Of a stretch of DNA of 64,000 nt, positions 1 through 64,000 are shown piece after piece. Source of the stretch: Fidelibacterota bacterium (GTDB taxonomy: Bacteria > Fidelibacterota > SORT01); the NCBI GenBank assembly GCA_022571215.1, contig JACZYG010000010.1:4876-68875 (forward strand), in the 5' to 3' direction. Every line of letters starts with the position of its first letter. Within the stretch, counting starts at the first letter, position 1. The notes under the pieces are model-generated. The model saw only the letters and a program-made list of their open reading frames with translations. It made no database searches and was not told where the DNA came from. The translations under genes and the position numbers were made by a program.

Positions 1-213
1 GGTAGTGAGATTGATGGAAACTTCATACTGAATCCCGTTGCTAAAGGAGTTCATAACTTGATTCGCCAGGGTACGAAAAAATTTGCAGCCATCAAGTTTA
101 TATCTACGGATGCGGATTTTTATGAACATCCGCCGGGTGAAGCAATAGAGCTCGCTGCTGAGTATATTCATAAAGGCTTAGTATTGCTTGAAGCGGAAAA
201 AAATATCAGTTAG
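1..213 (+). CDS. 3' end of an unidentified protein (partial, runs off the window start)
   Basis: Open frame from base 1 to TAG at 211-213 (…KFAAIKFISTDADFYEHPPGEAIELAAEYIHKGLVLLEAEKNIS*). No family recognised. Confidence 0.35.
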   Translation, partial: GSEIDGNFILNPVAKGVHNLIRQGTKKFAAIKFISTDADFYEHPPGEAIELAAEYIHKGLVLLEAEKNIS

Positions 214-218
214 GGTAA

Positions 219-644
219 TTAAACTAAGGAGTATTTTTCTTTTAAGTTACCTAACAATCTCTCTTGAATATCATTTCTTACTTTTCTGAAAACTTCTAAT
301 ATTTCTTCATCACTTCCCACTGCATCAGCGGGGTCTTTAAATCCTAAATGAATAATTTCTGTTTTACCCGGAAAAATCGGACAAGCCTCTTTTGCGTCAT
401 CGCACAGGGTAATAACCAGGTCAAACTCCTTGGAAATTAAGCTGTCAACGCTCTTTGAATTTTGCGCGGCAATATCGATACCTATTTCAGCCATCGCTTT
501 GACAGCATATGCATCAATGACCTTTGGTCTTGTCCCCGCTGAAAAGACATCAAAATAATCGCCCAAGTAATGACGAGTTAACCCTTCTGCCATCTGACTT
601 CTGCAAGAATTCCCGGTGCATAAGAATAGAATTCGTTTCTTCAT
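219..644 (-). CDS. arsC: Arsenate reductase, LMW-PTPase family, thioredoxin-coupled type
   Basis: N-terminal P-loop LCTGNSCRSQMAEG (CX5R). Downstream Cys pair in LCDDAKEACP matches the Cys82/Cys89 positions of Bacillus/Staphylococcus-type ArsC. 141 aa. Confidence 0.9.
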   Translation of the reverse strand: MKKRILFLCTGNSCRSQMAEGLTRHYLGDYFDVFSAGTRPKVIDAYAVKAMAEIGIDIAAQNSKSVDSLISKEFDLVITLCDDAKEACPIFPGKTEIIHLGFKDPADAVGSDEEILEVFRKVRNDIQERLLGNLKEKYSLV

Positions 645-720
645 ATTAACTAATATATATAATTTTAGAGAGAAAGATAAACAATTACACTTCCATTGAT
701 GGCAAAAGTATTAAGGAAAT

Positions 721-1140
721 TTAAGCCAATACTTTTTCAACGACGTTCTTAAGATTCTCCAAATTGAACGGTTTTTCTAACAATGCGCTGAATCCGTATT
801 TAGTTTGATTATTCAGTATATCGGAGGATAATTCTCCGCTTGAAACGATAGATATTAGGTTTGGATCGAATTTCCGTATGGTTCTCACGGTTTCTATACC
901 GCCTATACCATCATCGATTTTCAAATCAACCATAATCAGATCGAAAGGATTCCCTTTCTCCATCTCTTCTTTATAAACTCTGATAGCTTCAGCGCCTTCT
1001 GTTGTTAATACGACCTCAAATTTAAGATGCTCCAACATCCTTTTTAACAAAGTTAATAGTTCACTGTTATCATCCATCACCAATATTTTTTTCACCTTAT
1101 CTCGCATTTTCGCATCCCTTAATACCCATTTTGAGGTCAC
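721..1140 (-). CDS. Stand-alone response-regulator receiver (CheY-like)
   Basis: KILVMDDN…, DLIMVDLKIDDGIGG…, SSGE…, EKPF receiver pattern. The true start is probably the internal Met (MRDKVKKILV, near 1107). Confidence 0.8.
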   Translation of the reverse strand: MTSKWVLRDAKMRDKVKKILVMDDNSELLTLLKRMLEHLKFEVVLTTEGAEAIRVYKEEMEKGNPFDLIMVDLKIDDGIGGIETVRTIRKFDPNLISIVSSGELSSDILNNQTKYGFSALLEKPFNLENLKNVVEKVLA

Positions 1141-1260
1141 TTGTCTTATAAATCTATTATTTTACTTATCGTGCATAATTAAATTATCTTTACCAATTTA
1201 TTTTTTATATAGATTTTTCCTGCTCCCTCTTGTCACTCTATTAAATTTATTCTACTTTCT

Positions 1261-2148
1261 ATGATGACCAAAAATCCGGCAAATGTTCCGTCTAAACTCA
1301 AGGCGGATACTTATCTGTTTCTTATCACCATTATTTGGGGCGCCTCGTTTGTCGCCGTCAAGGCGGCTTTGGATTTTTCCTCCCCGTTTTTGTTTCTCAC
1401 TATGAGATTTCTGTTAGCGAGTCTAATCTTCTTTCTCCTATTCAGGCAGAAAATAACAAAAATCGATCCGACAACGCTAAAAGCCGGATTAATCATCGGG
1501 CTGTTGGTGGGAATCGGATACGGTGCTCAAACATTGGGGCTTGTTTACACTACGGCTTCCAAATCGGCATTTATCACCGGGACTTTTGTTATTCTCGTGC
1601 CCATATTTTCAATTTTATTTGAAAAAATCATACCGAGAAAATTACTATGGGTAGGAGTCGCTTTTGCGGTCACCGGCTTATATCTGCTGACCTCTCCCGA
1701 AGGAGGAGAATTTAATATTGGAGATAAATTTACCGCATTTGGAGCAGTAGCGTTCGGAGCTCACACGGTAGCTCTACAGATATACAGTAAAAGACACGAC
1801 TTCATACAATTAACATTTCTGCAAATTTTTGTTACAGGAATCATAGGTCTTTTTTCGACACTCCTGTTTGAAACACCCCGATTTGAACTCAATTATACTC
1901 TTATTTCCATCATAGTCGGAACGGCTATTTTCCCGACACTGTTCTGCTTTTACATAATAACCAAATACCAGCGATATACATCATCAACAAGAGCCGCTAT
2001 TATCTATTCATTTGAGCCTGTATCAGGCGCTCTGTTCGCCTATCTCATTCTTGGCGAAATTTTAGGGATGCGCGGATTATATGGCGCGATTCTTATTTTT
2101 ACCGGTATGTTGCTGTCGGAGTTGAAAAAACGTGAACCGGAAATCTGA
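1261..2148 (+). CDS. EamA/DMT-family transporter (10 TM)
   Basis: Two EamA-like halves and a hydrophobic profile. Typical GASFVAVK and FEPVSGALFAYLILGE segments. Confidence 0.8.
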   Translation: MMTKNPANVPSKLKADTYLFLITIIWGASFVAVKAALDFSSPFLFLTMRFLLASLIFFLLFRQKITKIDPTTLKAGLIIGLLVGIGYGAQTLGLVYTTASKSAFITGTFVILVPIFSILFEKIIPRKLLWVGVAFAVTGLYLLTSPEGGEFNIGDKFTAFGAVAFGAHTVALQIYSKRHDFIQLTFLQIFVTGIIGLFSTLLFETPRFELNYTLISIIVGTAIFPTLFCFYIITKYQRYTSSTRAAIIYSFEPVSGALFAYLILGEILGMRGLYGAILIFTGMLLSELKKREPEI

Positions 2149-2155
2149 GAACTGT

Positions 2156-5100
2156 TTAGTTTTGTTCTTTCTCCTTCTCCAACGAAAAACTTTTCCAAAT
2201 CACATATATCGCTGGAATTAGTAGCAATGTCAGGAGTGTTGAAGAGATCATTCCGCCGACCATAGGAGCGGCAATTCTCTTCATAGCCTGAGATCCGGTA
2301 CCGCTTCCCCACATTATCGGAAGAAGACCGGCTATGATAGCCGTTACGGTCATTAATTTGGGTCTGAGTCTAAGAGCAGCTCCCTCGTAGACGCAATCTA
2401 CAAGATCTTTCACCGTATTGAGCCTGCCATCTTTCTTCCACTCCTTATATGACATATCGAGGTAGATGAACATTATGACTCCTGTTTCAGCGGCGACTCC
2501 TGCAAGCGCTATAAAACCCACCCAGATGGCTACGCTGAATTCATATCCGAGAAAATAAATGAACCAGATCCCTCCGATAGGAGCAAGAAAAATTACAAGC
2601 AGCATTACTATGCTTGCCTCAAATACATTTTTGAAATTAAAGAACAGAAGAAGAAAAATTATCACCAATGTAAGCGGGATTAGCAGTTTCAGTTTTGCGT
2701 TTGCCGCTTGCATGTATTCGTATTGTCCGCTCCAGACAATATTGTATCCTTCAGGAAGATCTATCTCCCGGTTCAAAACATCTTTGGCGTTACTGACATA
2801 TGTCCCTACATCTATCCCCTGAAGATCAATATATACCCATGCTGTTCGTCTGGAATTCTCACTTTTAATGACCGGAGGACCCTTTGAAATGACAATTGAT
2901 GCAACTTGCTTTATCGGTATTTGCGCCCCTGACGGAGTAGCGATAAAGATTTTTTCCAATTTTTGAATATCATCCCGCAGTTCCCTTCCGTATCTGATAT
3001 TGACAGGGTATCTTGCAAGACCTTCTATAGTATAGGTAACGTTCATTCCTCCGACAGCCGTCATAATTACATCCTGAATGTCACCAATCGTGAGACCATA
3101 CCGGGCAGCTTCTTTCCTGTCAATTATATAATCAAGATAATTTCCTCCCACAACTCTTTCGGCATACACGGTAAGTGTTCCCGGTATATTCCGAACAACG
3201 GCTTCTATTTCCTGTCCGATGTCGTTAAGAACATTAAGGTCATTCCCCATTATTTTTATCCCCACAGGAGTTTTAATCCCCGTGCTCAACATATCAATTC
3301 TTGTTTTAATGGGCATTGTCCATGCGTTTGTCAGACCCGGGAATTGTATCGCGTTGTTCATTTCAGTAATAAGATCATCCAAGGTCAAGCCTTCGCGCCA
3401 TTCTTCTTTCGGTTTGAGCGTGATGATAGTTTCTATCATCGACAATGGAGCCGGATCGGTGGCTGTTTCCGCCCTTCCTATCTTGCCAAAGACTGTTTCC
3501 ACTTCAGGGAAAGTTTTTATCAGCTTATTGGTCTGCTGAAGGAGTTCTTTTGCTTTCGATATGGAGATTCCCGGCAGTGTCGTCGGCATGTACAGAATAT
3601 CGCCTTCATTGAGCGGCGGCATAAATTCTGAACCGAGCTGACTATAGGGTAATACCGTGACAAAAACCAATAAAATTGAAATCAGCACAATCGTTTTTTT
3701 ATATTTAAGAGCGAAATTTATCAAAGGACGATACAAGAATAACAGGAACCTGTTAACCGGATTCTTATGTTCCGGTAATATCTTTCCCCTTATTAAATAA
3801 CCCATCATTACCGGCACCAACGTAATTGACAGTAACGCTGCCCCCGCCATTGCATATGTTTTTGTAAAGGCAAGCGGTTTGAAGAGTCTGCCTGATTGCC
3901 CTGTTAGGGTAAATACAGGTACAAATGAAACAGTAATAATCAACAGAGAATAAAAGAGTGGAGGTCCCACTTCCTTAGACGCATCAATTATCAACTGCCA
4001 TCTGTCTTTCCCTTCATCACGCTCGATATGCTTGTGAACATTTTCTATCATTACAATTGCCGCATCAATCATGGCGCCTATTGCTATCGCAATACCACCC
4101 AAAGACATAATATTTGCGTTTAAACCCTGTTGCCCCATAATTATAAATGCAATCAATATTCCTATCGGCAAGGTGATTATAGCCACAAATGCGCTTCTCA
4201 GATGCAGTAGAAAAATGATACATACAAGGGCGACGACAATTGTTTCCTCGATGAGTTTCTCTTTAAGGAAAGCTATGGCATTAAGAATTAATCCGGATCT
4301 GTCGTAGACCGGTTTAATCGTTACCCCGTCGGGGAGTCCGCTTTGAAGATCTTTAAGTTTTTGTTTAACCCGATTAATTGTCGCTAAGGCATTTTCGCCA
4401 AAGCGCATAATGACTATGCCTCCGACAACCTCCCCCTCCCCGTTTAATTCCGCAAGACCTCTCCTGAGTTCAGGACCAATATGCACATTGGCAACATTAC
4501 TGATTAGAATAGGAGTGCCATTTTCGCTTACACCAAGCGGAATATTCTCAATATCTTCGATCCCTTTGATATAACCCAAACCTCTAACCATGAATTCAGT
4601 TTCAGCCATCTCTATTACGCTACCGCCGACATCATTATTGCTACGCTGTATCGCATGTCTTATTTTGCTCAGCGGTATGTTGTAAGCCAGTAGTTTATTG
4701 GGATCAACTTCCACCTGATATTGTTTTACATATCCGCCGATACTCGCCACTTCGGACACTCCGTCCACACTCATGAGCTCATACCTCAGGAACCAATCTT
4801 GAATAGAACGGAGCTCCTGTAGATTATGCTTATCACTTTGAAGAACATACTCATATATCCATCCGACACCGGTAGCATCAGGCCCGAGGGATGGGATTGC
4901 ACCCTCAGGTAATCGTTTTGATACTACGTTTAACTGCTCGAGAACCCTGCTCCGAGCCCAATATAGATCAGTTCCATCTTCAAAAATAATGTATACAAAA
5001 GATAGTCCGAAGAATGAATATCCACGGACAGCCTTTGCAAAGGGTACTGAAAGCATCGCCGTTGTGAGAGGATATGTGACCTGATCTTCCACCACCTGCG

Positions 5101-5272
5101 GCGCCTGCCCGGAATATTCAGTGAAAAGTATCACTTGCACATCACTCAAATCGGGAATCGCATCAAGCGGGGTATTATATACGTTGTACGCGCCTATCAA
5201 AACTATAAGCATAGTAGCAAGTAGTATGATAAATCTATTATTTACCGAATATTCAATTATTTTTTCTATCAT
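2156..5272 (-). CDS. cusA: RND efflux pump, CusA/CzcA heavy-metal-efflux family
   Basis: 1038 aa. N-terminus MIEKIIEYSVNNRF…IPDLSDVQVI…EDQVTYPLT and 12-TM RND architecture are typical of the HME-RND (CusA) family. Confidence 0.85.
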   Translation of the reverse strand: MIEKIIEYSVNNRFIILLATMLIVLIGAYNVYNTPLDAIPDLSDVQVILFTEYSGQAPQVVEDQVTYPLTTAMLSVPFAKAVRGYSFFGLSFVYIIFEDGTDLYWARSRVLEQLNVVSKRLPEGAIPSLGPDATGVGWIYEYVLQSDKHNLQELRSIQDWFLRYELMSVDGVSEVASIGGYVKQYQVEVDPNKLLAYNIPLSKIRHAIQRSNNDVGGSVIEMAETEFMVRGLGYIKGIEDIENIPLGVSENGTPILISNVANVHIGPELRRGLAELNGEGEVVGGIVIMRFGENALATINRVKQKLKDLQSGLPDGVTIKPVYDRSGLILNAIAFLKEKLIEETIVVALVCIIFLLHLRSAFVAIITLPIGILIAFIIMGQQGLNANIMSLGGIAIAIGAMIDAAIVMIENVHKHIERDEGKDRWQLIIDASKEVGPPLFYSLLIITVSFVPVFTLTGQSGRLFKPLAFTKTYAMAGAALLSITLVPVMMGYLIRGKILPEHKNPVNRFLLFLYRPLINFALKYKKTIVLISILLVFVTVLPYSQLGSEFMPPLNEGDILYMPTTLPGISISKAKELLQQTNKLIKTFPEVETVFGKIGRAETATDPAPLSMIETIITLKPKEEWREGLTLDDLITEMNNAIQFPGLTNAWTMPIKTRIDMLSTGIKTPVGIKIMGNDLNVLNDIGQEIEAVVRNIPGTLTVYAERVVGGNYLDYIIDRKEAARYGLTIGDIQDVIMTAVGGMNVTYTIEGLARYPVNIRYGRELRDDIQKLEKIFIATPSGAQIPIKQVASIVISKGPPVIKSENSRRTAWVYIDLQGIDVGTYVSNAKDVLNREIDLPEGYNIVWSGQYEYMQAANAKLKLLIPLTLVIIFLLLFFNFKNVFEASIVMLLVIFLAPIGGIWFIYFLGYEFSVAIWVGFIALAGVAAETGVIMFIYLDMSYKEWKKDGRLNTVKDLVDCVYEGAALRLRPKLMTVTAIIAGLLPIMWGSGTGSQAMKRIAAPMVGGMISSTLLTLLLIPAIYVIWKSFSLEKEKEQN

Positions 5273-5457
5273 ACTCTATACTTCCCCCAAACTCCATTTT
5301 CCATCCGCTTAAATTTAAGTCGGACAGTTCTATTGTCAAGATAGAAAAACAGTTTACTCCTGATAATCTAAAAGTCATCATATCAGGTTCGCAAATTGTA
5401 ATCACCGTTACTTCACACCATCGTATATTACCCTGAATAAAAATTATACATGGAGAT

Positions 5458-5961
5458 ATGACTTTGACTAAAATAATTAAAGAAATCGAGATAAACGAAT
5501 CAAAAGCAAAAGTTTGGTCAGTTTTGGCGGACATCGGAGCCATAGAAAACTTTAACCCTTCAGTAACGAAATCTTACTCAACATCAGAAAATAAGCAAGG
5601 TATCGGCGCAAGCAGGCACTGCGATCTTCTTCCTATGGGAAGCGTGGAGGAACGCATCATTGAATGGGAAGAAGGCGAAAGTTACAAAATAGAAATATTT
5701 GAAGGCAAGGCTATACCGTTTAAAGGGACCGGTAAATTTGAACTTACCGGCAATGGAAAATCCACTACTGTAAAAATGACCTTCGAACCAATTATGGGCA
5801 ACGGTTTATTGGGTAAGCTGATGGGTTTTATGATGAAAGGAAAAATGAACAAGATGATAGACGGCATAGTTATCGGATTAAAGCATCACCTTGAAACTGA
5901 TGAATTGGTATCAGCTAAAACTTATAAGAAGATAAGAAAACTATCCTCAGAGTTGAAATAG
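5458..5961 (+). CDS. SRPBCC (START/Bet v1-like, polyketide-cyclase-type) domain protein
   Basis: 167 aa. VWSVLADIGAIENFNPSV… pattern typical of SRPBCC ligand-binding proteins. Confidence 0.65.
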   Translation: MTLTKIIKEIEINESKAKVWSVLADIGAIENFNPSVTKSYSTSENKQGIGASRHCDLLPMGSVEERIIEWEEGESYKIEIFEGKAIPFKGTGKFELTGNGKSTTVKMTFEPIMGNGLLGKLMGFMMKGKMNKMIDGIVIGLKHHLETDELVSAKTYKKIRKLSSELK

Positions 5962-6139
5962 CATAATAAAAAGGCAAGATTTGTCTGTAAAGCGGTGAAT
6001 TAAATTTTATGATAAAATTAAGAAAGCGATTTCCTACGCCAAAATTTATTTCGGTATAGACACAGAAATGAATGCGCAGCTTTTTTGATTGTGCACTCTT
6101 AACTATCGTGAAAACAATAGTGAGGAATGGTAAGTATTA

Positions 6140-6352
6140 CTATTCAGCTGGTACTACGTTTTCAGCTTGTGGACCTTTATCACCTTCGGTAACAGTAAAC
6201 TCAACTTTCTGACCTTCCTCTAAGTTTTTGAAGCCGTCTCCTTGAATAGTTGAATAGTGAACGAATACGTCATCCGCACCTTCTCGCTCTATGAATCCAA
6301 ATCCTTTTCGCGAGTTAAACCATTTTACCGTACCTGTTTCGCGTTCTGCCAT
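6140..6352 (-). CDS. Cold-shock protein (CspA family)
   Basis: [15 protein letters not shown] (RNP1) and DVFVHYS (RNP2) motifs. 70 aa. AAGGAG RBS upstream. Confidence 0.95.
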
Positions 6353-6868
6353 GTTTAATTTACTCCTTTGTTAGTATAATCAGACAAAATCAAGCAATGG
6401 TTACAAATATCATCGCTTATAAGAATTTTCCATCTAATTTAATTTCCGAGAAGTCTGAAAGTGTGCTTTACTGAATGTTTCCTTGCATTAATACCAGTTA
6501 TTCAATAACAAAATTGCTCAAGTGAAATCAAATGTCAAGCTAAAAATCTCAAATTCTGGCTACATAATTTCGTATCTAAATGTGTGACAAATTAAATTTA
6601 TATATATCACTACTTTAACATCCGAATATCAGATTAGAGATTTTTCTCGAATTGAATAAAATCTTGCTTGATAGAAAATACTTTTGTAATGTATGACCAT
6701 TGTTGGTGCCACTAACTTCCTTACCAGCACTTACTTTAAAAGTATGCTGCTGTAATATGATGATTCGGATATTTGATTTATGCATGTTTCGAACATAATA
6801 ATCCCAATAACTTTTTTAATAATGACTAGTATCGATTATTTTCACACAAGAGCAAGAATGTTGGATTC

Positions 6869-9800
6869 ATGAAAAAATCCGCTGATATAGACATTATGCG
6901 TAGTAAATTATTGCCGAATAAATCCAATTCAGTCAAAGATCCAAAAAGTTCCGATCAAATCTATTTAAGCAAACTTCGGGATATAATCGGCGAAGCCATT
7001 TTCACGGTCGATCTGCCGAGCAGAAAGATCAAGTACGTCAATAACGCTATCGAGACCATCTTCGGATATAAAGATTATGAATGCATCGGAAAAACGACCG
7101 AGTTGTTCTATCCGACAAAAACAGAATTCAACAAAGTAGGCAAATTGCTGAAGGCAGCTATACGGGATGGTAAAAATATCCTCACCTTAGAATTGCGCCT
7201 CCGAAAGAAAAACGGAGATACTTTTCCGGCAGAGATCACCACAACGTTCATGAAAGAAGAGGGGAAATTTTCGCAAATTATCAGTATCGTCAAGGACCTC
7301 TCCAACCGGGTGATTACGGAAGAGACTCTCGAGCATAAACAAGAATATTTAGAACTTCTGCATAACAATATCGATGAAGCAATAGTTACCGTTGAGCTAC
7401 CCGGTAGGATCATCAAACATGTAAATAAAGCAGTGAAAAAAATATTCGGATATACCCCTGAAGAATGCATTGGAAGAAATACAGAACATTTTTTCCCTAA
7501 CAGAGACGATTACTTAAAAGCAGGTGAAAGGATTGAAAAACGAATAAAATCGGGGAAGAAATTCACGAGAATAGAACGTTTGCTGAAAAGGAAAAACGGG
7601 GAAATATTTTTAGCTGAAATTTCCACTTCCATTATGAAACTGAAAGATGGAACCAGACAAATCGTCTCAATTGCCCGAGATTTATCCAAAGAAACGGATA
7701 CCAAACTTGCCCTTCTGGAAAGTCAGGAACAACTTGAACAAATTTTTTCGAAAACTCATGTGCTGATAGCTTACATAGACACAAAGTTCAATTTTATCAG
7801 AGTTAACAAAGCATATGCGGATGCCGATGGTGAAAAACCTGATTATTACTCATTAAAAAATTACTTTGATCTTTATCCTAACAGTGAAAATAAGAAAATT
7901 TTCCGTGATGCCGTAAGAACCGGCACACCCTATCAAACATTTTCTAAACCACTCATTCCCAAAGAAAATCCTGAAAAAGATACTTCATATTGGGATTGGA
8001 ACCTTTACCCCGTTAAAGATTCAGATGATAATGTCGAGAGCTTAATTCTCTCCCTTATAGATGTCAGCGATCGTGTAAACGCCGAAAAAGCTGTTTTGGA
8101 AAGTGAGAAGAAATATAAAACGTTTTTTGAAGATTCAAAGGACGCAATTTACTTAACAAGCGTTGACGGTACAATTGAAGACGCCAACAATGCGTTTTTG
8201 AAATTATTCGGCTATGATAAAAATGAGATTATTGCGAACAACGTAAAATCCTTATACAGTAACCCTACTGATAGAGAAAAATTCTTACAGATAATTGAGT
8301 CGGAAGGCTCCGTTCTGGATTACGAACTGACGCTTAAGAAAAGAGATGGCACTGAAATTCAGTGCCTTGTCACGAGTAGCGCGAAAAGGGACGACGATAA
8401 TAATATTATAGGATATCAAGGCATAATCCGGGATATGTCCGAATCGATAAAGGCAGATGCGGAACTTAAAAAACTATCTAACGCCGTTGAACAAGCCGCC
8501 GAGATGATATTGATCGCAGATAATAATGGAATTATTCAATATGTCAATCCGGAGTTTGAGCTCATCACAGGCTATAAGAAAGATGAAGTGATTGGAAAAA
8601 CACCTCGCATCCTTAAATCTAATAAGCACCCGGAGGAGTTTTATAGGAATATGTGGGATATGATGTTAGGCGGAGATACTTTCAGAGGCTTGATCATCAA
8701 CAAGAAAAAAAATGGGGAGATTTATTATGAAGAAAAAATCATTTCTCCTCTTAAGGACGATGAAGGAAAAATTACTCATTTTGTTTCAAATGGCAGAGAT
8801 ATTACAAAACGCATTAATGCCGAGAAAAAAATAAAAGAACAAAGAAAATTCCTCAGGCAGGTTCTTGATATCAATCCCAATATTATATTCGCAAAGGACA
8901 AGGAAGGTCGCTATACCCTCGCAAATCAGGCAACGGCAAACTTGTTTAATACCACCATCAAGGATCTGATTGGGAAAAAGTATTCCGAGCTCAATCCGAA
9001 TTCCAGTGAAACGGAAGAAGACCTTAAAAACGACCAATTAATGTTTGAAACTTTGGAAGAAAGCATCAATCCTGAAAACCATGTTACGGACATAAACGGA
9101 ATTAAACACATTTATCACACCATTAAACGCCCTGTTATAGATGAACATGGTAAAGCAACTCATATTCTCGGTATTTCCATGGATATCACAGAGCAAAAAA
9201 AGGCTGAAGAAGAGAAAATAAATCTCGAGCGAAAACTCGAAAGGGCTCGTCGTATGGAATCGCTTGGAATTCTTGCAGGCGGAGTCGCACACGACCTAAA
9301 CAATATTCTCGGACCTATACTCGGATATCCCGATTTGATTCTGGCTACGCTGCCACCTGATAATCCAATTCGATCTGATCTTGAGATGATAAAAACAGCT
9401 GCGGAAAGGGCATCAGATGTAGTTCAGGATCTATTAACATTGGCTCGTAGAGGTAGATATGACATGAAGCCTTTGAACGTTAACGAAATGATCAAAGAAT
9501 ATTTCCTTTCCCCCACTTTTAAATCAAATAAAGCAAGATACCCGGATGTCAGTTACAAATTGGAGCTTGACGAGAATGTTAAATTTATTAAAGGCTCAAA
9601 CCCACATTTATCAAAAACAATCATGAATCTTGTGATTAATGCGTTCGAGTCGATGACTCATGGTGGAAATATGACACTGCGAACTTTCTCTGAATCTTTA
9701 GAAACCAGAACGCTCATTTTCGGAAAATTGCCTAAGGGTAACTATACTATCATAGATGTTAAAGATACGGGATTTGGAATTGAAGAAGAGGATCTACCAC

Positions 9801-10375
9801 ATATATTTGAACCGTTTTATACACGGAAAGAGATGGGCAGAAGCGGTTCCGGACTTGGTTTATCGGTAGTTTTTGGAGTGATACAAGACCATAACGGATA
9901 TTTAGATGTTTCCACAGAAATAGGCGTGGGGTCTACTTTCTCTATCTATTTACCATCAATTGAGAACCACCAAATTTCCAATAATAACATTGAAAAGAAT
10001 CTGAACGGCTCTGAAAGTATTCTTGTAGTGGATGATATAGAGGAACAAAGAAATTTGGCTGCAAGATTACTCTCGTCCCTTGGATACAAAACCGATACCG
10101 CTGAAAACGGAACGCAAGCTATCAAAATGTTAAAGAATAAACAATACGATCTGATAGTTCTTGACATGATCATGGAGGATAATTTCGACGGATTAGACAC
10201 TTTCAAAGAAATAATCAAGATTCGTCCCGATCAAAAAACTATTATCGTCAGTGGGTTCGCAGAGACCGAACGGGTAAAAGAAGCCCGAAACCTCGGGGTA
10301 GGCTCTTACATCAGGAAACCGTATAGCATTAAGAAAATTGGAACTGCCATCCGAGCAATGTTAGAAAAAAAATAA
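6869..10375 (+). CDS. Multi-PAS hybrid sensor histidine kinase (about 6 PAS, HisKA-like, HATPase_c, C-terminal receiver)
   Basis: Repeated PAS/PAC units. H-box [16 protein letters not shown], G1 and G2 boxes ([22 protein letters not shown]). Receiver ILVVDD…LIVLDMIM…KP. Confidence 0.9.
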   Translation: [1168 protein letters not shown]

Positions 10376-10487
10376 CGCTTCATTCTCCTCTCAATCAGAT
10401 TTTTCTTGAGTTCAAATTAACACGCCGTGATATATCTCTTTTATTATAATCATTGAATTTGAGTAGCGAGGAGTGATATTTTTCAAT

Positions 10488-10496
10488 TGGTATAAT
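10488..10496 (+). promoter_or_regulatory. Candidate extended -10 sigma-70 promoter (TGgTATAAT) for the preT operon
   Basis: tggtataat lies 60 nt upstream of the preT ATG. No good -35 element. Confidence 0.3.
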
Positions 10497-10555
10497 AGAT
10501 CTACAAATATATTTAACTTAGCGGATCCAATTTTATTAGTTGATATGGAGGTTTA

Positions 10556-11905
10556 ATGACCATCTCTCTTAAAAAGATATCTCCTGAAGAGTACAGAAAA
10601 AATTTTGCCGATATGAAACCGGCTCTTTCCGAATCCGCGGCTATTGTTGAAGCGGGAAGATGTCTTTTCTGTTATGATGCTCCATGCACAAACATTTGTC
10701 CGACTCATATAGATGTTCCGGGTTTCATTAAGAAAATAATGACAGGTAATTATATCGGGTCAGCTAAAACTATCCTTTCTGAAAATATATTGGGCGAATC
10801 ATGCGGTCGAGCATGCCCTGTTGAAGTATTGTGTGAAGGGGCTTGCGTGATGAATGATAAAGATGAATTGCCCATCAAAATAGGTCAACTCCAGCGGTTT
10901 TCCACTGAATGGAGAAGAAATAACAAAAAGAGCATCTTTGACATTCCCGAATCTAATGGAAAATCTGTCGGTCTAATCGGGGCGGGTCCTGCAAGTCTTT
11001 CTTGCGCCGCTTACCTCAAGCTGAATGGTTATGACACCCTGATTTATGAGGCTGAAGAGCTAGCCGGCGGGTTGGATGCATTCGGTGTTGCAGAGTATAA
11101 ACTCACTCTAAAGAGTGTTTTAGATGAAATTGAAATGATAAAGGAGATGGGCGTTAAGATACAAACTGACACCAAAGTCGGAAAAGATATTTCTTTTGAT
11201 GAGCTACTAAAAAAACACGATGCCCTCTTTATCGGTATAGGGCTTGGACGAACACGTTCACTGGAAATTCCCGGTAACGATCTCAATGGAATTCATGATA
11301 CTATAGATTTTGTCAAAAAATATAAAACGAATCCGCCGGGTGAAACCGCAGTCGGTAAAAATGTCATTGTTATTGGCGGCGGAAATACTTCCGTTGACGC
11401 AGCTACCGCCGCAAAACGGCTCGGAGCTGATACGGTAACGGTACTTTACCGCCGCTCAGAATCGGAAATGCCCGCTTTCGCGCATGAATATGAGCATGCC
11501 AAAGCCGACGGAGTAAATTATCAATGGCTAACAAATCCGATAGCATTTATGGGAGATACCGATGTTGAAGCCGTAAAATGCATCAGAATGGAACTTGGAG
11601 AGCCGGACGATTCTGGAAGGCGGCAACCTATCAGTGTCCCCGGTACGGAATTCACCATCCCCGCTGATATGGTCTTTTTAGCTCTCGGACAAGTTGCGGA
11701 TAAAGAGTTCATTAAATCCATTCCTGAGGTAGGATTCAGCAATGGCAAAATTGTAGCCGATCCTAAGAATGGAAAAACATCCAATCCGCGAATATTCGCA
11801 GGAGGCGATGTTGTTCACGGCGCTAAAGAGGTTGTAAATGCCGTTCAAGCCGGAAAACTTGCGGCGTATGAAATAAATAAATTTTTATCTGATGAAGAGG
11901 ACTAA
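10556..11905 (+). CDS. preT: NAD-dependent dihydropyrimidine dehydrogenase subunit PreT (GltD-like Fe-S/FAD/NAD subunit)
   Basis: Cys clusters CLFCYDAPC…CP and CGRACPVEVLCEGAC. Two dinucleotide folds, GLIGAGPASLS and VIVIGGGNTSVD. Immediately precedes preA. Confidence 0.85.
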   Translation: MTISLKKISPEEYRKNFADMKPALSESAAIVEAGRCLFCYDAPCTNICPTHIDVPGFIKKIMTGNYIGSAKTILSENILGESCGRACPVEVLCEGACVMNDKDELPIKIGQLQRFSTEWRRNNKKSIFDIPESNGKSVGLIGAGPASLSCAAYLKLNGYDTLIYEAEELAGGLDAFGVAEYKLTLKSVLDEIEMIKEMGVKIQTDTKVGKDISFDELLKKHDALFIGIGLGRTRSLEIPGNDLNGIHDTIDFVKKYKTNPPGETAVGKNVIVIGGGNTSVDAATAAKRLGADTVTVLYRRSESEMPAFAHEYEHAKADGVNYQWLTNPIAFMGDTDVEAVKCIRMELGEPDDSGRRQPISVPGTEFTIPADMVFLALGQVADKEFIKSIPEVGFSNGKIVADPKNGKTSNPRIFAGGDVVHGAKEVVNAVQAGKLAAYEINKFLSDEED

Positions 11906-11907
11906 TA

Positions 11908-13215
11908 ATGGCTGACCTAAGTATAGATTTCTGTGGAATCAAATCACCAAATCCCTTTTGGCTGGCATCCGCGCCTCCAAGTAACTCGGCGTATCAAGTC
12001 AACAGAGCCTTTGAAGCGGGTTGGGGCGGCGCAGTGTGGAAAACTATCGGCGCGCCCGTGATGAATACATACAACCGTTACGCCGGACTTGACGGCCCGG
12101 AACAAAAACTGATCGGACTGAATAATATCGAGCTGATCAGCGATAGGAACATAGAAACCAATCTAAAAGAGATCGCCGAAGTAAAAAAGAACTGGCCAGA
12201 CAGAGCCGTCATTACTTCACTAATGGTTGAATCTGATAAAGAGGTATGGCGCGATATTGTGAAAAGAACCGAGGATACCGGTTGCGACGGAATAGAATTA
12301 AACTACGGGTGTCCCCACGGTATGAGTGAAAGAGGTATGGGCGCTGCCGTAGGGCAGGTACCCGAATATTGCTCCATGATAACAGAGTGGGTCACTGAAG
12401 TTGCGTCTATTCCGGTTATAGTGAAACTTACTCCGAATATTACGGATATTGTCCAACCTGCCCGAGCCGCCGTGAAAGGAGGAGCGGATTCTGTCTCCCT
12501 CATCAACACCATCAACAGCATTATCGGTATTGATCTCGACAGCTTCGAAACAGTTCCCTCCGTCGGAGGAAAGGGTTCACACGGCGGATTCGCGGGTCCG
12601 GCAGTGAAGCCGATTGCCCTTCATATGGTTTCAGCGGTAAGCATGGATGACCAGGTGAATGTGCCTATATCCGGTATCGGAGGTATTTCCGATTGGCGGG
12701 ATGCCGCTGAATTCATGCTGCTCGGCGCTACAAGCGTGCAGGTTTGCACTGCGGTAATGCATTATGGCTTCAGGATCATAGAAGACATGATAGACGGTAT
12801 GAGCAACTGGCTGGATGAAAAGGGAATACGGTCTGTCGAAGAAATTATCGGCAAGTCAGTTGAACGGATCACGAATTTCGGGGAGCTGAATCTTCTGTAC
12901 AAAACAGCGGCGCTGATCGATAAAGATAAATGCATCTCATGCAATTTGTGCTACATAGTCTGTGAAGACACAGCCCATCAATGCATCGACCTTAAACCAT
13001 TTGATGGGGGCGTAAAACCGGAAGTAAGAGAAGATGACTGTGTCGGTTGCAGACTTTGTTTCATGGTTTGCCCTGTGCACGGATGCATAGAAATGGTAGA
13101 ATTAGATTCTCCCGCTGAGAAAACATGGAAAGAGCTGGAAGGAGAACTCTCGGATCCGATGAGTTGGGAAGACCTGAGAGAATTCCAGAAAAAGCACGGC
13201 ATAGAAATTCATTAA
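11908..13215 (+). CDS. preA: Dihydropyrimidine dehydrogenase subunit PreA (DHODH-like FMN barrel plus 2x[4Fe-4S] tail)
   Basis: DHOD-like core (GIELNYGCPHGM, KLTPNITD, GIGGI). C-terminal ferredoxin motifs CISCNLCYIVC and CVGCRLCFMVCP. Confidence 0.9.
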   Translation: MADLSIDFCGIKSPNPFWLASAPPSNSAYQVNRAFEAGWGGAVWKTIGAPVMNTYNRYAGLDGPEQKLIGLNNIELISDRNIETNLKEIAEVKKNWPDRAVITSLMVESDKEVWRDIVKRTEDTGCDGIELNYGCPHGMSERGMGAAVGQVPEYCSMITEWVTEVASIPVIVKLTPNITDIVQPARAAVKGGADSVSLINTINSIIGIDLDSFETVPSVGGKGSHGGFAGPAVKPIALHMVSAVSMDDQVNVPISGIGGISDWRDAAEFMLLGATSVQVCTAVMHYGFRIIEDMIDGMSNWLDEKGIRSVEEIIGKSVERITNFGELNLLYKTAALIDKDKCISCNLCYIVCEDTAHQCIDLKPFDGGVKPEVREDDCVGCRLCFMVCPVHGCIEMVELDSPAEKTWKELEGELSDPMSWEDLREFQKKHGIEIH

Positions 13216-13240
13216 GAATCAGAATATGAGGATATAGATC

Positions 13241-14626
13241 ATGTCAATACTCATCAAAAACGGAACGGTAATAAATGCTGACGGAACACAAAAAGCTGAT
13301 GTTCTTGTCGAGGAGGAGATCATCTCGAAGATAGGTGAATCATTAGATGACGAAGCGGATAAGGTTATTGACGCAACCGGAAAATACATCATCCCCGGCG
13401 GAATTGACGTTCACACTCATCTTGACATGCCATTCGGCGGAACGGTATCTTCTGATAATTTTGAGACGGGTCACATAGCCGCGGCTTTTGGCGGAACCAC
13501 ATCTCATATAGATTTTATAATTCAGGGGAAGGGACAATCGCTCGCCGAAGCAACGGATATTTGGCATTCAAAAGCCGACGGTAAGGCTTGTGTTGATTAT
13601 GGTTTCCACATGGCTATTACGGACATGACCGAATCCGTTATGGAAGAGCTTCCGACACTTATCCATACCGGAATCAGCAGCATCAAGCTCTTCATGGCTT
13701 ATAAAAATGTTCTTCAGGTTGATGATGAAACGCTTTTTAAATCGTTGCAGATTGCAGGCGATAACGGTCTCCTCACTTGCGTTCACGCTGAAAACGGTGA
13801 CGCGATTGACGTTTTGATAAAACAGATGCTCGCAGCAGGAAATACCGATCCAATTTACCACGCCAAATCAAGACCTCATTGGGCGGAAGCGGAAGCTACT
13901 TCAAGGGCGATTCATCTCGCGGCGATTGCGGACGCTCCTCTTTTCGTAGTTCATCTAACTTGCTCCTCAGCCCTAGATCAGATAAAATTGGCTCGCGCCA
14001 ATGGGCTAAAAGCGATGGCGGAGACCTGTGTGCAATATCTTTTTACGACGGAGGATGATCTCGCCCGTCCCGGTTTTGAAGGAGCAAAATATGTATGCTC
14101 CCCCCCGCTCCGCACAAAAAAAGACCAGGAGGCGTTGTGGGACGGACTCATAAACGGTGACCTCGCAAGTATCTCCACAGACCATTGCACCTTCAATTAC
14201 GAAGGTCAAAAAGATCTCGGCAGAGAGGATTTTTCTAAAATCCCGAACGGACTTCCCGGAATTGAAGATCGAATGATGGTCATGCATCATCATGGAGTCG
14301 GCGGAGGGCGATTCAGTTTAGAGAGATGGGTGGAAATTACATCCGCTAATCCCGCAAAGACTTTCGGTATGTATCCCCGAAAAGGCGTTATAGCCGTGGA
14401 AAGCGATGCCGACCTGGTCATCTGGGACCCCGAAAAGGAACACACTATTTCCGCCGAAACTCATCATATGAACATAGACTATAATTTATACGAGGGGATG
14501 CAAGTTAAAGGTATGCCCGAAACGGTTTTCTCGTCCGGACGAATCGTTATTGAAAACGGGGAATTCAAGGGTAAGGTTGGAGCGGGTAGTTTCATTCGCC
14601 GGGAAGCGATAGTAGACGTACTGTAA
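13241..14626 (+). CDS. Dihydropyrimidinase / D-hydantoinase
   Basis: Cyclic amidohydrolase signature PGGIDVHTHLDMPF, carboxylated-Lys region SIKLFMAYK, HAENGD, and STDHC. Confidence 0.9.
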   Translation: MSILIKNGTVINADGTQKADVLVEEEIISKIGESLDDEADKVIDATGKYIIPGGIDVHTHLDMPFGGTVSSDNFETGHIAAAFGGTTSHIDFIIQGKGQSLAEATDIWHSKADGKACVDYGFHMAITDMTESVMEELPTLIHTGISSIKLFMAYKNVLQVDDETLFKSLQIAGDNGLLTCVHAENGDAIDVLIKQMLAAGNTDPIYHAKSRPHWAEAEATSRAIHLAAIADAPLFVVHLTCSSALDQIKLARANGLKAMAETCVQYLFTTEDDLARPGFEGAKYVCSPPLRTKKDQEALWDGLINGDLASISTDHCTFNYEGQKDLGREDFSKIPNGLPGIEDRMMVMHHHGVGGGRFSLERWVEITSANPAKTFGMYPRKGVIAVESDADLVIWDPEKEHTISAETHHMNIDYNLYEGMQVKGMPETVFSSGRIVIENGEFKGKVGAGSFIRREAIVDVL

Positions 14627-14656
14627 CCATATCAAGCAATCAACTTTGGAGTAATA

Positions 14657-16066
14657 ATGGCAGAGCTCGCTAAGGGTATCATCTATGGTATTGAAGACAA
14701 ACCGCCGATTGGTAAGCGCGCTGTTCTCGCTCTGCAGCATGTCCTCACCATGTTCGGCTCCACTGTAAGCGTCCCTCTCCTGCTTGGTCCTGCCATGAAT
14801 ATGACCCCTTCCGAAATAGTGATCCTCGTTAGTTCCGTAATGCTCTGCTCGGGTATTGCCACGTTCTTACAAGTCACTATAGGAAGCAGACTCCCGATTG
14901 TTCAGGGCGTCTCTTTCAGTTTTCTCGCGCCTTTTTTCGCTATCATAGCGTTCGCTAAAACGGGAAATTTAAGTATGCAGTATATCGCCGGAGCGATAAT
15001 ACTCGGCGCATTTATAGAAATAGCAATAGGACATTTCAAACTGATAGGAAAGTTACGGAAATATATCAGTCCTGTAGTTATCGGTCCCGTGATAATGCTC
15101 ATCGGACTTTCGCTCTTCAAGGTCGGCGCTCCGAAAGCGGGAACCTACTGGCCCATTTCCGGTATCGTGATATTGGGAATAGTTCTGTTCAGTCAAGTAT
15201 TCTCAAAGAAATATAAATTTTTCAGGCTCTTTCCGATTCTCAGCGCTATTGTTATCGCTTATCTCGCGTGTGTTTTCTTTACGTTCATTGGAAGCTTCGG
15301 ACCCGGCCACCCCGCTTATATTAACATGAGCATAGTATCCGATTCTACATGGTTCAAACCGCTTGACAGCATATTCTTTCCGTGGGGACTTCCTAAATTC
15401 CATGTAGGATTTTTCTTCGCGGTTCTTGCGGGCTATCTCGCAAGTATGATAGAATCGTTCGGCGACTATCACGCGGCAGCGTATATGTCAGGAGCGGGAG
15501 ACCCGACCGAAGAAATGCTTAACAAGGGTATTCGTTCGGAAGGATTGGGCTGTTTGATAACAGGGGTTCTCGGCGGGTTCGCAAGCACATCTTATTCGGA
15601 AAATATCGGTCTTATTGGAATAACAAAAGTCGCTTCCCGTCATGTTGTGATGCTCGGAGCCGGTTTTCTAATCCTACTCGGATTCTTCAGCAAGTTCGGC
15701 GCTCTCGTTGCTACAATACCAGAGCCGATTGTCGGCGGGTTGTATACCGCCCTGTTCGGACTGATATCCGCAGTGGGAATACAGCAGCTCGCCCGCGCTG
15801 ACCTTTCGAGCGACCGCAATCTAATGATAGCGGGCTTATCACTCTTTATGGGACTTTCGATGCCCGCATATATTGAAGGTGTTGCGGCTTTCGGCTATGC
15901 TCCCGGAGCGGATGCCATCGCCGCCGCTCTTCCGAAAGCGCTTGCTGATATAGTTAATTCTGTTCTTTCAACAGGGATGGCTGTCGCCGCTCTGATTGGG
16001 CTTACGCTGGATAATCTTATTCCCGCTTCGGATGAAGAGCGTGGCATTATTCAGGCGGCTAAATAA
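14657..16066 (+). CDS. NCS2-family nucleobase (uracil/xanthine-type) permease
   Basis: 469 aa polytopic protein. LALQHVLTMFGSTVSVPLLLG and ESFGDY…SENIGLIGITKV motifs are typical of NCS2/SLC23-like permeases. Last gene of the preTA operon. Confidence 0.8.
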   Translation: MAELAKGIIYGIEDKPPIGKRAVLALQHVLTMFGSTVSVPLLLGPAMNMTPSEIVILVSSVMLCSGIATFLQVTIGSRLPIVQGVSFSFLAPFFAIIAFAKTGNLSMQYIAGAIILGAFIEIAIGHFKLIGKLRKYISPVVIGPVIMLIGLSLFKVGAPKAGTYWPISGIVILGIVLFSQVFSKKYKFFRLFPILSAIVIAYLACVFFTFIGSFGPGHPAYINMSIVSDSTWFKPLDSIFFPWGLPKFHVGFFFAVLAGYLASMIESFGDYHAAAYMSGAGDPTEEMLNKGIRSEGLGCLITGVLGGFASTSYSENIGLIGITKVASRHVVMLGAGFLILLGFFSKFGALVATIPEPIVGGLYTALFGLISAVGIQQLARADLSSDRNLMIAGLSLFMGLSMPAYIEGVAAFGYAPGADAIAAALPKALADIVNSVLSTGMAVAALIGLTLDNLIPASDEERGIIQAAK

Positions 16067-16099
16067 TTAATTTATTCAGCGCGAATCAGGATATACATT

Positions 16100-16385
16100 G
16101 GCCGTTACAGAAACGTCCTCCCCTCTGTCCGTAATTTTGTGTGAAATATGTTAACTCTTTGAAACCATTAAAATGGTTATGAGGGTAAGGTTTTCTTATT
16201 AACCCCTGGTTTAAACCAGGGGTTAATGATATTCACAAAATCCTGGACGAACCGTTTTAACTGTTTATTGGAAAGATCACACCCCTCGTCCGCGAGCCGG
16301 CGGACACTCCCCTCAAGGGGAGAGGAATAGAGTGCTGGTTAGGGCCACCGCCGATGGCGGGGCTTTGCTTGCCCTGGCTGCCACG
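16100..16385. repeat. Composite GC-rich palindromic repeat block in a convergent intergenic region
   Basis: Perfect 28-bp palindrome ttaacccctggtttaaaccaggggttaa (16199-16226). Hairpin aaccat-taaa-atggtt (16163-16178). Hairpin ccgcc-gat-ggcgg (16348-16360). Partial inverted arms …cgtaattttgtgtgaa / attcacaaaatcctggacg. Sub-motifs recur at 26945-27047 and 29407-29440. Confidence 0.7.
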
Positions 16386-16398
16386 TAAATACATACGG

Positions 16399-16797
16399 CT
16401 ATTTCTTACCGATCTTCAGACTATAAGCCCACGGTTCCGGTATATATAAAAACATCAGACATGCTCCGATGAACGTGAAGTTTCGTAGAAAACTTGAAAA
16501 CTCTTTTCCACGAGCAACCGCATCATCTATGTTCCAGAAATCATGCATGATGATAGTCACGGGAATCAAAAAAGCGATCAGAAGATAGGCGCCGATCTTC
16601 GGATACTGTCCGGTGAGTATGCTGATGCCACCAAAAACGAGCAAAGTAGCCGCAACTATAACGGCTAATTCGGGCAGCGGAACTCCTTTCGACGCGGTGT
16701 AATTCGTTATCCCATCTAATTTAATAAAAAGGTTTACGCCACTTCTGACAAAGAAACCGCCGAACAAGATCCTTCCTGCAAAGAATGCTTTATCCAA
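16399..16797 (-). CDS. DoxX-family membrane protein
   Basis: 132 aa, 4 TM. GRILFGGFFVRSGVNLF… typical DoxX N-terminus. Confidence 0.7.
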   Translation of the reverse strand: MDKAFFAGRILFGGFFVRSGVNLFIKLDGITNYTASKGVPLPELAVIVAATLLVFGGISILTGQYPKIGAYLLIAFLIPVTIIMHDFWNIDDAVARGKEFSSFLRNFTFIGACLMFLYIPEPWAYSLKIGKK

Positions 16798-16841
16798 GAT
16801 TTTATCTCCTTTTTCATATGATCAAATTACAGTTTAGCTCG

Positions 16842-17603
16842 TCAGAATTCTAACGACACAACCCCTCCTACTCCCTTCCCCGGAAGAGGAAACATTTTCC
16901 AGGAGAGGTTGTTACCAACATCTGTGCTTGAATATATTTCCTTCTTTTCGATATATCTGTCATACGTCTTTTCTAACTTTAATTTTGATTTATATCTCCA
17001 AACGCCCATACCAACCATAGATACGCCGAGCAAAAACTCTTCGGAACCTTCAAAGGCTAAAGATATTCCCCAAGCTGTGATTAATCCACTGATGATATAC
17101 CGCTTTATTCTTGCAGACCGCGCAAATTTTTCAAATCTGAGTTCACCCTCTTTCAATTTTCTTTCTGCTTTATCCGGGGTTGTTTCCGGTATCTCTCCAA
17201 ACTCTATGTAGTATTTTTCTACGTCAGAAAGATGTGACCTTGCGTGTAAACCTATAGGAAGATAAATCGCGCCATTTAATAAAAAAAATACGGCTCCAAT
17301 TATTGCAAATTCCCCAGAATCGTTCAATAATAATAATCCTTGAATTATGGACGCAGTACCGAGTCCAATTAGTATATAACTACCCAGAATTCTTTCTCGT
17401 TTACTATCTTTGGATACCGAATAAAGCGCGCTGTCTAATTCGGTTAGCTGGGGGTTGTCCGAATTATTAAAAATGTTGCGGGAAAAAGCTTCGTTAAAGC
17501 TGATTTTATCCCTCTTAATTTGCGCCGGAGTGGTTTTGATATCGGAGCCAATGACCAAAATGGAGGTTAATAACGCACAGATGATAAATTTGGGACCTGT
17601 CAT
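16842..17603 (-). CDS. Hypothetical membrane protein with signal peptide
   Basis: Long ORF with an N-terminal signal sequence and several hydrophobic helices. No family recognised. Confidence 0.5.
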   Translation of the reverse strand: MTGPKFIICALLTSILVIGSDIKTTPAQIKRDKISFNEAFSRNIFNNSDNPQLTELDSALYSVSKDSKRERILGSYILIGLGTASIIQGLLLLNDSGEFAIIGAVFFLLNGAIYLPIGLHARSHLSDVEKYYIEFGEIPETTPDKAERKLKEGELRFEKFARSARIKRYIISGLITAWGISLAFEGSEEFLLGVSMVGMGVWRYKSKLKLEKTYDRYIEKKEIYSSTDVGNNLSWKMFPLPGKGVGGVVSLEF

Positions 17604-17680
17604 GTTTCCTCCTAATTTTATCTTAGTTAGAAGCTAAAAATCTCTCTCCTTTTTCTGTAACATGAAAAGCGGATGGCAAA

Positions 17681-19051
17681 TTATGTTCGTCCTATAATTA
17701 TCGCTAAAGATTCATCTATTATTTTCAATGCGTCTTCTATTTGCGATTTAGAAACTGACATAGGCGGCGCAATCCGGAAGACATTGCCATAAAGACCGCC
17801 CTTGCCTATCAGCAAACCCCTTTTCTTTGTCTCTTCAAACAGTTTCATCGTTATCAGGGCATTCGGAGTCCGGTCGCCGTTAGGTTCGTCTTCAACCATC
17901 TCCATTGCCTGCATAAGTCCCATGCCACGCACTTCCCCTATGACCTTCGGATATTTGGCGGCAATTTCTTCAAGACCCTCTCTCAGCAATTCACCCGTTG
18001 CCTCGGCGTTGGCGCGAAAATCTTTCTCCAACAATATGTCGATAGTCGCGTTTGCCGCCGCTGAAGAGATAGGATTGCCGCCGAAAGTAGATATTGTGAG
18101 TTTCTTGAGAGACGCCGCCACCTCGTCTGTCGCAATCGTCACGCCTAACGGCATCCCGTTGGCGATTCCTTTTGCCATCGTCATCACTTCAGGTTCGACT
18201 CCGTAATGTTCTATGCCGAATATCTTTGAGCCTGTTCTTCCGAATCCGGTCTGTACCTCATCGCAGATGAATATTCCGCCGTATTTACGAATAATATCAA
18301 CTGCAATTTGAAAATATTCCTTCGGCGGAGTAATGAACCCGCCCACTCCCTGAATCGGTTCAGCCAGAAATCCCGCGATCTGTCCTGTGGTGGTTGTGAG
18401 TATAAGTTCTTCTATATCCTGGGCGCATTTGATCTCGCAGGAAGGATATTCAAGACCGAGCGGGCACCGGTAACAATACGGACTCATCGCATGCTTTATA
18501 GCCGCTATCTGAGTGGGAACCGAACGCCACGCTGAGTGCGCTGTCAGGGATTGAGCTAAGAGCGACCTGCCGGAGTAGCCATGTCTCAGCGCTATGATCT
18601 CCATATTCCCCGTGAACAGTTGCGCCAACATGACGGCGGTTTCATCCGCTTCGGTACCCGATGCGCTGAAGAAACTCTTTTTAAGCGCTCCCGGCGTGAT
18701 CTTAGCCAAGCGTTCCGCTAACTCTACCATAGGAATTGTGGGATATAGGGTTGATACATGCCCCAACCGGTTCATTTGAGCGGAAATCGCTTTATTGACC
18801 CGGTCGTCCGCATGACCGATCGATACGGTGAGTATTCCTCCGAAAAAATCGAGATACTCTTTCCCGTCAACGTCCGTCAGATAGCACCCTTTTCCCGACT
18901 CGAGAGCGATCGCTTCCGCGTAATAGTTTATTACAGACGGAAAAAGATATTCGTCATGTTTTTCTTTAAGTTTTGCTGATGTTAATTTTTCTTCGATGTT
19001 AGAGCTGTTTTCCGTTTCTGTTTCAGGCGTTTGGGTCACTGAGTTTCCCAT
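17681..19051 (-). CDS. Class-III PLP aminotransferase; by context beta-alanine:2-oxoacid (pyruvate/2-OG) transaminase
   Basis: Typical class-III segments GSGTEADE…, CDEVQTGFGRTG, TMAKGIANG (PLP Lys). Lies in the operon with beta-ureidopropionase and mmsA. Confidence 0.8.
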   Translation of the reverse strand: MGNSVTQTPETETENSSNIEEKLTSAKLKEKHDEYLFPSVINYYAEAIALESGKGCYLTDVDGKEYLDFFGGILTVSIGHADDRVNKAISAQMNRLGHVSTLYPTIPMVELAERLAKITPGALKKSFFSASGTEADETAVMLAQLFTGNMEIIALRHGYSGRSLLAQSLTAHSAWRSVPTQIAAIKHAMSPYCYRCPLGLEYPSCEIKCAQDIEELILTTTTGQIAGFLAEPIQGVGGFITPPKEYFQIAVDIIRKYGGIFICDEVQTGFGRTGSKIFGIEHYGVEPEVMTMAKGIANGMPLGVTIATDEVAASLKKLTISTFGGNPISSAAANATIDILLEKDFRANAEATGELLREGLEEIAAKYPKVIGEVRGMGLMQAMEMVEDEPNGDRTPNALITMKLFEETKKRGLLIGKGGLYGNVFRIAPPMSVSKSQIEDALKIIDESLAIIIGRT

Positions 19052-19067
19052 ATGTTTCCGGTCTCCT
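19023..19067. repeat. Direct repeat copy 1 (45 bp, perfect) flanking the hicAB cassette
   Basis: tcaggcgtttgggtcactgagtttcccatatgtttccggtctcct is identical to 19564-19608. It contains the aminotransferase ATG (19051-19049) and its AGGAGA RBS (19067-19062). Confidence 0.95.
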
Positions 19068-19074
19068 ACTATTA

Positions 19075-19296
19075 TTATGCAAGCATCAAGTGCCCTTTTG
19101 GTTCAGGTATAGGTCGATTTAATTCTTTAGCAGTTCCTATCCACTCATTTATCACAACTTCAACATTAGACAATGCCTCTTTATGTGTCTTCCCATCCGA
19201 AGAGCATCCAGCTAATTCAGGTACTTCAGCTATAAAGGAATCGTCATCCTTGCTCCAATAAATTATGATTTCATATTTAGTCATCGTCAAGTTCAT
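19075..19296 (-). CDS. hicB: HicB-family antitoxin
   Basis: YEIIIYWSKDDDSFIAEVPELAGCSSDGKTHKEALSNVEVVINEWI is the typical HicB N-terminal domain. Overlaps hicA by 20 nt. Confidence 0.85.
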   Translation of the reverse strand: MNLTMTKYEIIIYWSKDDDSFIAEVPELAGCSSDGKTHKEALSNVEVVINEWIGTAKELNRPIPEPKGHLMLA

Positions 19297-19540
19297 TCTC
19301 CAGTTTATATTTAATTATAAGATTACGAAATTGTTTTACCTGATAAGGTTTGGCCATTTTCCCTTTGGGTTGAATATTTAGTATTTCCTTAATTTCATTT
19401 CTCGTATAAATATGGTGGCTACCTTTAATTCTTTCATCGAAACCTAACTCTTTTAATAGCCTGCATATATCGTTAAATGTAATATTTCGATCAGACGTTC
19501 CACCAATTATTTTGATTAATAGTTTTTTATTCCTACCCAT
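19277..19540 (-). CDS. hicA: HicA-family mRNA-interferase toxin
   Basis: LLKELGFDERIKGSHHIYT…KPYQVKQFRNLI fits the YcfA/HicA fold pattern. 87 aa. Lies upstream of hicB as in canonical hicAB. Confidence 0.8.
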   Translation of the reverse strand: MGRNKKLLIKIIGGTSDRNITFNDICRLLKELGFDERIKGSHHIYTRNEIKEILNIQPKGKMAKPYQVKQFRNLIIKYKLENELDDD

Positions 19541-19563
19541 CTAAATTTAAGTTAAGGAATTCC

Positions 19564-19608
19564 TCAGGCGTTTGGGTCACTGAGTTTCCCATATGTTTCC
19601 GGTCTCCT
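19564..19608. repeat. Direct repeat copy 2 (45 bp, perfect) flanking the hicAB cassette
   Basis: Identical to 19023-19067. Here it encodes the C-terminus …RRPETYGKLSDPNA* of beta-ureidopropionase. Confidence 0.95.
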
Positions 19609-20436
19609 GTCTCTGTAAAATTGCCACACCCTTCTCACCTCGTCTATCATGTCAAGGTCGAGTTCTGCGGTAATTAGTTCATCTTTATCTTCACTTGCTT
19701 CGGCGAGAAAATTACCACGTGGGTCTACAAAATAACTCGTACCGTAAAATTCGCCTATATTCCATGGCGATTCGGTTCCGACACGGTTACTGCAAGCCAT
19801 GAAATATCCGTTCGCCACGGCATGAGCCGGCTGTTCTAATTTCCATAGATATTGTGAAAGTCCTTTTACTGTAGCTGACGGATTGAACACTATCTCCGCT
19901 CCGTTCATACCAAGCATCCTTGCTCCTTCGGGGAAATGCCTGTCGTAGCAGATATAAACCCCCACTTTGGCGTAACGTGTCTCAAATACGGGATAGCCCA
20001 TATTGCCCGGTTTGAAAAAGAATTTTTCCCAAAAACCGGATGTGTGAGGTATATGATGTTTGCGGTATTTGCCGAGATAAGTTCCGTCAGCATCCACTAC
20101 GGCGGCAGTGTTATAGAAGACTCCGGGTTGTTCCTCCTCATAAACCGGAATTATAAGTACCATCTCATACTTTTTTGCATAAGGTATCAGAGCCTCTACG
20201 GTAGGCCCGGGAACAGGTTCAGCCGCATCGTACCAGCGCGGATCCTGGCTCGGACAGAAGTACGGGCCGTTGAATATCTCCTGAAGTCCGAGAATTTTTA
20301 CTCCCGCCTTCCCCGCTTCATCTATGAACGGAAGATGTTTATCAAACATAGCCTTTTGAATCTTCTCTATCGATTCCTTTTCGTCATTGATAGGATTTGA
20401 ACATTGTATCAAGCCGCATTTAACTATTCTCGGCAT
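19564..20436 (-). CDS. Beta-ureidopropionase (N-carbamoyl-beta-alanine amidohydrolase), nitrilase/CN-hydrolase superfamily
   Basis: CN-hydrolase triad context (LQEIF…E, YRKHHIP K, VYICYDRHFPE C). 290 aa. Pathway context. Confidence 0.8.
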   Translation of the reverse strand: MPRIVKCGLIQCSNPINDEKESIEKIQKAMFDKHLPFIDEAGKAGVKILGLQEIFNGPYFCPSQDPRWYDAAEPVPGPTVEALIPYAKKYEMVLIIPVYEEEQPGVFYNTAAVVDADGTYLGKYRKHHIPHTSGFWEKFFFKPGNMGYPVFETRYAKVGVYICYDRHFPEGARMLGMNGAEIVFNPSATVKGLSQYLWKLEQPAHAVANGYFMACSNRVGTESPWNIGEFYGTSYFVDPRGNFLAEASEDKDELITAELDLDMIDEVRRVWQFYRDRRPETYGKLSDPNA

Positions 20437-20463
20437 CTGCTGCTCCTAAAATTATTCATGCCT

Positions 20464-21975
20464 TTACCAGCGTGAAATTTCAACCTTCTTATCCGTATAG
20501 AATTCTATACTGTCTTTTCCGTGCGCCTTCAGATCACCGAAAAACGAACCCTTTGCTCCTCCAAAAATGAAAAACGACATAGGAGCAGGAACGCCGATAT
20601 TAATTCCTATCATACTCGCATCGACATTATACCTGAATTTTCGGGCATTTTTACCTGATGTAGTGAAGATAGAGATAGTATTTGCGAGCGGATGGTCGGA
20701 TATAAGCTCAATCGCATTGTCGAGGTCTTTTACTTTCATCATTGACAGCACCGGACCGAAAATTTCCTCTTTTGCGATGGTCATTGACGGTGTAACATTT
20801 TCGAAGATCGTCGGTCTAAGATAAAAACCTCCCTCTTTTCCTTCTACTTTGGCTTCCCTGCCGTCAAGGATCATATCGGCGCCTTCCTTTATTCCTATTT
20901 CGATATAAGAGAGAACTCTTTCTTTATGACGGGCGGATACTACAGGTCCCATTATTACTTCCTCATCAAGACCGCTGCCTATTTTAATATTTGTGGCTTT
21001 TTTGACGATCAGATCTTTTAATTCGTCATATATCTTTTCATCGCCAAGCAGCATACTTGCCGCGAGACAACGCTCACCGGCGCAACCGAAACAGGATGCG
21101 ATAATCGCCTCAGCAGCCAATTCAAGGTCTGCGTCATCGCTAACTACCACAAAGTTCTTCGCTCCGCCTAACGCTTGAACGCGTTTACCGTTCTTACTGG
21201 CGAGTGTGTAGACATGTTTTGCCACAGGCGAAGAGCCAACGAATGAAACTCCTTTAATATCGGGATGTGTGCAAATACCATCTACAACTACCTTATCACC
21301 GTGTACAAGGTTTACGACTCCGGGTGGAAATCCTACTTCGTCAATCAACTCAAAGATCAAGTTAGAAGTCATCGGAACCTGTTCCGATGGCTTTAATATA
21401 AAGGTGTTTCCGGTCGCAACGGCATAAGGCAGGAACCATAGCGGAACCATCGCAGGAAAATTAAACGGGGTAATCGCCGCAAATACACCCATAGGTCGCC
21501 TGTATACCACAGTGTCAATTCCGGATGCCACATCCTCAAGGGACATGCCCTGCATCATAGTAGGAATGCCTGCCGCGACCTCCACATTCTCCACAGCCCT
21601 GCGTACGGAACCGCGCGCTTCATCGAATGTTTTCCCGTGTTCTAAAGTCAATACACGTGCAATATCGTCAAACCTTTCTTCCATCAGGGTTTTGAGTTTA
21701 AAGAAATATCTCGCTCGTTTAACCGGAGGTGTTCTCCTCCAGGCAGGAAAAGCTTTTTGCGCCAATTCAACCGCCTCGTTAAATTCAGATTCGGTGGTAA
21801 GCGGTAATTTCGCCAATTGGTTACCATTGGACGGATCTATTATATCAAGAACGCGCTCGGAATTTGATTGAACGAACGCGCCGTTCACATAGTTTTTAAG
21901 TATCATTACATCAGTGCCGGCTTCATTCGCGCCTTTATCAAGAACTGCCGATGCCGTTTCAGATGAGCTAATCAT
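20464..21975 (-). CDS. mmsA: CoA-acylating (methyl)malonate-semialdehyde dehydrogenase
   Basis: ALDH fold with the MmsA-type segment ITPFNFPAMVPLWFLPYAVATGNTFILKPSE and catalytic Cys in AGERCLA. 503 aa. Confidence 0.88.
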   Translation of the reverse strand: MISSSETASAVLDKGANEAGTDVMILKNYVNGAFVQSNSERVLDIIDPSNGNQLAKLPLTTESEFNEAVELAQKAFPAWRRTPPVKRARYFFKLKTLMEERFDDIARVLTLEHGKTFDEARGSVRRAVENVEVAAGIPTMMQGMSLEDVASGIDTVVYRRPMGVFAAITPFNFPAMVPLWFLPYAVATGNTFILKPSEQVPMTSNLIFELIDEVGFPPGVVNLVHGDKVVVDGICTHPDIKGVSFVGSSPVAKHVYTLASKNGKRVQALGGAKNFVVVSDDADLELAAEAIIASCFGCAGERCLAASMLLGDEKIYDELKDLIVKKATNIKIGSGLDEEVIMGPVVSARHKERVLSYIEIGIKEGADMILDGREAKVEGKEGGFYLRPTIFENVTPSMTIAKEEIFGPVLSMMKVKDLDNAIELISDHPLANTISIFTTSGKNARKFRYNVDASMIGINIGVPAPMSFFIFGGAKGSFFGDLKAHGKDSIEFYTDKKVEISRW

Positions 21976-22041
21976 GTCATTGCCTCCAATTTATATTCAA
22001 ATACTAAAAGATTACTCTTTCAAGACCTCCCGGTAGCGGAA

Positions 22042-22070
22042 ATATTAACTGATATTAGCTGATTTGTCAA
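22042..22070 (-). promoter_or_regulatory. Strong sigma-70 promoter (TTGACA-17-TAATAT) for the mmsA operon
   Basis: On the minus strand: ttgaca (22070-22065), 17-nt spacer, taatat (22047-22042). About 65 nt upstream of the mmsA ATG. Confidence 0.55.
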
Positions 22071-22136
22071 GGAATTAGCTTTATTGATTTGCAACACTAT
22101 TGCATCAGGTGAAGTTCACGCATATCTTTACATGTT

Positions 22137-23756
22137 ATGAATCCTTCACTCCCATTTTTTAGCAAGCTTTATCGCAATCCTCTGTTATTGACCGCTTATT
22201 TAGCTCTTTCAATGATATTGCAGCCGTCCGCGCTGTTTGCGGCAGCATTAGAGGAAGACAAAGTTGCTGTTATCCGTAAAATTACACTTGTCCGGCAAAA
22301 TGTCTTCTCAAAAGATGATAATCCCTTTGGACTTGGTGATCCTTTTTTAAACAGGCTTCATTTTATTACACGGAAACATATAATAAAGCAGGAATTGCTC
22401 TTTAAGGTAGGTGATATTTTAGACCAGGACCTTATAAACGAAACCGAGCGAAATTTACGAAAACTGATTTTCATCGGAAGCGTAAAGATAACAGCTGACA
22501 AAAACCCCGACGGGAGTGTTGATTTAACAGTATACACGCGTGACTTATGGACAACCGTCATCGGAACTAAATTCTCGCGTGTCAATAACGAAAATGTTTA
22601 CGGGCTGTTATTAGAAGAACAAAGTCTATTCGGATACGGCTCTCCCCTGAGGTTTGGAATAACTAATACGATAGATGGGAATAGTTTTAGGATAAGTAAT
22701 CGCTATAAAAGAATTCAAGGAACGCGTTGGAACCTTAACACATTTCTGAGAGACGGTCCTAAAGAAGAATATCGTTATTTTTTTGCTTTGAACAAACCGC
22801 TTTATTCTCTGAATACGAAATGGGCGTTTGGCGCTCAGCTGAATAATCAAAATTTGCCGAGGAAAAAAGACACCATTGATGAATTTCTCGAAACAAGTAA
22901 ATCTCAATCGTTTTCAGTGACAAAAGTCTATGGCACGAGGTTTAGGAAATTGGTGTCGTCAATCAATTTTTTTCATGAAAACGCAGAATCAGAAAAGTTA
23001 GAATCTGAGAACCTATTTCAGAATATAAGGGAATTATCAGGAAAGATCAGCCTTCGCTCATTGCGATTCGCAAAAGCCAGGAGATTGGACAAAATGGTAA
23101 GAGTAGAAGATATAGAGATGGGAGCTTCGGTCGGGGCGGGTATAGCCAAATCCGGGAAATTCATAAATAGCGACAGGGATTATTGGAAGCTCTCTGCCAA
23201 TCAGACATTAGCCTTTCCATCGGGATCAAGGTCTTGGATTCTTCAGCGTTTTCGGTACACAAACAGTTTTGAAAACGATGAAGACATCAATAGCATATGG
23301 GAATTTGAATTAAAAGCTTATTCACAAATATTTCCTAATCAAACGATCGCGTTTAGATTGTTTACCGGTTCGAGATCAAATCTCGACGAGCGGACTGAGA
23401 TTTATAATCTCCGGGATCGGACAGGATTAAGGGGTTATACATCTGGGGATTCTCTTTCGGGCAAAAAGATACTTCTTATGAATCTTGAAGACAGGATTTT
23501 TTCGGATCTGAAATTGGCGACGCTGTCGTTAGGAGGAGTCATATTCGCCGATGCGGGAGGCGTATGGGAAGAATCCGAATCGATCAATCTTTCCGAACTC
23601 AACTATACTGTTGGGTTCGGATTCCGTTGGGAGATTTCTAAAAGCGCCTCATCCCGTATCACTAAATTAGATTTTGCTCTTCCACTGAACGGAAAAGGTC
23701 TTTCGATAGATAACATAGTTGTCTTACTCTCTTCCGGACAATTATTCTCGAAATGA
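22137..23756 (+). CDS. Omp85/BamA-superfamily outer-membrane protein with a single POTRA-like domain
   Basis: Signal peptide. POTRA-like unit (IRKITLVRQNVFS…GSVDLTVYTRD). Long alternating beta-strand region. Confidence 0.55.
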   Translation: MNPSLPFFSKLYRNPLLLTAYLALSMILQPSALFAAALEEDKVAVIRKITLVRQNVFSKDDNPFGLGDPFLNRLHFITRKHIIKQELLFKVGDILDQDLINETERNLRKLIFIGSVKITADKNPDGSVDLTVYTRDLWTTVIGTKFSRVNNENVYGLLLEEQSLFGYGSPLRFGITNTIDGNSFRISNRYKRIQGTRWNLNTFLRDGPKEEYRYFFALNKPLYSLNTKWAFGAQLNNQNLPRKKDTIDEFLETSKSQSFSVTKVYGTRFRKLVSSINFFHENAESEKLESENLFQNIRELSGKISLRSLRFAKARRLDKMVRVEDIEMGASVGAGIAKSGKFINSDRDYWKLSANQTLAFPSGSRSWILQRFRYTNSFENDEDINSIWEFELKAYSQIFPNQTIAFRLFTGSRSNLDERTEIYNLRDRTGLRGYTSGDSLSGKKILLMNLEDRIFSDLKLATLSLGGVIFADAGGVWEESESINLSELNYTVGFGFRWEISKSASSRITKLDFALPLNGKGLSIDNIVVLLSSGQLFSK

Positions 23757-23761
23757 AATGG

Positions 23762-25285
23762 TTATTCGTCGTTTGACTTCTTTTTTCCGCTAATGCTCAA
23801 AAATGCCGTAAAAGAACTTGCAAGAGCCAATAACGCGGAAATAATCATCACCATACGAAATGCGGATAGAAATGAGACGTTAATGGCTGCTCGAATTTTT
23901 CCCGCTGTTTCAATTTCAACACTTTCGGGCAGTTGAATTCCCGCAAGATTTATCCGCTCAGAATCAATATAATCTCTTAGTTCGGTTGACATCTCTATTC
24001 TGCTGAGTTCTTTGTCGAGATTAAGATTAAAATCATGGAGTACGATAATCCCCATCACTGCTATAGCCAAAAGACCCGCTGTCCTCGCTACGGCATTATT
24101 AATGCCGGAAGCAAGTCCCGAATGATCCTGGCTGACAGAGCTCATCACCGATGTAGTCAACGGAGCAACGCTAATTCCCATGCCTATACCAACGGTCACT
24201 ATTGCAGGAAAGAATGTTTCCCAATAGCTGCCTCCTATACCGGGCAGAGCATAAAGCAGATATCCGACGCTCACTATTAAAGGCCCGATCACTAAAGGAA
24301 GTTTTGCGCCGTACTTGTCCACTAATCCTCCTGCCCATCTTGACAGCAGGGATATGAGTATCACAAAAGGTAGAAAGGCTGCTCCCGCTTCTGTTGCCGT
24401 GTATCCCTGAAGCTGAATCAGGTTGAACGGAAAGAAGAAGAGCGCGCCGCTAAGAGCCGCATACAAGAAAAAAGTGAGAATGTTCGATCCGGAGAACATT
24501 TTAGACTTAAACAGACCTAACGGCATCATCGGATTCTTGATTTTCGATTCAACGATCAGGAAAGCGCCGATAAGTAATACACCGACCAATTCAAGAGTAA
24601 TTACTTCAAAACTTCCTAATCCGAGTTGGGGAGATTCTATTAATCCGTAAACTATTGCCCCAAGCCCGAGAGTCACCAATATCGCGCCTGCCCAATCTAA
24701 TTTTTGGGAAAAATCTCTGTTTTGATTATCTGGGATTTTAGTAGTCGCGTATAGCACAATTACCGCTATTGGAATATTGATGAAAAATATCCATCTCCAG
24801 GAATAATTTTCTATCAACCACCCTCCAAGCAAAGGACCAAGCGCAGCGGTAACCGCGGTTAAACTGGACCATGTCCCGATTGCCTTACCCCTTTCATTAT
24901 CATCAAAACTTGAGCTCAGAATCGCTAAACTCGAAGGAATTATCAGCGCTCCCCCGATACCCTGAAAAGTTCTGGCAATAATCAATTCTTGTATATCTCT
25001 TGCCAGTCCGCACCATAGTGATGCAATCGTAAATAGAACAACACCGGTTATAAAAATACGCTTTCTGCCGTAACTGTCTCCTAAAGAGCCGCTGACAAGA
25101 ATCAGCGAAGCTAACATCAGAGCGTATCCCTCAATCACCCATTGAACGTCCGTTACATTTGCGTCAAGATTTGCCTGCAAAGCAGGTAAGGCAACGTTTA
25201 CAACCGTGGCATCTATAAAAGTGAGGCTCGATCCCAAAATTGTAGACAGTAAGACCCACCGATTTCGGTCTTTTGACTCCATCAA
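23762..25285 (-). CDS. MFS transporter, DHA2 (EmrB/QacA, 14-TM) family
   Basis: 507 aa. LGDSYGRKRIF (motif A-like). 14 predicted TM segments. Confidence 0.85.
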   Translation of the reverse strand: MMESKDRNRWVLLSTILGSSLTFIDATVVNVALPALQANLDANVTDVQWVIEGYALMLASLILVSGSLGDSYGRKRIFITGVVLFTIASLWCGLARDIQELIIARTFQGIGGALIIPSSLAILSSSFDDNERGKAIGTWSSLTAVTAALGPLLGGWLIENYSWRWIFFINIPIAVIVLYATTKIPDNQNRDFSQKLDWAGAILVTLGLGAIVYGLIESPQLGLGSFEVITLELVGVLLIGAFLIVESKIKNPMMPLGLFKSKMFSGSNILTFFLYAALSGALFFFPFNLIQLQGYTATEAGAAFLPFVILISLLSRWAGGLVDKYGAKLPLVIGPLIVSVGYLLYALPGIGGSYWETFFPAIVTVGIGMGISVAPLTTSVMSSVSQDHSGLASGINNAVARTAGLLAIAVMGIIVLHDFNLNLDKELSRIEMSTELRDYIDSERINLAGIQLPESVEIETAGKIRAAINVSFLSAFRMVMIISALLALASSFTAFLSISGKKKSNDE

Positions 25286-25321
25286 CTTCCCTTTTCTAAT
25301 CAGGTAAAATTATTAGGATTA

Positions 25322-25351
25322 GGATAAATAAATACAAGCTGCGAGGCTTGT
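25322..25351 (-). terminator. Possible intrinsic terminator after the dehydratase gene
   Basis: acaagc-tgcgag-gcttgt hairpin followed on the minus strand by a T-rich tract. Weak. Confidence 0.3.
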
Positions 25352-25364
25352 TAAAGATAAAATA

Positions 25365-26312
25365 TCAAACGTCCAGAACTTTTTTTAGTTGACCGGTGGA
25401 TATGTTGCCCCCACTCATGACGACAACGATTTTTTGTCCCGCGAGTCTGTCTTTGACAGATAGAGCGCCTGCAAACGCCGCCGCTCCGGCGCCCTCCACC
25501 AAATTATGAGTGTGCTGTATCAATAAATATAACGCTTCATAAATTGATTCATCACTCACGAGCAAAAAATCATCCAAATACTTTTTCATTATTTTCTGAG
25601 TATTTTCAAACGCAACCCTTGTCGCAACCCCCTCGACGGTTGTGTTCATTTCTCCCGACAGTAGCTCACCCGATTTCCAGCTCCGCTGCATAGTCGGGGC
25701 TTCGGTTGATTGTACTCCTATTACTTTGATATTCGAATTTCCGTTTTTCACCACTACACATGTGCCGCATACTCCGCTGCCCGCGCCGACCGGCACAAAT
25801 ATCTGCTCTACATCAGGTAAGTCATCAAGTATCTCAAGAGCGTACGTCCCGACACCGCAGATAAGCTCATCATCAGTCGGACTTACGAATTTCCCGTTTT
25901 TCTCTTTAGCTAATTCTTCGACCCATTCTCTTGCGCTGTCAAAATCGTCGCCGTGAAACAGGACTTCCGCCCCCATCCCTTTCATCAGCGCGACTTTTTC
26001 GGGATTCGCTCCCTCCGGCACGGCGATAGTCGCTTTTATTCCGAACGCTCTCGAAGCGTAGGCAATGCTCTGACCGTGATTACCGCTCGATGCGGTATAT
26101 AGCCCTCTCTTCTTTTCCTCATCTGTCAGACTTGCGGCGAGATTCACTCCACCTCGCACCTTAAATGACCCGACCGGTTGATGGTTCTCGTGTTTAACCC
26201 AGACATCCGTTCCGAGCAGCTCGCTCAGACCTGTATAATGATATAACGGGGTAGGGTTGAGATGTTTATAAACGCTTTTCCGCGCCGCTTTTATCTGTTC
26301 TATGGTCACCAT
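25365..26312 (-). CDS. PLP-dependent threonine/serine dehydratase (threonine ammonia-lyase-like, no ACT domain)
   Basis: PLP-Lys motif GSFKVRGG, SSGNHGQ, and glycine loop PVGAGSG. 315 aa. Confidence 0.8.
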   Translation of the reverse strand: MVTIEQIKAARKSVYKHLNPTPLYHYTGLSELLGTDVWVKHENHQPVGSFKVRGGVNLAASLTDEEKKRGLYTASSGNHGQSIAYASRAFGIKATIAVPEGANPEKVALMKGMGAEVLFHGDDFDSAREWVEELAKEKNGKFVSPTDDELICGVGTYALEILDDLPDVEQIFVPVGAGSGVCGTCVVVKNGNSNIKVIGVQSTEAPTMQRSWKSGELLSGEMNTTVEGVATRVAFENTQKIMKKYLDDFLLVSDESIYEALYLLIQHTHNLVEGAGAAAFAGALSVKDRLAGQKIVVVMSGGNISTGQLKKVLDV

Positions 26313-26389
26313 GCTATGGAAAATATAGCAATTATTTTATTGAATGAGAGGTTAATCTTTACGAATTAACGGAATTTCAGAGAATGATT

Positions 26390-26737
26390 TTATTCTTCTT
26401 CAGAAGGGATGTACTTTTCGACTTCAAGTTCGGGATGATTCCCCGGCAAGCCTATTCTGTACCAGATGAACGGAAAGAGTGGATTCGGAAACCAATATAG
26501 CCAGCCGAGACTTTTCGCAATTTTCTTTGCGTCCAATTTCAAATCCATCCAGACATATAAAAATTTATAGGGGCACAAACCGGAAATGAAGTTCGGTTTG
26601 AACGCTTCCGTTTTCAAATATTGTTTCCGAATGTAATAGTTGCCCTCGAATGGAGTTATGCCCCATCCTAAAGGACCTTCAGCCAATAAAGTTCCGCTGG
26701 GCTTGTGAGTTATGCGTACAAATTTTTTTGCCATCAA
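26390..26737 (-). CDS. DUF427-like small protein
   Basis: EGNYYIRKQYL…GLCPYKF resembles the DUF427 YYFP…CPYKG core. Weak call. Confidence 0.4.
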   Translation of the reverse strand: MMAKKFVRITHKPSGTLLAEGPLGWGITPFEGNYYIRKQYLKTEAFKPNFISGLCPYKFLYVWMDLKLDAKKIAKSLGWLYWFPNPLFPFIWYRIGLPGNHPELEVEKYIPSEEE

Positions 26738-26944
26738 TTCTCCGTATCAAAAAACCATTTATATAAATAATAAAGTATTCAAACGACAATAGTAATCCAG
26801 TAGCTCTCCTTACATTGTTTCCAATATTTGTAGACTATGATTTTATTGGTCATTATCTTTTGCGAATCACTGATTAAGAATATTAGAAATTATTAGAGTT
26901 CTCTGTTTTACTTAAAATCGCGACTCATAATATAAATTCTTAAC

Positions 26945-27047
26945 GTCATTGCGAGGAGTATAACGACGAAGCAATCTCATAATAATCGAAAGATTACACA
27001 AAATACGAGATTGCCGCGTCCGGCTGAAACTCCCGCTGTTAGCGGGA
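26945..27047. repeat. Intergenic repeat element of the gtcattgcgagg…cgaagcaatctc type, plus a GC hairpin
   Basis: gtcattgcgaggagtataacgacgaagcaatctc. Inverted pair gcaatctc (26970-26977) and gagattgc (27007-27014). cacacaaaat sub-motif shared with the 16.1-kb block. Hairpin tcccgc-tgtta-gcggga (27031-27047). Confidence 0.6.
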
Positions 27048-27107
27048 CAAAGACAGCATGATTCAATTTATAAGCTACGAGAAGATGAAATCAGAGACTA
27101 TATTATA

Positions 27108-29354
27108 TTGATGCCCACAACTTTTAATATGAAATCTATTTCCCTTTATATTCTGTTGCTCTCATCAATGCTGTCCACAAACGCGATTGCGCAGGAAATT
27201 GTTGAACTGCAACGGATTGAAGGTTCTATTGTGATAGACGGCATATCCGATGAAGAAGCCTGGCTTTCCATAACGCCATACCCTCTCACCATGAACAGTC
27301 CGATTTTCAAGGGTGAGCCTACCGAATTGACGGAGATAAAGATCGGGTATGATGATAATTTTATATATGCGGCGGGAAAATTTTATGATTCCGATCCTTC
27401 GGGGGTCAGAGGATATTCTTATGAGAGAGACGGTTCAGGTCCAGGAGACGATCATTTCGCCCTGATACTCGACACGTATAACGATAACGAGACCGCTCTC
27501 GGTTTTTTCACGACGCCCGCGGGAATCAGAAATGAAGTTGCAATTTACAATGACGCGGAAACATCCGGACCGCCTCCATGGAACAGCAGTTGGAATACCT
27601 TCTGGGATGTGAGCGTTGTGAAAAATGAAGATGGCTGGTTCGCTGAGATGCGAATTCCCTTCTCAAGCCTGCGATTCCAGGACGATAACGGCAGGATAAT
27701 CATGGGGCTTATTACATGGCGTTATATTGCAAGGAAAAACGAAACAGTAGCCTATCCTGTCATTCCTCCGAAATGGGATTGGGGAAATTTTAAGCCCTCA
27801 GTCGCTCAGGATATTTCTCTCGAAGGAATTTACAGCCAAAAACCGTTATATGTGACACCCTATGGATTGGGAGGAATCGGGCACTCCAATACTCTTAATG
27901 ACGAAGAAACCGAATATCTTTTCGATGATGATCCTACAAAAGAGATCGGCATGGACCTTAAATATAGCATTACGAGCAATCTTACTCTTGACGCTACCCT
28001 CAACACGGATTTTGCGCAGGTTGAAGTTGATGATGAGCAGATCAATTTAACGAGGTTTTCTCTTTTCTTTCCTGAAAAACGGCTCTTCTTTCTTGAGCGT
28101 TCCAGCATATTTGATTTTAGCACGGGAGGTCCGACAAGTCTTTTTTACAGCAGGTCTATCGGACTGACTGAAGATGGCGATCCGGTTCGCATTTACGGTG
28201 GCGCAAGGTTAGTGGGACGAGTCGGCGGCTGGGACTTAGGCGCGATAAATATGCAGACTGCCCAAAGCGGTGAACTGCCATCCGAAAACTTCGGCGTGCT
28301 TAGATTCCGAAGACAAATTATTAACGAAAATTCGTTTTTGGGAGGTATGCTGACATCCCGCATGAACGAAAAGGGTAATAACAACCGGGCATTGGGTATT
28401 GATGGAGCATATAGAGTCTTTGGTGATGACTATTTTACATTCTCTTTTGCGCAGACATTTGATGATACACTGAAGGACGCAGGAATAAGTTCGCTCGATA
28501 AAACCGGTCGGTTGCGTACGTCATGGAAACGCCGTACTAACATCGGATTCGGATACAATCTATCCTACGTCTGGTCGGCGTCTAATTACAAACCGGGAAT
28601 GGGATTCGTTACAAGAGAAGATTTCAAACGCTTCGGGAACGGCATATTTTACGGCAAGCTGCTAAACGAAAGATCCTCACTTTATAATTATATCTTACGC
28701 CTCAACGGTGAACTGTATTTGCAGAATTCGGACAACGTAACAGAATCATCAAATTTTGGTCCTGAACTCTCTTTGTCTTTTAAATCGGGCGCCGCCGCGG
28801 GCTTTTCATTCAACAGGAGTTACGAACTATTAGACGAGATTTTCGAACTGTCAGACAGCGCATTCGTTCCGATAGGAGAATATGATTTCAACAGTGTAGA
28901 GGGTTTCTATAGTTCTCCATGGGCAAGAAAGATAAAAGCCGCCTTCAACGTAAGCATAGGAAGCTTCTATGACGGTACTCAGAGGTCTTTCGGAATTGAA
29001 CCTTCCTGGAACGTTTCACCACATCTTGAATTTGGCGGAGCATATGTTTTTAACAGAATTCGCTTTGATGACAGGAATCAAAAATTCGACGGCAATATCA
29101 TTCGGATTAGAGTAAAAGCCACACTGAATACAAAATATTCAGGAAACGCGTTCTTTCAATATAACAGCGAAACTAAACAGACGAGTCTTAATGTCAGATT
29201 GCGATACAATCCGAAAGAGGGCAACGACCTGTATATCGTTTATTCAGAACTGCTCAATGATGACGATCAAATTTCTACACCGACAGCGCCACGATCCGAA
29301 TCACAATCTCTTTTGATAAAGTATTCTTACACTTTTCAAGTTTTGAAATTTTAA
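27108..29354 (+). CDS. Secreted/outer-membrane protein, CBM9-like N-domain plus DUF5916-type beta-rich domain
   Basis: Signal peptide (MKSISLYILLLSSMLSTNAIAQE, so the likely true start is at 27129). IDGISDEEAW…GYDDNFIYAAGKFYD matches the CBM9-like/DUF5916 family common in FCB-group bacteria. Confidence 0.6.
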   Translation: MMPTTFNMKSISLYILLLSSMLSTNAIAQEIVELQRIEGSIVIDGISDEEAWLSITPYPLTMNSPIFKGEPTELTEIKIGYDDNFIYAAGKFYDSDPSGVRGYSYERDGSGPGDDHFALILDTYNDNETALGFFTTPAGIRNEVAIYNDAETSGPPPWNSSWNTFWDVSVVKNEDGWFAEMRIPFSSLRFQDDNGRIIMGLITWRYIARKNETVAYPVIPPKWDWGNFKPSVAQDISLEGIYSQKPLYVTPYGLGGIGHSNTLNDEETEYLFDDDPTKEIGMDLKYSITSNLTLDATLNTDFAQVEVDDEQINLTRFSLFFPEKRLFFLERSSIFDFSTGGPTSLFYSRSIGLTEDGDPVRIYGGARLVGRVGGWDLGAINMQTAQSGELPSENFGVLRFRRQIINENSFLGGMLTSRMNEKGNNNRALGIDGAYRVFGDDYFTFSFAQTFDDTLKDAGISSLDKTGRLRTSWKRRTNIGFGYNLSYVWSASNYKPGMGFVTREDFKRFGNGIFYGKLLNERSSLYNYILRLNGELYLQNSDNVTESSNFGPELSLSFKSGAAAGFSFNRSYELLDEIFELSDSAFVPIGEYDFNSVEGFYSSPWARKIKAAFNVSIGSFYDGTQRSFGIEPSWNVSPHLEFGGAYVFNRIRFDDRNQKFDGNIIRIRVKATLNTKYSGNAFFQYNSETKQTSLNVRLRYNPKEGNDLYIVYSELLNDDDQISTPTAPRSESQSLLIKYSYTFQVLKF

Positions 29355-29406
29355 GAATCTTCTTACTTTTAGCTATTATCAAATGATATCTGAGGAATAA
29401 TAGCCA

Positions 29407-29440
29407 GAAAACTCCCGCCATCGGCGGTTAGCCCTGACCG
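29407..29440. repeat. GC-rich hairpin repeat, inverted copy of 16341-16361
   Basis: cccgccatcggcgg (29414-29427) is the exact reverse complement of 16348-16361. Flanking gccct(g/a)acc is also conserved. Lies between convergent gene ends. Confidence 0.7.
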
Positions 29441-29461
29441 CACAATTTTATCGGTTATCGT

Positions 29462-31198
29462 TCAGGCGAGCTCCGCCACCCTAAAGTTGTCAGAGTTCGT
29501 CACCTTTTTAGCGGTGATTTCATCTTGTCCGAACAGTTTGTTCCGAACTATCTCAAGGAGTTCCTTTTCAAGGTCAGCCGGCTTGATCAAATAAGTTATT
29601 TTTTTCCTTTTAAGTAACGAGAGTTCTTCTATTGACAGAAATGCTCCCGTAATCATTACGAAATGTTGGATAGGATCAATCTCTTCAATTTGTTTGAGAA
29701 TATCGAATCCCGTCAATTCGGGCATATCCACATCACAAAGCACCAGGTCAGGATTAAACGAATTAAATATTTTTAGCGCATCCTTGCTCCTATTCGTTGC
29801 GCGAATTAAAAATCCTTTTCTGGATAAATACTCAGAATAAAGATCCGTGATATAAGCATTGTCATCTATTATGAGTATCTTTTTCTTCTGTTTAGTTTGA
29901 TATTCCCTTGGAATAAAAACACTAAAGGTGGTTCCGGACCCTTTAGTGGAGTTGACTGCGATTTTACCGCCGTGTAATCCCTCAACAATCTCTTTACTGA
30001 TTACAAGCCCTAATCCGGTTCCTATTCCATCTTTTTTTGTACTGTAATAATGATCGAATATTTTATTTAAATTATTAGGATCAATCCCTATGCCGTTATC
30101 TTCAACATAGGCGGTTACACCTTTTCCATCATTTGAGATAAGCGTTTTAATCTTAATTTCCGCGTTTGGTCTATTCTCCAAGGCATGGATCGCGTTTATC
30201 AGTAAATTCCTGAACACCTGTTCGATCTTACCGGCATCACCGATTATTTCTATCTTCTGGTCAACATATGACTCTGAAATGGAAACATTCTTTAACTGTC
30301 CTAATCCGCTTAACGACTTAACACTGTTATGTATTACCCTTCCTAAATTTATTTTTTCCATTTTCGCGTCAATAGGTTTACCGAGATTCATATAATTTCG
30401 GGTTAAATTAGCGACTTCCGTGGCTTTTTCCACGATCATTTTCAACGATTCAGCAATGCCCGGATCTATTTTTTTCGTCAACTGTACCTGCGCTTGTCCC
30501 ATAATAACGGTAAGCGGATTATTGATCTCGTGAGCAATCTTTGCCCCCATCTCGCCGATAGACGCAAACCGTTCGGCTTTAACCAAATGTTCCCTCAATT
30601 TAGTTTCCTGCTCAAAGGATTTTCTTAAATCATCGTTGATTTTTTGTATCTCGTTATGCTTATCTATTAACTGATTATCCATTCTTTTCCGTTCGGTAAT
30701 ATCATGAATTATCTCGGTAAAAAACCGGCTCTCACCAAACTTCCATTTTGCAAGAGAAAGCTCCAAAGGAAATTCCGTACCGTCTTTTCTAAGTCCAATC
30801 ACCTCCGATATTTTTCCCGTGTTTGGCTCACGACCTTCCAACATCCTTTTACGCGTATTTAAGTGATCTTTTCTGAATCGTTCAGGAATTATGAAAGTTA
30901 AAGGTTCACCGATTGCTTCTTCCGCGCAATAGCCGAATATATTCTCCGCCGCTTTGTTCCAAGAAATTATTTTCCCCCTATCGTCCGCTGTGATGATGGC
31001 ATTCGGGGCTGACTCTATTACAGCGCTGTATTGAACATCATCGTCTCCTCCAAGCGCATGAGAAGCCGCATGTCTTAGAGATTCTGCTTCAAGTTCACTA
31101 TTCCTTCTCTGAAGATATTTTATTTCTTCTTCTAATTCCTGCTTAGTTTTCATTTTGTCTCTCTCATCGTTTTCAGTTTCGTCTCTTAGTTTGAACAT
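29462..31198 (-). CDS. PAS hybrid histidine kinase (coiled coil, PAS, HisKA, HATPase_c, receiver)
   Basis: H-box GAKIAHEINNPLT. N/G boxes (NLLINAIHA, DNGIGI, GTGLGL). Receiver ILIIDDN…LVLCDVDMP…KP. Confidence 0.9.
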   Translation of the reverse strand: MFKLRDETENDERDKMKTKQELEEEIKYLQRRNSELEAESLRHAASHALGGDDDVQYSAVIESAPNAIITADDRGKIISWNKAAENIFGYCAEEAIGEPLTFIIPERFRKDHLNTRKRMLEGREPNTGKISEVIGLRKDGTEFPLELSLAKWKFGESRFFTEIIHDITERKRMDNQLIDKHNEIQKINDDLRKSFEQETKLREHLVKAERFASIGEMGAKIAHEINNPLTVIMGQAQVQLTKKIDPGIAESLKMIVEKATEVANLTRNYMNLGKPIDAKMEKINLGRVIHNSVKSLSGLGQLKNVSISESYVDQKIEIIGDAGKIEQVFRNLLINAIHALENRPNAEIKIKTLISNDGKGVTAYVEDNGIGIDPNNLNKIFDHYYSTKKDGIGTGLGLVISKEIVEGLHGGKIAVNSTKGSGTTFSVFIPREYQTKQKKKILIIDDNAYITDLYSEYLSRKGFLIRATNRSKDALKIFNSFNPDLVLCDVDMPELTGFDILKQIEEIDPIQHFVMITGAFLSIEELSLLKRKKITYLIKPADLEKELLEIVRNKLFGQDEITAKKVTNSDNFRVAELA

Positions 31199-31270
31199 AA
31201 ATTATCTGAGAAAAGGGACAGGGAAAGTAATTCAAAATACACTTATGCTCATCACTTAGAAAATATCCAT

Positions 31271-31294
31271 TGTTTGCAATTCTGAATGCAAACA
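31271..31294. promoter_or_regulatory. 8-bp inverted repeat tgtttgca-N8-tgcaaaca, candidate operator upstream of the tfoX_N-ydeP pair
   Basis: Perfect arms at 31271-31278 and 31287-31294, 45 nt upstream of the GTG start at 31340. Confidence 0.3.
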
Positions 31295-31339
31295 GTAAAT
31301 TATCGCTTAATTCAATATCAATGAAAATCGGTGCTTTAA

Positions 31340-31684
31340 GTGGCAACAAAATATTTAAATCAACTCGAATCACTATTTCAAAAAGTGGAATTAGCGGGAA
31401 TAGACAATATAAAACTCGAGTTTAAACACTTTTTTAGCGGCGCAGCGGTTTATGCGAACGGAAAAATTTGTATCACATTAACGCCTGCAGGATTTGCTTT
31501 GAAGCTATCAAAACCGGATATTGACTCTCTCCTGGAATCGGAAGGAAATAAAAGACTTCGTTATTTCCCAAAATCTCCGGTAAAAAAAGATTATGTGGTA
31601 CTATCGGACAGTATCCTCAATAATGCCAATTCATTGGACAGTTTGATCAGGAAAAGCATCGAACTTGCCGCGGAACAATCATGA
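31340..31684 (+). CDS. TfoX N-terminal-domain family protein
   Basis: FKHFFSGAAVYANGKICITLTPAGFALKL resembles the TfoX_N fold core. GTG start. ATGA overlap with the next gene. Confidence 0.5.
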   Translation: MATKYLNQLESLFQKVELAGIDNIKLEFKHFFSGAAVYANGKICITLTPAGFALKLSKPDIDSLLESEGNKRLRYFPKSPVKKDYVVLSDSILNNANSLDSLIRKSIELAAEQS

Positions 31685-33858
31685 ATAAAAATACGCTGAA
31701 ATATGCGGGAGGCTGGCACAGCATACGTTATTCATTACGGATGGCCAAAAAAGCCGGCGGAATTGGAAAACTGTTTCGGGCGCTAAAAACCCCCAACACG
31801 TGCAAGGCATGCGCTCTCGGTATGGGTGGCTCGTCAGGCGGCATGATAGATGAGGTCGGGCATACGCTGCAAGTATGCAAAAAATCCATGCAAGCGCAGG
31901 TTCAGGATATGCAACCGGCTATAAGCAGCGATTTTTTCAAGGAAAATTCTATTGAAGAGATCGAAAAGCTCAGCGGTTATGAACTTGAATCTCTCGGAAG
32001 AATCGGGAAGCCTTTATATCATGCGGAAGGACAAAAACATTATACTGTTTTAAAATGGAATGAGGCTTTGAATCTGCTCGTTGAAAATTGGCGCGCCTCT
32101 GATGTAAACAGGAGCTTTTTTTATACTTCGGGACGTTCCTCAATCGAAGCGGGTTTTCTCGTTCAACTCCTGGCTCGTCAATGGGGGACGAATAATGTCA
32201 ACAATTGCTCATATTATTGCCATCAAGCATCCGGAGTAGGTCTAACTCTGAGTCTCGGAAGCGGCACAAGCACTGTTGAGCTGCGGGACATAGGCAAATC
32301 CGATCTGGTAGTTCTGATCGGCGCAAATCCGTCAAGTAACCATCCGCGTTTTATGACTCATCTGATGGAATTGAAACGTAGAGGCGGAAAAGTCGTAGTA
32401 ATAAACCCCTTTAAAGAACTTGGTCTCGAGCGATTTAAAATTCCAAGTGACATTCGCTCTTTACTGTTCGGCTCAAAAATTTCCGACCTTTATCTTCAGC
32501 CGCACTGCGGGGGTGATTTAGCTTTTTTAAAGGCTGCAGCTGTTAGAATTTTTGAAAAAGATTCTTTTGACAAAGAATTCGTAGAAAATCATTGTGAGGA
32601 AGAATCTGATTTTCGCTCGGATTTAGAATCCCAAAATATTGGTTCCCTCCTACAGAAATCAGGTCTATCCGAAGCAGAGCTGAATTCATTTTGCGAATTG
32701 GTCACTAATTCAAAACAAACTATATTTGCGTGGGCGATGGGCATCACTCACCATTTGCATGGCTCCGATACGGTTCGGGCGATAACAAATTTAGCGCTTC
32801 TACGAGGTATGATAGGAAAAGAAGGCGCCGGATTACTTCCGTTAAGAGGGCATAGTAATGTTCAGGGGATCGGCACCGTCGGCGTGGTTCCAAAGTTAAA
32901 ACCGGAAATTGCAGAGTCAATATCTTCCGTGATGAATTTTGCGATCCCTTCTCAAGAAGGGAAGGATACTTTCGCATGCATGGAAGCTGCTCATAGAGGC
33001 GAAATGGACTTTGCCTTCATTATCGGCGGTAACCTGTATGGAGCTAACCCTCACCAAAAATGGGCTTCCGAATCATTACATAATATCAATATTATAACCT
33101 ACCTCAGCACTACGCTGAATAAGGGACATCTTTTAGGAAGAGGAAAAAATACGCTGATACTGCCCGTGCTTGCGAGGGATGAAGAAAAAGAAAAAACGTC
33201 TCAGGAGAGCATGTTCAGTTTTGTGAGGCTCTCTTCGGGCGGCAGCGCTCCTCCCGATGAAGAAATACGTTCAGAATCTCAAATACTCTCTCACCTTGGC
33301 GAAGCGTTATTGGGAAATGCTCCCGTTCCATGGAACAGATTGACCGATCACGATAATATCCGTAAATTCATTTCGGAAACTATTCCTGATCTTGAACGGC
33401 TCAAAGATATTTCCAACGGCAGCGAATTTACAATTCCCGGAAGAATAAAACATCAACCTCGTTTCAATACTCCAACGGGCAAAGCTAAGCTCGCAGTTTT
33501 AGAGCCTCCCGACGCGCGACCGGAAAGAGGGAAATTCAATCTTATGACATTCCGATCCGAAGGACAATTTAATACTATAGTCTATGAAGAAGAAGACGTG
33601 TTCCGCGGGGTGGTACACCGAAATGTCATCTTCATGAGCGCGGAGGATATTAGGTCAAATGAGTTACAGGCGGGCAATAATGTCATTGTAGAGAGCAGCG
33701 TCGGAAGTATGAGCGTGGAACTCGTAGAAGGGGCTGTCAGAACAGGAAATGTGGCGATGTACTTCCCTGAAGCAAATGAAATAGTGCCCGGGAAAGTAGA
33801 CCCGAACTCAAAAACGCCTTCGTTCAAACGAACGCAGGTTTCAATCTCTCCCCGTTGA
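31681..33858 (+). CDS. YdeP/FdhF-like molybdopterin (bis-MGD) oxidoreductase
   Basis: N-terminus GGWHSIRYSL…TPNTCKACALGMGG is characteristic of the YdeP subfamily. 725 aa MopB fold with a C-terminal beta-barrel domain. Confidence 0.8.
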   Translation: MNKNTLKYAGGWHSIRYSLRMAKKAGGIGKLFRALKTPNTCKACALGMGGSSGGMIDEVGHTLQVCKKSMQAQVQDMQPAISSDFFKENSIEEIEKLSGYELESLGRIGKPLYHAEGQKHYTVLKWNEALNLLVENWRASDVNRSFFYTSGRSSIEAGFLVQLLARQWGTNNVNNCSYYCHQASGVGLTLSLGSGTSTVELRDIGKSDLVVLIGANPSSNHPRFMTHLMELKRRGGKVVVINPFKELGLERFKIPSDIRSLLFGSKISDLYLQPHCGGDLAFLKAAAVRIFEKDSFDKEFVENHCEEESDFRSDLESQNIGSLLQKSGLSEAELNSFCELVTNSKQTIFAWAMGITHHLHGSDTVRAITNLALLRGMIGKEGAGLLPLRGHSNVQGIGTVGVVPKLKPEIAESISSVMNFAIPSQEGKDTFACMEAAHRGEMDFAFIIGGNLYGANPHQKWASESLHNINIITYLSTTLNKGHLLGRGKNTLILPVLARDEEKEKTSQESMFSFVRLSSGGSAPPDEEIRSESQILSHLGEALLGNAPVPWNRLTDHDNIRKFISETIPDLERLKDISNGSEFTIPGRIKHQPRFNTPTGKAKLAVLEPPDARPERGKFNLMTFRSEGQFNTIVYEEEDVFRGVVHRNVIFMSAEDIRSNELQAGNNVIVESSVGSMSVELVEGAVRTGNVAMYFPEANEIVPGKVDPNSKTPSFKRTQVSISPR

Positions 33859-33884
33859 TTATTTTCGTTGGAATTCTAACCGTG

Positions 33885-34469
33885 TTATAATTTAGATAAA
33901 TCCTCTTTGCGGTTTATATTTATAAAAGGTTCCTCTTCTTCAAAGGTCACTATCTTTATCTTCAGTCCGCTCAACCACCTCTTCATAGACTGATTTTCCG
34001 CAATTGATTTTTTTATAGACGCCATTCCTGATTTATGATAACACGCAACCAAAGGTTGGAGCTCCTCATCGGCGGAAACGGCTACAACAGCATCAATTCC
34101 CTCTTTTTCATAGCTGTCATTTATGGCGCTAAGCAGTCTTGAGATAATGTCGGATTTCATGTTGGGCAGGTCGCAAGCCAGAAACAAACCCCAGCCATCT
34201 GTATCTTCTAATCCTCTCAATATACCGGCTAATGGAGTTTGAACATCAAGGTCGTCATTCAAAATTTTTACGCCCAAACCGTTAAATTCGTTACCATTCT
34301 TCGCGACTATCTTGATTGAGGAAACCAAAGGTGAAAGTAAATTCAACATCCGCTCAATCAGCGAAATTCCTTCAAACTCGAAGAGCGCCTTATTCTCTCC
34401 GAAACGTTTACTATTGCCGCCTGCTAATATGTAGCCGGAAACAGTCCTGAAAAGGTTTATATCTTCCAA
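33885..34469 (-). CDS. mobA: Molybdenum cofactor guanylyltransferase
   Basis: ILAGGNSKRFGENKALFEFEG and LACDLPNM motifs. 194 aa. Confidence 0.8.
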   Translation of the reverse strand: MEDINLFRTVSGYILAGGNSKRFGENKALFEFEGISLIERMLNLLSPLVSSIKIVAKNGNEFNGLGVKILNDDLDVQTPLAGILRGLEDTDGWGLFLACDLPNMKSDIISRLLSAINDSYEKEGIDAVVAVSADEELQPLVACYHKSGMASIKKSIAENQSMKRWLSGLKIKIVTFEEEEPFININRKEDLSKL

Positions 34470-34526
34470 TAGTTAATCCGAAAATTTTGCTGATTTAGTC
34501 GCTCGACTTTTCATTAATAAACACAC

Positions 34527-36947
34527 TCAGATTTTCTGATTATCTCTCGTAGATTCACTCTCAACAGAAGAGTCAGGCTGTAGCAAACCGTTTTGTGAGT
34601 TAATATTAGAAATTGTAAAGGTAGAGCCTTTATTGATTTCACTTTTCACTGAAAGTTCGTAACCGAGAATGTCACATAAAGATTTACTGATTGCAAGTCC
34701 CAATCCGGTGCCTTCGTACTTTCTCGAAGTACCCTCTTCCGCTTGTATAAAAGCTTGAAATATGTTCGATAATTTATCTTCATGAATCCCAATTCCTGTA
34801 TCAATTACCTCTATTCTTTCCACAATTCTCCCCTCTTCATCTGATACTACTTTTATGGTAACGATGCCTTTTTCGGTAAACTTTATGGAATTGCCGATAA
34901 GGTTGATCAATATCTGCTTCAATTTACCGGCGTCGGTTTCAACCGGGGTGAGATTGTCTGTAACTTCCGCAATTAATCGAACATTCGTATTCTCGAGTTG
35001 CCCTTTAATTTCTCTTATAGTCTCATTTACTAATGAATTCAAGGATACGGATGTGATCACCAGGTCCATTCGACCGGCTTCTATCTTTGAAAGATCAAGA
35101 ATATCATTTATAAGTTTTAACAGATGTTTTCCGTTGTCATCAATCCTATTAATGTAGTTCAAGTTTTTCTTACTTATACTTTTGTCTTTATTTTTCAATA
35201 GGATATTCGCGAACCCGATAACTGAATTTAGCGGAGTACGCAATTCATGACTCATGCTTGCGAGGAAATTACTTTTTGCCTGATTAGCCCGCTCTAAACC
35301 TGCATATGCTTTTCTCAGCTCCCGTTCAGCAAATTTTCGCTCGGTTATATCTCTTACTATGGCTTGAAACCCTAAATACTTTTCCCCTTCCATTTGAAGC
35401 GAGACCGTCTGCTCTACCCATTTTAGCTCCTTATTGACTGTTAAAATCGGAAACTCATAAGAAGTTTCTTTTAACAATTCATTTTGCTGTTTTTCATAGT
35501 AGCTCTTTACCGCTTCCCGCCAGTCAGGATGTACTATATCGGTAAACTCCATACCAATCAGTTCTTCTTTGGAATATCCGCTCATTTTCAGACCGGGTGG
35601 ATTTATGTAGGTAATTCGACCTTCATCATCAACGGTGTACACAATGTCGCTGGCTTCTTCTACTATGCTGCGGTATCGTTTCTCGCTGTTAGCCAATTGA
35701 ATTTCAGCTTCTACCCGCTCGGTAATATCTCGCACAATACCCGTGAATATTGTTTTGTCGTTTGATATTATTTCGCTTACTGCAAGGTCCATCGGAAATA
35801 TTGTACCGTCTTTCTTCTTACCTTTTACTATCCGACCAATACCGATAATTTTTTTCTCTCCTGTTGTATGAAAACTATGTAGATAAGAATCATGTTCTGA
35901 GTGATACGGCTCCGGCATTAAGAAATTAATATTTTCCCCAATAATTTCTTCCGAATTATAGCCGAAAATCTTTTCGGCGGCAGGATTAAATGTCTCTAAT
36001 ATTCCATCCCCGTCGATCGTAATAATGCCATCAACAATATTATCCATTACCGAATTAATTTGTTCTTTACTCTCTAATAATGCCTTTTCAGCTAGCTTTC
36101 TATCCAGTATTTCATCATGGAGCTCCTCGTTTGCCATTTTCAGGTCCAACGCGCTTGTTTCCGCTTTTCTGAACAGGAAGAATGTGTTTATCAGCAGCCC
36201 GATTTCAAGACAGATATAACTGGCTATCTTTAGCATATGAGCCGCATCAAACATCGTATCAAATATGACGCCTGAAAGGGACATATACACTACCTGTGAA
36301 AATGAGCCGATTATTAGAGAAATTATAACCCAATGTTCGAATTGATTTGTCTTCCAATATCCCTTTTTAATGTAACCGATCAAAGCCGCTATAAAAAACA
36401 GCGCCGGAATGAATTCTTCCGGTCTGTGGAAGAACAATTCCGGGTAATATGCCCTCGGAAGCGGTACAAACGCGAAAAACAGAAAACTTGTCAGTGTGGA
36501 TATAATCGCAATTAGATACACTTTACCATCTTTTATTCTCGCGTCAGCTCCTAACTTGTCTTCTCTATTCCACGCCCACCAACTCAAGAACATCATAAGC
36601 GATAAGAATAATCTTGAGGCTATCCAACTCCAAGGAATCAGAGAGGGAGGCGGAGAGGGAAAATAACTGTCAAAAAAGGTTGAGGTAACAACAGTATGGT
36701 ATCCATCTAAAAACCCGGTACCGAGAAAACCGGTACCTATGAAAAGAAATGTATTATTTTTTCTTGAATAATATCTGATCAATGCGGCGATGCCCGCAAA
36801 AACCGCTAACAGGGTCGAAGTCAGCTCCATAATAGTATGTATTTGTTTAGTTCCCTGCCAATCAAAATTTTGTAACAATAAAAAACCGAACAATAATGCT
36901 ATCGTGAGTGATACATAGATGAACTTTCTCTTTTTCAGTTCTTTCAT
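34527..36947 (-). CDS. Membrane-anchored (about 8 TM) PAS-PAS-PAS histidine kinase, no receiver
   Basis: Polytopic N-terminal domain. PAS repeats. Classical H-box LASMSHELRTPLNSVIGF. N/G boxes (NLIGNSIKFT, DTGIGI, GTGLGLA). Confidence 0.9.
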   Translation of the reverse strand: MKELKKRKFIYVSLTIALLFGFLLLQNFDWQGTKQIHTIMELTSTLLAVFAGIAALIRYYSRKNNTFLFIGTGFLGTGFLDGYHTVVTSTFFDSYFPSPPPSLIPWSWIASRLFLSLMMFLSWWAWNREDKLGADARIKDGKVYLIAIISTLTSFLFFAFVPLPRAYYPELFFHRPEEFIPALFFIAALIGYIKKGYWKTNQFEHWVIISLIIGSFSQVVYMSLSGVIFDTMFDAAHMLKIASYICLEIGLLINTFFLFRKAETSALDLKMANEELHDEILDRKLAEKALLESKEQINSVMDNIVDGIITIDGDGILETFNPAAEKIFGYNSEEIIGENINFLMPEPYHSEHDSYLHSFHTTGEKKIIGIGRIVKGKKKDGTIFPMDLAVSEIISNDKTIFTGIVRDITERVEAEIQLANSEKRYRSIVEEASDIVYTVDDEGRITYINPPGLKMSGYSKEELIGMEFTDIVHPDWREAVKSYYEKQQNELLKETSYEFPILTVNKELKWVEQTVSLQMEGEKYLGFQAIVRDITERKFAERELRKAYAGLERANQAKSNFLASMSHELRTPLNSVIGFANILLKNKDKSISKKNLNYINRIDDNGKHLLKLINDILDLSKIEAGRMDLVITSVSLNSLVNETIREIKGQLENTNVRLIAEVTDNLTPVETDAGKLKQILINLIGNSIKFTEKGIVTIKVVSDEEGRIVERIEVIDTGIGIHEDKLSNIFQAFIQAEEGTSRKYEGTGLGLAISKSLCDILGYELSVKSEINKGSTFTISNINSQNGLLQPDSSVESESTRDNQKI

Positions 36948-36993
36948 AATATTCAGTATGGTCTGTTTAATTTTTGCGTGACGATTATTTATT

Positions 36994-37359
36994 TTAGTCG
37001 TTTATTAGATTCTTGATAGATTTTAAAATTAGATCTTCGTCAATAATCGGTTTCGTAATATAGTCATCAAAGCCGAGTTTTAAGTATTTTTCCCTATCTC
37101 CTGCCATAGCGTAAGCTGTTATCGCTATAACGGGAACATCCTTCGTTAACTCCTCTTCTTTTAGAAGTTTTAATACCTCCGGTCCATCCATTCCCGGAAG
37201 AGATATGTCTAAGAGAATTAAGCTCGGCACTTCTTTTTTAAGCCCTTTAATGGCTTCCAAACCGGTTTCGTATTCATTTATTTCGTAATAATCTTCAAGT
37301 ATTGCGCAAATAAGCAGACGATTGTCGGGATTGTCTTCCACGACCGCAATTTTTTTCAT
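36994..37359 (-). CDS. Single-domain response regulator (receiver only)
   Basis: IAVVEDNPDNR, LILLDISLPGMDG, AITAYA, and KP pattern. 121 aa. Confidence 0.9.
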   Translation of the reverse strand: MKKIAVVEDNPDNRLLICAILEDYYEINEYETGLEAIKGLKKEVPSLILLDISLPGMDGPEVLKLLKEEELTKDVPVIAITAYAMAGDREKYLKLGFDDYITKPIIDEDLILKSIKNLIND

Positions 37360-37745
37360 CCTCTGAATTCCTCTAAGATTCTATTTAATTCAGGTTTAAT
37401 TTCGTTATAGGCGTTCTCTAATTTTAATATCAGTTCATCATAGTTTATATCTTCGTTTGATTCAGCTATTTTCTCTATATTTCCTGAAATTTCTTCTAAT
37501 CTTGCAGCGCCAAGATTGCCGGCGCTGGATTTTATCGAGTGCGCCGCCCTTTCTACAGCCTCTAAATTCCCGGATCGGACTCCCTCTTTAGCACTCTCAA
37601 TTTTTTGGGAAACGTTTCTATGAAAAGAATTGATCAATTTTCGCACAAATTGTTTCCCGCCGATTTTCTCCAGATTAGAAATTCTCTCTAAATTTATATA
37701 TTTTTCTTCCATCTCTACATCTTTCCAATTTTCCCTATATTTCAA
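37356..37745 (-). CDS. Hpt (histidine phosphotransfer) domain protein
   Basis: AAHSIKSSAGNLGA matches the Hpt HxxKGSSxxxGA motif. 4-nt overlap with the receiver gene. Confidence 0.85.
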   Translation of the reverse strand: MKYRENWKDVEMEEKYINLERISNLEKIGGKQFVRKLINSFHRNVSQKIESAKEGVRSGNLEAVERAAHSIKSSAGNLGAARLEEISGNIEKIAESNEDINYDELILKLENAYNEIKPELNRILEEFRG

Positions 37746-37789
37746 ATAGTGTCTGACTTACTGCTTTTCATTCAATATAGATTATAAGA

Positions 37790-37805
37790 TGCAAGTGTCA
37801 TGCCA
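37790..37805 (-). promoter_or_regulatory. Sigma-54 promoter (TGGCAT-N5-TTGCA) for the hpt-REC-kinase operon
   Basis: Minus-strand reading is TTGGCATGACACTTGCAT. The GG-to-GC spacing is the canonical 12 nt. About 45 nt upstream of the hpt ATG. Confidence 0.75.
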
Positions 37806-37919
37806 ATTGGACATAAATACTTTGATTGATAATGATTATCCTAAGAATAATCAGTGTCGGTTCTGATAATGAAGTAATCGTTCTTTAGATTAAATTTATC
37901 TGACGATTTATCTCCTGAT

Positions 37920-39296
37920 CTATTTCTTAAGCTCATATTTCTTTACCTTCCGGTACAAAGTAGCCCTGCCAAGTCCTAAATTTTTTGCTGCTGTTGTTAT
38001 ATCACCATTCACTGCCTGTAAAGCATCGTTGATCGCATCTCTCTCGATTTCATCGAATGATCTGATTCTTTTTGAATCATTATCTTCTGTAGAATTTGAG
38101 TTCTCATCTACCCTGTTTTTTAATAATTCCGGATGTAAATCCTTCACGCCTATATATTCTCGCTGAGCAATTATAACTGCGCGATGTATTGTGTTTTCGA
38201 GCTCCCGAACATTGCCGGGCCAGATATGGTTTGTGAGAATTTTCATGGCTTCCGGATCTATCCCATTTATTGTGTTAGGCGATTCATCTTTGTATTTGTC
38301 AATAAAATAAGCTGCTAATAAAGGTATGTCTTCACTTCTTTCTGATAAAGGAGGGATTGAAACAGGGAATACCGAAATTCTATAATACAGGTCTTCTCTA
38401 AAAAGCTTTTGTTTTACTAAATCCATCAAATTTTTGTTTGTTGAGGCGATTACCCGTACATTCACTTTAATAGTTTTATCCCCGCCTACTCTTTCAAATT
38501 CCTTTTCCTGCAGCACTCTCAGCAATTTAATCTGAGCGGGTAATGGCATTTCACCGATCTCATCAAGAAAAATCGTTCCCTCATGCGCCGTTTCAAACTT
38601 TCCCATGCGAGAAGAATTTGCTCCTGTAAAAGAGCCTTTTTCATGTCCGAAAAGTTCGCTTTCTATCAGATTTTCAGGTATAGCGGCGCAATTGACAACG
38701 ACGAAAGGGTGTTTTGCTCTGTCTCCATTAAAATGTATGGCTTTGGCCACCAATTCTTTCCCTGTCCCGCTCTCAGCTTGTAGGAGAACGCTCACCGAAA
38801 TATTGGAAAGCTGTTTAATCAGGGCAAATAGATCCTTCATTGACTTGCTCTCTCCGATAATATTGGCAAAATGATAATTCGATTTGAGGGAGCTCCGAAG
38901 ACTTTCCAGCTCCAATACGGCTTTTAACTGCCCGAGAGCATGATTTAGCGATGTCAGGATTCGTTCCATTTGAAACGGTTTTTGTATATAATCATAGGCG
39001 CCGAGTTTCATAGCCTTGACGGCATCGTCAACCGAATTACTTGAGGTCAGCATTATAACATGACTACTTCCATCATTAGCGACAATGTCCGGAAGTATAG
39101 AGATGGAATTCCCTTCAGGAAAATAGATATCAAGAAGAGTTACATCAATATGCTTCTCTGATACTAACGCTTTACACTCATTAAGAGAGCTTGCCGTGTA
39201 AGTTTTATAGCCTTCTTTTTGAAGGTTGATTTCTAAAAATCTGCATATTTGCTCATCATCATCCGCAATCAGAATAGTGCCATGAGTTACCTCCAT
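37920..39296 (-). CDS. Sigma-54-dependent response regulator (NtrC family: REC, AAA+, Fis-type HTH)
   Basis: Receiver (ILIADDD…LLDIYFP). Walker A ESGTGKE. GAFTGA-type loop GSFTGA. Arginine finger region. C-terminal HTH AAKNLGLGRATLYRKVKKY. Confidence 0.92.
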   Translation of the reverse strand: MEVTHGTILIADDDEQICRFLEINLQKEGYKTYTASSLNECKALVSEKHIDVTLLDIYFPEGNSISILPDIVANDGSSHVIMLTSSNSVDDAVKAMKLGAYDYIQKPFQMERILTSLNHALGQLKAVLELESLRSSLKSNYHFANIIGESKSMKDLFALIKQLSNISVSVLLQAESGTGKELVAKAIHFNGDRAKHPFVVVNCAAIPENLIESELFGHEKGSFTGANSSRMGKFETAHEGTIFLDEIGEMPLPAQIKLLRVLQEKEFERVGGDKTIKVNVRVIASTNKNLMDLVKQKLFREDLYYRISVFPVSIPPLSERSEDIPLLAAYFIDKYKDESPNTINGIDPEAMKILTNHIWPGNVRELENTIHRAVIIAQREYIGVKDLHPELLKNRVDENSNSTEDNDSKRIRSFDEIERDAINDALQAVNGDITTAAKNLGLGRATLYRKVKKYELKK

Positions 39297-39400
39297 AAAT
39301 TGTTACCCGCTTTCGATTTTTTTAATATAAGCAATGCATATTTTTTGATGTTTAAATTTATTTTATCGCTGTCTAAAACACAAGCTTTGTATTCTCAATA

Positions 39401-39418
39401 TGATACATAACTGTATCA
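39401..39418. promoter_or_regulatory. Palindrome tgataca-taac-tgtatca, candidate enhancer (UAS) for the NtrC-type activator
   Basis: Perfect 7-bp arms, about 130 bp upstream of the sigma-54 promoter at 39545, in the divergent ntrC/kinase intergenic region. Confidence 0.35.
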
Positions 39419-39544
39419 AAGTGACATAATTTTTTCAAATACGGGATTCTTCGTCAAAGCAATTTTCCGTAAAGCATTACTGATAACTTATAAACACCAT
39501 ATTCATTTGTTTATATGATATTGTAAAGAGACTCTTCCCTCTTT

Positions 39545-39560
39545 TGGTACATAATTTGCC
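39545..39560 (+). promoter_or_regulatory. Sigma-54 promoter (TGGTAC-N5-TTGCC) for the 1303-aa kinase gene
   Basis: ttggtacataatttgcc with canonical 12-nt GG-to-GC spacing. About 75 nt upstream of the ATG at 39635. Confidence 0.65.
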
Positions 39561-39634
39561 CAATAATAATTCGATTATGTCTTTTACGCTGATAGGTTAC
39601 TATTTAATGGTTTTTACCGGATAATGCGCCGAAT

Positions 39635-42600
39635 ATGAATAAAGAACAATTATTAGAAGAAATAGAAAGACTTAAACTTAAGATCATTTCATTAAAAAAG
39701 TTAGATAGTACAAATTCTAACTTCTCCGAAGATTTGCATAATTCAGTTGTAGAATCAGCGCCTGACGCTATTATTTCAATAAATTCACGTGGAAATATTA
39801 TTTACTGGAATAAAAGCGCCGAACGTTTATTCGGATTCAGTAAGTATGAGATATTGGGGAGCTCCCTGACTAAAATTATTCCTCGTAGATTCAGAAATGA
39901 TCATATTGAAGGGCTAAATAGAGCTTTGACATCAAGTATTTCTAAGATCAAAGGAAAAGCAATGCAACTCATCGGATTACATAAATACGGTAAAGAGTTT
40001 CCGATAGAAATCACACTGTCCACCGGTTTCACGGATAATATGAGATATTTTACAGGAATTATACGAGATACTACGGAACGGTTTGAGGCTCAAAGATTAA
40101 TCAAAGAATCACAAGAACTATACAGCCTGTTGGTAAATAACGCAAATGACGGGATTTACATCACTACTCCGGAATATTTAGAATTCGTTAATCCGGCATT
40201 TGAACAGTTTTCGGGATATAAATTCGAGGAAGTATGTAACGAAAATTTCAATATTATTAACTTGATACACCCTGACGATCATGAGCTCGTCCAACAACGG
40301 ACGAAAGACAGAAAAGCCGGAAAAGAGATAAAATCCAGATATGAATTTAAATTTGTCACAAAATCAGGCGTCGTAAAATTTGTAGAAGTTAATACCGTTC
40401 CGTTACCGGATAAAAAGGGTAAGGTTCTCGGAATGTTGAGAGACATAACGGATAGAAAAATTGTAGAGAAAAAACTTGAAGAAACATTAGATAAGAACGA
40501 GATCAAATATAAAACTCTGATGGATACTTTAAACGACGGTATCGGTCAACTTGATAATACCGGGAAAATAATCTTTGGGAATAAACAATTATTCCAAATG
40601 CTTGGATATAGCGAAAAAGACTTAATAGGCAAATTTATAGGGGATCTTTTTCCCGAAGATATTCGCAGCGAGATGTTAGTACAAATCGCCAGCCGAAAAA
40701 CGGGGAAAGAAAGCTCCTACGAAAGTGAACTGCTCAGGAAAGACGGCATAAGGCTACCTGTGCTCATTTCTCCCAAAGCGATGTTTGACGAAAATAATGA
40801 CTTTATCGGTTCAACAGCTGTGATTTCAGATATATCACGCATAAAGATGTCCGAGCGCGAATTAGAATTTACCATGGACCAGCTTTCTTTGATATTAGAT
40901 TCCCAACCGGTAGTCACTTATCTGTCAAGAACTGAAGGAGATTTCGGGGCAACTTATATAAGCAACGGCGTGGTAGAAATGACCGGCTATCGACCTGAAG
41001 AATTCATATCAAACTCCACATTTTGGTCAAGCAATATTCATCCCGATGATGTAGAAAGAGTGTTTGCCGAACTACCGAAATTATTTGAAAACGGAGTCCA
41101 CGAACATGAATACAGATGGAAAATAAAGAATGGAACATATAGATGGTTTTTTGATTCCCTTAAGCTCGTAAAAGATAAAAACGCTCATTCTACGCATATT
41201 GTAGGAATGTGGCAGGACATTACCGAGCGTAAGAAATCGGAAAAACAAGTTCAAGAAAGTGAGGTAAAGTTTCGCTCTCTCTTCGACAGAGCTCAGGATG
41301 CGATATTCATCCTGTCAGATAACAGTATTATCGATTGTAATAAGACCGCGCTTAAACTATTGGGATACGGCAAGGAAGAAATATTGAAGATGACGCCGTA
41401 TTATTTCTCTCCTAAAAGGCAACCTGACGGAAAAAGTTCTAAAAAAGAAGCTCTTCGAAGAATTCAACTGACCATGAATGGCGCGCCACAGCTGTTTGAA
41501 TGGCAACTGACCGATAAAGACGGCAATCTGATCGATACGGAGATAATCACCTCAAGAATCGATATCGAAGGTAATAGTTACATACAGGCACTCGTCAGAG
41601 ATATTCGGCAGCGCAAAGAATCTGAACGTTTGCTCATGAAAAGCGAGCAAAATTACAAGACGTTAGTCGAAACAATGAGTGATGGACTTATTCGATTAGA
41701 TTCAAAGGCTAACATTATTTTTGCCAATAAAAAATTGCTCAGCATGCTGGGTTATTCTAAGGAAGAGCTCCTCTCAAAGAATGTGTCTGAACTCCTCAGA
41801 AAAGAAAATCAAGAACAATTTGCAGAGGAAATATCCAGACGAAAAAGAGGAGAAAACGAACCCTTTGAAACCGAATTTACAAGGAAAGACGGCAAACATA
41901 TTTCCGTAATCGTCTCTCCCGAAACCATCTATGATAAAAGTGGAGTATTCATTGGCGCTGTTGGAGTAATCACCGATATTACCGATATACGAAATATGAC
42001 CACTAAGCTGAAAGAATCAATCTCGGTATTAAAATCTACGATGGACGCAACTTACGACGCTATATTTGTTGTCGATAATGACCAACATCCAATTTATTAC
42101 AATCAAAAATTTCTTACCATGATGGGATTCACCGAGAAAAATATTGGGAAATCAAAATTTAAAGACCGGATGAAGTCGGTCGTTCACCTCTTTATTGATC
42201 CAAAACAATTCAAGAATAAGATAGAATATTTCCGAAAGAATCCTCACAAAAAAGGTTTTGATTTATTGGAATTTGTTGACGGAAGGGTATTTGAAAGATA
42301 TTCCATGCCGCGAAAAATCGACGGAAAAATAGTAGGCAGAATCTGGAGTTTCAAAGACGTTACGGATACCAAAAATGAAGAACAAAAACGGTTGGCGGCA
42401 GAGCAACGGTTAGAAACCGCAAAGCGAATGGAATCACTCGGCGTGCTTGCCGGCGGAGTAGCGCATGACCTCAATAACATATTAGGTCCTATGGTCGCTT
42501 ATCCTGATCTTTTGGCGAGTGAGCTTCCGGAAGACAGTCCGATGTTGGAAGATTTAGCGATAATAAAGGATTCTGCGGTCAGCGCTGCGGAAGTTGTGTC

Positions 42601-43546
42601 CGATCTGCTTACATTAGCTCGAAGGGGTAATTACAAGATGCAACCGCTAAGCCTTAATGATGTTTTTAGGTCGTATCGCAAATCTTTAGCTCACCATTCC
42701 TTCCAAGACCTTTTCCCTAACGTAAGATTAACAACTTATCTCTCCTCGAAACTTCATAACATTAACGGTTCTGCCTCTCATCTATCTAAAGTAGTAATGA
42801 ACATGGTAAATAATGCGTATGAAGCTATGCAGTACGGCGGAACGTTAGAAATCAAAACTTATAACAAGACATTAGAAAAACAGCTTCTCTTTAACGACGA
42901 AATTCCCAAAGGGCATTACGTCGTGATTGAGTTCAAAGATAATGGCGTAGGAATGAACGAGGACGAAATGTCTAAAATATTCGAACCTTTCTTCTCCAAA
43001 AAGGAAATGGGAAGAAGCGGCTCCGGTCTCGGATTATCAGTTGTTTGGGGAGTAGTCAAAGACCACAAGGGGTATATTGATATCACTTCGGAAGAAGGCG
43101 TGGGGACCAAGTTCAGTCTATACTTTCCTGCAACAAGAAAAAAGCAAAACGGAACAACAAATCATTTATCTTCTATAAGAGGCTCAGAGACTATTATTGT
43201 AATTGACGATGAGAAGAAACAGAGGGACGTTGCCCGGAAAGTTCTTAGTTCTCTTGGATACGAAGTTAAATGTTTTGAATCCGGCGCCAAGGGAATAAAT
43301 TATTTAAAAAAGAATGACGCTGACCTGATTATACTCGATATGGTCATGAAGAATGAGGATGACGGACTGCGGATATACCGTAGAATATTGAAAACCGATC
43401 CAACCCTGAAGACGATCATAGTAAGTGGATTTTCTGAAACCGAATATGTCAGAGAAGCAAAAAAACTCGGCGTGAAATCTTTTATCAAAAAGCCGTTCAC
43501 GGTCGAAAGTTTAGGAAAAACTGTCAGAACTATATTAGATAAATAA
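39635..43546 (+). CDS. Giant multi-PAS (about 7) hybrid sensor histidine kinase, paralogue of 6869-10375
   Basis: Repeated PAS/PAC units. H-box LAGGVAHDLNNILGP. HATPase_c boxes. Receiver IIVIDDE…LIILDMVM…KKPF. C-terminal 380 aa are collinear with the first kinase. Confidence 0.9.
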   Translation: MNKEQLLEEIERLKLKIISLKKLDSTNSNFSEDLHNSVVESAPDAIISINSRGNIIYWNKSAERLFGFSKYEILGSSLTKIIPRRFRNDHIEGLNRALTSSISKIKGKAMQLIGLHKYGKEFPIEITLSTGFTDNMRYFTGIIRDTTERFEAQRLIKESQELYSLLVNNANDGIYITTPEYLEFVNPAFEQFSGYKFEEVCNENFNIINLIHPDDHELVQQRTKDRKAGKEIKSRYEFKFVTKSGVVKFVEVNTVPLPDKKGKVLGMLRDITDRKIVEKKLEETLDKNEIKYKTLMDTLNDGIGQLDNTGKIIFGNKQLFQMLGYSEKDLIGKFIGDLFPEDIRSEMLVQIASRKTGKESSYESELLRKDGIRLPVLISPKAMFDENNDFIGSTAVISDISRIKMSERELEFTMDQLSLILDSQPVVTYLSRTEGDFGATYISNGVVEMTGYRPEEFISNSTFWSSNIHPDDVERVFAELPKLFENGVHEHEYRWKIKNGTYRWFFDSLKLVKDKNAHSTHIVGMWQDITERKKSEKQVQESEVKFRSLFDRAQDAIFILSDNSIIDCNKTALKLLGYGKEEILKMTPYYFSPKRQPDGKSSKKEALRRIQLTMNGAPQLFEWQLTDKDGNLIDTEIITSRIDIEGNSYIQALVRDIRQRKESERLLMKSEQNYKTLVETMSDGLIRLDSKANIIFANKKLLSMLGYSKEELLSKNVSELLRKENQEQFAEEISRRKRGENEPFETEFTRKDGKHISVIVSPETIYDKSGVFIGAVGVITDITDIRNMTTKLKESISVLKSTMDATYDAIFVVDNDQHPIYYNQKFLTMMGFTEKNIGKSKFKDRMKSVVHLFIDPKQFKNKIEYFRKNPHKKGFDLLEFVDGRVFERYSMPRKIDGKIVGRIWSFKDVTDTKNEEQKRLAAEQRLETAKRMESLGVLAGGVAHDLNNILGPMVAYPDLLASELPEDSPMLEDLAIIKDSAVSAAEVVSDLLTLARRGNYKMQPLSLNDVFRSYRKSLAHHSFQDLFPNVRLTTYLSSKLHNINGSASHLSKVVMNMVNNAYEAMQYGGTLEIKTYNKTLEKQLLFNDEIPKGHYVVIEFKDNGVGMNEDEMSKIFEPFFSKKEMGRSGSGLGLSVVWGVVKDHKGYIDITSEEGVGTKFSLYFPATRKKQNGTTNHLSSIRGSETIIVIDDEKKQRDVARKVLSSLGYEVKCFESGAKGINYLKKNDADLIILDMVMKNEDDGLRIYRRILKTDPTLKTIIVSGFSETEYVREAKKLGVKSFIKKPFTVESLGKTVRTILDK

Positions 43547-43556
43547 TTTATAAACT

Positions 43557-43587
43557 AAATCCGATATTTAGGATTTTATCTTTTTTC
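43557..43587 (+). terminator. Weak intrinsic terminator after the kinase gene
   Basis: aaatcc-N8-ggattt stem followed by tatcttttttc. The AT-rich stem makes it marginal. Confidence 0.3.
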
Positions 43588-43653
43588 TCAACCGTATTGT
43601 AATTCGGTTACCTCATCATTACTTTATAACATTATATAAACGGAATTTCGGTA

Positions 43654-44493
43654 TTGGATAAAACAACATTAAATGATTATTTATCAGAATCGCTGTCGTT
43701 TCTCAAAGAAAGATTCTCCGGGTTTAACGCTCGGATAGGAATTATTCTTGGTTCGGGATTAGGTCCCTTTGTAGATAATATCCGGGTTTTCAATACAATC
43801 AATACTACCGATATTCCTCATTATCCGGCATCTACGGTATCGGGTCATTCAGGTCGATTGGTTCATGGCACTGTCGAAGGAATAGAGCTCATTGCATTGC
43901 AAGGGAGGGTTCATACTTATGAAGGTTACGAGCAATGGCAAGTCACTTACCCCTCCCGCTTGATGCATCTATTAGGAGTGCGTTCGCTTATTGTCACGAA
44001 TTCATCCGGTTCCTCCAATCCTGATTTTGAACCGGGGAATTTTATGCTGATCAGGGACCATCACAATTTTATCTTTCGTGATCCGCTTTATCAGTGGGAA
44101 GAACCGAATATGGAGCCGTTCTCCCCGTATAATAAAGATTACATTTCGATGGCAAAAAATATTGCCGAGAAATTAGATCTGAAATTGTATGAAGGAGTTC
44201 TATCAGCCAATCTCGGTCCCACTTATGAGACTCCCGCTGAAGTAAGATTTCAAAGAAGTTTAGGAGGTGACGCCGCATCTATGAGCACATTCCCTGAAGT
44301 GACCGTTGCTCGCTCTCTTGGAATTAAGGTCTTGGGTCTGTCTGTATTAACAAACTACGCTGCCGGCTTGACTGAGACCCCGCTTACCCATGACGAGGTT
44401 ACTGAAACGGCTGATTCGGTATCGGGAAATTTTTCAAACCTTATAACGGAACTGATCAAGAATATTAATATCAACAATAAGGAAGAAAACTAA
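43654..44493 (+). CDS. Purine nucleoside phosphorylase (trimeric PNP/MTAP family)
   Basis: ILGSGLG, HSGRLVHG…LQGRVHTYEGY, MSTFPEV, and SVLTNYAAG motifs. TTG start. Confidence 0.85.
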   Translation: MDKTTLNDYLSESLSFLKERFSGFNARIGIILGSGLGPFVDNIRVFNTINTTDIPHYPASTVSGHSGRLVHGTVEGIELIALQGRVHTYEGYEQWQVTYPSRLMHLLGVRSLIVTNSSGSSNPDFEPGNFMLIRDHHNFIFRDPLYQWEEPNMEPFSPYNKDYISMAKNIAEKLDLKLYEGVLSANLGPTYETPAEVRFQRSLGGDAASMSTFPEVTVARSLGIKVLGLSVLTNYAAGLTETPLTHDEVTETADSVSGNFSNLITELIKNININNKEEN

Positions 44494-44495
44494 TT

Positions 44496-45356
44496 ATGTC
44501 CGACACACTATTATTGGGAGCGCATATGTCCATCGCCGGCGGAGTATCAACAGCCCCTGCCCGGGGGGAGGAACTTGGCTGCACCGCCATTCAGATTTTT
44601 ACAAAAAACGCTAACCGATGGGACGCGAAACCCCTCAGCGAAGAGGAGATAAGCTCCTACGTCGAGGAAATGTCTAAAACAAGTATTAAAAGTGTGGTGG
44701 CGCACGATAGCTATCTGATTAACCTATGCAGTCCTGTTGATGAGCTCTTAGAGAAATCGCGCAGCGCATTCTTGATAGAAATGGAGCGGTGTGAACAGCT
44801 CGGAATCCCTGCGCTCGTTACTCACCCCGGTTCACACGTCGGCAGCGGAGAGGACGTAGGAATAAAAGGGATCGCAGCAAGTCTCGATTGGCTGCACGAA
44901 AATTTTCACGGCTCAACGGCAAAAGTAGCGCTCGAAACTACCGCCGGGCAAGGCACGAATCTTGGATATACTTTTGAACAAATCGCTTCAATGATAGAAC
45001 AGACAAAAGATTCCGACAGACTCGTAGTCTGCCTCGATACATGCCATATCTTTGCCGCGGGTTATGACATCAGAACGGAAGCGACATACAACGATACTAT
45101 TGAAAAATTTGACAAGGTAATCGGTCTTGACAAGCTCGCTTGCATACATATGAATGACTCGAAATTCGAGTTTGGAAAGAAAAAAGATCGCCACGAGGAA
45201 ATAGGCGACGGTTTCATAGGCTTGGAAGGATTTGGATTTATTATGAATGATGAGCGATTGAAAGCTGTTCCGAAGGTCATGGAAACTCCAAAAGGCGATG
45301 ACGGAAAATCTCAGGACATTATTAATCTCAAGAAACTAAGGTTATTACTGAAATGA
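44496..45356 (+). CDS. nfo: Endonuclease IV (deoxyribonuclease IV)
   Basis: LLGAHMSIAGG, VAHDSYLINL, VTHPGSH, LETTAGQG, CLDTCHIFAAGYD, and IHMNDS metal-binding pattern. Confidence 0.9.
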   Translation: MSDTLLLGAHMSIAGGVSTAPARGEELGCTAIQIFTKNANRWDAKPLSEEEISSYVEEMSKTSIKSVVAHDSYLINLCSPVDELLEKSRSAFLIEMERCEQLGIPALVTHPGSHVGSGEDVGIKGIAASLDWLHENFHGSTAKVALETTAGQGTNLGYTFEQIASMIEQTKDSDRLVVCLDTCHIFAAGYDIRTEATYNDTIEKFDKVIGLDKLACIHMNDSKFEFGKKKDRHEEIGDGFIGLEGFGFIMNDERLKAVPKVMETPKGDDGKSQDIINLKKLRLLLK

Positions 45357-45372
45357 TCTCTTTTCGATAAAT

Positions 45373-46689
45373 ATGACGATTTTGCGAATCAGAGCATTTA
45401 AACCGCTTCTCTCTTACTACGTCAATCATAAAAAAATCATCGACAGAACTTTTCTGTTTCTTCTTTTAACAGGTTACTCAATTTCCGTTTATCAACGAGG
45501 CACCGATTTCCCCGTAGTTTACGAAGCCGGAAATAGAATGCTCCAACTTGAGCGGATCACATATTTTGAAGCTCACGCTTTCTCTTACCCCCCGTTCTTT
45601 GCCTTTATTTCCATCCCACTGGCGTTACTGCCGTATCAGCTGGCAAAGATGTCGTACTTCTTCCTTAGCGTGGGCGCGCTTCTGATGTCCGTAATATGGT
45701 TAAAAAAAATAATTGAAAATTCAGAAAGGTTTAAGATTCCCGAAGACTCTCATATGAGTAAATTCTTCACAGGTATATATCTTCTGCTGACAGCCCGTTT
45801 TATTATCAACAATTTTGAGCACCTTCAATCGGATATGTTTGTTCTTCTTTCGATGACGGGCGGGTTGTATTTCTTCACTAAGGGTAAAAATGTTCATTCT
45901 GCGCTTATGTTAGCTCTTGGCGCGTCAATAAAAGTTACTCCATTTCTGATTATCATTTATTTCCTCTGGAAAAGAGAATGGAAACTTTTTGCGCTCGGAC
46001 TGATATTCACTATTACATTGAATCTTCTGCCGGATATATTTTTCGGGAGTAATAGGGATAATTCCTATCTGTCTGAATGGACACCGCTTATTTCCGGCAG
46101 GTTAAATCCGCAGGAGACCTTGTCAGAAACGGATGAAGTCTGGGGACTGACATCCCGGATGAACCAATCACTCTCCACCACATTACAGCGTTATTTCACG
46201 GATGCTCCCGTAATAACGTATTCGGACCATGAAGTTCATGTCAACATGCTGTCGCTTGAGCCTAAAAACGTAAAACTGATCGCTTTGTTCATCATCCTCA
46301 TAATGGCTGCCGCATTTGCCTGGGTGACCCGCAAAAAATATAAAAGCCGTTCTGATGACAGATATTTAGTAGAATACGCTCTTGCTCTTATACTGATTTT
46401 ACTTGCGTCCCCCGTATCATCGAAACCCCATTTTTCCATATTGCTATTATCACACGCATTGATTATCGCATCAATCTATCATGGATATTTGTACAAAGGC
46501 TACCTGAACTCGCTCATATTTGCGTTTATATTATCAACTCTGATGGTTGACGGGATAGTCGGTATTGAAATAGGAAGGTATTTTGAAGCGTTAGGAAACG
46601 TTACTTTTCATGCCGTCACGGCGGGCAGCTTAGTGCTGATAATTCTTCTGAATTTGAAGCCTAAAATTACCGGGCAAATCAGCCGCTGA
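45373..46689 (+). CDS. Polytopic membrane glycosyltransferase-like protein (GT87/DUF2029-like)
   Basis: About 11 TM. LGASIKVTPFLIIIYFLWKREWK loop is typical of DUF2029/GT-C-type mannosyltransferase-like proteins. Confidence 0.55.
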   Translation: MTILRIRAFKPLLSYYVNHKKIIDRTFLFLLLTGYSISVYQRGTDFPVVYEAGNRMLQLERITYFEAHAFSYPPFFAFISIPLALLPYQLAKMSYFFLSVGALLMSVIWLKKIIENSERFKIPEDSHMSKFFTGIYLLLTARFIINNFEHLQSDMFVLLSMTGGLYFFTKGKNVHSALMLALGASIKVTPFLIIIYFLWKREWKLFALGLIFTITLNLLPDIFFGSNRDNSYLSEWTPLISGRLNPQETLSETDEVWGLTSRMNQSLSTTLQRYFTDAPVITYSDHEVHVNMLSLEPKNVKLIALFIILIMAAAFAWVTRKKYKSRSDDRYLVEYALALILILLASPVSSKPHFSILLLSHALIIASIYHGYLYKGYLNSLIFAFILSTLMVDGIVGIEIGRYFEALGNVTFHAVTAGSLVLIILLNLKPKITGQISR

Positions 46690-46696
46690 TTTTCAA

Positions 46697-47323
46697 TTAT
46701 CCCTTTACAGAATAAGATTTATAATTTAATTCTCCCGCCCTGATTTCTATCGAGAGATGATTTTCTCTCGGCGGCAGTGGGCATGAATAATAAGGACTAA
46801 ATGCGCAATAAGGATTATATGCCATATTGAAATCCACCGTTATCGTATCAGATTCGGTTACCGGAATATCAAGATACCGCCCTGCGCCGTATGTATCCGT
46901 TTCGTTGCTTTTATCCTTGAACGGAATGAAATAATAAGGATCGTGACCTGAATCGTCAACAGGCTTATAAAGTTGTAATGAGTGATCCTTGCCGTTGATC
47001 TTAAAATTAAAATACCCGTATTTGTAGAATTTTTTTAACTCGCTTGAAGAGGTAAGCATCTCGGTTACCTCGGGAGCTTCGTATTTTTGAATAACGCCTG
47101 TGAACTTATATTCCGGATCAGGCTCGTAATATTTAAGCTCCTTGAAATTCCCTTTGTCCTCTTCCAATAACGGACTGCTTGGATCGTTTTTGAAAAAATC
47201 GTCTTTTGAAGTTCTCAACTCACTATACTCGTTTGCGAAACTCAACAGATTGTTCTCCTTCTTTTCACATCCCGCGCTGACTAAGACACCGGCTATTGTC
47301 AGAATAAATAAATAAAATTTCAT
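46697..47323 (-). CDS. DUF1684-family lipoprotein
   Basis: Lipobox signal MKFYLFILTIAGVLVSAGC. C-terminal GAGRYLDI…AYNPYCAFSPYYSCPLPPRENHL is the DUF1684 signature. Start set at the internal ATG (47323), which forms an ATGA overlap with the upstream gene. Confidence 0.7.
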   Translation of the reverse strand: MKFYLFILTIAGVLVSAGCEKKENNLLSFANEYSELRTSKDDFFKNDPSSPLLEEDKGNFKELKYYEPDPEYKFTGVIQKYEAPEVTEMLTSSSELKKFYKYGYFNFKINGKDHSLQLYKPVDDSGHDPYYFIPFKDKSNETDTYGAGRYLDIPVTESDTITVDFNMAYNPYCAFSPYYSCPLPPRENHLSIEIRAGELNYKSYSVKG

Positions 47324-48375
47324 ACACGCCACTCCTTGATCAGTTTCTCGTCCTTCGCAAAAGGTATGACTTCTATATTTGAGCTGTCTCCGTTTGAGAT
47401 ACACTTTATAGATACCATGTCGGCGTCTCTTCCCTGTCCGTATCTCGCCGTAATTCGAGCTATATCAGATATTAATTCTTTTGTTACGTCTCCCATTATC
47501 AATGTCGCGGGACCTCCAAAATTCTCAGTTTCTAACAGCGTTCGTCCAAATTTGAATCCGGATAGAAACCGACTCTCCTCTTCATCGCGGGCGATTATCG
47601 CCTTTACTCCGGGTCTCGGTCTGAAATGTCTTCCGACCTTCAGCAGGATAACGTCTTCAGGTGTCAGCGGTCTATTATCGTTATCTTTCAGCATATCCGA
47701 AAGCTTATCGGAATAGGATTCATCTGTCAGCGTGCAGCATCCTCCCGCAGGCTGGGGGAAATATCCTACATCGAATTCCTCAACCAGTTCCATTTGAGCT
47801 TTCCGTGATCTGCCCGAAATTCCGAATAGTTCATCCCTGTTTATCCAGCCGAGTTTCTCCGGAATAGTTTCGGGAAGGAGTTTGGCGGATAACGGTCTTA
47901 ATAAATATCCTTCCAAGCCCGCCTGTTCAGCAATAATGGAGAGCGTTGGTTTTCGCTGAGATTTGGGTCTTTGACCCATCACTTCGCCCGAGAAAATAAA
48001 ATGAGCTCCTATCTCCTCCATGAATATTTTGGCTTTGGAAAACATCATTATGCGGCAGTCGATGCAGGGATTCATATTCGCCCCATATCCATGTTTCGGG
48101 TTAAGCAAAATATCCCAATACTCTTTCGATATATCAATTATCTCAAGCGGTATTTCAAGGTCTGCGCCGAGGCGTAATGCCTCGTTTTGCATCTTTTGAA
48201 CCGGTTCGTCACCTCTATTCAATTTTCTGTGATGATCCGTAATGCAAAAACCCGTGCTGAAATTCACTCCTTGAATCTCTACACCCATTTTCTTCATTAT
48301 ATGCGCCGCAAGGGTACTGTCCAAACCACCGGACAACATACCTACAGCCTTTATCGTCTCTGACACGACTTCCAC
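47320..48375 (-). CDS. PP-loop ATP pyrophosphatase, MnmA/ThiI-like (putative tRNA/thio-cofactor sulfurtransferase)
   Basis: PP-loop GMLSGGLDST. Cys motifs NPCIDCR and GGCCTLTD. 351 aa. Exact subfamily not resolved. Confidence 0.6.
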   Translation of the reverse strand: MEVVSETIKAVGMLSGGLDSTLAAHIMKKMGVEIQGVNFSTGFCITDHHRKLNRGDEPVQKMQNEALRLGADLEIPLEIIDISKEYWDILLNPKHGYGANMNPCIDCRIMMFSKAKIFMEEIGAHFIFSGEVMGQRPKSQRKPTLSIIAEQAGLEGYLLRPLSAKLLPETIPEKLGWINRDELFGISGRSRKAQMELVEEFDVGYFPQPAGGCCTLTDESYSDKLSDMLKDNDNRPLTPEDVILLKVGRHFRPRPGVKAIIARDEEESRFLSGFKFGRTLLETENFGGPATLIMGDVTKELISDIARITARYGQGRDADMVSIKCISNGDSSNIEVIPFAKDEKLIKEWRV

Positions 48376-48500
48376 TTCCTTTCTATTTCTCGCTTCGGAG
48401 TTTAATAAACCTATGCGTTATTGTCAATATTCTGTTTAAAAGAAGACATTTGGCGATCTGTATTTCTGAGAATGAACAGAGTGTTCAAAAAGCTAAACGC

Positions 48501-48529
48501 TTGACATCCTGAACGTAATCTCTTATAAT
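48501..48529 (+). promoter_or_regulatory. Perfect consensus sigma-70 promoter TTGACA-17-TATAAT
   Basis: ttgaca (48501-48506), 17-nt spacer, tataat (48524-48529). About 110 nt upstream of the beta-barrel gene. AAGGGGG RBS at 48607-48613. Confidence 0.7.
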
Positions 48530-48640
48530 TATGCTTTACGAATTTACAAATTTAACCAATAATCAAAACGGAACGGACTGATTTTCAAGTCACTATTTAA
48601 AAGTTTAAGGGGGAATTACCTGCCTCCCCTTTTTCTTGTT

Positions 48641-49984
48641 TTGAGTCTCTTTCTTTTCTTGAGCAATTCAGCTTTAAGCCAATCTTACGATACTCGATTC
48701 ACATCCTCGCTTTATTCATGGACAGAAAGTTACGATGGTATCAAAAGAGACCATTTACGAGGCTATCAATCATCTTCCATGATTTTTAGGGACGTTGGCG
48801 TAAAGCGTTTGAATGTGAAGAGTTACTTCTATCTTACTGATGATTTCAGCAGTGATCTGAACACCGGTACAACTCTACGAATTTTCGACCTGTACGCCGA
48901 TTACAAAAAAACTCTATTCTCAAGCGACATTCGTATAGGCAGACAATTCGTATTCGCCGGGGTCGGCAGAGGTCCGATAGATGGAATTCGCCTATCTTTT
49001 AACAGTAGGGAAAACGGAAAGTTATTACTCTATGCCGGAACAATGGCTCCGGCTGTAAATCCCGATAATATTGACAGCTGGAACGAGAGCAACATCTTCG
49101 GGGGTGAACTGACTGCCTATTATCTGCTCGGCAATGTCATGAAATTCAGCTTCGTGAGAAGATCAAGAAAAGTTGAACCGTTCGAACTGAGTTTTCCGAG
49201 ATTCGGAATTAGCAGTCTGAACCCGTCGTCGCTACAACGACAGGCAGCAGGCATAAACATCGCCCGTTCTCTGAGCGATAATATGTCTCTTTATTTACGA
49301 GGCGATTTCGGCATAGGTGAAGGAGCGTTCGACAAGTCTGTCTCAATGGACAGAGGTGAGATAGCATTAACTCATAATAAACGAAATTCACACTATTTAA
49401 CCTTGGAATTTCTAAACCGAAAACCACTCGTTTATGTCAACTCGTTTTTCAGTAATTTTAGCTCCCTTCTTCGCAGGAGTAATGAACTGAGCGTCTCATT
49501 CGATAAGAAAACAGCCGAAAATCTTTGGCTGAACTCTAAGATCGCATTCGTCATCTACGGAACTTCATCTGAAAGCGAAGGCGCGAACAGCCTGCGGATA
49601 AACAGCGGATTCAAATTCAAATCCTTTTCTTCGGGATTGATATTCAGAAACGGATATGGAGGTGATTGGCTCGGTCTGAACGCCGGATACTATGGTCAGG
49701 TGATGCAATCGTTAAGCCTTAGAATTGACGGTGAGTGGTCAATGTTTTCTCTTACTTCCTATGATCTTGGCAACGATAAAGATGAGAGCATCGCTTTCAG
49801 TTTGAGGACAGGAATTAATTGGCGATTCAACAGGCACGTTTCATTGGATGCTGAAATTCAGAGTCTGAGCCAATCTATCGAATGGGCTAATATCAGCAAC
49901 ACCGTTTTGTTTGCCGGTAACGATAATGAATTCAGAGTGTTCCTGAAACTTAACATTTGGTTCTGGAAGGGAAAAGGGTATTAG
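48641..49984 (+). CDS. Predicted outer-membrane beta-barrel protein (porin-like), unknown family
   Basis: Signal-like N-terminus. Alternating amphipathic strands throughout. Aromatic-rich C-terminus …FRVFLKLNIWFWKGKGY. Start uncertain: TTG at 48641, or in-frame CTG at 48620, 6 nt after the RBS. Confidence 0.55.
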   Translation: MSLFLFLSNSALSQSYDTRFTSSLYSWTESYDGIKRDHLRGYQSSSMIFRDVGVKRLNVKSYFYLTDDFSSDLNTGTTLRIFDLYADYKKTLFSSDIRIGRQFVFAGVGRGPIDGIRLSFNSRENGKLLLYAGTMAPAVNPDNIDSWNESNIFGGELTAYYLLGNVMKFSFVRRSRKVEPFELSFPRFGISSLNPSSLQRQAAGINIARSLSDNMSLYLRGDFGIGEGAFDKSVSMDRGEIALTHNKRNSHYLTLEFLNRKPLVYVNSFFSNFSSLLRRSNELSVSFDKKTAENLWLNSKIAFVIYGTSSESEGANSLRINSGFKFKSFSSGLIFRNGYGGDWLGLNAGYYGQVMQSLSLRIDGEWSMFSLTSYDLGNDKDESIAFSLRTGINWRFNRHVSLDAEIQSLSQSIEWANISNTVLFAGNDNEFRVFLKLNIWFWKGKGY

Positions 49985-50980
49985 ATGATCAGAAATTCAT
50001 ATTCAATCGTTTTTTTAACTATCCTGATTCCGATAATTGCATCCGGCTCAAAAGATGACGCTAAAAACCCGGTGAAACTCTCTCATCGTATTCATATGGC
50101 AATTGAAAACGTTGAATGTTCCACCTGCCATGGAGGCAGTGAGGAGTCGTTAGTCTCTGAAGATCTTCTCCTGCCATTGAAAGAAAATTGCGCAACATGC
50201 CATGATGTGGATTCGGCGGACAAATGCGGTGTTTGCCATATCGATTCAAGTCCGGACGAATTCATCGGTTACCGGATAGAAACTCCGAAACTACTCTTCA
50301 ATCATAAGTATCATACGGTTGAGCGCGCTATGCCTTGTTTCTTCTGTCACGGCGATATAGAGAATCAGGATGTCTCAACCAAAGCGAATATGCCGCCGAT
50401 GACCACCTGTTTTAACTGTCACGACGATAAAACGGCGCCGACAGAATGCGCATGGTGCCATCTGAGCGAGGATGAACTTCGTCCTGAATTTCACACCGCG
50501 GATTGGCTTCATAAACACCGAATGATCGTGAATTCTCACCCGCTGAAAGCGGAAGAGAATTGTATGATGTGCCATAAAGAAAATTGGTGTCAGGACTGTC
50601 ATATCGGCTCACAATTGACAAAATCATCTTCACAAAGCGTATATCCGTTTTATCGACCGAGTGAATGGGGAAAGAAACCACAGGTGGCGTCGAGGATTCA
50701 CTCCCTTAATTACCGGTTTTTACATCCTGTTGACGCTAAGGGGAAAGAACGATTCTGCACTACCTGTCATGAATTCACGGAGTTTTGCGTCGAATGTCAT
50801 CGGGAGTCGCAAAATAATATCATGCCTAAGTGGCATCAGGGATCGGACTGGGCGCCAAGCATAAATATCGGTGGCAGGCACGCTGATTTCGCAAGAAGAG
50901 ATTTAGAACGTTGTATGGGTTGTCATGACTTGCAGGGTCAAGCTACCATCTGCTTACGGTGCCACGTGGACAATAGATGA
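49985..50980 (+). CDS. Dodecahaem c-type cytochrome (c7/c3-type repeat polymer)
   Basis: Twelve CxxCH motifs in 331 aa: CSTCH, CATCH, CGVCH, CFFCH, CFNCH, CAWCH, CMMCH, CQDCH, CTTCH, CVECH, CMGCH, CLRCH. Sec signal peptide. TAGATG junction with the barrel gene. Confidence 0.9.
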   Translation: MIRNSYSIVFLTILIPIIASGSKDDAKNPVKLSHRIHMAIENVECSTCHGGSEESLVSEDLLLPLKENCATCHDVDSADKCGVCHIDSSPDEFIGYRIETPKLLFNHKYHTVERAMPCFFCHGDIENQDVSTKANMPPMTTCFNCHDDKTAPTECAWCHLSEDELRPEFHTADWLHKHRMIVNSHPLKAEENCMMCHKENWCQDCHIGSQLTKSSSQSVYPFYRPSEWGKKPQVASRIHSLNYRFLHPVDAKGKERFCTTCHEFTEFCVECHRESQNNIMPKWHQGSDWAPSINIGGRHADFARRDLERCMGCHDLQGQATICLRCHVDNR

Positions 50981-51366
50981 AATATTTGATTCATCTGCTG
51001 ATTCTTTCAATTATGTTCGGTTGCTCGGATGTTGCCGAAAATCCGACAGCTCCGGCTAATTATCAAATCGTGCCTGAAGCCGTATTGGAAATTATATCCG
51101 ATAATTGCGCGTTTTGTCACCAGCCGGAGAAATTTTCCGCCGTTTTCAAAGGTCAAAAACCTTATTTCAGGAATTGGCTTCCCGACGGCAACGCTACTTT
51201 TCTTGACTCGATCCAAATTTGGCAGTCAAAAGAACGGATAGGAATCCGGGTCGCGGAAGGCACAATGCCAAGAACCTCCGACACTACCGATTTCTTCTTT
51301 CCCTTAACAGGCAATCGGTACGATATTATTATAGACTGGGCACAGACTGAAAGCTTTATTGATTGA
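50977..51366 (+). CDS. Monohaem cytochrome c lipoprotein (PSCyt1-like domain)
   Basis: Lipobox LSIMFGCSD. Single CAFCH. C-terminal …IIIDWAQT resembles planctomycete-type cytochrome c domains. ATGA overlap with the dodecahaem gene. Confidence 0.65.
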   Translation: MKYLIHLLILSIMFGCSDVAENPTAPANYQIVPEAVLEIISDNCAFCHQPEKFSAVFKGQKPYFRNWLPDGNATFLDSIQIWQSKERIGIRVAEGTMPRTSDTTDFFFPLTGNRYDIIIDWAQTESFID

Positions 51367-51396
51367 CTAATATTAATTAACAAGGAATTCATAAAA

Positions 51397-53373
51397 ATGG
51401 CTGAAGAAAAAATAACAAAAACACTGAGCTCGGCAGCTTTTGCCCCTAAACCCGGTGAAATCTATGAACCTTATATTAGTGAAGAGGAAAATATTGCCGA
51501 ATTTACTTTGAAGGCTGTAATAGTCGGCGCGGTCTTCGGCATTATCTTTGGAGCCGCCAATGCTTATCTCGGTCTAAAGGTCGGTATAACAGTATCCACG
51601 TCTGTACCTATAGCGGTAATGACAGTCGGTTTTTTCCGGTTGGTAAAACCAATCCTTGGGAAAGCATCCATACTTGAACACAACATCTCCCAGACGGTCG
51701 GCTCCGCGAGTTCAAGTCTTGCGAGCGGGATTATTTTCACGCTCCCCGCCCTATTTTTATGGGGACTTGACCCGTCAATTTTCAGTATCACCGTAATAGG
51801 TTTCACGGGCGGACTCTTAGGGATACTTTTTATGATCCCTTTGCGAAGATTTTTAATAGTAAAAGAACACGGGGTTCTTCCCTATCCGGAAGGAACCGCC
51901 TGCGCGGAAGTACTTGTCGCCAGTGAGGTGGGCGGCACTCACGCTAAAACCGTTTTTATAGGTCTCGGGGTCGGCGCTGTCTTCAAAGGAATGATGTCCT
52001 TTGGAAATTTTTGGAGCGAAAATGTAAAATGGGCAATTCCCGGCTTACCGAAAGGGAAAATCGGCTTTCACCTCCTCCCTGCTCTTCTTGGAGTTGGATA
52101 TATCTTAGGGTACAGGGTATCCGGAGTTATGGTCAGCGGGGCGCTGATTTCATCGGTCGTGCTTATTCCGTTGATTGCGTATTTCGGGGGAGGACTCACG
52201 TCGGTCATTGCTCCGGAACCTATCAAACTCATAGGAGAAATGTCTACCGGTGAAATATGGTCACGTTACATTCGATACATCGGCGCCGGAGCAGTCGCGA
52301 CCGGAGGTCTTATCTCACTGATAAAAGCGATTCCCACAATCATATCTTCTTTCAAAGTCGGATTATCTCAGATAAGGAAACGAATTGGCAGCGATGAAAT
52401 TGCCGAAAAAAGAACAGAGATAGATCTCAACATGAAATATGTGCTTGGAGGAGTTTTACTTATAGCAGTGTTCATTGCACTCTCTCCGCAAATCATCAGC
52501 ACTGTTGATTCGTTCATGTTAAGGGCAGTCGGAGCCTTCTTTATTATAGTTTGCGCATTTTTCTTCGTGACTGTTTCCTCACGGATCGTTGGTCTGATCG
52601 GCGTCACGAGTAACCCCACATCGGGAATGACCATCGCCACTCTCTTACTCGTCAGCTCCATCTTCGTTCTTCTCGGATGGACGGATGACATAGGTAAAGC
52701 CGCCGCCCTCACAGTCGGAGCGGTCGTGGCAGTAGCGGCATCTATTGCGGGAGATACTTCTCAGGATCTGAAGACAGGGTATCTTCTGGGCGCGACTCCT
52801 TACCGCCAGCAGATTGGCGAAATGATAGGAGCGGGAACTGCCGCCTTTTTTATTGCAATGACCGTGATGGCGCTGCATCAGGTTTACGGTTTTGGTTCTG
52901 AGGAGTTACCTGCGCCTCAAGCGACTCTGATGAAAGTTGTAATTGAGGGAGTTTTATCGGCTGACCTTCCCTGGGTGCTCGTGCTTACAGGAGTCGCATT
53001 TGCCTTAGTCGCCGAAATTCTTTCTATACCCTCTTTACCGTTGGCTGTCGGTATCTACCTTCCGATATCCACCCTGACCCCTATCTTCCTCGGCGGTTTG
53101 ATCAGGCGTTATGTCGAACACAAATCAAAAGATGACGAAAAGTTGCTTAAGCATCGTAGGGAAAGAGGAATACTGCTTGGATCAGGTTTTGTCGCCGGTG
53201 ATGGAATCATGGGAGTGGTGATCGCCTTTTATGCTTTAAAGATCGGAGGAAGACCCTCTTGGGATTTTCGGGCATGGATGGGAGGTATGGATTCCTACAT
53301 CTCCTTCGGCATTTTTTTGTTTCTCGCATATTATCTGCTCCGTACCGCCATGAGCAGGCCTGAACGGACTTAG
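51397..53373 (+). CDS. OPT-superfamily oligopeptide transporter
   Basis: 658 aa polytopic protein. NAYLGLKVGITVSTSVP, EGTACAEVL, and SQDLKTGYLLGATP motifs are typical of bacterial OPT proteins. Confidence 0.85.
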   Translation: MAEEKITKTLSSAAFAPKPGEIYEPYISEEENIAEFTLKAVIVGAVFGIIFGAANAYLGLKVGITVSTSVPIAVMTVGFFRLVKPILGKASILEHNISQTVGSASSSLASGIIFTLPALFLWGLDPSIFSITVIGFTGGLLGILFMIPLRRFLIVKEHGVLPYPEGTACAEVLVASEVGGTHAKTVFIGLGVGAVFKGMMSFGNFWSENVKWAIPGLPKGKIGFHLLPALLGVGYILGYRVSGVMVSGALISSVVLIPLIAYFGGGLTSVIAPEPIKLIGEMSTGEIWSRYIRYIGAGAVATGGLISLIKAIPTIISSFKVGLSQIRKRIGSDEIAEKRTEIDLNMKYVLGGVLLIAVFIALSPQIISTVDSFMLRAVGAFFIIVCAFFFVTVSSRIVGLIGVTSNPTSGMTIATLLLVSSIFVLLGWTDDIGKAAALTVGAVVAVAASIAGDTSQDLKTGYLLGATPYRQQIGEMIGAGTAAFFIAMTVMALHQVYGFGSEELPAPQATLMKVVIEGVLSADLPWVLVLTGVAFALVAEILSIPSLPLAVGIYLPISTLTPIFLGGLIRRYVEHKSKDDEKLLKHRRERGILLGSGFVAGDGIMGVVIAFYALKIGGRPSWDFRAWMGGMDSYISFGIFLFLAYYLLRTAMSRPERT

Positions 53374-53481
53374 CCGTACGATTTTACCCTGTCTCCGCTA
53401 TTTTTATACTTGACTCAGTCAATTTACAGGAATAGCTTACAAACGTAAGCTGGATAAAATTCTCTACAGGAGATAGTTCAT

Positions 53482-55914
53482 TTGAAAAGCAAACCGCTGT
53501 CGGCGGATAAACTCAGAAACACGGTAAATCCCAAAGTTTTCAAATTCAAATCGACAAAAGACGTACGTCCTCTTTCGGGCGTGATAGGACAGAAAAGGGC
53601 TGTTAAAGCAATTGAATTCGGCTTAGGAATGAAGGGGCACGGCTACAATATATTTGTGACCGGATTAGCCGGTACCGGAAAAGCGACCATTGTCGAACGC
53701 TTGTTGCGAAAGTTAGCCGTGAAGGATAAGGGTCCGGATGACTGGCTGTTTGTTCACAATTTTTCTGAACCCGACCAACCACATGCGTTATCAATTCCTA
53801 TGGGAAAAGGAAACGAATTCGAGACTGAAATGTCGGCGTTTATAGAATCACTTCAAATCGATCTACCGAAAGCTTTCGACGATAAGTATTATGAGCAACA
53901 TAAAGAGTCCACTTTAGAAGAGTTTGAAGATAAACGGACCGCGGCGTTACGCCGACTGGATAATTATGCCAAACGACATAAAGTGGTGATTCAAAACACT
54001 TCAATCGGTCAGCGAACCATCCCTCTCATTGACGGTAAGGAGATGACTCCCGAAGAATATGACGCGCTATCCAAGACCGCGAAAAAAAAGTTCGATAAGA
54101 TAATCGACCAAGTTCAGAACAAACTTTCCGCTGCCGTAAAAGAAGTTACTCTTCTTGAAAATAAAACGCAGGAAAAACTCCTGAAACTTAACGAGGCAGT
54201 TGCCAGATACGCCGTAAGCAAAAAAATCGAATCACTCAGAAAGAAATACGATTATTCCGAAGAAATCAGTGAATATCTCGATGAAGTAGAAAAAAACATC
54301 ATCGCTAATGTAGGCGATTTTGTTTCCCGAAAAGAGGAAAAAGGGAATTTACTCGGTTTACAGATACCTCAATCTCAGCCAAGTTTTACCAAGTATAAAG
54401 TCAATGTTATCACGTCTAATATAAAAGCAAAGTGCGCTCCGGTTATAGTCGAGACCAACCCCACATACCATAATCTCTTCGGAAGGATCGAGAAGAAAGC
54501 CCAATTTGGCGCGCTCGTAACCGATTTTACTTACATAAAGGCTGGAAGCCTGCTACGAGCCAATGGAGGTTATTTATTGGTAGACATAGAGTCGATTCTT
54601 AGTCATCCTTACGTATGGGATACCTTAAAAAGAACTCTCCGAAATAAAAAACTTCAAATAGAGGATTTAAGTGAAGAACTCGGATTCGTATCCACTGTAG
54701 GTCTTAGACCTGAACCCATACCGTTGGATGTTAAGGTCGTATTGCTGGGCAGAGCGGAGATATTCCACTCGTTGGAATTTTACGATGAGACATTCAGAAA
54801 AACATTCAAGGTTCGGGCTGATTTCGATAGTTCGGTAAAGCTGGAGCGAAATTCCTATTATCAATATGCCAGTTTTATTTCAAAAGTCTGCACAGAGGAA
54901 AACCTTCTTCACTATGATCCCTCAGGTGTAGCGGCGATAATTGAGCACGCTCAACAAAGCATATCGGATCAACTGCGCGCTTCTATCCAATTCGGTCATC
55001 TTGTTAACACTCTCCGCGAGGCAAATTATATAGCGGAAAAGAACAATAAAAGGCTGGTCTCGGCTATCGAGGTCGAAGCTGCTATTTACGAACGGAGATT
55101 CCGTTCAAATCTCGTCGAACAAAAATTTAGAGACCAAATTGATCGAAATATTATAGCTCTTGATTTATCAAAGAAAGTTGTCGGACAGGTCAACGGACTT
55201 GCGGTGTATCAGGCAGGTGACCATTCATTCGGAATTCCCGCGCGAATAACAGCCAGTACGTTTGCAGGCAAAGGAAACGTAATTCAGATCGAAAGAGAAG
55301 TGAAGATGAGCGGGAGTACGCATGACAAAGGCGTGTTTACGCTCTCATCGTATCTCAGCAGAACATTTGCGCAAAATATTTCTATTTCTCTTTCCGCCAG
55401 CATAACTTTTGAACAAAACTATTCTTTCATAGATGGAGACAGCGCATCTTCAACCGAACTTTACGCATTGCTGTCATCACTTTCATCCATACCGATCGAT
55501 CAGTCTATTGCCGTAACGGGATCGGTTGACCAATTAGGAAATGTTCAAGCCATCGGAGGCGTAAACCAAAAAATAGAAGGATTTTTCGATGTCTGCCTTC
55601 AGAAGGGATTGACAGGTAATCAAGGCGTGATGATCCCGGCATCGAATGTTCAGCATATGATGTTAAGAAAAGATATAATGGAAGTCGTCCGTTCAGGATT
55701 TTTCAATATCTGGCCGGTAAAAACCATCGAGGAAGGTATCGAGGTACTAACCGGAATTTCCGCGGGAAAGAGAAAAAAGAACGGGAAATTTCCACCCGGC
55801 ACTGTTTACAGAGCCATCGAGAACAGGCTTATAGACCATCATAAAGAGTCATTAAAATACAAACAAAATCTCAAGAAAGAGCTTGGTATAATTAATGAAG
55901 GCGATAAGGATTAG
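53482..55914 (+). CDS. Lon-like protease of the LonC type (degenerate AAA+ module with long helical insertion, S16 protease domain)
   Basis: P-loop GLAGTGKA has Ala in place of Ser/Thr. Walker B-like LLVDIES lacks the DE pair. Coiled-coil insertion of about 200 aa. Protease Ser in DGDSASS and Lys in GGVNQKIEG. TTG start with AGGAGA RBS. Confidence 0.8.
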   Translation: MKSKPLSADKLRNTVNPKVFKFKSTKDVRPLSGVIGQKRAVKAIEFGLGMKGHGYNIFVTGLAGTGKATIVERLLRKLAVKDKGPDDWLFVHNFSEPDQPHALSIPMGKGNEFETEMSAFIESLQIDLPKAFDDKYYEQHKESTLEEFEDKRTAALRRLDNYAKRHKVVIQNTSIGQRTIPLIDGKEMTPEEYDALSKTAKKKFDKIIDQVQNKLSAAVKEVTLLENKTQEKLLKLNEAVARYAVSKKIESLRKKYDYSEEISEYLDEVEKNIIANVGDFVSRKEEKGNLLGLQIPQSQPSFTKYKVNVITSNIKAKCAPVIVETNPTYHNLFGRIEKKAQFGALVTDFTYIKAGSLLRANGGYLLVDIESILSHPYVWDTLKRTLRNKKLQIEDLSEELGFVSTVGLRPEPIPLDVKVVLLGRAEIFHSLEFYDETFRKTFKVRADFDSSVKLERNSYYQYASFISKVCTEENLLHYDPSGVAAIIEHAQQSISDQLRASIQFGHLVNTLREANYIAEKNNKRLVSAIEVEAAIYERRFRSNLVEQKFRDQIDRNIIALDLSKKVVGQVNGLAVYQAGDHSFGIPARITASTFAGKGNVIQIEREVKMSGSTHDKGVFTLSSYLSRTFAQNISISLSASITFEQNYSFIDGDSASSTELYALLSSLSSIPIDQSIAVTGSVDQLGNVQAIGGVNQKIEGFFDVCLQKGLTGNQGVMIPASNVQHMMLRKDIMEVVRSGFFNIWPVKTIEEGIEVLTGISAGKRKKNGKFPPGTVYRAIENRLIDHHKESLKYKQNLKKELGIINEGDKD

Positions 55915-55945
55915 AACAGTTAAATCACTCTCCCTTTTTCTCTTG

Positions 55946-55973
55946 ATTATATATAATTTAAATTATATATAAT
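55946..55973. promoter_or_regulatory. Perfect 28-bp AT palindrome (ATTATATATAAT-TTAA-ATTATATATAAT) in the korAB upstream region
   Basis: Two identical, self-complementary 12-mers separated by ttaa. They overlap TTGATT/-10-like hexamers, about 120 nt upstream of korA. Confidence 0.45.
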
Positions 55974-56091
55974 GGCTATTCTGGCTGATATATTGGCGGG
56001 AGCGAAACTTACTAATGGTTCGCGAATAACATACGATAATAACTAATATTAGATATATATCGCACTGAAGAAAGGAAACACAGAATCTAAA

Positions 56092-57966
56092 ATGACCGAT
56101 AAAACTACCGAGAGATCAGAAACAATCGAACCGGAAGATATTCTTGAAAATATAGAATCCGCAACCATCCGATTCGCCGGTGATTCCGGAGATGGAATGC
56201 AGCTTGCGGGTACGCAATTCACAAATACCACAGCAATATTTGGAAATGATCTTAGCACCCTGCCTGACTATCCTGCGGAAATTCGCGCTCCTGCGGGTTC
56301 GCTGCCCGGAGTTAGCGGCTTTCAAATATGTTTCTCAAGCAAGGACGTCAAGACGCCCGGAGATGAACCTGATGCTATGGTTATCATGAATCCCGCCGCT
56401 CTTAAAGTGAATATCAAGGATTTGCAAACGGGCGGGATTTTGATAGTAAACGAAGATGCGTTCAAAACTCTTAATCTTCAAAAGGCGGGATTTGAGACTT
56501 CGCCGCTTGAAGACGACTCGTTATCCGCTTACCGCTTAATCAAAATACCGATAACGAAACTAACTCTTAACGCGTTGGAAAAGTTTGATCTTACAAATAA
56601 GATAAAGGAACGCTCTAAGAATTTCACTGCGCTCGGTATCATCTTTTGGTTATATGACAGACCTCTTGAACCTACTGTGAATTGGGTTAACGAAAAATTC
56701 GCCAAAGTACCGGAAGTTGCCAAGGCTAACATCACGGCTCTTAAAACCGGCTATAACTTTGCTTCTACAACCAGGATATTCGCAAGTCATTATTCGATAA
56801 AGAAAGCAAAAATGAAAGCAGGTAAATACCGCAATATTACCGGAAATGAGGCTACAGCATTAGGTTTTGTTACGGCAACGACCCTCGCTAAAATTCCGCT
56901 GGTTTATGCCTCTTATCCGATAACGCCTGCGAGCGACATTTTACATGAGCTGGCCAAGCATAAAACGTTCGGCGTTAAAACTATACAGGCTGAGGATGAA
57001 ATCGCCGCAATATGCGCCGCTATAGGGGCGAGTTACGCGGGGAGTTTTGGTATTACAGGAACGAGCGGTCCCGGACTCGCTCTAAAGAGTGAAGCTTCAA
57101 ACCTTGCTCTAATAACTGAACTGCCTCTTGTTATCACAAATGTACAACGGGGTGGTCCAAGTACCGGTTTACCGACAAAAACCGAACAATCTGACCTGCT
57201 GCAAGCAATGTACGGCAGAAACGGGGATTCCCCATTGCCTATATTGGCTGCCGCTACCCCCGCTGATTGTTTCTATATGGCATTTGAAGCCGTTCGTCTT
57301 GCGATTGAAGCAATGTCGCCGGTCATTCTTCTGTCAGATGGATATCTTGGATCGGGAGCCGAACCGTTCGCTATTCCGAATATCAAAGATCTTCCGAAAA
57401 TAAAGATCATGCATCATACTGACCCGAAAACTTTTGAACCCTATAAGAGAGATAAGAAATCATTTTCTCGACCCTGGGCTATTCCCGGCACTTTCGGTCT
57501 CGAGCACCGACTTGGTGGTTTGGAAAAATCAGACGGTTCCGGCGATGTAAGTTATGATCCGGAAAATCATCAGCTGATGACAGATTACCGTCACAAAAAG
57601 GTCGAGAGTCTCGCAAATTTAATTCCTGAATTGGAGGTATATGGAGCAAAATCCGGTAAGCTACTCGTTCTTGGATGGGGAAGCACCTTCGGCGCAATCT
57701 CTACAGCGGTAGAGAAAGAACAAAAAAATGGAACTGATGTTTCAAGCGCCCACTTGAGATACATTAATCCATTTCCGAAAAATCTCGGTAAAGTATTAGG
57801 CTCCTTCGAGAAAATTCTCATCCCGGAGCTTAACATGGGTCAATTGTCAATGATTATAAACGCGAAGTTCAATTTAAAAGTCATTCAGCTTAACAAGGTA
57901 CATGGTAAACCGTTTCTTATTCATGAAATTATCAAAAAGATCCGGCTTACTTTGGAAGGAAAATAG
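56092..57966 (+). CDS. korA: 2-oxoacid:ferredoxin oxidoreductase alpha subunit (fused gamma-alpha, KorA type)
   Basis: N-terminal gamma-like domain (RFAGDSGDGMQLAG). Alpha domain GNEATALG…SYPITPASDI…GTSGPGL. 624 aa. Confidence 0.88.
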   Translation: MTDKTTERSETIEPEDILENIESATIRFAGDSGDGMQLAGTQFTNTTAIFGNDLSTLPDYPAEIRAPAGSLPGVSGFQICFSSKDVKTPGDEPDAMVIMNPAALKVNIKDLQTGGILIVNEDAFKTLNLQKAGFETSPLEDDSLSAYRLIKIPITKLTLNALEKFDLTNKIKERSKNFTALGIIFWLYDRPLEPTVNWVNEKFAKVPEVAKANITALKTGYNFASTTRIFASHYSIKKAKMKAGKYRNITGNEATALGFVTATTLAKIPLVYASYPITPASDILHELAKHKTFGVKTIQAEDEIAAICAAIGASYAGSFGITGTSGPGLALKSEASNLALITELPLVITNVQRGGPSTGLPTKTEQSDLLQAMYGRNGDSPLPILAAATPADCFYMAFEAVRLAIEAMSPVILLSDGYLGSGAEPFAIPNIKDLPKIKIMHHTDPKTFEPYKRDKKSFSRPWAIPGTFGLEHRLGGLEKSDGSGDVSYDPENHQLMTDYRHKKVESLANLIPELEVYGAKSGKLLVLGWGSTFGAISTAVEKEQKNGTDVSSAHLRYINPFPKNLGKVLGSFEKILIPELNMGQLSMIINAKFNLKVIQLNKVHGKPFLIHEIIKKIRLTLEGK

Positions 57967-57969
57967 ATC

Positions 57970-59007
57970 ATGGCGAATAAAAATAACGGCAACGGCGCAA
58001 CTAAGGTAAAACTCACTAAAGCCGATTTTACTTCTGATAATGAAGTCCGGTGGTGTCCCGGCTGCGGTGATTATTCAATACTCTCACAAGTTCAAAAATT
58101 ACTCCCGACGCTTGGAGTTCCAAAGGAAAATTTCGTTTTCATATCCGGAATAGGCTGTTCAAGTCGCTTCCCATATTATATGGATACTTACGGATTTCAC
58201 TCTATCCACGGTAGAGCGCTCCCAATCGCAACAGGAGTAAAAGTTTCCAACCCGGAGCTTTCTGTTTGGGTTATCACGGGCGATGGAGATGCTCTTTCCA
58301 TCGGAGGCAATCATTTTATTCATGCGCTTAGACGTAATCTTGACATTAATATCCTACTCTTCAATAACAGAATTTACGGGCTTACGAAAGGACAGTACTC
58401 CCCTACTTCTGAATTCGGTAAAGTTACAAAATCCAGCCCTTATGGCTCCGTCGAACAGCCTATACGTCCGGTAAACCTCGCTCTCGCAGCTGAGGCTACG
58501 TTTGTAGCGCGTTCCGTAGACAGATGGCCTCATCATCTTTCCGAGATGATCAGAAAAGCTTATGAACATAAGGGTACATCTTTAGTAGAAATTTATCAAA
58601 ATTGTAATATCTTCAATGACGGAGTATTCTCGGATTACACCGAAAAAGATGTAAAGGACGATAACACAATCGTATTGGAAGATGGTAAACCGCTTATTTT
58701 CGGCAAAGAGCGGGATAAAGGCATTATTTTAGACGGGGTCACGCCTAAGGTCGTAGAACTCAATGACGGGTATTCGGTGAGCGATCTACTTGTACATCAT
58801 GAAAAAGAAGAATCGCCTGTGATGTCTCATATTCTGGCTAATATCGAATTCTACGGAGGACCCGTGCCTGTTGGAATTTTCCGCTCAATAGATAAACCGA
58901 GATACGAGGAGATGTTGATTGACCAGATGAACGATACTATTGAGAAAAATGGTAAAGGTGACATTCAAGATCTCCTTAATAGCGGTCATACCTGGAATGT
59001 AAATTGA
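57970..59007 (+). CDS. korB: 2-oxoacid:ferredoxin oxidoreductase beta subunit (TPP-binding, KorB type)
   Basis: WCPGCGDYSIL, GIGCSSR, TGDGDALSIGGNH, and NNRIYGLTKGQ motifs. Confidence 0.9.
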   Translation: MANKNNGNGATKVKLTKADFTSDNEVRWCPGCGDYSILSQVQKLLPTLGVPKENFVFISGIGCSSRFPYYMDTYGFHSIHGRALPIATGVKVSNPELSVWVITGDGDALSIGGNHFIHALRRNLDINILLFNNRIYGLTKGQYSPTSEFGKVTKSSPYGSVEQPIRPVNLALAAEATFVARSVDRWPHHLSEMIRKAYEHKGTSLVEIYQNCNIFNDGVFSDYTEKDVKDDNTIVLEDGKPLIFGKERDKGIILDGVTPKVVELNDGYSVSDLLVHHEKEESPVMSHILANIEFYGGPVPVGIFRSIDKPRYEEMLIDQMNDTIEKNGKGDIQDLLNSGHTWNVN

Positions 59008-59058
59008 ATCTCAGTCCCATCCTGCTTTGATTTTCCAGTATGTCTGAACTTATATCGA

Positions 59059-59865
59059 TTGTCTCCAGCAATTCAATTAGATGATGTAGAGCTCTATTAT
59101 CGTGAAGTAGGGGACGGAACGCCGCTGATACTCCTTCATGGATTGACTCTTTCAGGCTTGATGTGGACTCCACAAATCAGAGAACTTTCAAGAAATTATA
59201 GAGTTATAATACCTGACCTGCGCGGACACGGAAAATCATCGGTACCCGATCATGGTTATTCATTTCATAACTATGTGATGGATATCAAAAACTTATTTGA
59301 CCATTTAAATCTTCAGAAAACCCATGTTGTAGGATTGTCGTTAGGCGGCGCTATCGCCACAGAATTCTGCGTTGCGTTTCCGGATTCAACGCTCTCCGCG
59401 ATAATTATAAGCTCGATGCCGCCACATTTTGAGCCTAATGACAAATGGATTCAAACCCTCTCGAAGTTCAGGAAAGTTCGAGATGAGTTCGGACTAAATT
59501 ACGCTGTCGAAAATGTCTTGCTAAAAGAGCCGATATTCGGTAAAATAAATATAGGAATTAATGACTGGATGAACCTCAAAAACGCAATAAAACAGTTCTC
59601 AGGCAACCCAATTAACGCTGATTTTTCGGAACAGGAAGACTCTGCCGGGATCTTTCAGTCCCTGCCCGCTCCGGAACTGCCCTTCCTGATAATGACCGGA
59701 GAAAATGATTATAAGACTTTTATCGAAGCGTCCGATTCCCTATCGGAAGCATTGCCAAATTCGGAGAGAGTCATTATAAAGAACGCGGGACATTTATGCA
59801 CAATGGAAAAACCTGAAGAAGTAAATTCGGCAATACTGAAATTTTTGGAAACTGCTCGGACCTGA
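59059..59865 (+). CDS. Alpha/beta-fold hydrolase
   Basis: HGLTLSG oxyanion region, nucleophile elbow GLSLGG, and C-terminal NAGH. TTG start. Confidence 0.8.
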   Translation: MSPAIQLDDVELYYREVGDGTPLILLHGLTLSGLMWTPQIRELSRNYRVIIPDLRGHGKSSVPDHGYSFHNYVMDIKNLFDHLNLQKTHVVGLSLGGAIATEFCVAFPDSTLSAIIISSMPPHFEPNDKWIQTLSKFRKVRDEFGLNYAVENVLLKEPIFGKINIGINDWMNLKNAIKQFSGNPINADFSEQEDSAGIFQSLPAPELPFLIMTGENDYKTFIEASDSLSEALPNSERVIIKNAGHLCTMEKPEEVNSAILKFLETART

Positions 59866-59883
59866 TAAGGAAATTTTATATTT

Positions 59884-60123
59884 ATGATAGAGCTTTACGC
59901 AACAGACTATTGCCCGTTTTGTATAATAGTCGAAAAAACTTTAGAAGAGCTTAAGCTCGATTACAATGTCGTATCGGTTCCCTCACCCCACCATCTGAGA
60001 GCAGAGGTGCATGAGCTGTCTGGGCAGTCCCTTGTTCCCGTCATTGTTGACGGCGAGGATGTGATAAATGACTCTCGAAGGATTATACAATATTTGAAAA
60101 GTAAATACTCGCTTGATAACTAA
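59884..60123 (+). CDS. Glutaredoxin-family small redox protein
   Basis: CPFC active site at residues 10-13, and the VPVI (cis-Pro) region. 79 aa. Confidence 0.8.
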   Translation: MIELYATDYCPFCIIVEKTLEELKLDYNVVSVPSPHHLRAEVHELSGQSLVPVIVDGEDVINDSRRIIQYLKSKYSLDN

Positions 60124-60160
60124 GGATTTTATTACTTTTGCCCGTTAACCGGATTGATAA

Positions 60161-61468
60161 ATGCAGATAAAATTTTCTACCGTTATATTAAGAAAATTAT
60201 TAGTTTCTTCGGCTTTGTTAATTTCGATCCTATCACACGAGAATTTCGTAACTGCGCAGGATGGTAATATGGATAACTTTATCGACTCTAAATCTTCTAA
60301 GATAGCGAAAGATGTAAAGAAATGGCGACGTCATCTCCATGAAAATCCGGAGCTGTCGAGTGAAGAATTCAAAACAGCAAAATACGTCGAATCACTATTA
60401 AAAAAATTCGGCTTGAAACCTCAAAATGGCGTGGCAAAAACCGGTGTAGTAGCTGTTCTTCAAGGCGGGCTTCCGGGTCCGACGGTTGCCATCAGAGCCG
60501 ATATGGACGCACTGCCGATTCTTGAAGAAACGGGATTAAAATTCAGTTCCAAAAATAAAGGAGTCATGCACGCATGCGGTCATGATTTCCATACTTCAAT
60601 CTTGCTTGGCGTGGCAAAACTTCTAAGTGAACGTAAGAAGGATATCCCCGGTACGATTAAATTCATTTTTCAACCGGCGGAAGAAGCGCCATCCGGGCAA
60701 TTGGTCGGCGCACGGTTGATGGTGGATGAAGGAGTATTAAAAAATCCCGACATCGAAGCCATATTCGGTCTGCATGTCGAGCCCGAGCTTGATGTAGGCG
60801 ATCTCGGATACGCTTCAGGTCCGTTTATGGCTTCAAGCGACTTGTTTACGATAACGATCAAAGGGAAACGCTCACATGGCGCCTATCCCTGGAAAGGTAT
60901 AGATGCCATACTTGTTGCAGCGGAAGTCGTAACTTCCCTCCAAACGATTGTCAGTAGACGCATAGATGCCCGAAAGCCGGTGGTTATCACCATCGGAAAA
61001 ATAAACGGCGGTGAAAATTTTAATATTATCGCGGATGAGGTCGTATTGGAAGGAACCGTCCGAACGCTCGATCCGGACGCTCACGCAAAAGTACCCGAAC
61101 TGATGAAAGAGATCATAGATGGTATCACCTCCGCTCATGGCGCGAAATATGAGTTTTCTTATACACGCGGCGCTCCTGTAACTGTGAATGACCCTGAATT
61201 GACCGCTAACAGCGTTTCGTCATTAGAAAACACATCGGGAATTGACTCTGTGCATATTACTACACCAACTATGGGGGCGGAAGATTTCGCATGGTTCGCG
61301 AATGAAGTCCCCGGCTTTTACTTCGATCTCGGTGTACGAAACGAAAAAGAAGGGAAGATCTATGGAGTCCATACCGCTCTATTTAACCCGGACGAAAGAG
61401 CGCTCGAAATCGGTGTAAGGGTAATGTCGAATGTAGTCATCGATTATCTGCGAAATAACAGCAAATAA
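60161..61468 (+). CDS. M20D-family amidohydrolase (N-acyl-amino-acid/hippurate hydrolase-like), secreted
   Basis: Signal peptide. HENPELS, RADMDALP, ACGHD, and QPAEE motifs. Confidence 0.85.
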   Translation: MQIKFSTVILRKLLVSSALLISILSHENFVTAQDGNMDNFIDSKSSKIAKDVKKWRRHLHENPELSSEEFKTAKYVESLLKKFGLKPQNGVAKTGVVAVLQGGLPGPTVAIRADMDALPILEETGLKFSSKNKGVMHACGHDFHTSILLGVAKLLSERKKDIPGTIKFIFQPAEEAPSGQLVGARLMVDEGVLKNPDIEAIFGLHVEPELDVGDLGYASGPFMASSDLFTITIKGKRSHGAYPWKGIDAILVAAEVVTSLQTIVSRRIDARKPVVITIGKINGGENFNIIADEVVLEGTVRTLDPDAHAKVPELMKEIIDGITSAHGAKYEFSYTRGAPVTVNDPELTANSVSSLENTSGIDSVHITTPTMGAEDFAWFANEVPGFYFDLGVRNEKEGKIYGVHTALFNPDERALEIGVRVMSNVVIDYLRNNSK

Positions 61469-61480
61469 GAAAGTAAACAA

Positions 61481-63016
61481 GTGAAATTCTATTCTCCGGA
61501 ACCTGAGGTAAAGATTACCCGATGGTTCAAAGAACCTTACAAAAGTATAATAACGGCTGCGCGAACCTGTTATTCGGGTTCGGGCATAATAGAAGACGAC
61601 AAGATAAAACACAACTATGAAGGGCTTGTCTCCGATCTCTTTCAAGCCGGTCATCACACTACTTTCCAGCACGCTCAGTTTCAATTTTCGATAGCAAATG
61701 TCTCCCGTCACGTGGTTTGGTCTTTCCTGCACAGCCACCCGTTTTATAATTCCGAACAGGTCAGCCAGCGATATGTTACCGTAAAGAAAGGTAATTATTC
61801 CATTCCGCCCTTTAGTTCGAGGGGTCGTTCTATATATGAGAGTACCGTGTTAATGCAGATGAGCGCTTATGAAAAACTTCGAGAGTTATTGCTCACGCCC
61901 ACCTCTGAAGAGTACTTCGTACGGTTTCCGGGACGGAAAAAAGTCAAAGAAAAGTATAAAAAAGAAATAGATAAGAAGGCTCAGGAGATTGCAAGATATG
62001 TCCTTCCGGTTTCAACGTTTACTTATTTATATCATACCATCAGCGCCCTCACACTGCTGCGTTATCTGCGAATTTGCAAACTTCATGACGCCCCATTTGA
62101 ACAAACACTATTAGCGCAAAAGATGGCTGATGAAGTTTTGAAGATCGATCCTGATTATAAACTAATTTTGGAAGCGCCTATTGAAACTGATGAGTTACCG
62201 GAGTATCAAATTTTAAACAACGGTTCCGAACGGAATCCCGCCCTTTTTCGCAAAGAGTTTGATGATGAATTAAACGGCAAAACCTCTCTCCTGATTGACT
62301 ATAAAATTCGAAATCAGGAATCTATCGCGGATGCCGTAAGGGAAGTATTAGGTATATTGAAAAAGGATATGGATGATGACAGAGCGATAGCACTTTCTAT
62401 AGACCCTGCCCGTAATTCCATGTTTGGGGAAAAACTCAATCTGTCCACTCATGATAAACTTACCCGCGCTCTTCATCACGCAAGCTATACATTCAAGAAA
62501 AAAATCAGTCATACCGCCGATTCGCAGGACCAACGCCATCGAATGACTCCCGCGTCCCGTCCAATTCTTTACGCTCATTTAGATGATGAACCGGATTACA
62601 TTATTCCTGTTCTAATACGGAAAAACGATGCCGCACTACAACTCTATAAGGAGACTATGGAAAAAAGTTGGGATTCTATGGCGAAATTGAGAAAATTAGG
62701 CGAATCGACCGAATTCATCGGTTATCTATTGCCTAACGCCGTGCCGATCAGATTTACCGAATCTTCGGATCTGCTGAATCTTCATCACAAACATTCGATG
62801 AGATTATGCTATCTCGCTCAAGAAGAAATATGGAAGGCATCGCTTGAGGAGGCTCTGCAAATTTCGGAAATAAATCCGATAGTCGGCAAGTATCTTCTCC
62901 CGCCTTGCACGTTAAGGAAATTCGCGGATACAAAACCTTTCTGCCCTGAGGGTAAAAGATACTGCGGAGAACCTGTATGGAACTATTCAAGAAAAGAATA
63001 CGCGAGAACGATTTAA
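61481..63016 (+). CDS. thyX: Double-length ThyX-like FAD-dependent thymidylate synthase (two fused ThyX-type halves)
   Basis: N-half: AARTCYS…GHHTTFQHAQF…SRH…HSHPFYNSEQVSQRY. C-half: SQDQRHRMTPAS. 511 aa against roughly 220-250 aa for canonical ThyX. GTG start. Confidence 0.65.
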   Translation: MKFYSPEPEVKITRWFKEPYKSIITAARTCYSGSGIIEDDKIKHNYEGLVSDLFQAGHHTTFQHAQFQFSIANVSRHVVWSFLHSHPFYNSEQVSQRYVTVKKGNYSIPPFSSRGRSIYESTVLMQMSAYEKLRELLLTPTSEEYFVRFPGRKKVKEKYKKEIDKKAQEIARYVLPVSTFTYLYHTISALTLLRYLRICKLHDAPFEQTLLAQKMADEVLKIDPDYKLILEAPIETDELPEYQILNNGSERNPALFRKEFDDELNGKTSLLIDYKIRNQESIADAVREVLGILKKDMDDDRAIALSIDPARNSMFGEKLNLSTHDKLTRALHHASYTFKKKISHTADSQDQRHRMTPASRPILYAHLDDEPDYIIPVLIRKNDAALQLYKETMEKSWDSMAKLRKLGESTEFIGYLLPNAVPIRFTESSDLLNLHHKHSMRLCYLAQEEIWKASLEEALQISEINPIVGKYLLPPCTLRKFADTKPFCPEGKRYCGEPVWNYSRKEYARTI

Positions 63017-63080
63017 TTTAAAATTTGCTTATCATGCCGCACAATTCTATTTTTACTTATCATTCTGAACGGAGGAGTTA

Positions 63081-63374
63081 ATGCCAACAGCAAAAGTACT
63101 TGAAGTGATAGATGGAAAATCTTTGATGATCTCGCCGAGATGGGATCACAACAATAAATCCGGATTTATACTGATCCTTGACGGAGTATCAACTCCGGCA
63201 AGAGACGAGAAAGGCGGATTGGAAGCTAAAGAAGCGCATACAAAGATTTGTCAGGGTAAGAACATCTCTTTTACCGGTGATAAAATCGACCTTCATAGGA
63301 GACTTGTCGCCGAGATAGAGATTAATAAAGTTTCCGTCAATGAAACCATGAGAGAGCTGGGATATAGAACATAA
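63081..63374 (+). CDS. Small SNase/thermonuclease-like OB-fold protein, probably non-catalytic
   Basis: VIDGKSL…ILDGVSTPA…GLEAKE…GKNI…DLHRRLVAEIEINKVSVNETMRELGY is collinear with thermonuclease (VIDGDT…RLxGIDxPE…GxEA…D.YGR.LA…). The Ca-binding and catalytic Asp/Glu are replaced by Ser/Ala. Confidence 0.45.
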   Translation: MPTAKVLEVIDGKSLMISPRWDHNNKSGFILILDGVSTPARDEKGGLEAKEAHTKICQGKNISFTGDKIDLHRRLVAEIEINKVSVNETMRELGYRT

Positions 63375-63617
63375 GAGCCGGAACGACTCCCGATCCGACA
63401 CTTAACATGGGTCATTTTTATTAATTTTACGACTCTATCCTTTTGCAAATACAGTCATTTTCGAATAATTAAATAAATCAAGCCTGCCGTTATATCAGAA
63501 GAAAGAATTCATTGTATGCCATATAGACAGTTATTACCATAGTGTCATGTCTTATTGTCATATTATAGGTATTTTCGATTTCCTATATATCTTATATTAT
63601 CAGATACTTATCCTACT

Positions 63618-63633
63618 TGGCACGCAGAGTGCA
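63618..63633 (+). promoter_or_regulatory. Sigma-54 promoter (TGGCAC-N5-GTGCA) for hsp20
   Basis: cttggcacgcagagtgcat with canonical 12-nt GG-to-GC spacing. About 65 nt upstream of the hsp20 ATG. Confidence 0.7.
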
Positions 63634-63697
63634 TATAATTAAAATGAAAACGGAAATTTAACTAAACGAACGAAAACGAATGAAAAAGGAGAATAAA

Positions 63698-64000
63698 ATG
63701 AATTTAATCAAATATAGACCGAACTTGTTATTTAACACAATTTTCGATGATAGCTTCGGCTCATTCCCGAGCCGGGCGTATTTCGGCTTTGAGCCGAAAG
63801 TCGACGTAGCGGAAAGTGAGAAGGATTATACAATATCTTTTGAATTGCCGGGCGTCAAGAAAGATACCGTTAAGATATCACTCGAAGGCGGACTACTCAC
63901 CGTTGAAGGTGAGAAGAAATATTTTGAAGAGGATAAATCTTCAAATGGTTGGAGGCAGGAACGCAGATACGGAACCTTCAAGAGGTCTTTCCGTCTCGGT
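63698..64000 (+). CDS. Hsp20/alpha-crystallin small heat-shock protein (3' end beyond window)
   Basis: ORF read by hand: MNLIKYRPNLLF…PKVDVAESEKDYTISFELPGVKKDTVKISLEGGLLTVEGEKK…ERRYGTFKRSFRL, the classic ACD pattern. AAGGAG RBS. Confidence 0.88.
   Translation, partial: MNLIKYRPNLLFNTIFDDSFGSFPSRAYFGFEPKVDVAESEKDYTISFELPGVKKDTVKISLEGGLLTVEGEKKYFEEDKSSNGWRQERRYGTFKRSFRLG

Follow-up and report, generated by a model that had tools for sequence, protein, structure and literature searches.

A predicted hicAB toxin-antitoxin cassette bracketed by a 45-bp duplication of a stop/start overlap in an operon of uncultured deep-sea Marinimicrobia

The pyrimidine-catabolism operon of an uncultured deep-sea member of the Marinimicrobia carries, between the genes for beta-ureidopropionase (bup) and a class-III aminotransferase, a 496-bp cassette flanked on both sides by the same 45 bp; in close relatives devoid of the cassette the two host genes overlap instead. 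We rate the chances as about even that a selfish cassette inserted at this junction with a target duplication just sufficient for both genes, and then recombined at the 45-mers. From its gene content, the cassette is predicted to be a selfish hicAB toxin-antitoxin (TA) module of type II in minimal form; the residence of a selfish TA pair within an operon is biology of an already known kind, and no new enzyme or chemistry is claimed here. The features discussed below are placed in Table 1 on the 64-kb stretch of DNA that was analyzed (the window).

Table 1. Position of the host genes, the repeats and the cassette features in the window.
Feature	Coordinates	Strand	Remarks
Sigma-70-like site TTGACA-17-TAATAT	22041..22070	-	Best match; consensus match only
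mmsA-like aldehyde dehydrogenase	20464..21975	-	First gene of the operon
bup, beta-ureidopropionase	19564..20436	-	CN_hydrolase, 290 aa; host gene upstream of the cassette
45A, upstream 45-mer	19564..19608	-	Last 14 codons and TGA of bup
Leader ORF of 19 codons (MGNSVTQTPEEFLNLNLDG*)	19533..19592	-	Starts at the vestigial aminotransferase SD/ATG in 45A
Inserted cassette	19068..19563	-	496 bp: 23-nt leader, hicA, hicB, 7-nt tail
hicA toxin gene	19277..19540	-	87 aa; PF07927
hicB antitoxin gene	19075..19284	-	69 aa from conserved start MTKYE...; PF15919 and PF21748
45B, downstream 45-mer	19023..19067	-	SD AGGAGA, 10-nt spacer, ATG, first 9 aminotransferase codons
Class-III aminotransferase	17681..19051	-	456 aa; host gene downstream of the cassette

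The genes lie on a single strand in the order mmsA-bup-hicA-hicB-aminotransferase, the TA pair separating two cistrons of an operon to which it is unrelated. The best sigma-70-like site, located ~66 nt upstream of mmsA, is a candidate operon promoter that would drive hicAB as well. An earlier note on this DNA had reported two identical 45-mers, the upstream copy ending bup and the other starting the aminotransferase gene; remeasurement confirmed their perfect identity and their spacing (541 bp start to start), and gene coordinates and domains agree with their coding assignment. Identity over 45 nt is expected by chance at ~4^-45. 45A encodes RRPETYGKLSDPNA*, the C-terminal end of the Bup CN_hydrolase, and still holds the aminotransferase SD (AGGAGA) and ATG, now redundant; 45B supplies AGGAGA-N10-ATG and the remaining codons of MGNSVTQTP, the start of the aminotransferase. 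The duplicated segment thus begins exactly at the aminotransferase SD and ends exactly at the close of the bup stop codon. This pair is the sole direct repeat of at least 22 nt in the window, where no further repeats of that length mark similar insertions.

The cassette contains hicA and hicB only, with 23 bp ahead of hicA and 7 bp following hicB, as the note had it; the tail that follows the hicB stop TAA reads TAA TAG T. HicA matches PF07927 at 38.2 bits (cutoff 27, E = 1.6e-9), a domain present in all of the ~980 HicA homologues found, and its GSHH motif, whose histidine plays a catalytic role in HicA proteins, is embedded in a sequence (IKGSHHIY) kept in all variants. No PDB relative of HicA was found at E <= 0.01. 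The hicB ATG overlaps the hicA stop (ATGACTAA), hicB starting 8 nt inside hicA; the hicB ORF of the window can be extended to position 19296 (giving a HicB of 69-73 aa), the start MTKYE... being the one conserved in the variants compared. HicB scores above the cutoffs of both PF15919 and PF21748, matching PF15919 at positions 1-59 of 123 only, and its nearest solved relative is TTHA0281 (PDB 2dsy). The protein consists of the HicB fold alone and has no DNA-binding domain for autoregulation; this is compatible with membership of the HicAB family, where a subtype with HicB folds standing alone is known, and the HicA domain, the Gly-Ser-His motif and a HicB fold encoded directly downstream of the toxin are all present. 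The AT-richness suspected from spot counts proved real: the G+C content of the cassette is 32.5%, against 46.0% in bup, 48.4% in the aminotransferase gene and 41.7% in the window, which puts the cassette among the 1.5% of 496-bp windows poorest in G+C.

An arrangement identical to the last base was found in 9 further independent assemblies, and the arrangement is also present in a 99.6% identical variant (L092) and in an NCBI MAG contig (L097); the filled structure as such occurs in ~30 independent assemblies. Short repeats can be mis-joined in metagenome-type assemblies such as this one, but the agreement of some 30 assemblies built with different assemblers, including two NCBI MAGs, together with diverged variants whose two 45-mers are unlike each other and therefore not collapsed copies, leaves an assembly artefact a negligible probability; the misassembly that the note wished to see checked is effectively excluded. 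Empty sites, which the note had predicted to hold a single 45-mer and a 29-nt overlap, were found in the single-cell genome of Marinimicrobia MT.SAG.2 (L001) and in three other TA-free relatives (L081-L083). Each has one 45-mer (1 mismatch) and an undisturbed junction; in L001, bup (4001-4873) overlaps the aminotransferase gene (4845-6206) by 29 nt. In more distant relatives bup and the aminotransferase gene are separated by roughly 10-120 nt, and the 29-nt overlap is specific to this subclade.

The filled alleles belong to three host lineages whose flanks are 81-100% identical. In sister alleles, hicA is replaced by a RAYT (HUH tyrosine transposase) gene with REP hairpins (z -4.7), the left junction is different and the duplication is 48-49 nt long. 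One such allele (L109) is 99.8% identical to the empty L001 in bup and 99.2% in the aminotransferase gene. The bup gene of L098, filled with a cassette of type c2, is 100% identical to that of L001, L098 being, like L088, L120 and L123, a hybrid contig that may be a metagenome chimera and from which alone no conclusion is drawn. A further allele (L093) shows the right end of a cassette, a 45-mer and the left end of a cassette in succession, a possible tandem array or circle. On these comparisons, the junction is a polymorphic hotspot that is empty, filled or rearranged in close relatives. The search for cassette copies elsewhere, proposed in the earlier note, returned none because all close copies lie at this one junction. 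No REP-like sequence was found in the window, even with 3 mismatches allowed, which means that the window offers no RAYT in cis.

Genes for transposases, integrases or other recombinases are missing from the window; no inverted repeats were found at the cassette ends (scan of positions 17000-21500 and inspection of the ends), and these ends lack hairpins and fold no better than shuffled sequences. The absence of a transposase, an integrase and terminal inverted repeats asserted in the note thus holds for the window and the cassette ends. Likewise, the 45-mer has no significant fold (z 0.4-0.7) and no GTTRRRY core by inspection. An insertion sequence, transposon or MITE was rejected as there is neither a transposase nor a terminal inverted repeat and the duplication is 45 bp rather than a fixed 2-14 bp, and an IS200/IS605-type element or PATE as subterminal hairpins are lacking and a target duplication is present. 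A phage-borne cassette was likewise set aside: an invariant 36-nt segment of the cassette has no match in viral contigs, and the closest HicA of viral origin shares only 55% identity. The cassette resembles integron cassettes, including the TA cassettes of superintegrons, in being small, promoterless, presumably dependent on an upstream promoter and separated by repeats, and in the possibility of tandem arrays or circular forms; TA pairs are frequent cargo there. It differs from them in that an attC-like fold, the GTTRRRY core and an integrase (tyrosine recombinase in the 64-kb window, intI included) are all absent, and in that the repeat is a duplicated host coding target and not cassette-borne; an integron cassette was rejected on these grounds.

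Direct repeats that rebuild the 3' end of a gene are typical of integrative elements, as exemplified by e14 in icd, and the present locus shares with such elements and with their derivatives devoid of an integrase (CIMEs) att-like direct repeats tens of bp in length that restore the target gene, exact empty sites and a possible tandem accretion, which L093 resembles. It could accordingly be a decayed island that once targeted the bup 3' end with a replacement gene end, and of which only the addiction module is left between attL and attR, TA modules often outlasting decay in such remnants. We consider this very unlikely: no integrase lies at the site and no integrase-bearing allele was seen among ~45 loci of it, the insert is exactly 496 bp without remnant sequence in 22 of 22 alleles, the repeat also has to restore the start of the downstream gene, a task not normally performed by attP sites, and the cassette is absent from viral contigs.

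Comparison of the filled alleles bears on how the cassette reached the three lineages. Its length and both of its boundaries are constant in the 22 alleles, and its synonymous divergence between lineages is 2-4 times below that of bup (pS of 0.16-0.26 for hicA and hicB, 0.53-0.77 for bup). The pN/pS ratios between cassette types (0.14-0.16 for hicA, 0.02-0.11 for hicB) place both genes under purifying selection, which gives indirect support to a toxic HicA neutralized by HicB. Mosaic cassettes exist, that of L097 for instance resembling W in its left part and c2 in its middle part, and these data together indicate that the cassette moves horizontally between lineages, its genealogy decoupled from that of the host. 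The two 45-mers share substitutions specific to the host lineage (A15 in W; G13 and C21 in Z), and in lineage Z host-specific sequence reaches within 6 nt of the cassette. The downstream 45-mer of that lineage was obtained through the HicA variants P0263 and P0264; a protein search with the aminotransferase N-terminus returned partial proteins only, without a Z-type N-terminus. In 45B of lineage Z, the 5' half is host-like and the 3' half like that of other lineages. Post-duplication changes unique to one copy (GCT/GAT/AAT in 45A of lineage Z; a7 in 45B of c2) occur only where the freed reading frame permits.

These patterns could reflect recurrent site-specific integration, in which a non-autonomous 496-bp element would be moved in trans by an enzyme cutting the strands 45 nt apart and would each time duplicate the recipient's own 45 bp. 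Such integration would account for the host-lineage substitutions in both 45-mers of W, Z and L001-like genomes, for the uniform boundaries, for a cassette younger than the host split and for the finding of every close copy at this one site, where an HUH transposase is present in sister alleles. We nonetheless regard it as doubtful. No candidate enzyme is encoded in the window, terminal repeats and hairpins are missing from the cassette, the 45-mer is unstructured, and a single origin predicts identical boundaries equally well. Moreover, the duplication is 48-49 nt in the RAYT-type allele and 7 nt at the yafNO locus of Escherichia coli (see below), and its length is therefore not fixed. To our knowledge, no bacterial transposase or integrase makes a 45-bp stagger; the nearest case is the duplication of CRISPR repeats by Cas1-Cas2 which, with casposons, is the only well-known prokaryotic chemistry known to us to duplicate ~14-48 bp by widely staggered attacks. 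It serves as an analogy only; the window has no cas genes and the locus neither a leader nor a repeat-like structure.

Alternatively, a 541-bp circle made of the cassette and a captured 45-mer may integrate by a single, Campbell-type crossover at the att-like chromosomal 45-mer, through RecA or a host recombinase, and be excised by the reverse reaction; the repeat would then be no target duplication. The L093 junction is as expected of a circle or tandem integration, empty sites are exact, the 49-nt repeat of the RAYT-type allele (45 plus AACA) fits a new circle having captured 4 extra nt on the aminotransferase side, and a variant 45-mer ('45v') accompanies cassette c2 across different downstream flanks. 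We nevertheless hold this route to be improbable, for it leaves the acquisition of the 45-mer by the first circle unexplained, 45 bp make a poor RecA substrate, a single crossover predicts the reverse of the half-and-half structure of 45B in lineage Z, and no circle was seen directly.

Short tandem duplications being common, a harmless 45-bp duplication may also have come first and separated the two genes, the cassette landing later without a duplication of its own. Since only a window of ~0-16 nt tolerates insertions after such a duplication, an insertion exactly at the joint would not be wildly improbable. Two rare events are required, however, the duplication having to span exactly the SD-to-stop segment and the insertion to fall exactly at the joint, and no bare tandem 45-mer was seen among the empty sites; we give this order of events very little credence.

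The origin that we put at even chances would begin with the insertion of hicAB exactly in the 29-nt bup/aminotransferase overlap, the 45-bp target duplication separating the genes and leaving both intact. The duplication may stem from one or a few illegitimate events, by staggered-break fill-in or template switch, which would give duplications of variable length; the shortest viable length would then be the one observed because selection keeps only duplications covering the whole SD-to-stop segment, and the 45-mers would be conserved because they code in two frames. The 45-mers and flanking genes could thereafter serve as homology arms for the exchange of cassettes between lineages, a step partly borne out by the alleles, and recombination would yield mosaics, tandem amplification or excision of the 541-bp unit, and precise loss restoring a functional empty site. 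Given the lineage-specific substitutions shared by both 45-mers, a single origin with spread by recombination would call for gene conversion, possibly by empty alleles of the same species converting the copies anew, and homologous recombination is inefficient between flanks that are only 81-87% identical, which counts against spread from a single origin; repeated duplication in situ accounts for the substitutions more simply. It also speaks against this origin that neither a bare tandem 45-mer nor a longer duplication was met with as an intermediate. A bolder reading, which we advance tentatively and think unlikely to hold in full, is that the entry of TA cassettes follows a regular route, independent of integrases, on which a duplication of variable length is written over exactly the stop/start overlap of two genes (45 bp here, 7 bp at yafNO), the 541-bp unit of cassette and target then self-targeting, circularizing, re-integrating at this junction in other lineages and stacking in tandem.

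As to expression, the claim that there is neither a dedicated promoter nor a terminator stands: on the coding strand, in or beside the cassette, the only match to such signals lies inside the hicA/hicB overlap and is at chance level (9 found, 9.4 expected). The scan found no SD within 20 nt of hicA, and Rfam no structured RNA in the region at E <= 1. Read-through from the operon promoter would thus be expected to express the cassette. The leader ORF ends at a TAG that overlaps the hicA start (ATGGGTAG) and is open in 7 of 7 distinct haplotypes of 45A and spacer. As an open frame is expected about half of the time by chance (probability ~0.5), we retain this ORF only as a hypothetical translational coupling device for hicA, whose translation may be coupled to it at the duplicated SD/ATG; hicB would in turn be coupled to hicA via ATGACTAA, and the aminotransferase would use the second copy of its own SD/ATG.

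TA pairs inside operons are known, and strains without them keep an undisturbed operon (PMC7167474); in reviews, the way in which chromosomal TA modules move and integrate has been called 'unelucidated to this day' (PMC7167474) and 'poorly characterized' (PMC13617665). The locus resembles yafNO (dinB-yafP) and mazEF (relA-mazG) of E. coli, where two cistrons are likewise parted by a TA pair unrelated to their operon. The empty E. coli allele, in which the dinB TGA overlaps the yafP ATG (ATGA), is seen as a collapsed dinB/yafP junction in 2,570 of 5,426 genomes, and when yafNO occupies this overlap the junction heptamer ATTATGA is present on both sides, a 7-nt duplication. For mazEF of E. coli no flanking repeat turned up, and neither the yafNO heptamer nor long overlap duplications flanking TA pairs were described in the literature searched. 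An overlap of 29 nt, as opposed to 4 nt in E. coli, accounts for the greater length of the duplication here (45 bp against 7 bp), and the pairing of the two overlaps with the two duplications fits variable-length duplication followed by selection better than it fits an enzyme of fixed stagger. The promoters of mazEF and yafNO are autoregulated or under LexA control, whereas the cassette has no promoter of its own and its HicB no DNA-binding domain, and the duplicated SD/ATG may here also feed translation of the toxin gene. Such sites are taken up by REP sequences in E. coli (folA-apaH) and by a RAYT/REP module in the sister alleles of the present locus. TA pairs bracketed by direct repeats are known from Photorhabdus, where res-I-like sites surround a ParE/RelE module and a relative without the module has a single copy (PMC13617665), and from Microcystis, where 152-bp direct repeats fence a ParDE-like module (PMC7935541). 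The repeats in these two cases are intergenic and element-derived (Tn3 res, or repeats containing inverted sub-repeats), while those described here are a duplicated host coding overlap.

The locus offers a rare, clean natural experiment, with an exact empty and an exact filled site and a long, informative duplication. One uncultured deep-sea population holds empty and filled sites, decoupled genealogies, a possible tandem or circular intermediate and an allele that has lost the toxin; should the regular route outlined above be real, all intermediates of an undescribed kind of TA mobility (empty, filled, tandem or circular, toxin-replaced) would be present at this site. Where genes overlap, an insertion may survive only if the whole overlap and the initiation region are duplicated, and the length of the duplication would then report selective constraint and not the enzyme, an idea which the yafNO comparison supports. 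A TA pair may, in addition, be able to shed its promoter, SD and repressor domain and live on the transcription and translation signals of an operon, and the drift of each copy of a once dual-coding segment only in its freed frame would provide a direct view of the constraint that overlap imposes on genes.

The repeat, the gene geometry, the content of the cassette and its AT-richness, as measured in the earlier note, were all correct on remeasurement. The two 45-mers (coding strand, AGGAGACCGGAAACATATGGGAAACTCAGTGACCCAAACGCCTGA) are identical and, apart from this pair, the 64-kb window contains no direct repeat of at least 22 nt. The cassette between them is 496 bp long and holds hicA and hicB only, with 23 nt 5' of hicA and 7 nt 3' of hicB; its G+C content is 32.5% versus 46-48% in the adjoining genes. 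The 45-mer starts with the first base of the aminotransferase SD and runs to the final base of the stop of bup (the beta-ureidopropionase gene), and is the smallest duplication that keeps both host genes.

Features of the window referred to in the text
Feature	Coordinates	Strand	Remark
mmsA-like aldehyde dehydrogenase	21975..20464	minus	first in gene order
bup, carbon-nitrogen hydrolase	20436..19564	minus	
Upstream 45-mer (45A)	19564-19608		encodes the Bup C-terminus RRPETYGKLSDPNA and stop
hicA	19540..19277	minus	
hicB	19284/19296..19075	minus	two possible starts
Downstream 45-mer (45B)	19023-19067		supplies aminotransferase AGGAGA, 10-nt spacer, ATG, MGNSVTQTP
Class-III aminotransferase	19051..17681	minus	
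Hypervariable aminotransferase codons	18960-19022		follow the 45-mer
Pyrimidine cluster	10556-16066	plus	
Facing pyrimidine cluster	16399-21975	minus	
AT-rich stretch	6150-6700		28-32% G+C
Multi-PAS hybrid histidine kinase	6869-10375		very large
AT-rich stretch	39000-39650		28-32% G+C
Sigma-54 activator gene	37920-39296	minus	
Second large multi-PAS kinase	39635-43546		
TfoX N-terminal domain protein	31340-31684	plus	small protein

The two convergent clusters make up the whole reductive pyrimidine pathway, one encoding a PreT/PreA-like dihydropyrimidine dehydrogenase, a dihydropyrimidinase and a uracil/xanthine permease, and the facing one mmsA, bup and the aminotransferase, with an unknown 253-aa protein and DoxX next in order. 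AT content is highest in two stretches of the window: the long intergenic leader upstream of the multi-PAS hybrid histidine kinase, and a segment spanning the start of the sigma-54 activator gene and the intergenic leader of the second multi-PAS kinase. Four sensor kinases of the multi-PAS kind are present, together with the sigma-54 activator, an Hpt protein and receiver proteins.

The nearest genome to the window is L001, a Mariana Trench single-cell genome of Marinimicrobia whose Bup is 96% identical. Here bup (4001-4873) and the aminotransferase gene (4845-6206) share 29 nt and there is one 45-mer, with one mismatch. The same empty site occurs in three metagenome contigs (L081-83), and the hicAB-free alleles with a single 45-mer and a 29-nt overlap that had been predicted do exist. 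The overlap is a trait of this subclade, because in more distant relatives the two genes adjoin across a spacer of roughly 10-120 nt, with no overlap, and the aminotransferase lacks its N-terminal extension. Since more distant homologues do without it, this extension is dispensable; it made the gene overlap possible. Past the 45-mer, the first ~20 aminotransferase codons (ETETENSSNIEEK...) are hypervariable among lineages that are nearly identical elsewhere, as seen by comparison with the equivalent region in L001 and L098-L124. That an assembly artefact explains the repeat or the cassette, a possibility raised in the earlier note, has a negligible probability, the filled site being found base for base in nine other assemblies, with 99.6% identity in a variant, and also in a MAG from NCBI.

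A survey of about 45 alleles of the bup/aminotransferase junction sorted them into five types.

Allele types at the bup/aminotransferase junction
Type	Loci	Structure
Empty	L001, L081-83	one 45-mer; genes overlap by 29 nt
W	window, L084-87, L089-92, L096, L097	identical 45-mers; position 15 is a lineage-specific A in both
c2	L098-L107	cassette shares 92.5% identity with W; variant 45-mer (45v) downstream, two changes
Z	L094, L118-L124	full-gene bup just 80-82% identical to window; cassette about 94% identical
R	L095, L108-L117	RAYT gene and flanking REP double hairpins in place of hicA

R alleles keep hicB and the right junction, with a repeat of 48-49 nt (45 plus AAC[A], or AAC[A/G] over the R alleles); their left junction is unlike that of hicAB alleles, and their orphan hicB begins MNNKYEI.... 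The RAYT (193-212 aa; e.g., L108:2261-3000) scores 99 bits against NCBIfam NF047646 (cutoff, 80), and the REP double hairpins, which share one orientation, have a fold z of -4.7. A third REP copy lies in frame within the RAYT coding sequence (L108:2628-2675, …INCVDAALTQSMHSK…), so that the protein exceeds the 146 positions of the family profile. We note that REP copies were mistranslated by gene callers as false N-terminal extensions of hicB (predicted proteins P0252 and P0271), and that in several R alleles (L108:3220-3264, L110, L112, L116) the downstream 45-mer is without one base between SD and ATG, GGAATCTATG replacing GGAAACTTATG, which shortens the SD-ATG spacing by 1 nt.

Presence or absence of the cassette is a current polymorphism, because empty, c2 and R alleles sit on nearly identical backgrounds: bup is 100% identical between L001 (empty) and L098 (c2), and L001 and L109 (R) share 99.8% identity in bup and 99.2% in the aminotransferase gene. 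In L093 (positions 546-642; sample ERZ27267383), the right end of one cassette is followed by a diverged 45-mer (45v) and the left end of a second cassette, about 11% diverged, which indicates a tandem array or a circular form of the 541-bp unit of 45-mer and cassette. Such arrays or circles are probably real, because assembly at k=141 yields the junction from real reads only. That the cassette entered by Campbell-type integration of a 541-bp circle is improbable in our estimation. The hybrid contigs L088, L098, L120 and L123 may be chimeras formed via the shared cassette and we draw no conclusion from them alone; L098, which matches the L001 lineage at 100% identity in its upstream flank and the window lineage at 99.6% in the body of its aminotransferase, is either a true recombinant of two lineages, joined across the cassette, or a chimera of metagenome assembly.

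The cassette moves between lineages; its genealogy is decoupled from that of its host, and cassettes recombine. The 22 complete hicAB cassettes each measure exactly 496 bp and are at least 92% identical, and synonymous divergence in hicA and hicB is 0.16-0.26 for the same lineage pairs in which that of bup reaches 0.53 (W versus L001-like) and 0.67-0.77 (Z versus the others); conversely, identity between L097 and the window is 99.2-99.7% in the flanks and just 95.6% in the cassette, which in L097 is a W/c2 mosaic. Given pN/pS values of 0.02-0.16, both hicA and hicB are maintained. HicA relatives more than 90% identical are all found at this junction, the next ones being at most 69% identical.

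In every lineage 45A and 45B have in common the substitutions of their own host (A15 for W; G13 plus C21 for Z), to which copy-specific changes are added. In Z, 45A carries GCT, GAT and AAT, which are synonymous or conservative in bup and would alter the aminotransferase, and L122 shows an intermediate state of these changes; in c2, the change in 45B falls in the SD-ATG spacer and would replace Pro with Thr in bup. Judging from these sequences, copy-specific changes are limited to what the freed reading frame permits, and the two copies began alike in each lineage and have drifted since. The pattern fits repeated in-situ duplication; it also fits one origin, with later gene conversion or re-conversion from conspecific empty alleles. 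That the duplication came first and the insertion later has, in our view, only a very slim chance of being correct.

As stated in the earlier note, neither transposase, integrase nor terminal inverted repeats accompany the cassette: none was found at its ends, and the 64-kb window, which holds housekeeping and pyrimidine genes, encodes no integrase or transposase. Shuffled sequences fold as well as the 45-mer and the ends of the cassette do, an attC core is absent, Rfam has no match in the region, and no copy of the cassette was found on viral contigs. A decayed integrative element is considered highly improbable. We favor one or a few illegitimate insertions, through a staggered break with fill-in or template switching, after which recombination via the 45-mers and flanks would have led to spread, swapping, tandem amplification and precise loss. 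Since the duplication scales with the overlap (4 nt to 7 nt at the yafNO genes of E. coli, 29 nt to 45 nt here), the comparison argues for duplications of variable length filtered by selection rather than an enzyme of fixed stagger; repeated site-specific integration through a hypothetical enzyme acting in trans is a possible, if doubtful, alternative. The TfoX N-terminal domain family includes competence regulators, and the small protein of this family encoded in the window hints weakly that DNA uptake is possible in this organism, a capacity that would fit with spread of the cassette by recombination.

On the coding strand, neither the cassette nor its immediate surroundings showed a promoter-like or terminator-like site, and the best promoter-like site lies upstream of mmsA; the cassette would be transcribed by read-through from the operon promoter. 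HicB consists of the 69-aa fold only, related to stand-alone TTHA0281, and is without the DNA-binding domain through which TA operons are normally autoregulated. Among the long ORFs of the window about 40% have an SD, including mmsA, bup and the aminotransferase gene; hicA has none. 45A retains the SD and ATG of the aminotransferase, opening a 19-codon ORF whose TAG overlaps the hicA start and which is open in seven of seven haplotypes (expected by chance about half the time). This leader could couple hicA translation to the host SD/ATG, hicB translation may be coupled to that of hicA via ATGACTAA, and the aminotransferase would be translated from the second SD/ATG copy.

Operon-internal TA pairs that vary between strains, and whose empty operons are undisturbed, are known, as are REP sequences at such sites (PMC7167474); TA pairs between repeats, with one repeat copy at the empty site, have also been reported (PMC13617665; PMC7935541). 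The closest known case is yafNO of E. coli K-12. Like the hicAB cassette, it is a TA pair in a stop/start overlap, that of dinB and yafP, with a duplicate of the overlap on either side (ATTATGA, at 1448-1454 and 2207-2213 of L127), although of 7 nt rather than 45 nt. The predicted yafNO-free collapsed junction, in which the dinB TGA overlaps the yafP ATG, has a single perfect match in strain EcN, and the collapsed-junction query was covered by at least 80% in 2,570 of 5,426 complete E. coli genomes. No description of the 7-nt duplication was found in the searchable literature. Across these two loci, the architecture of insertion plus overlap duplication recurs. New here are so long a duplication of an overlap that codes in two frames, a hicAB cassette pared down completely, the set of junction allelic states in one population and the decoupling of cassette and host genealogies. 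The locus reveals no new mechanism; what it offers is a direct way to test a question acknowledged as open.
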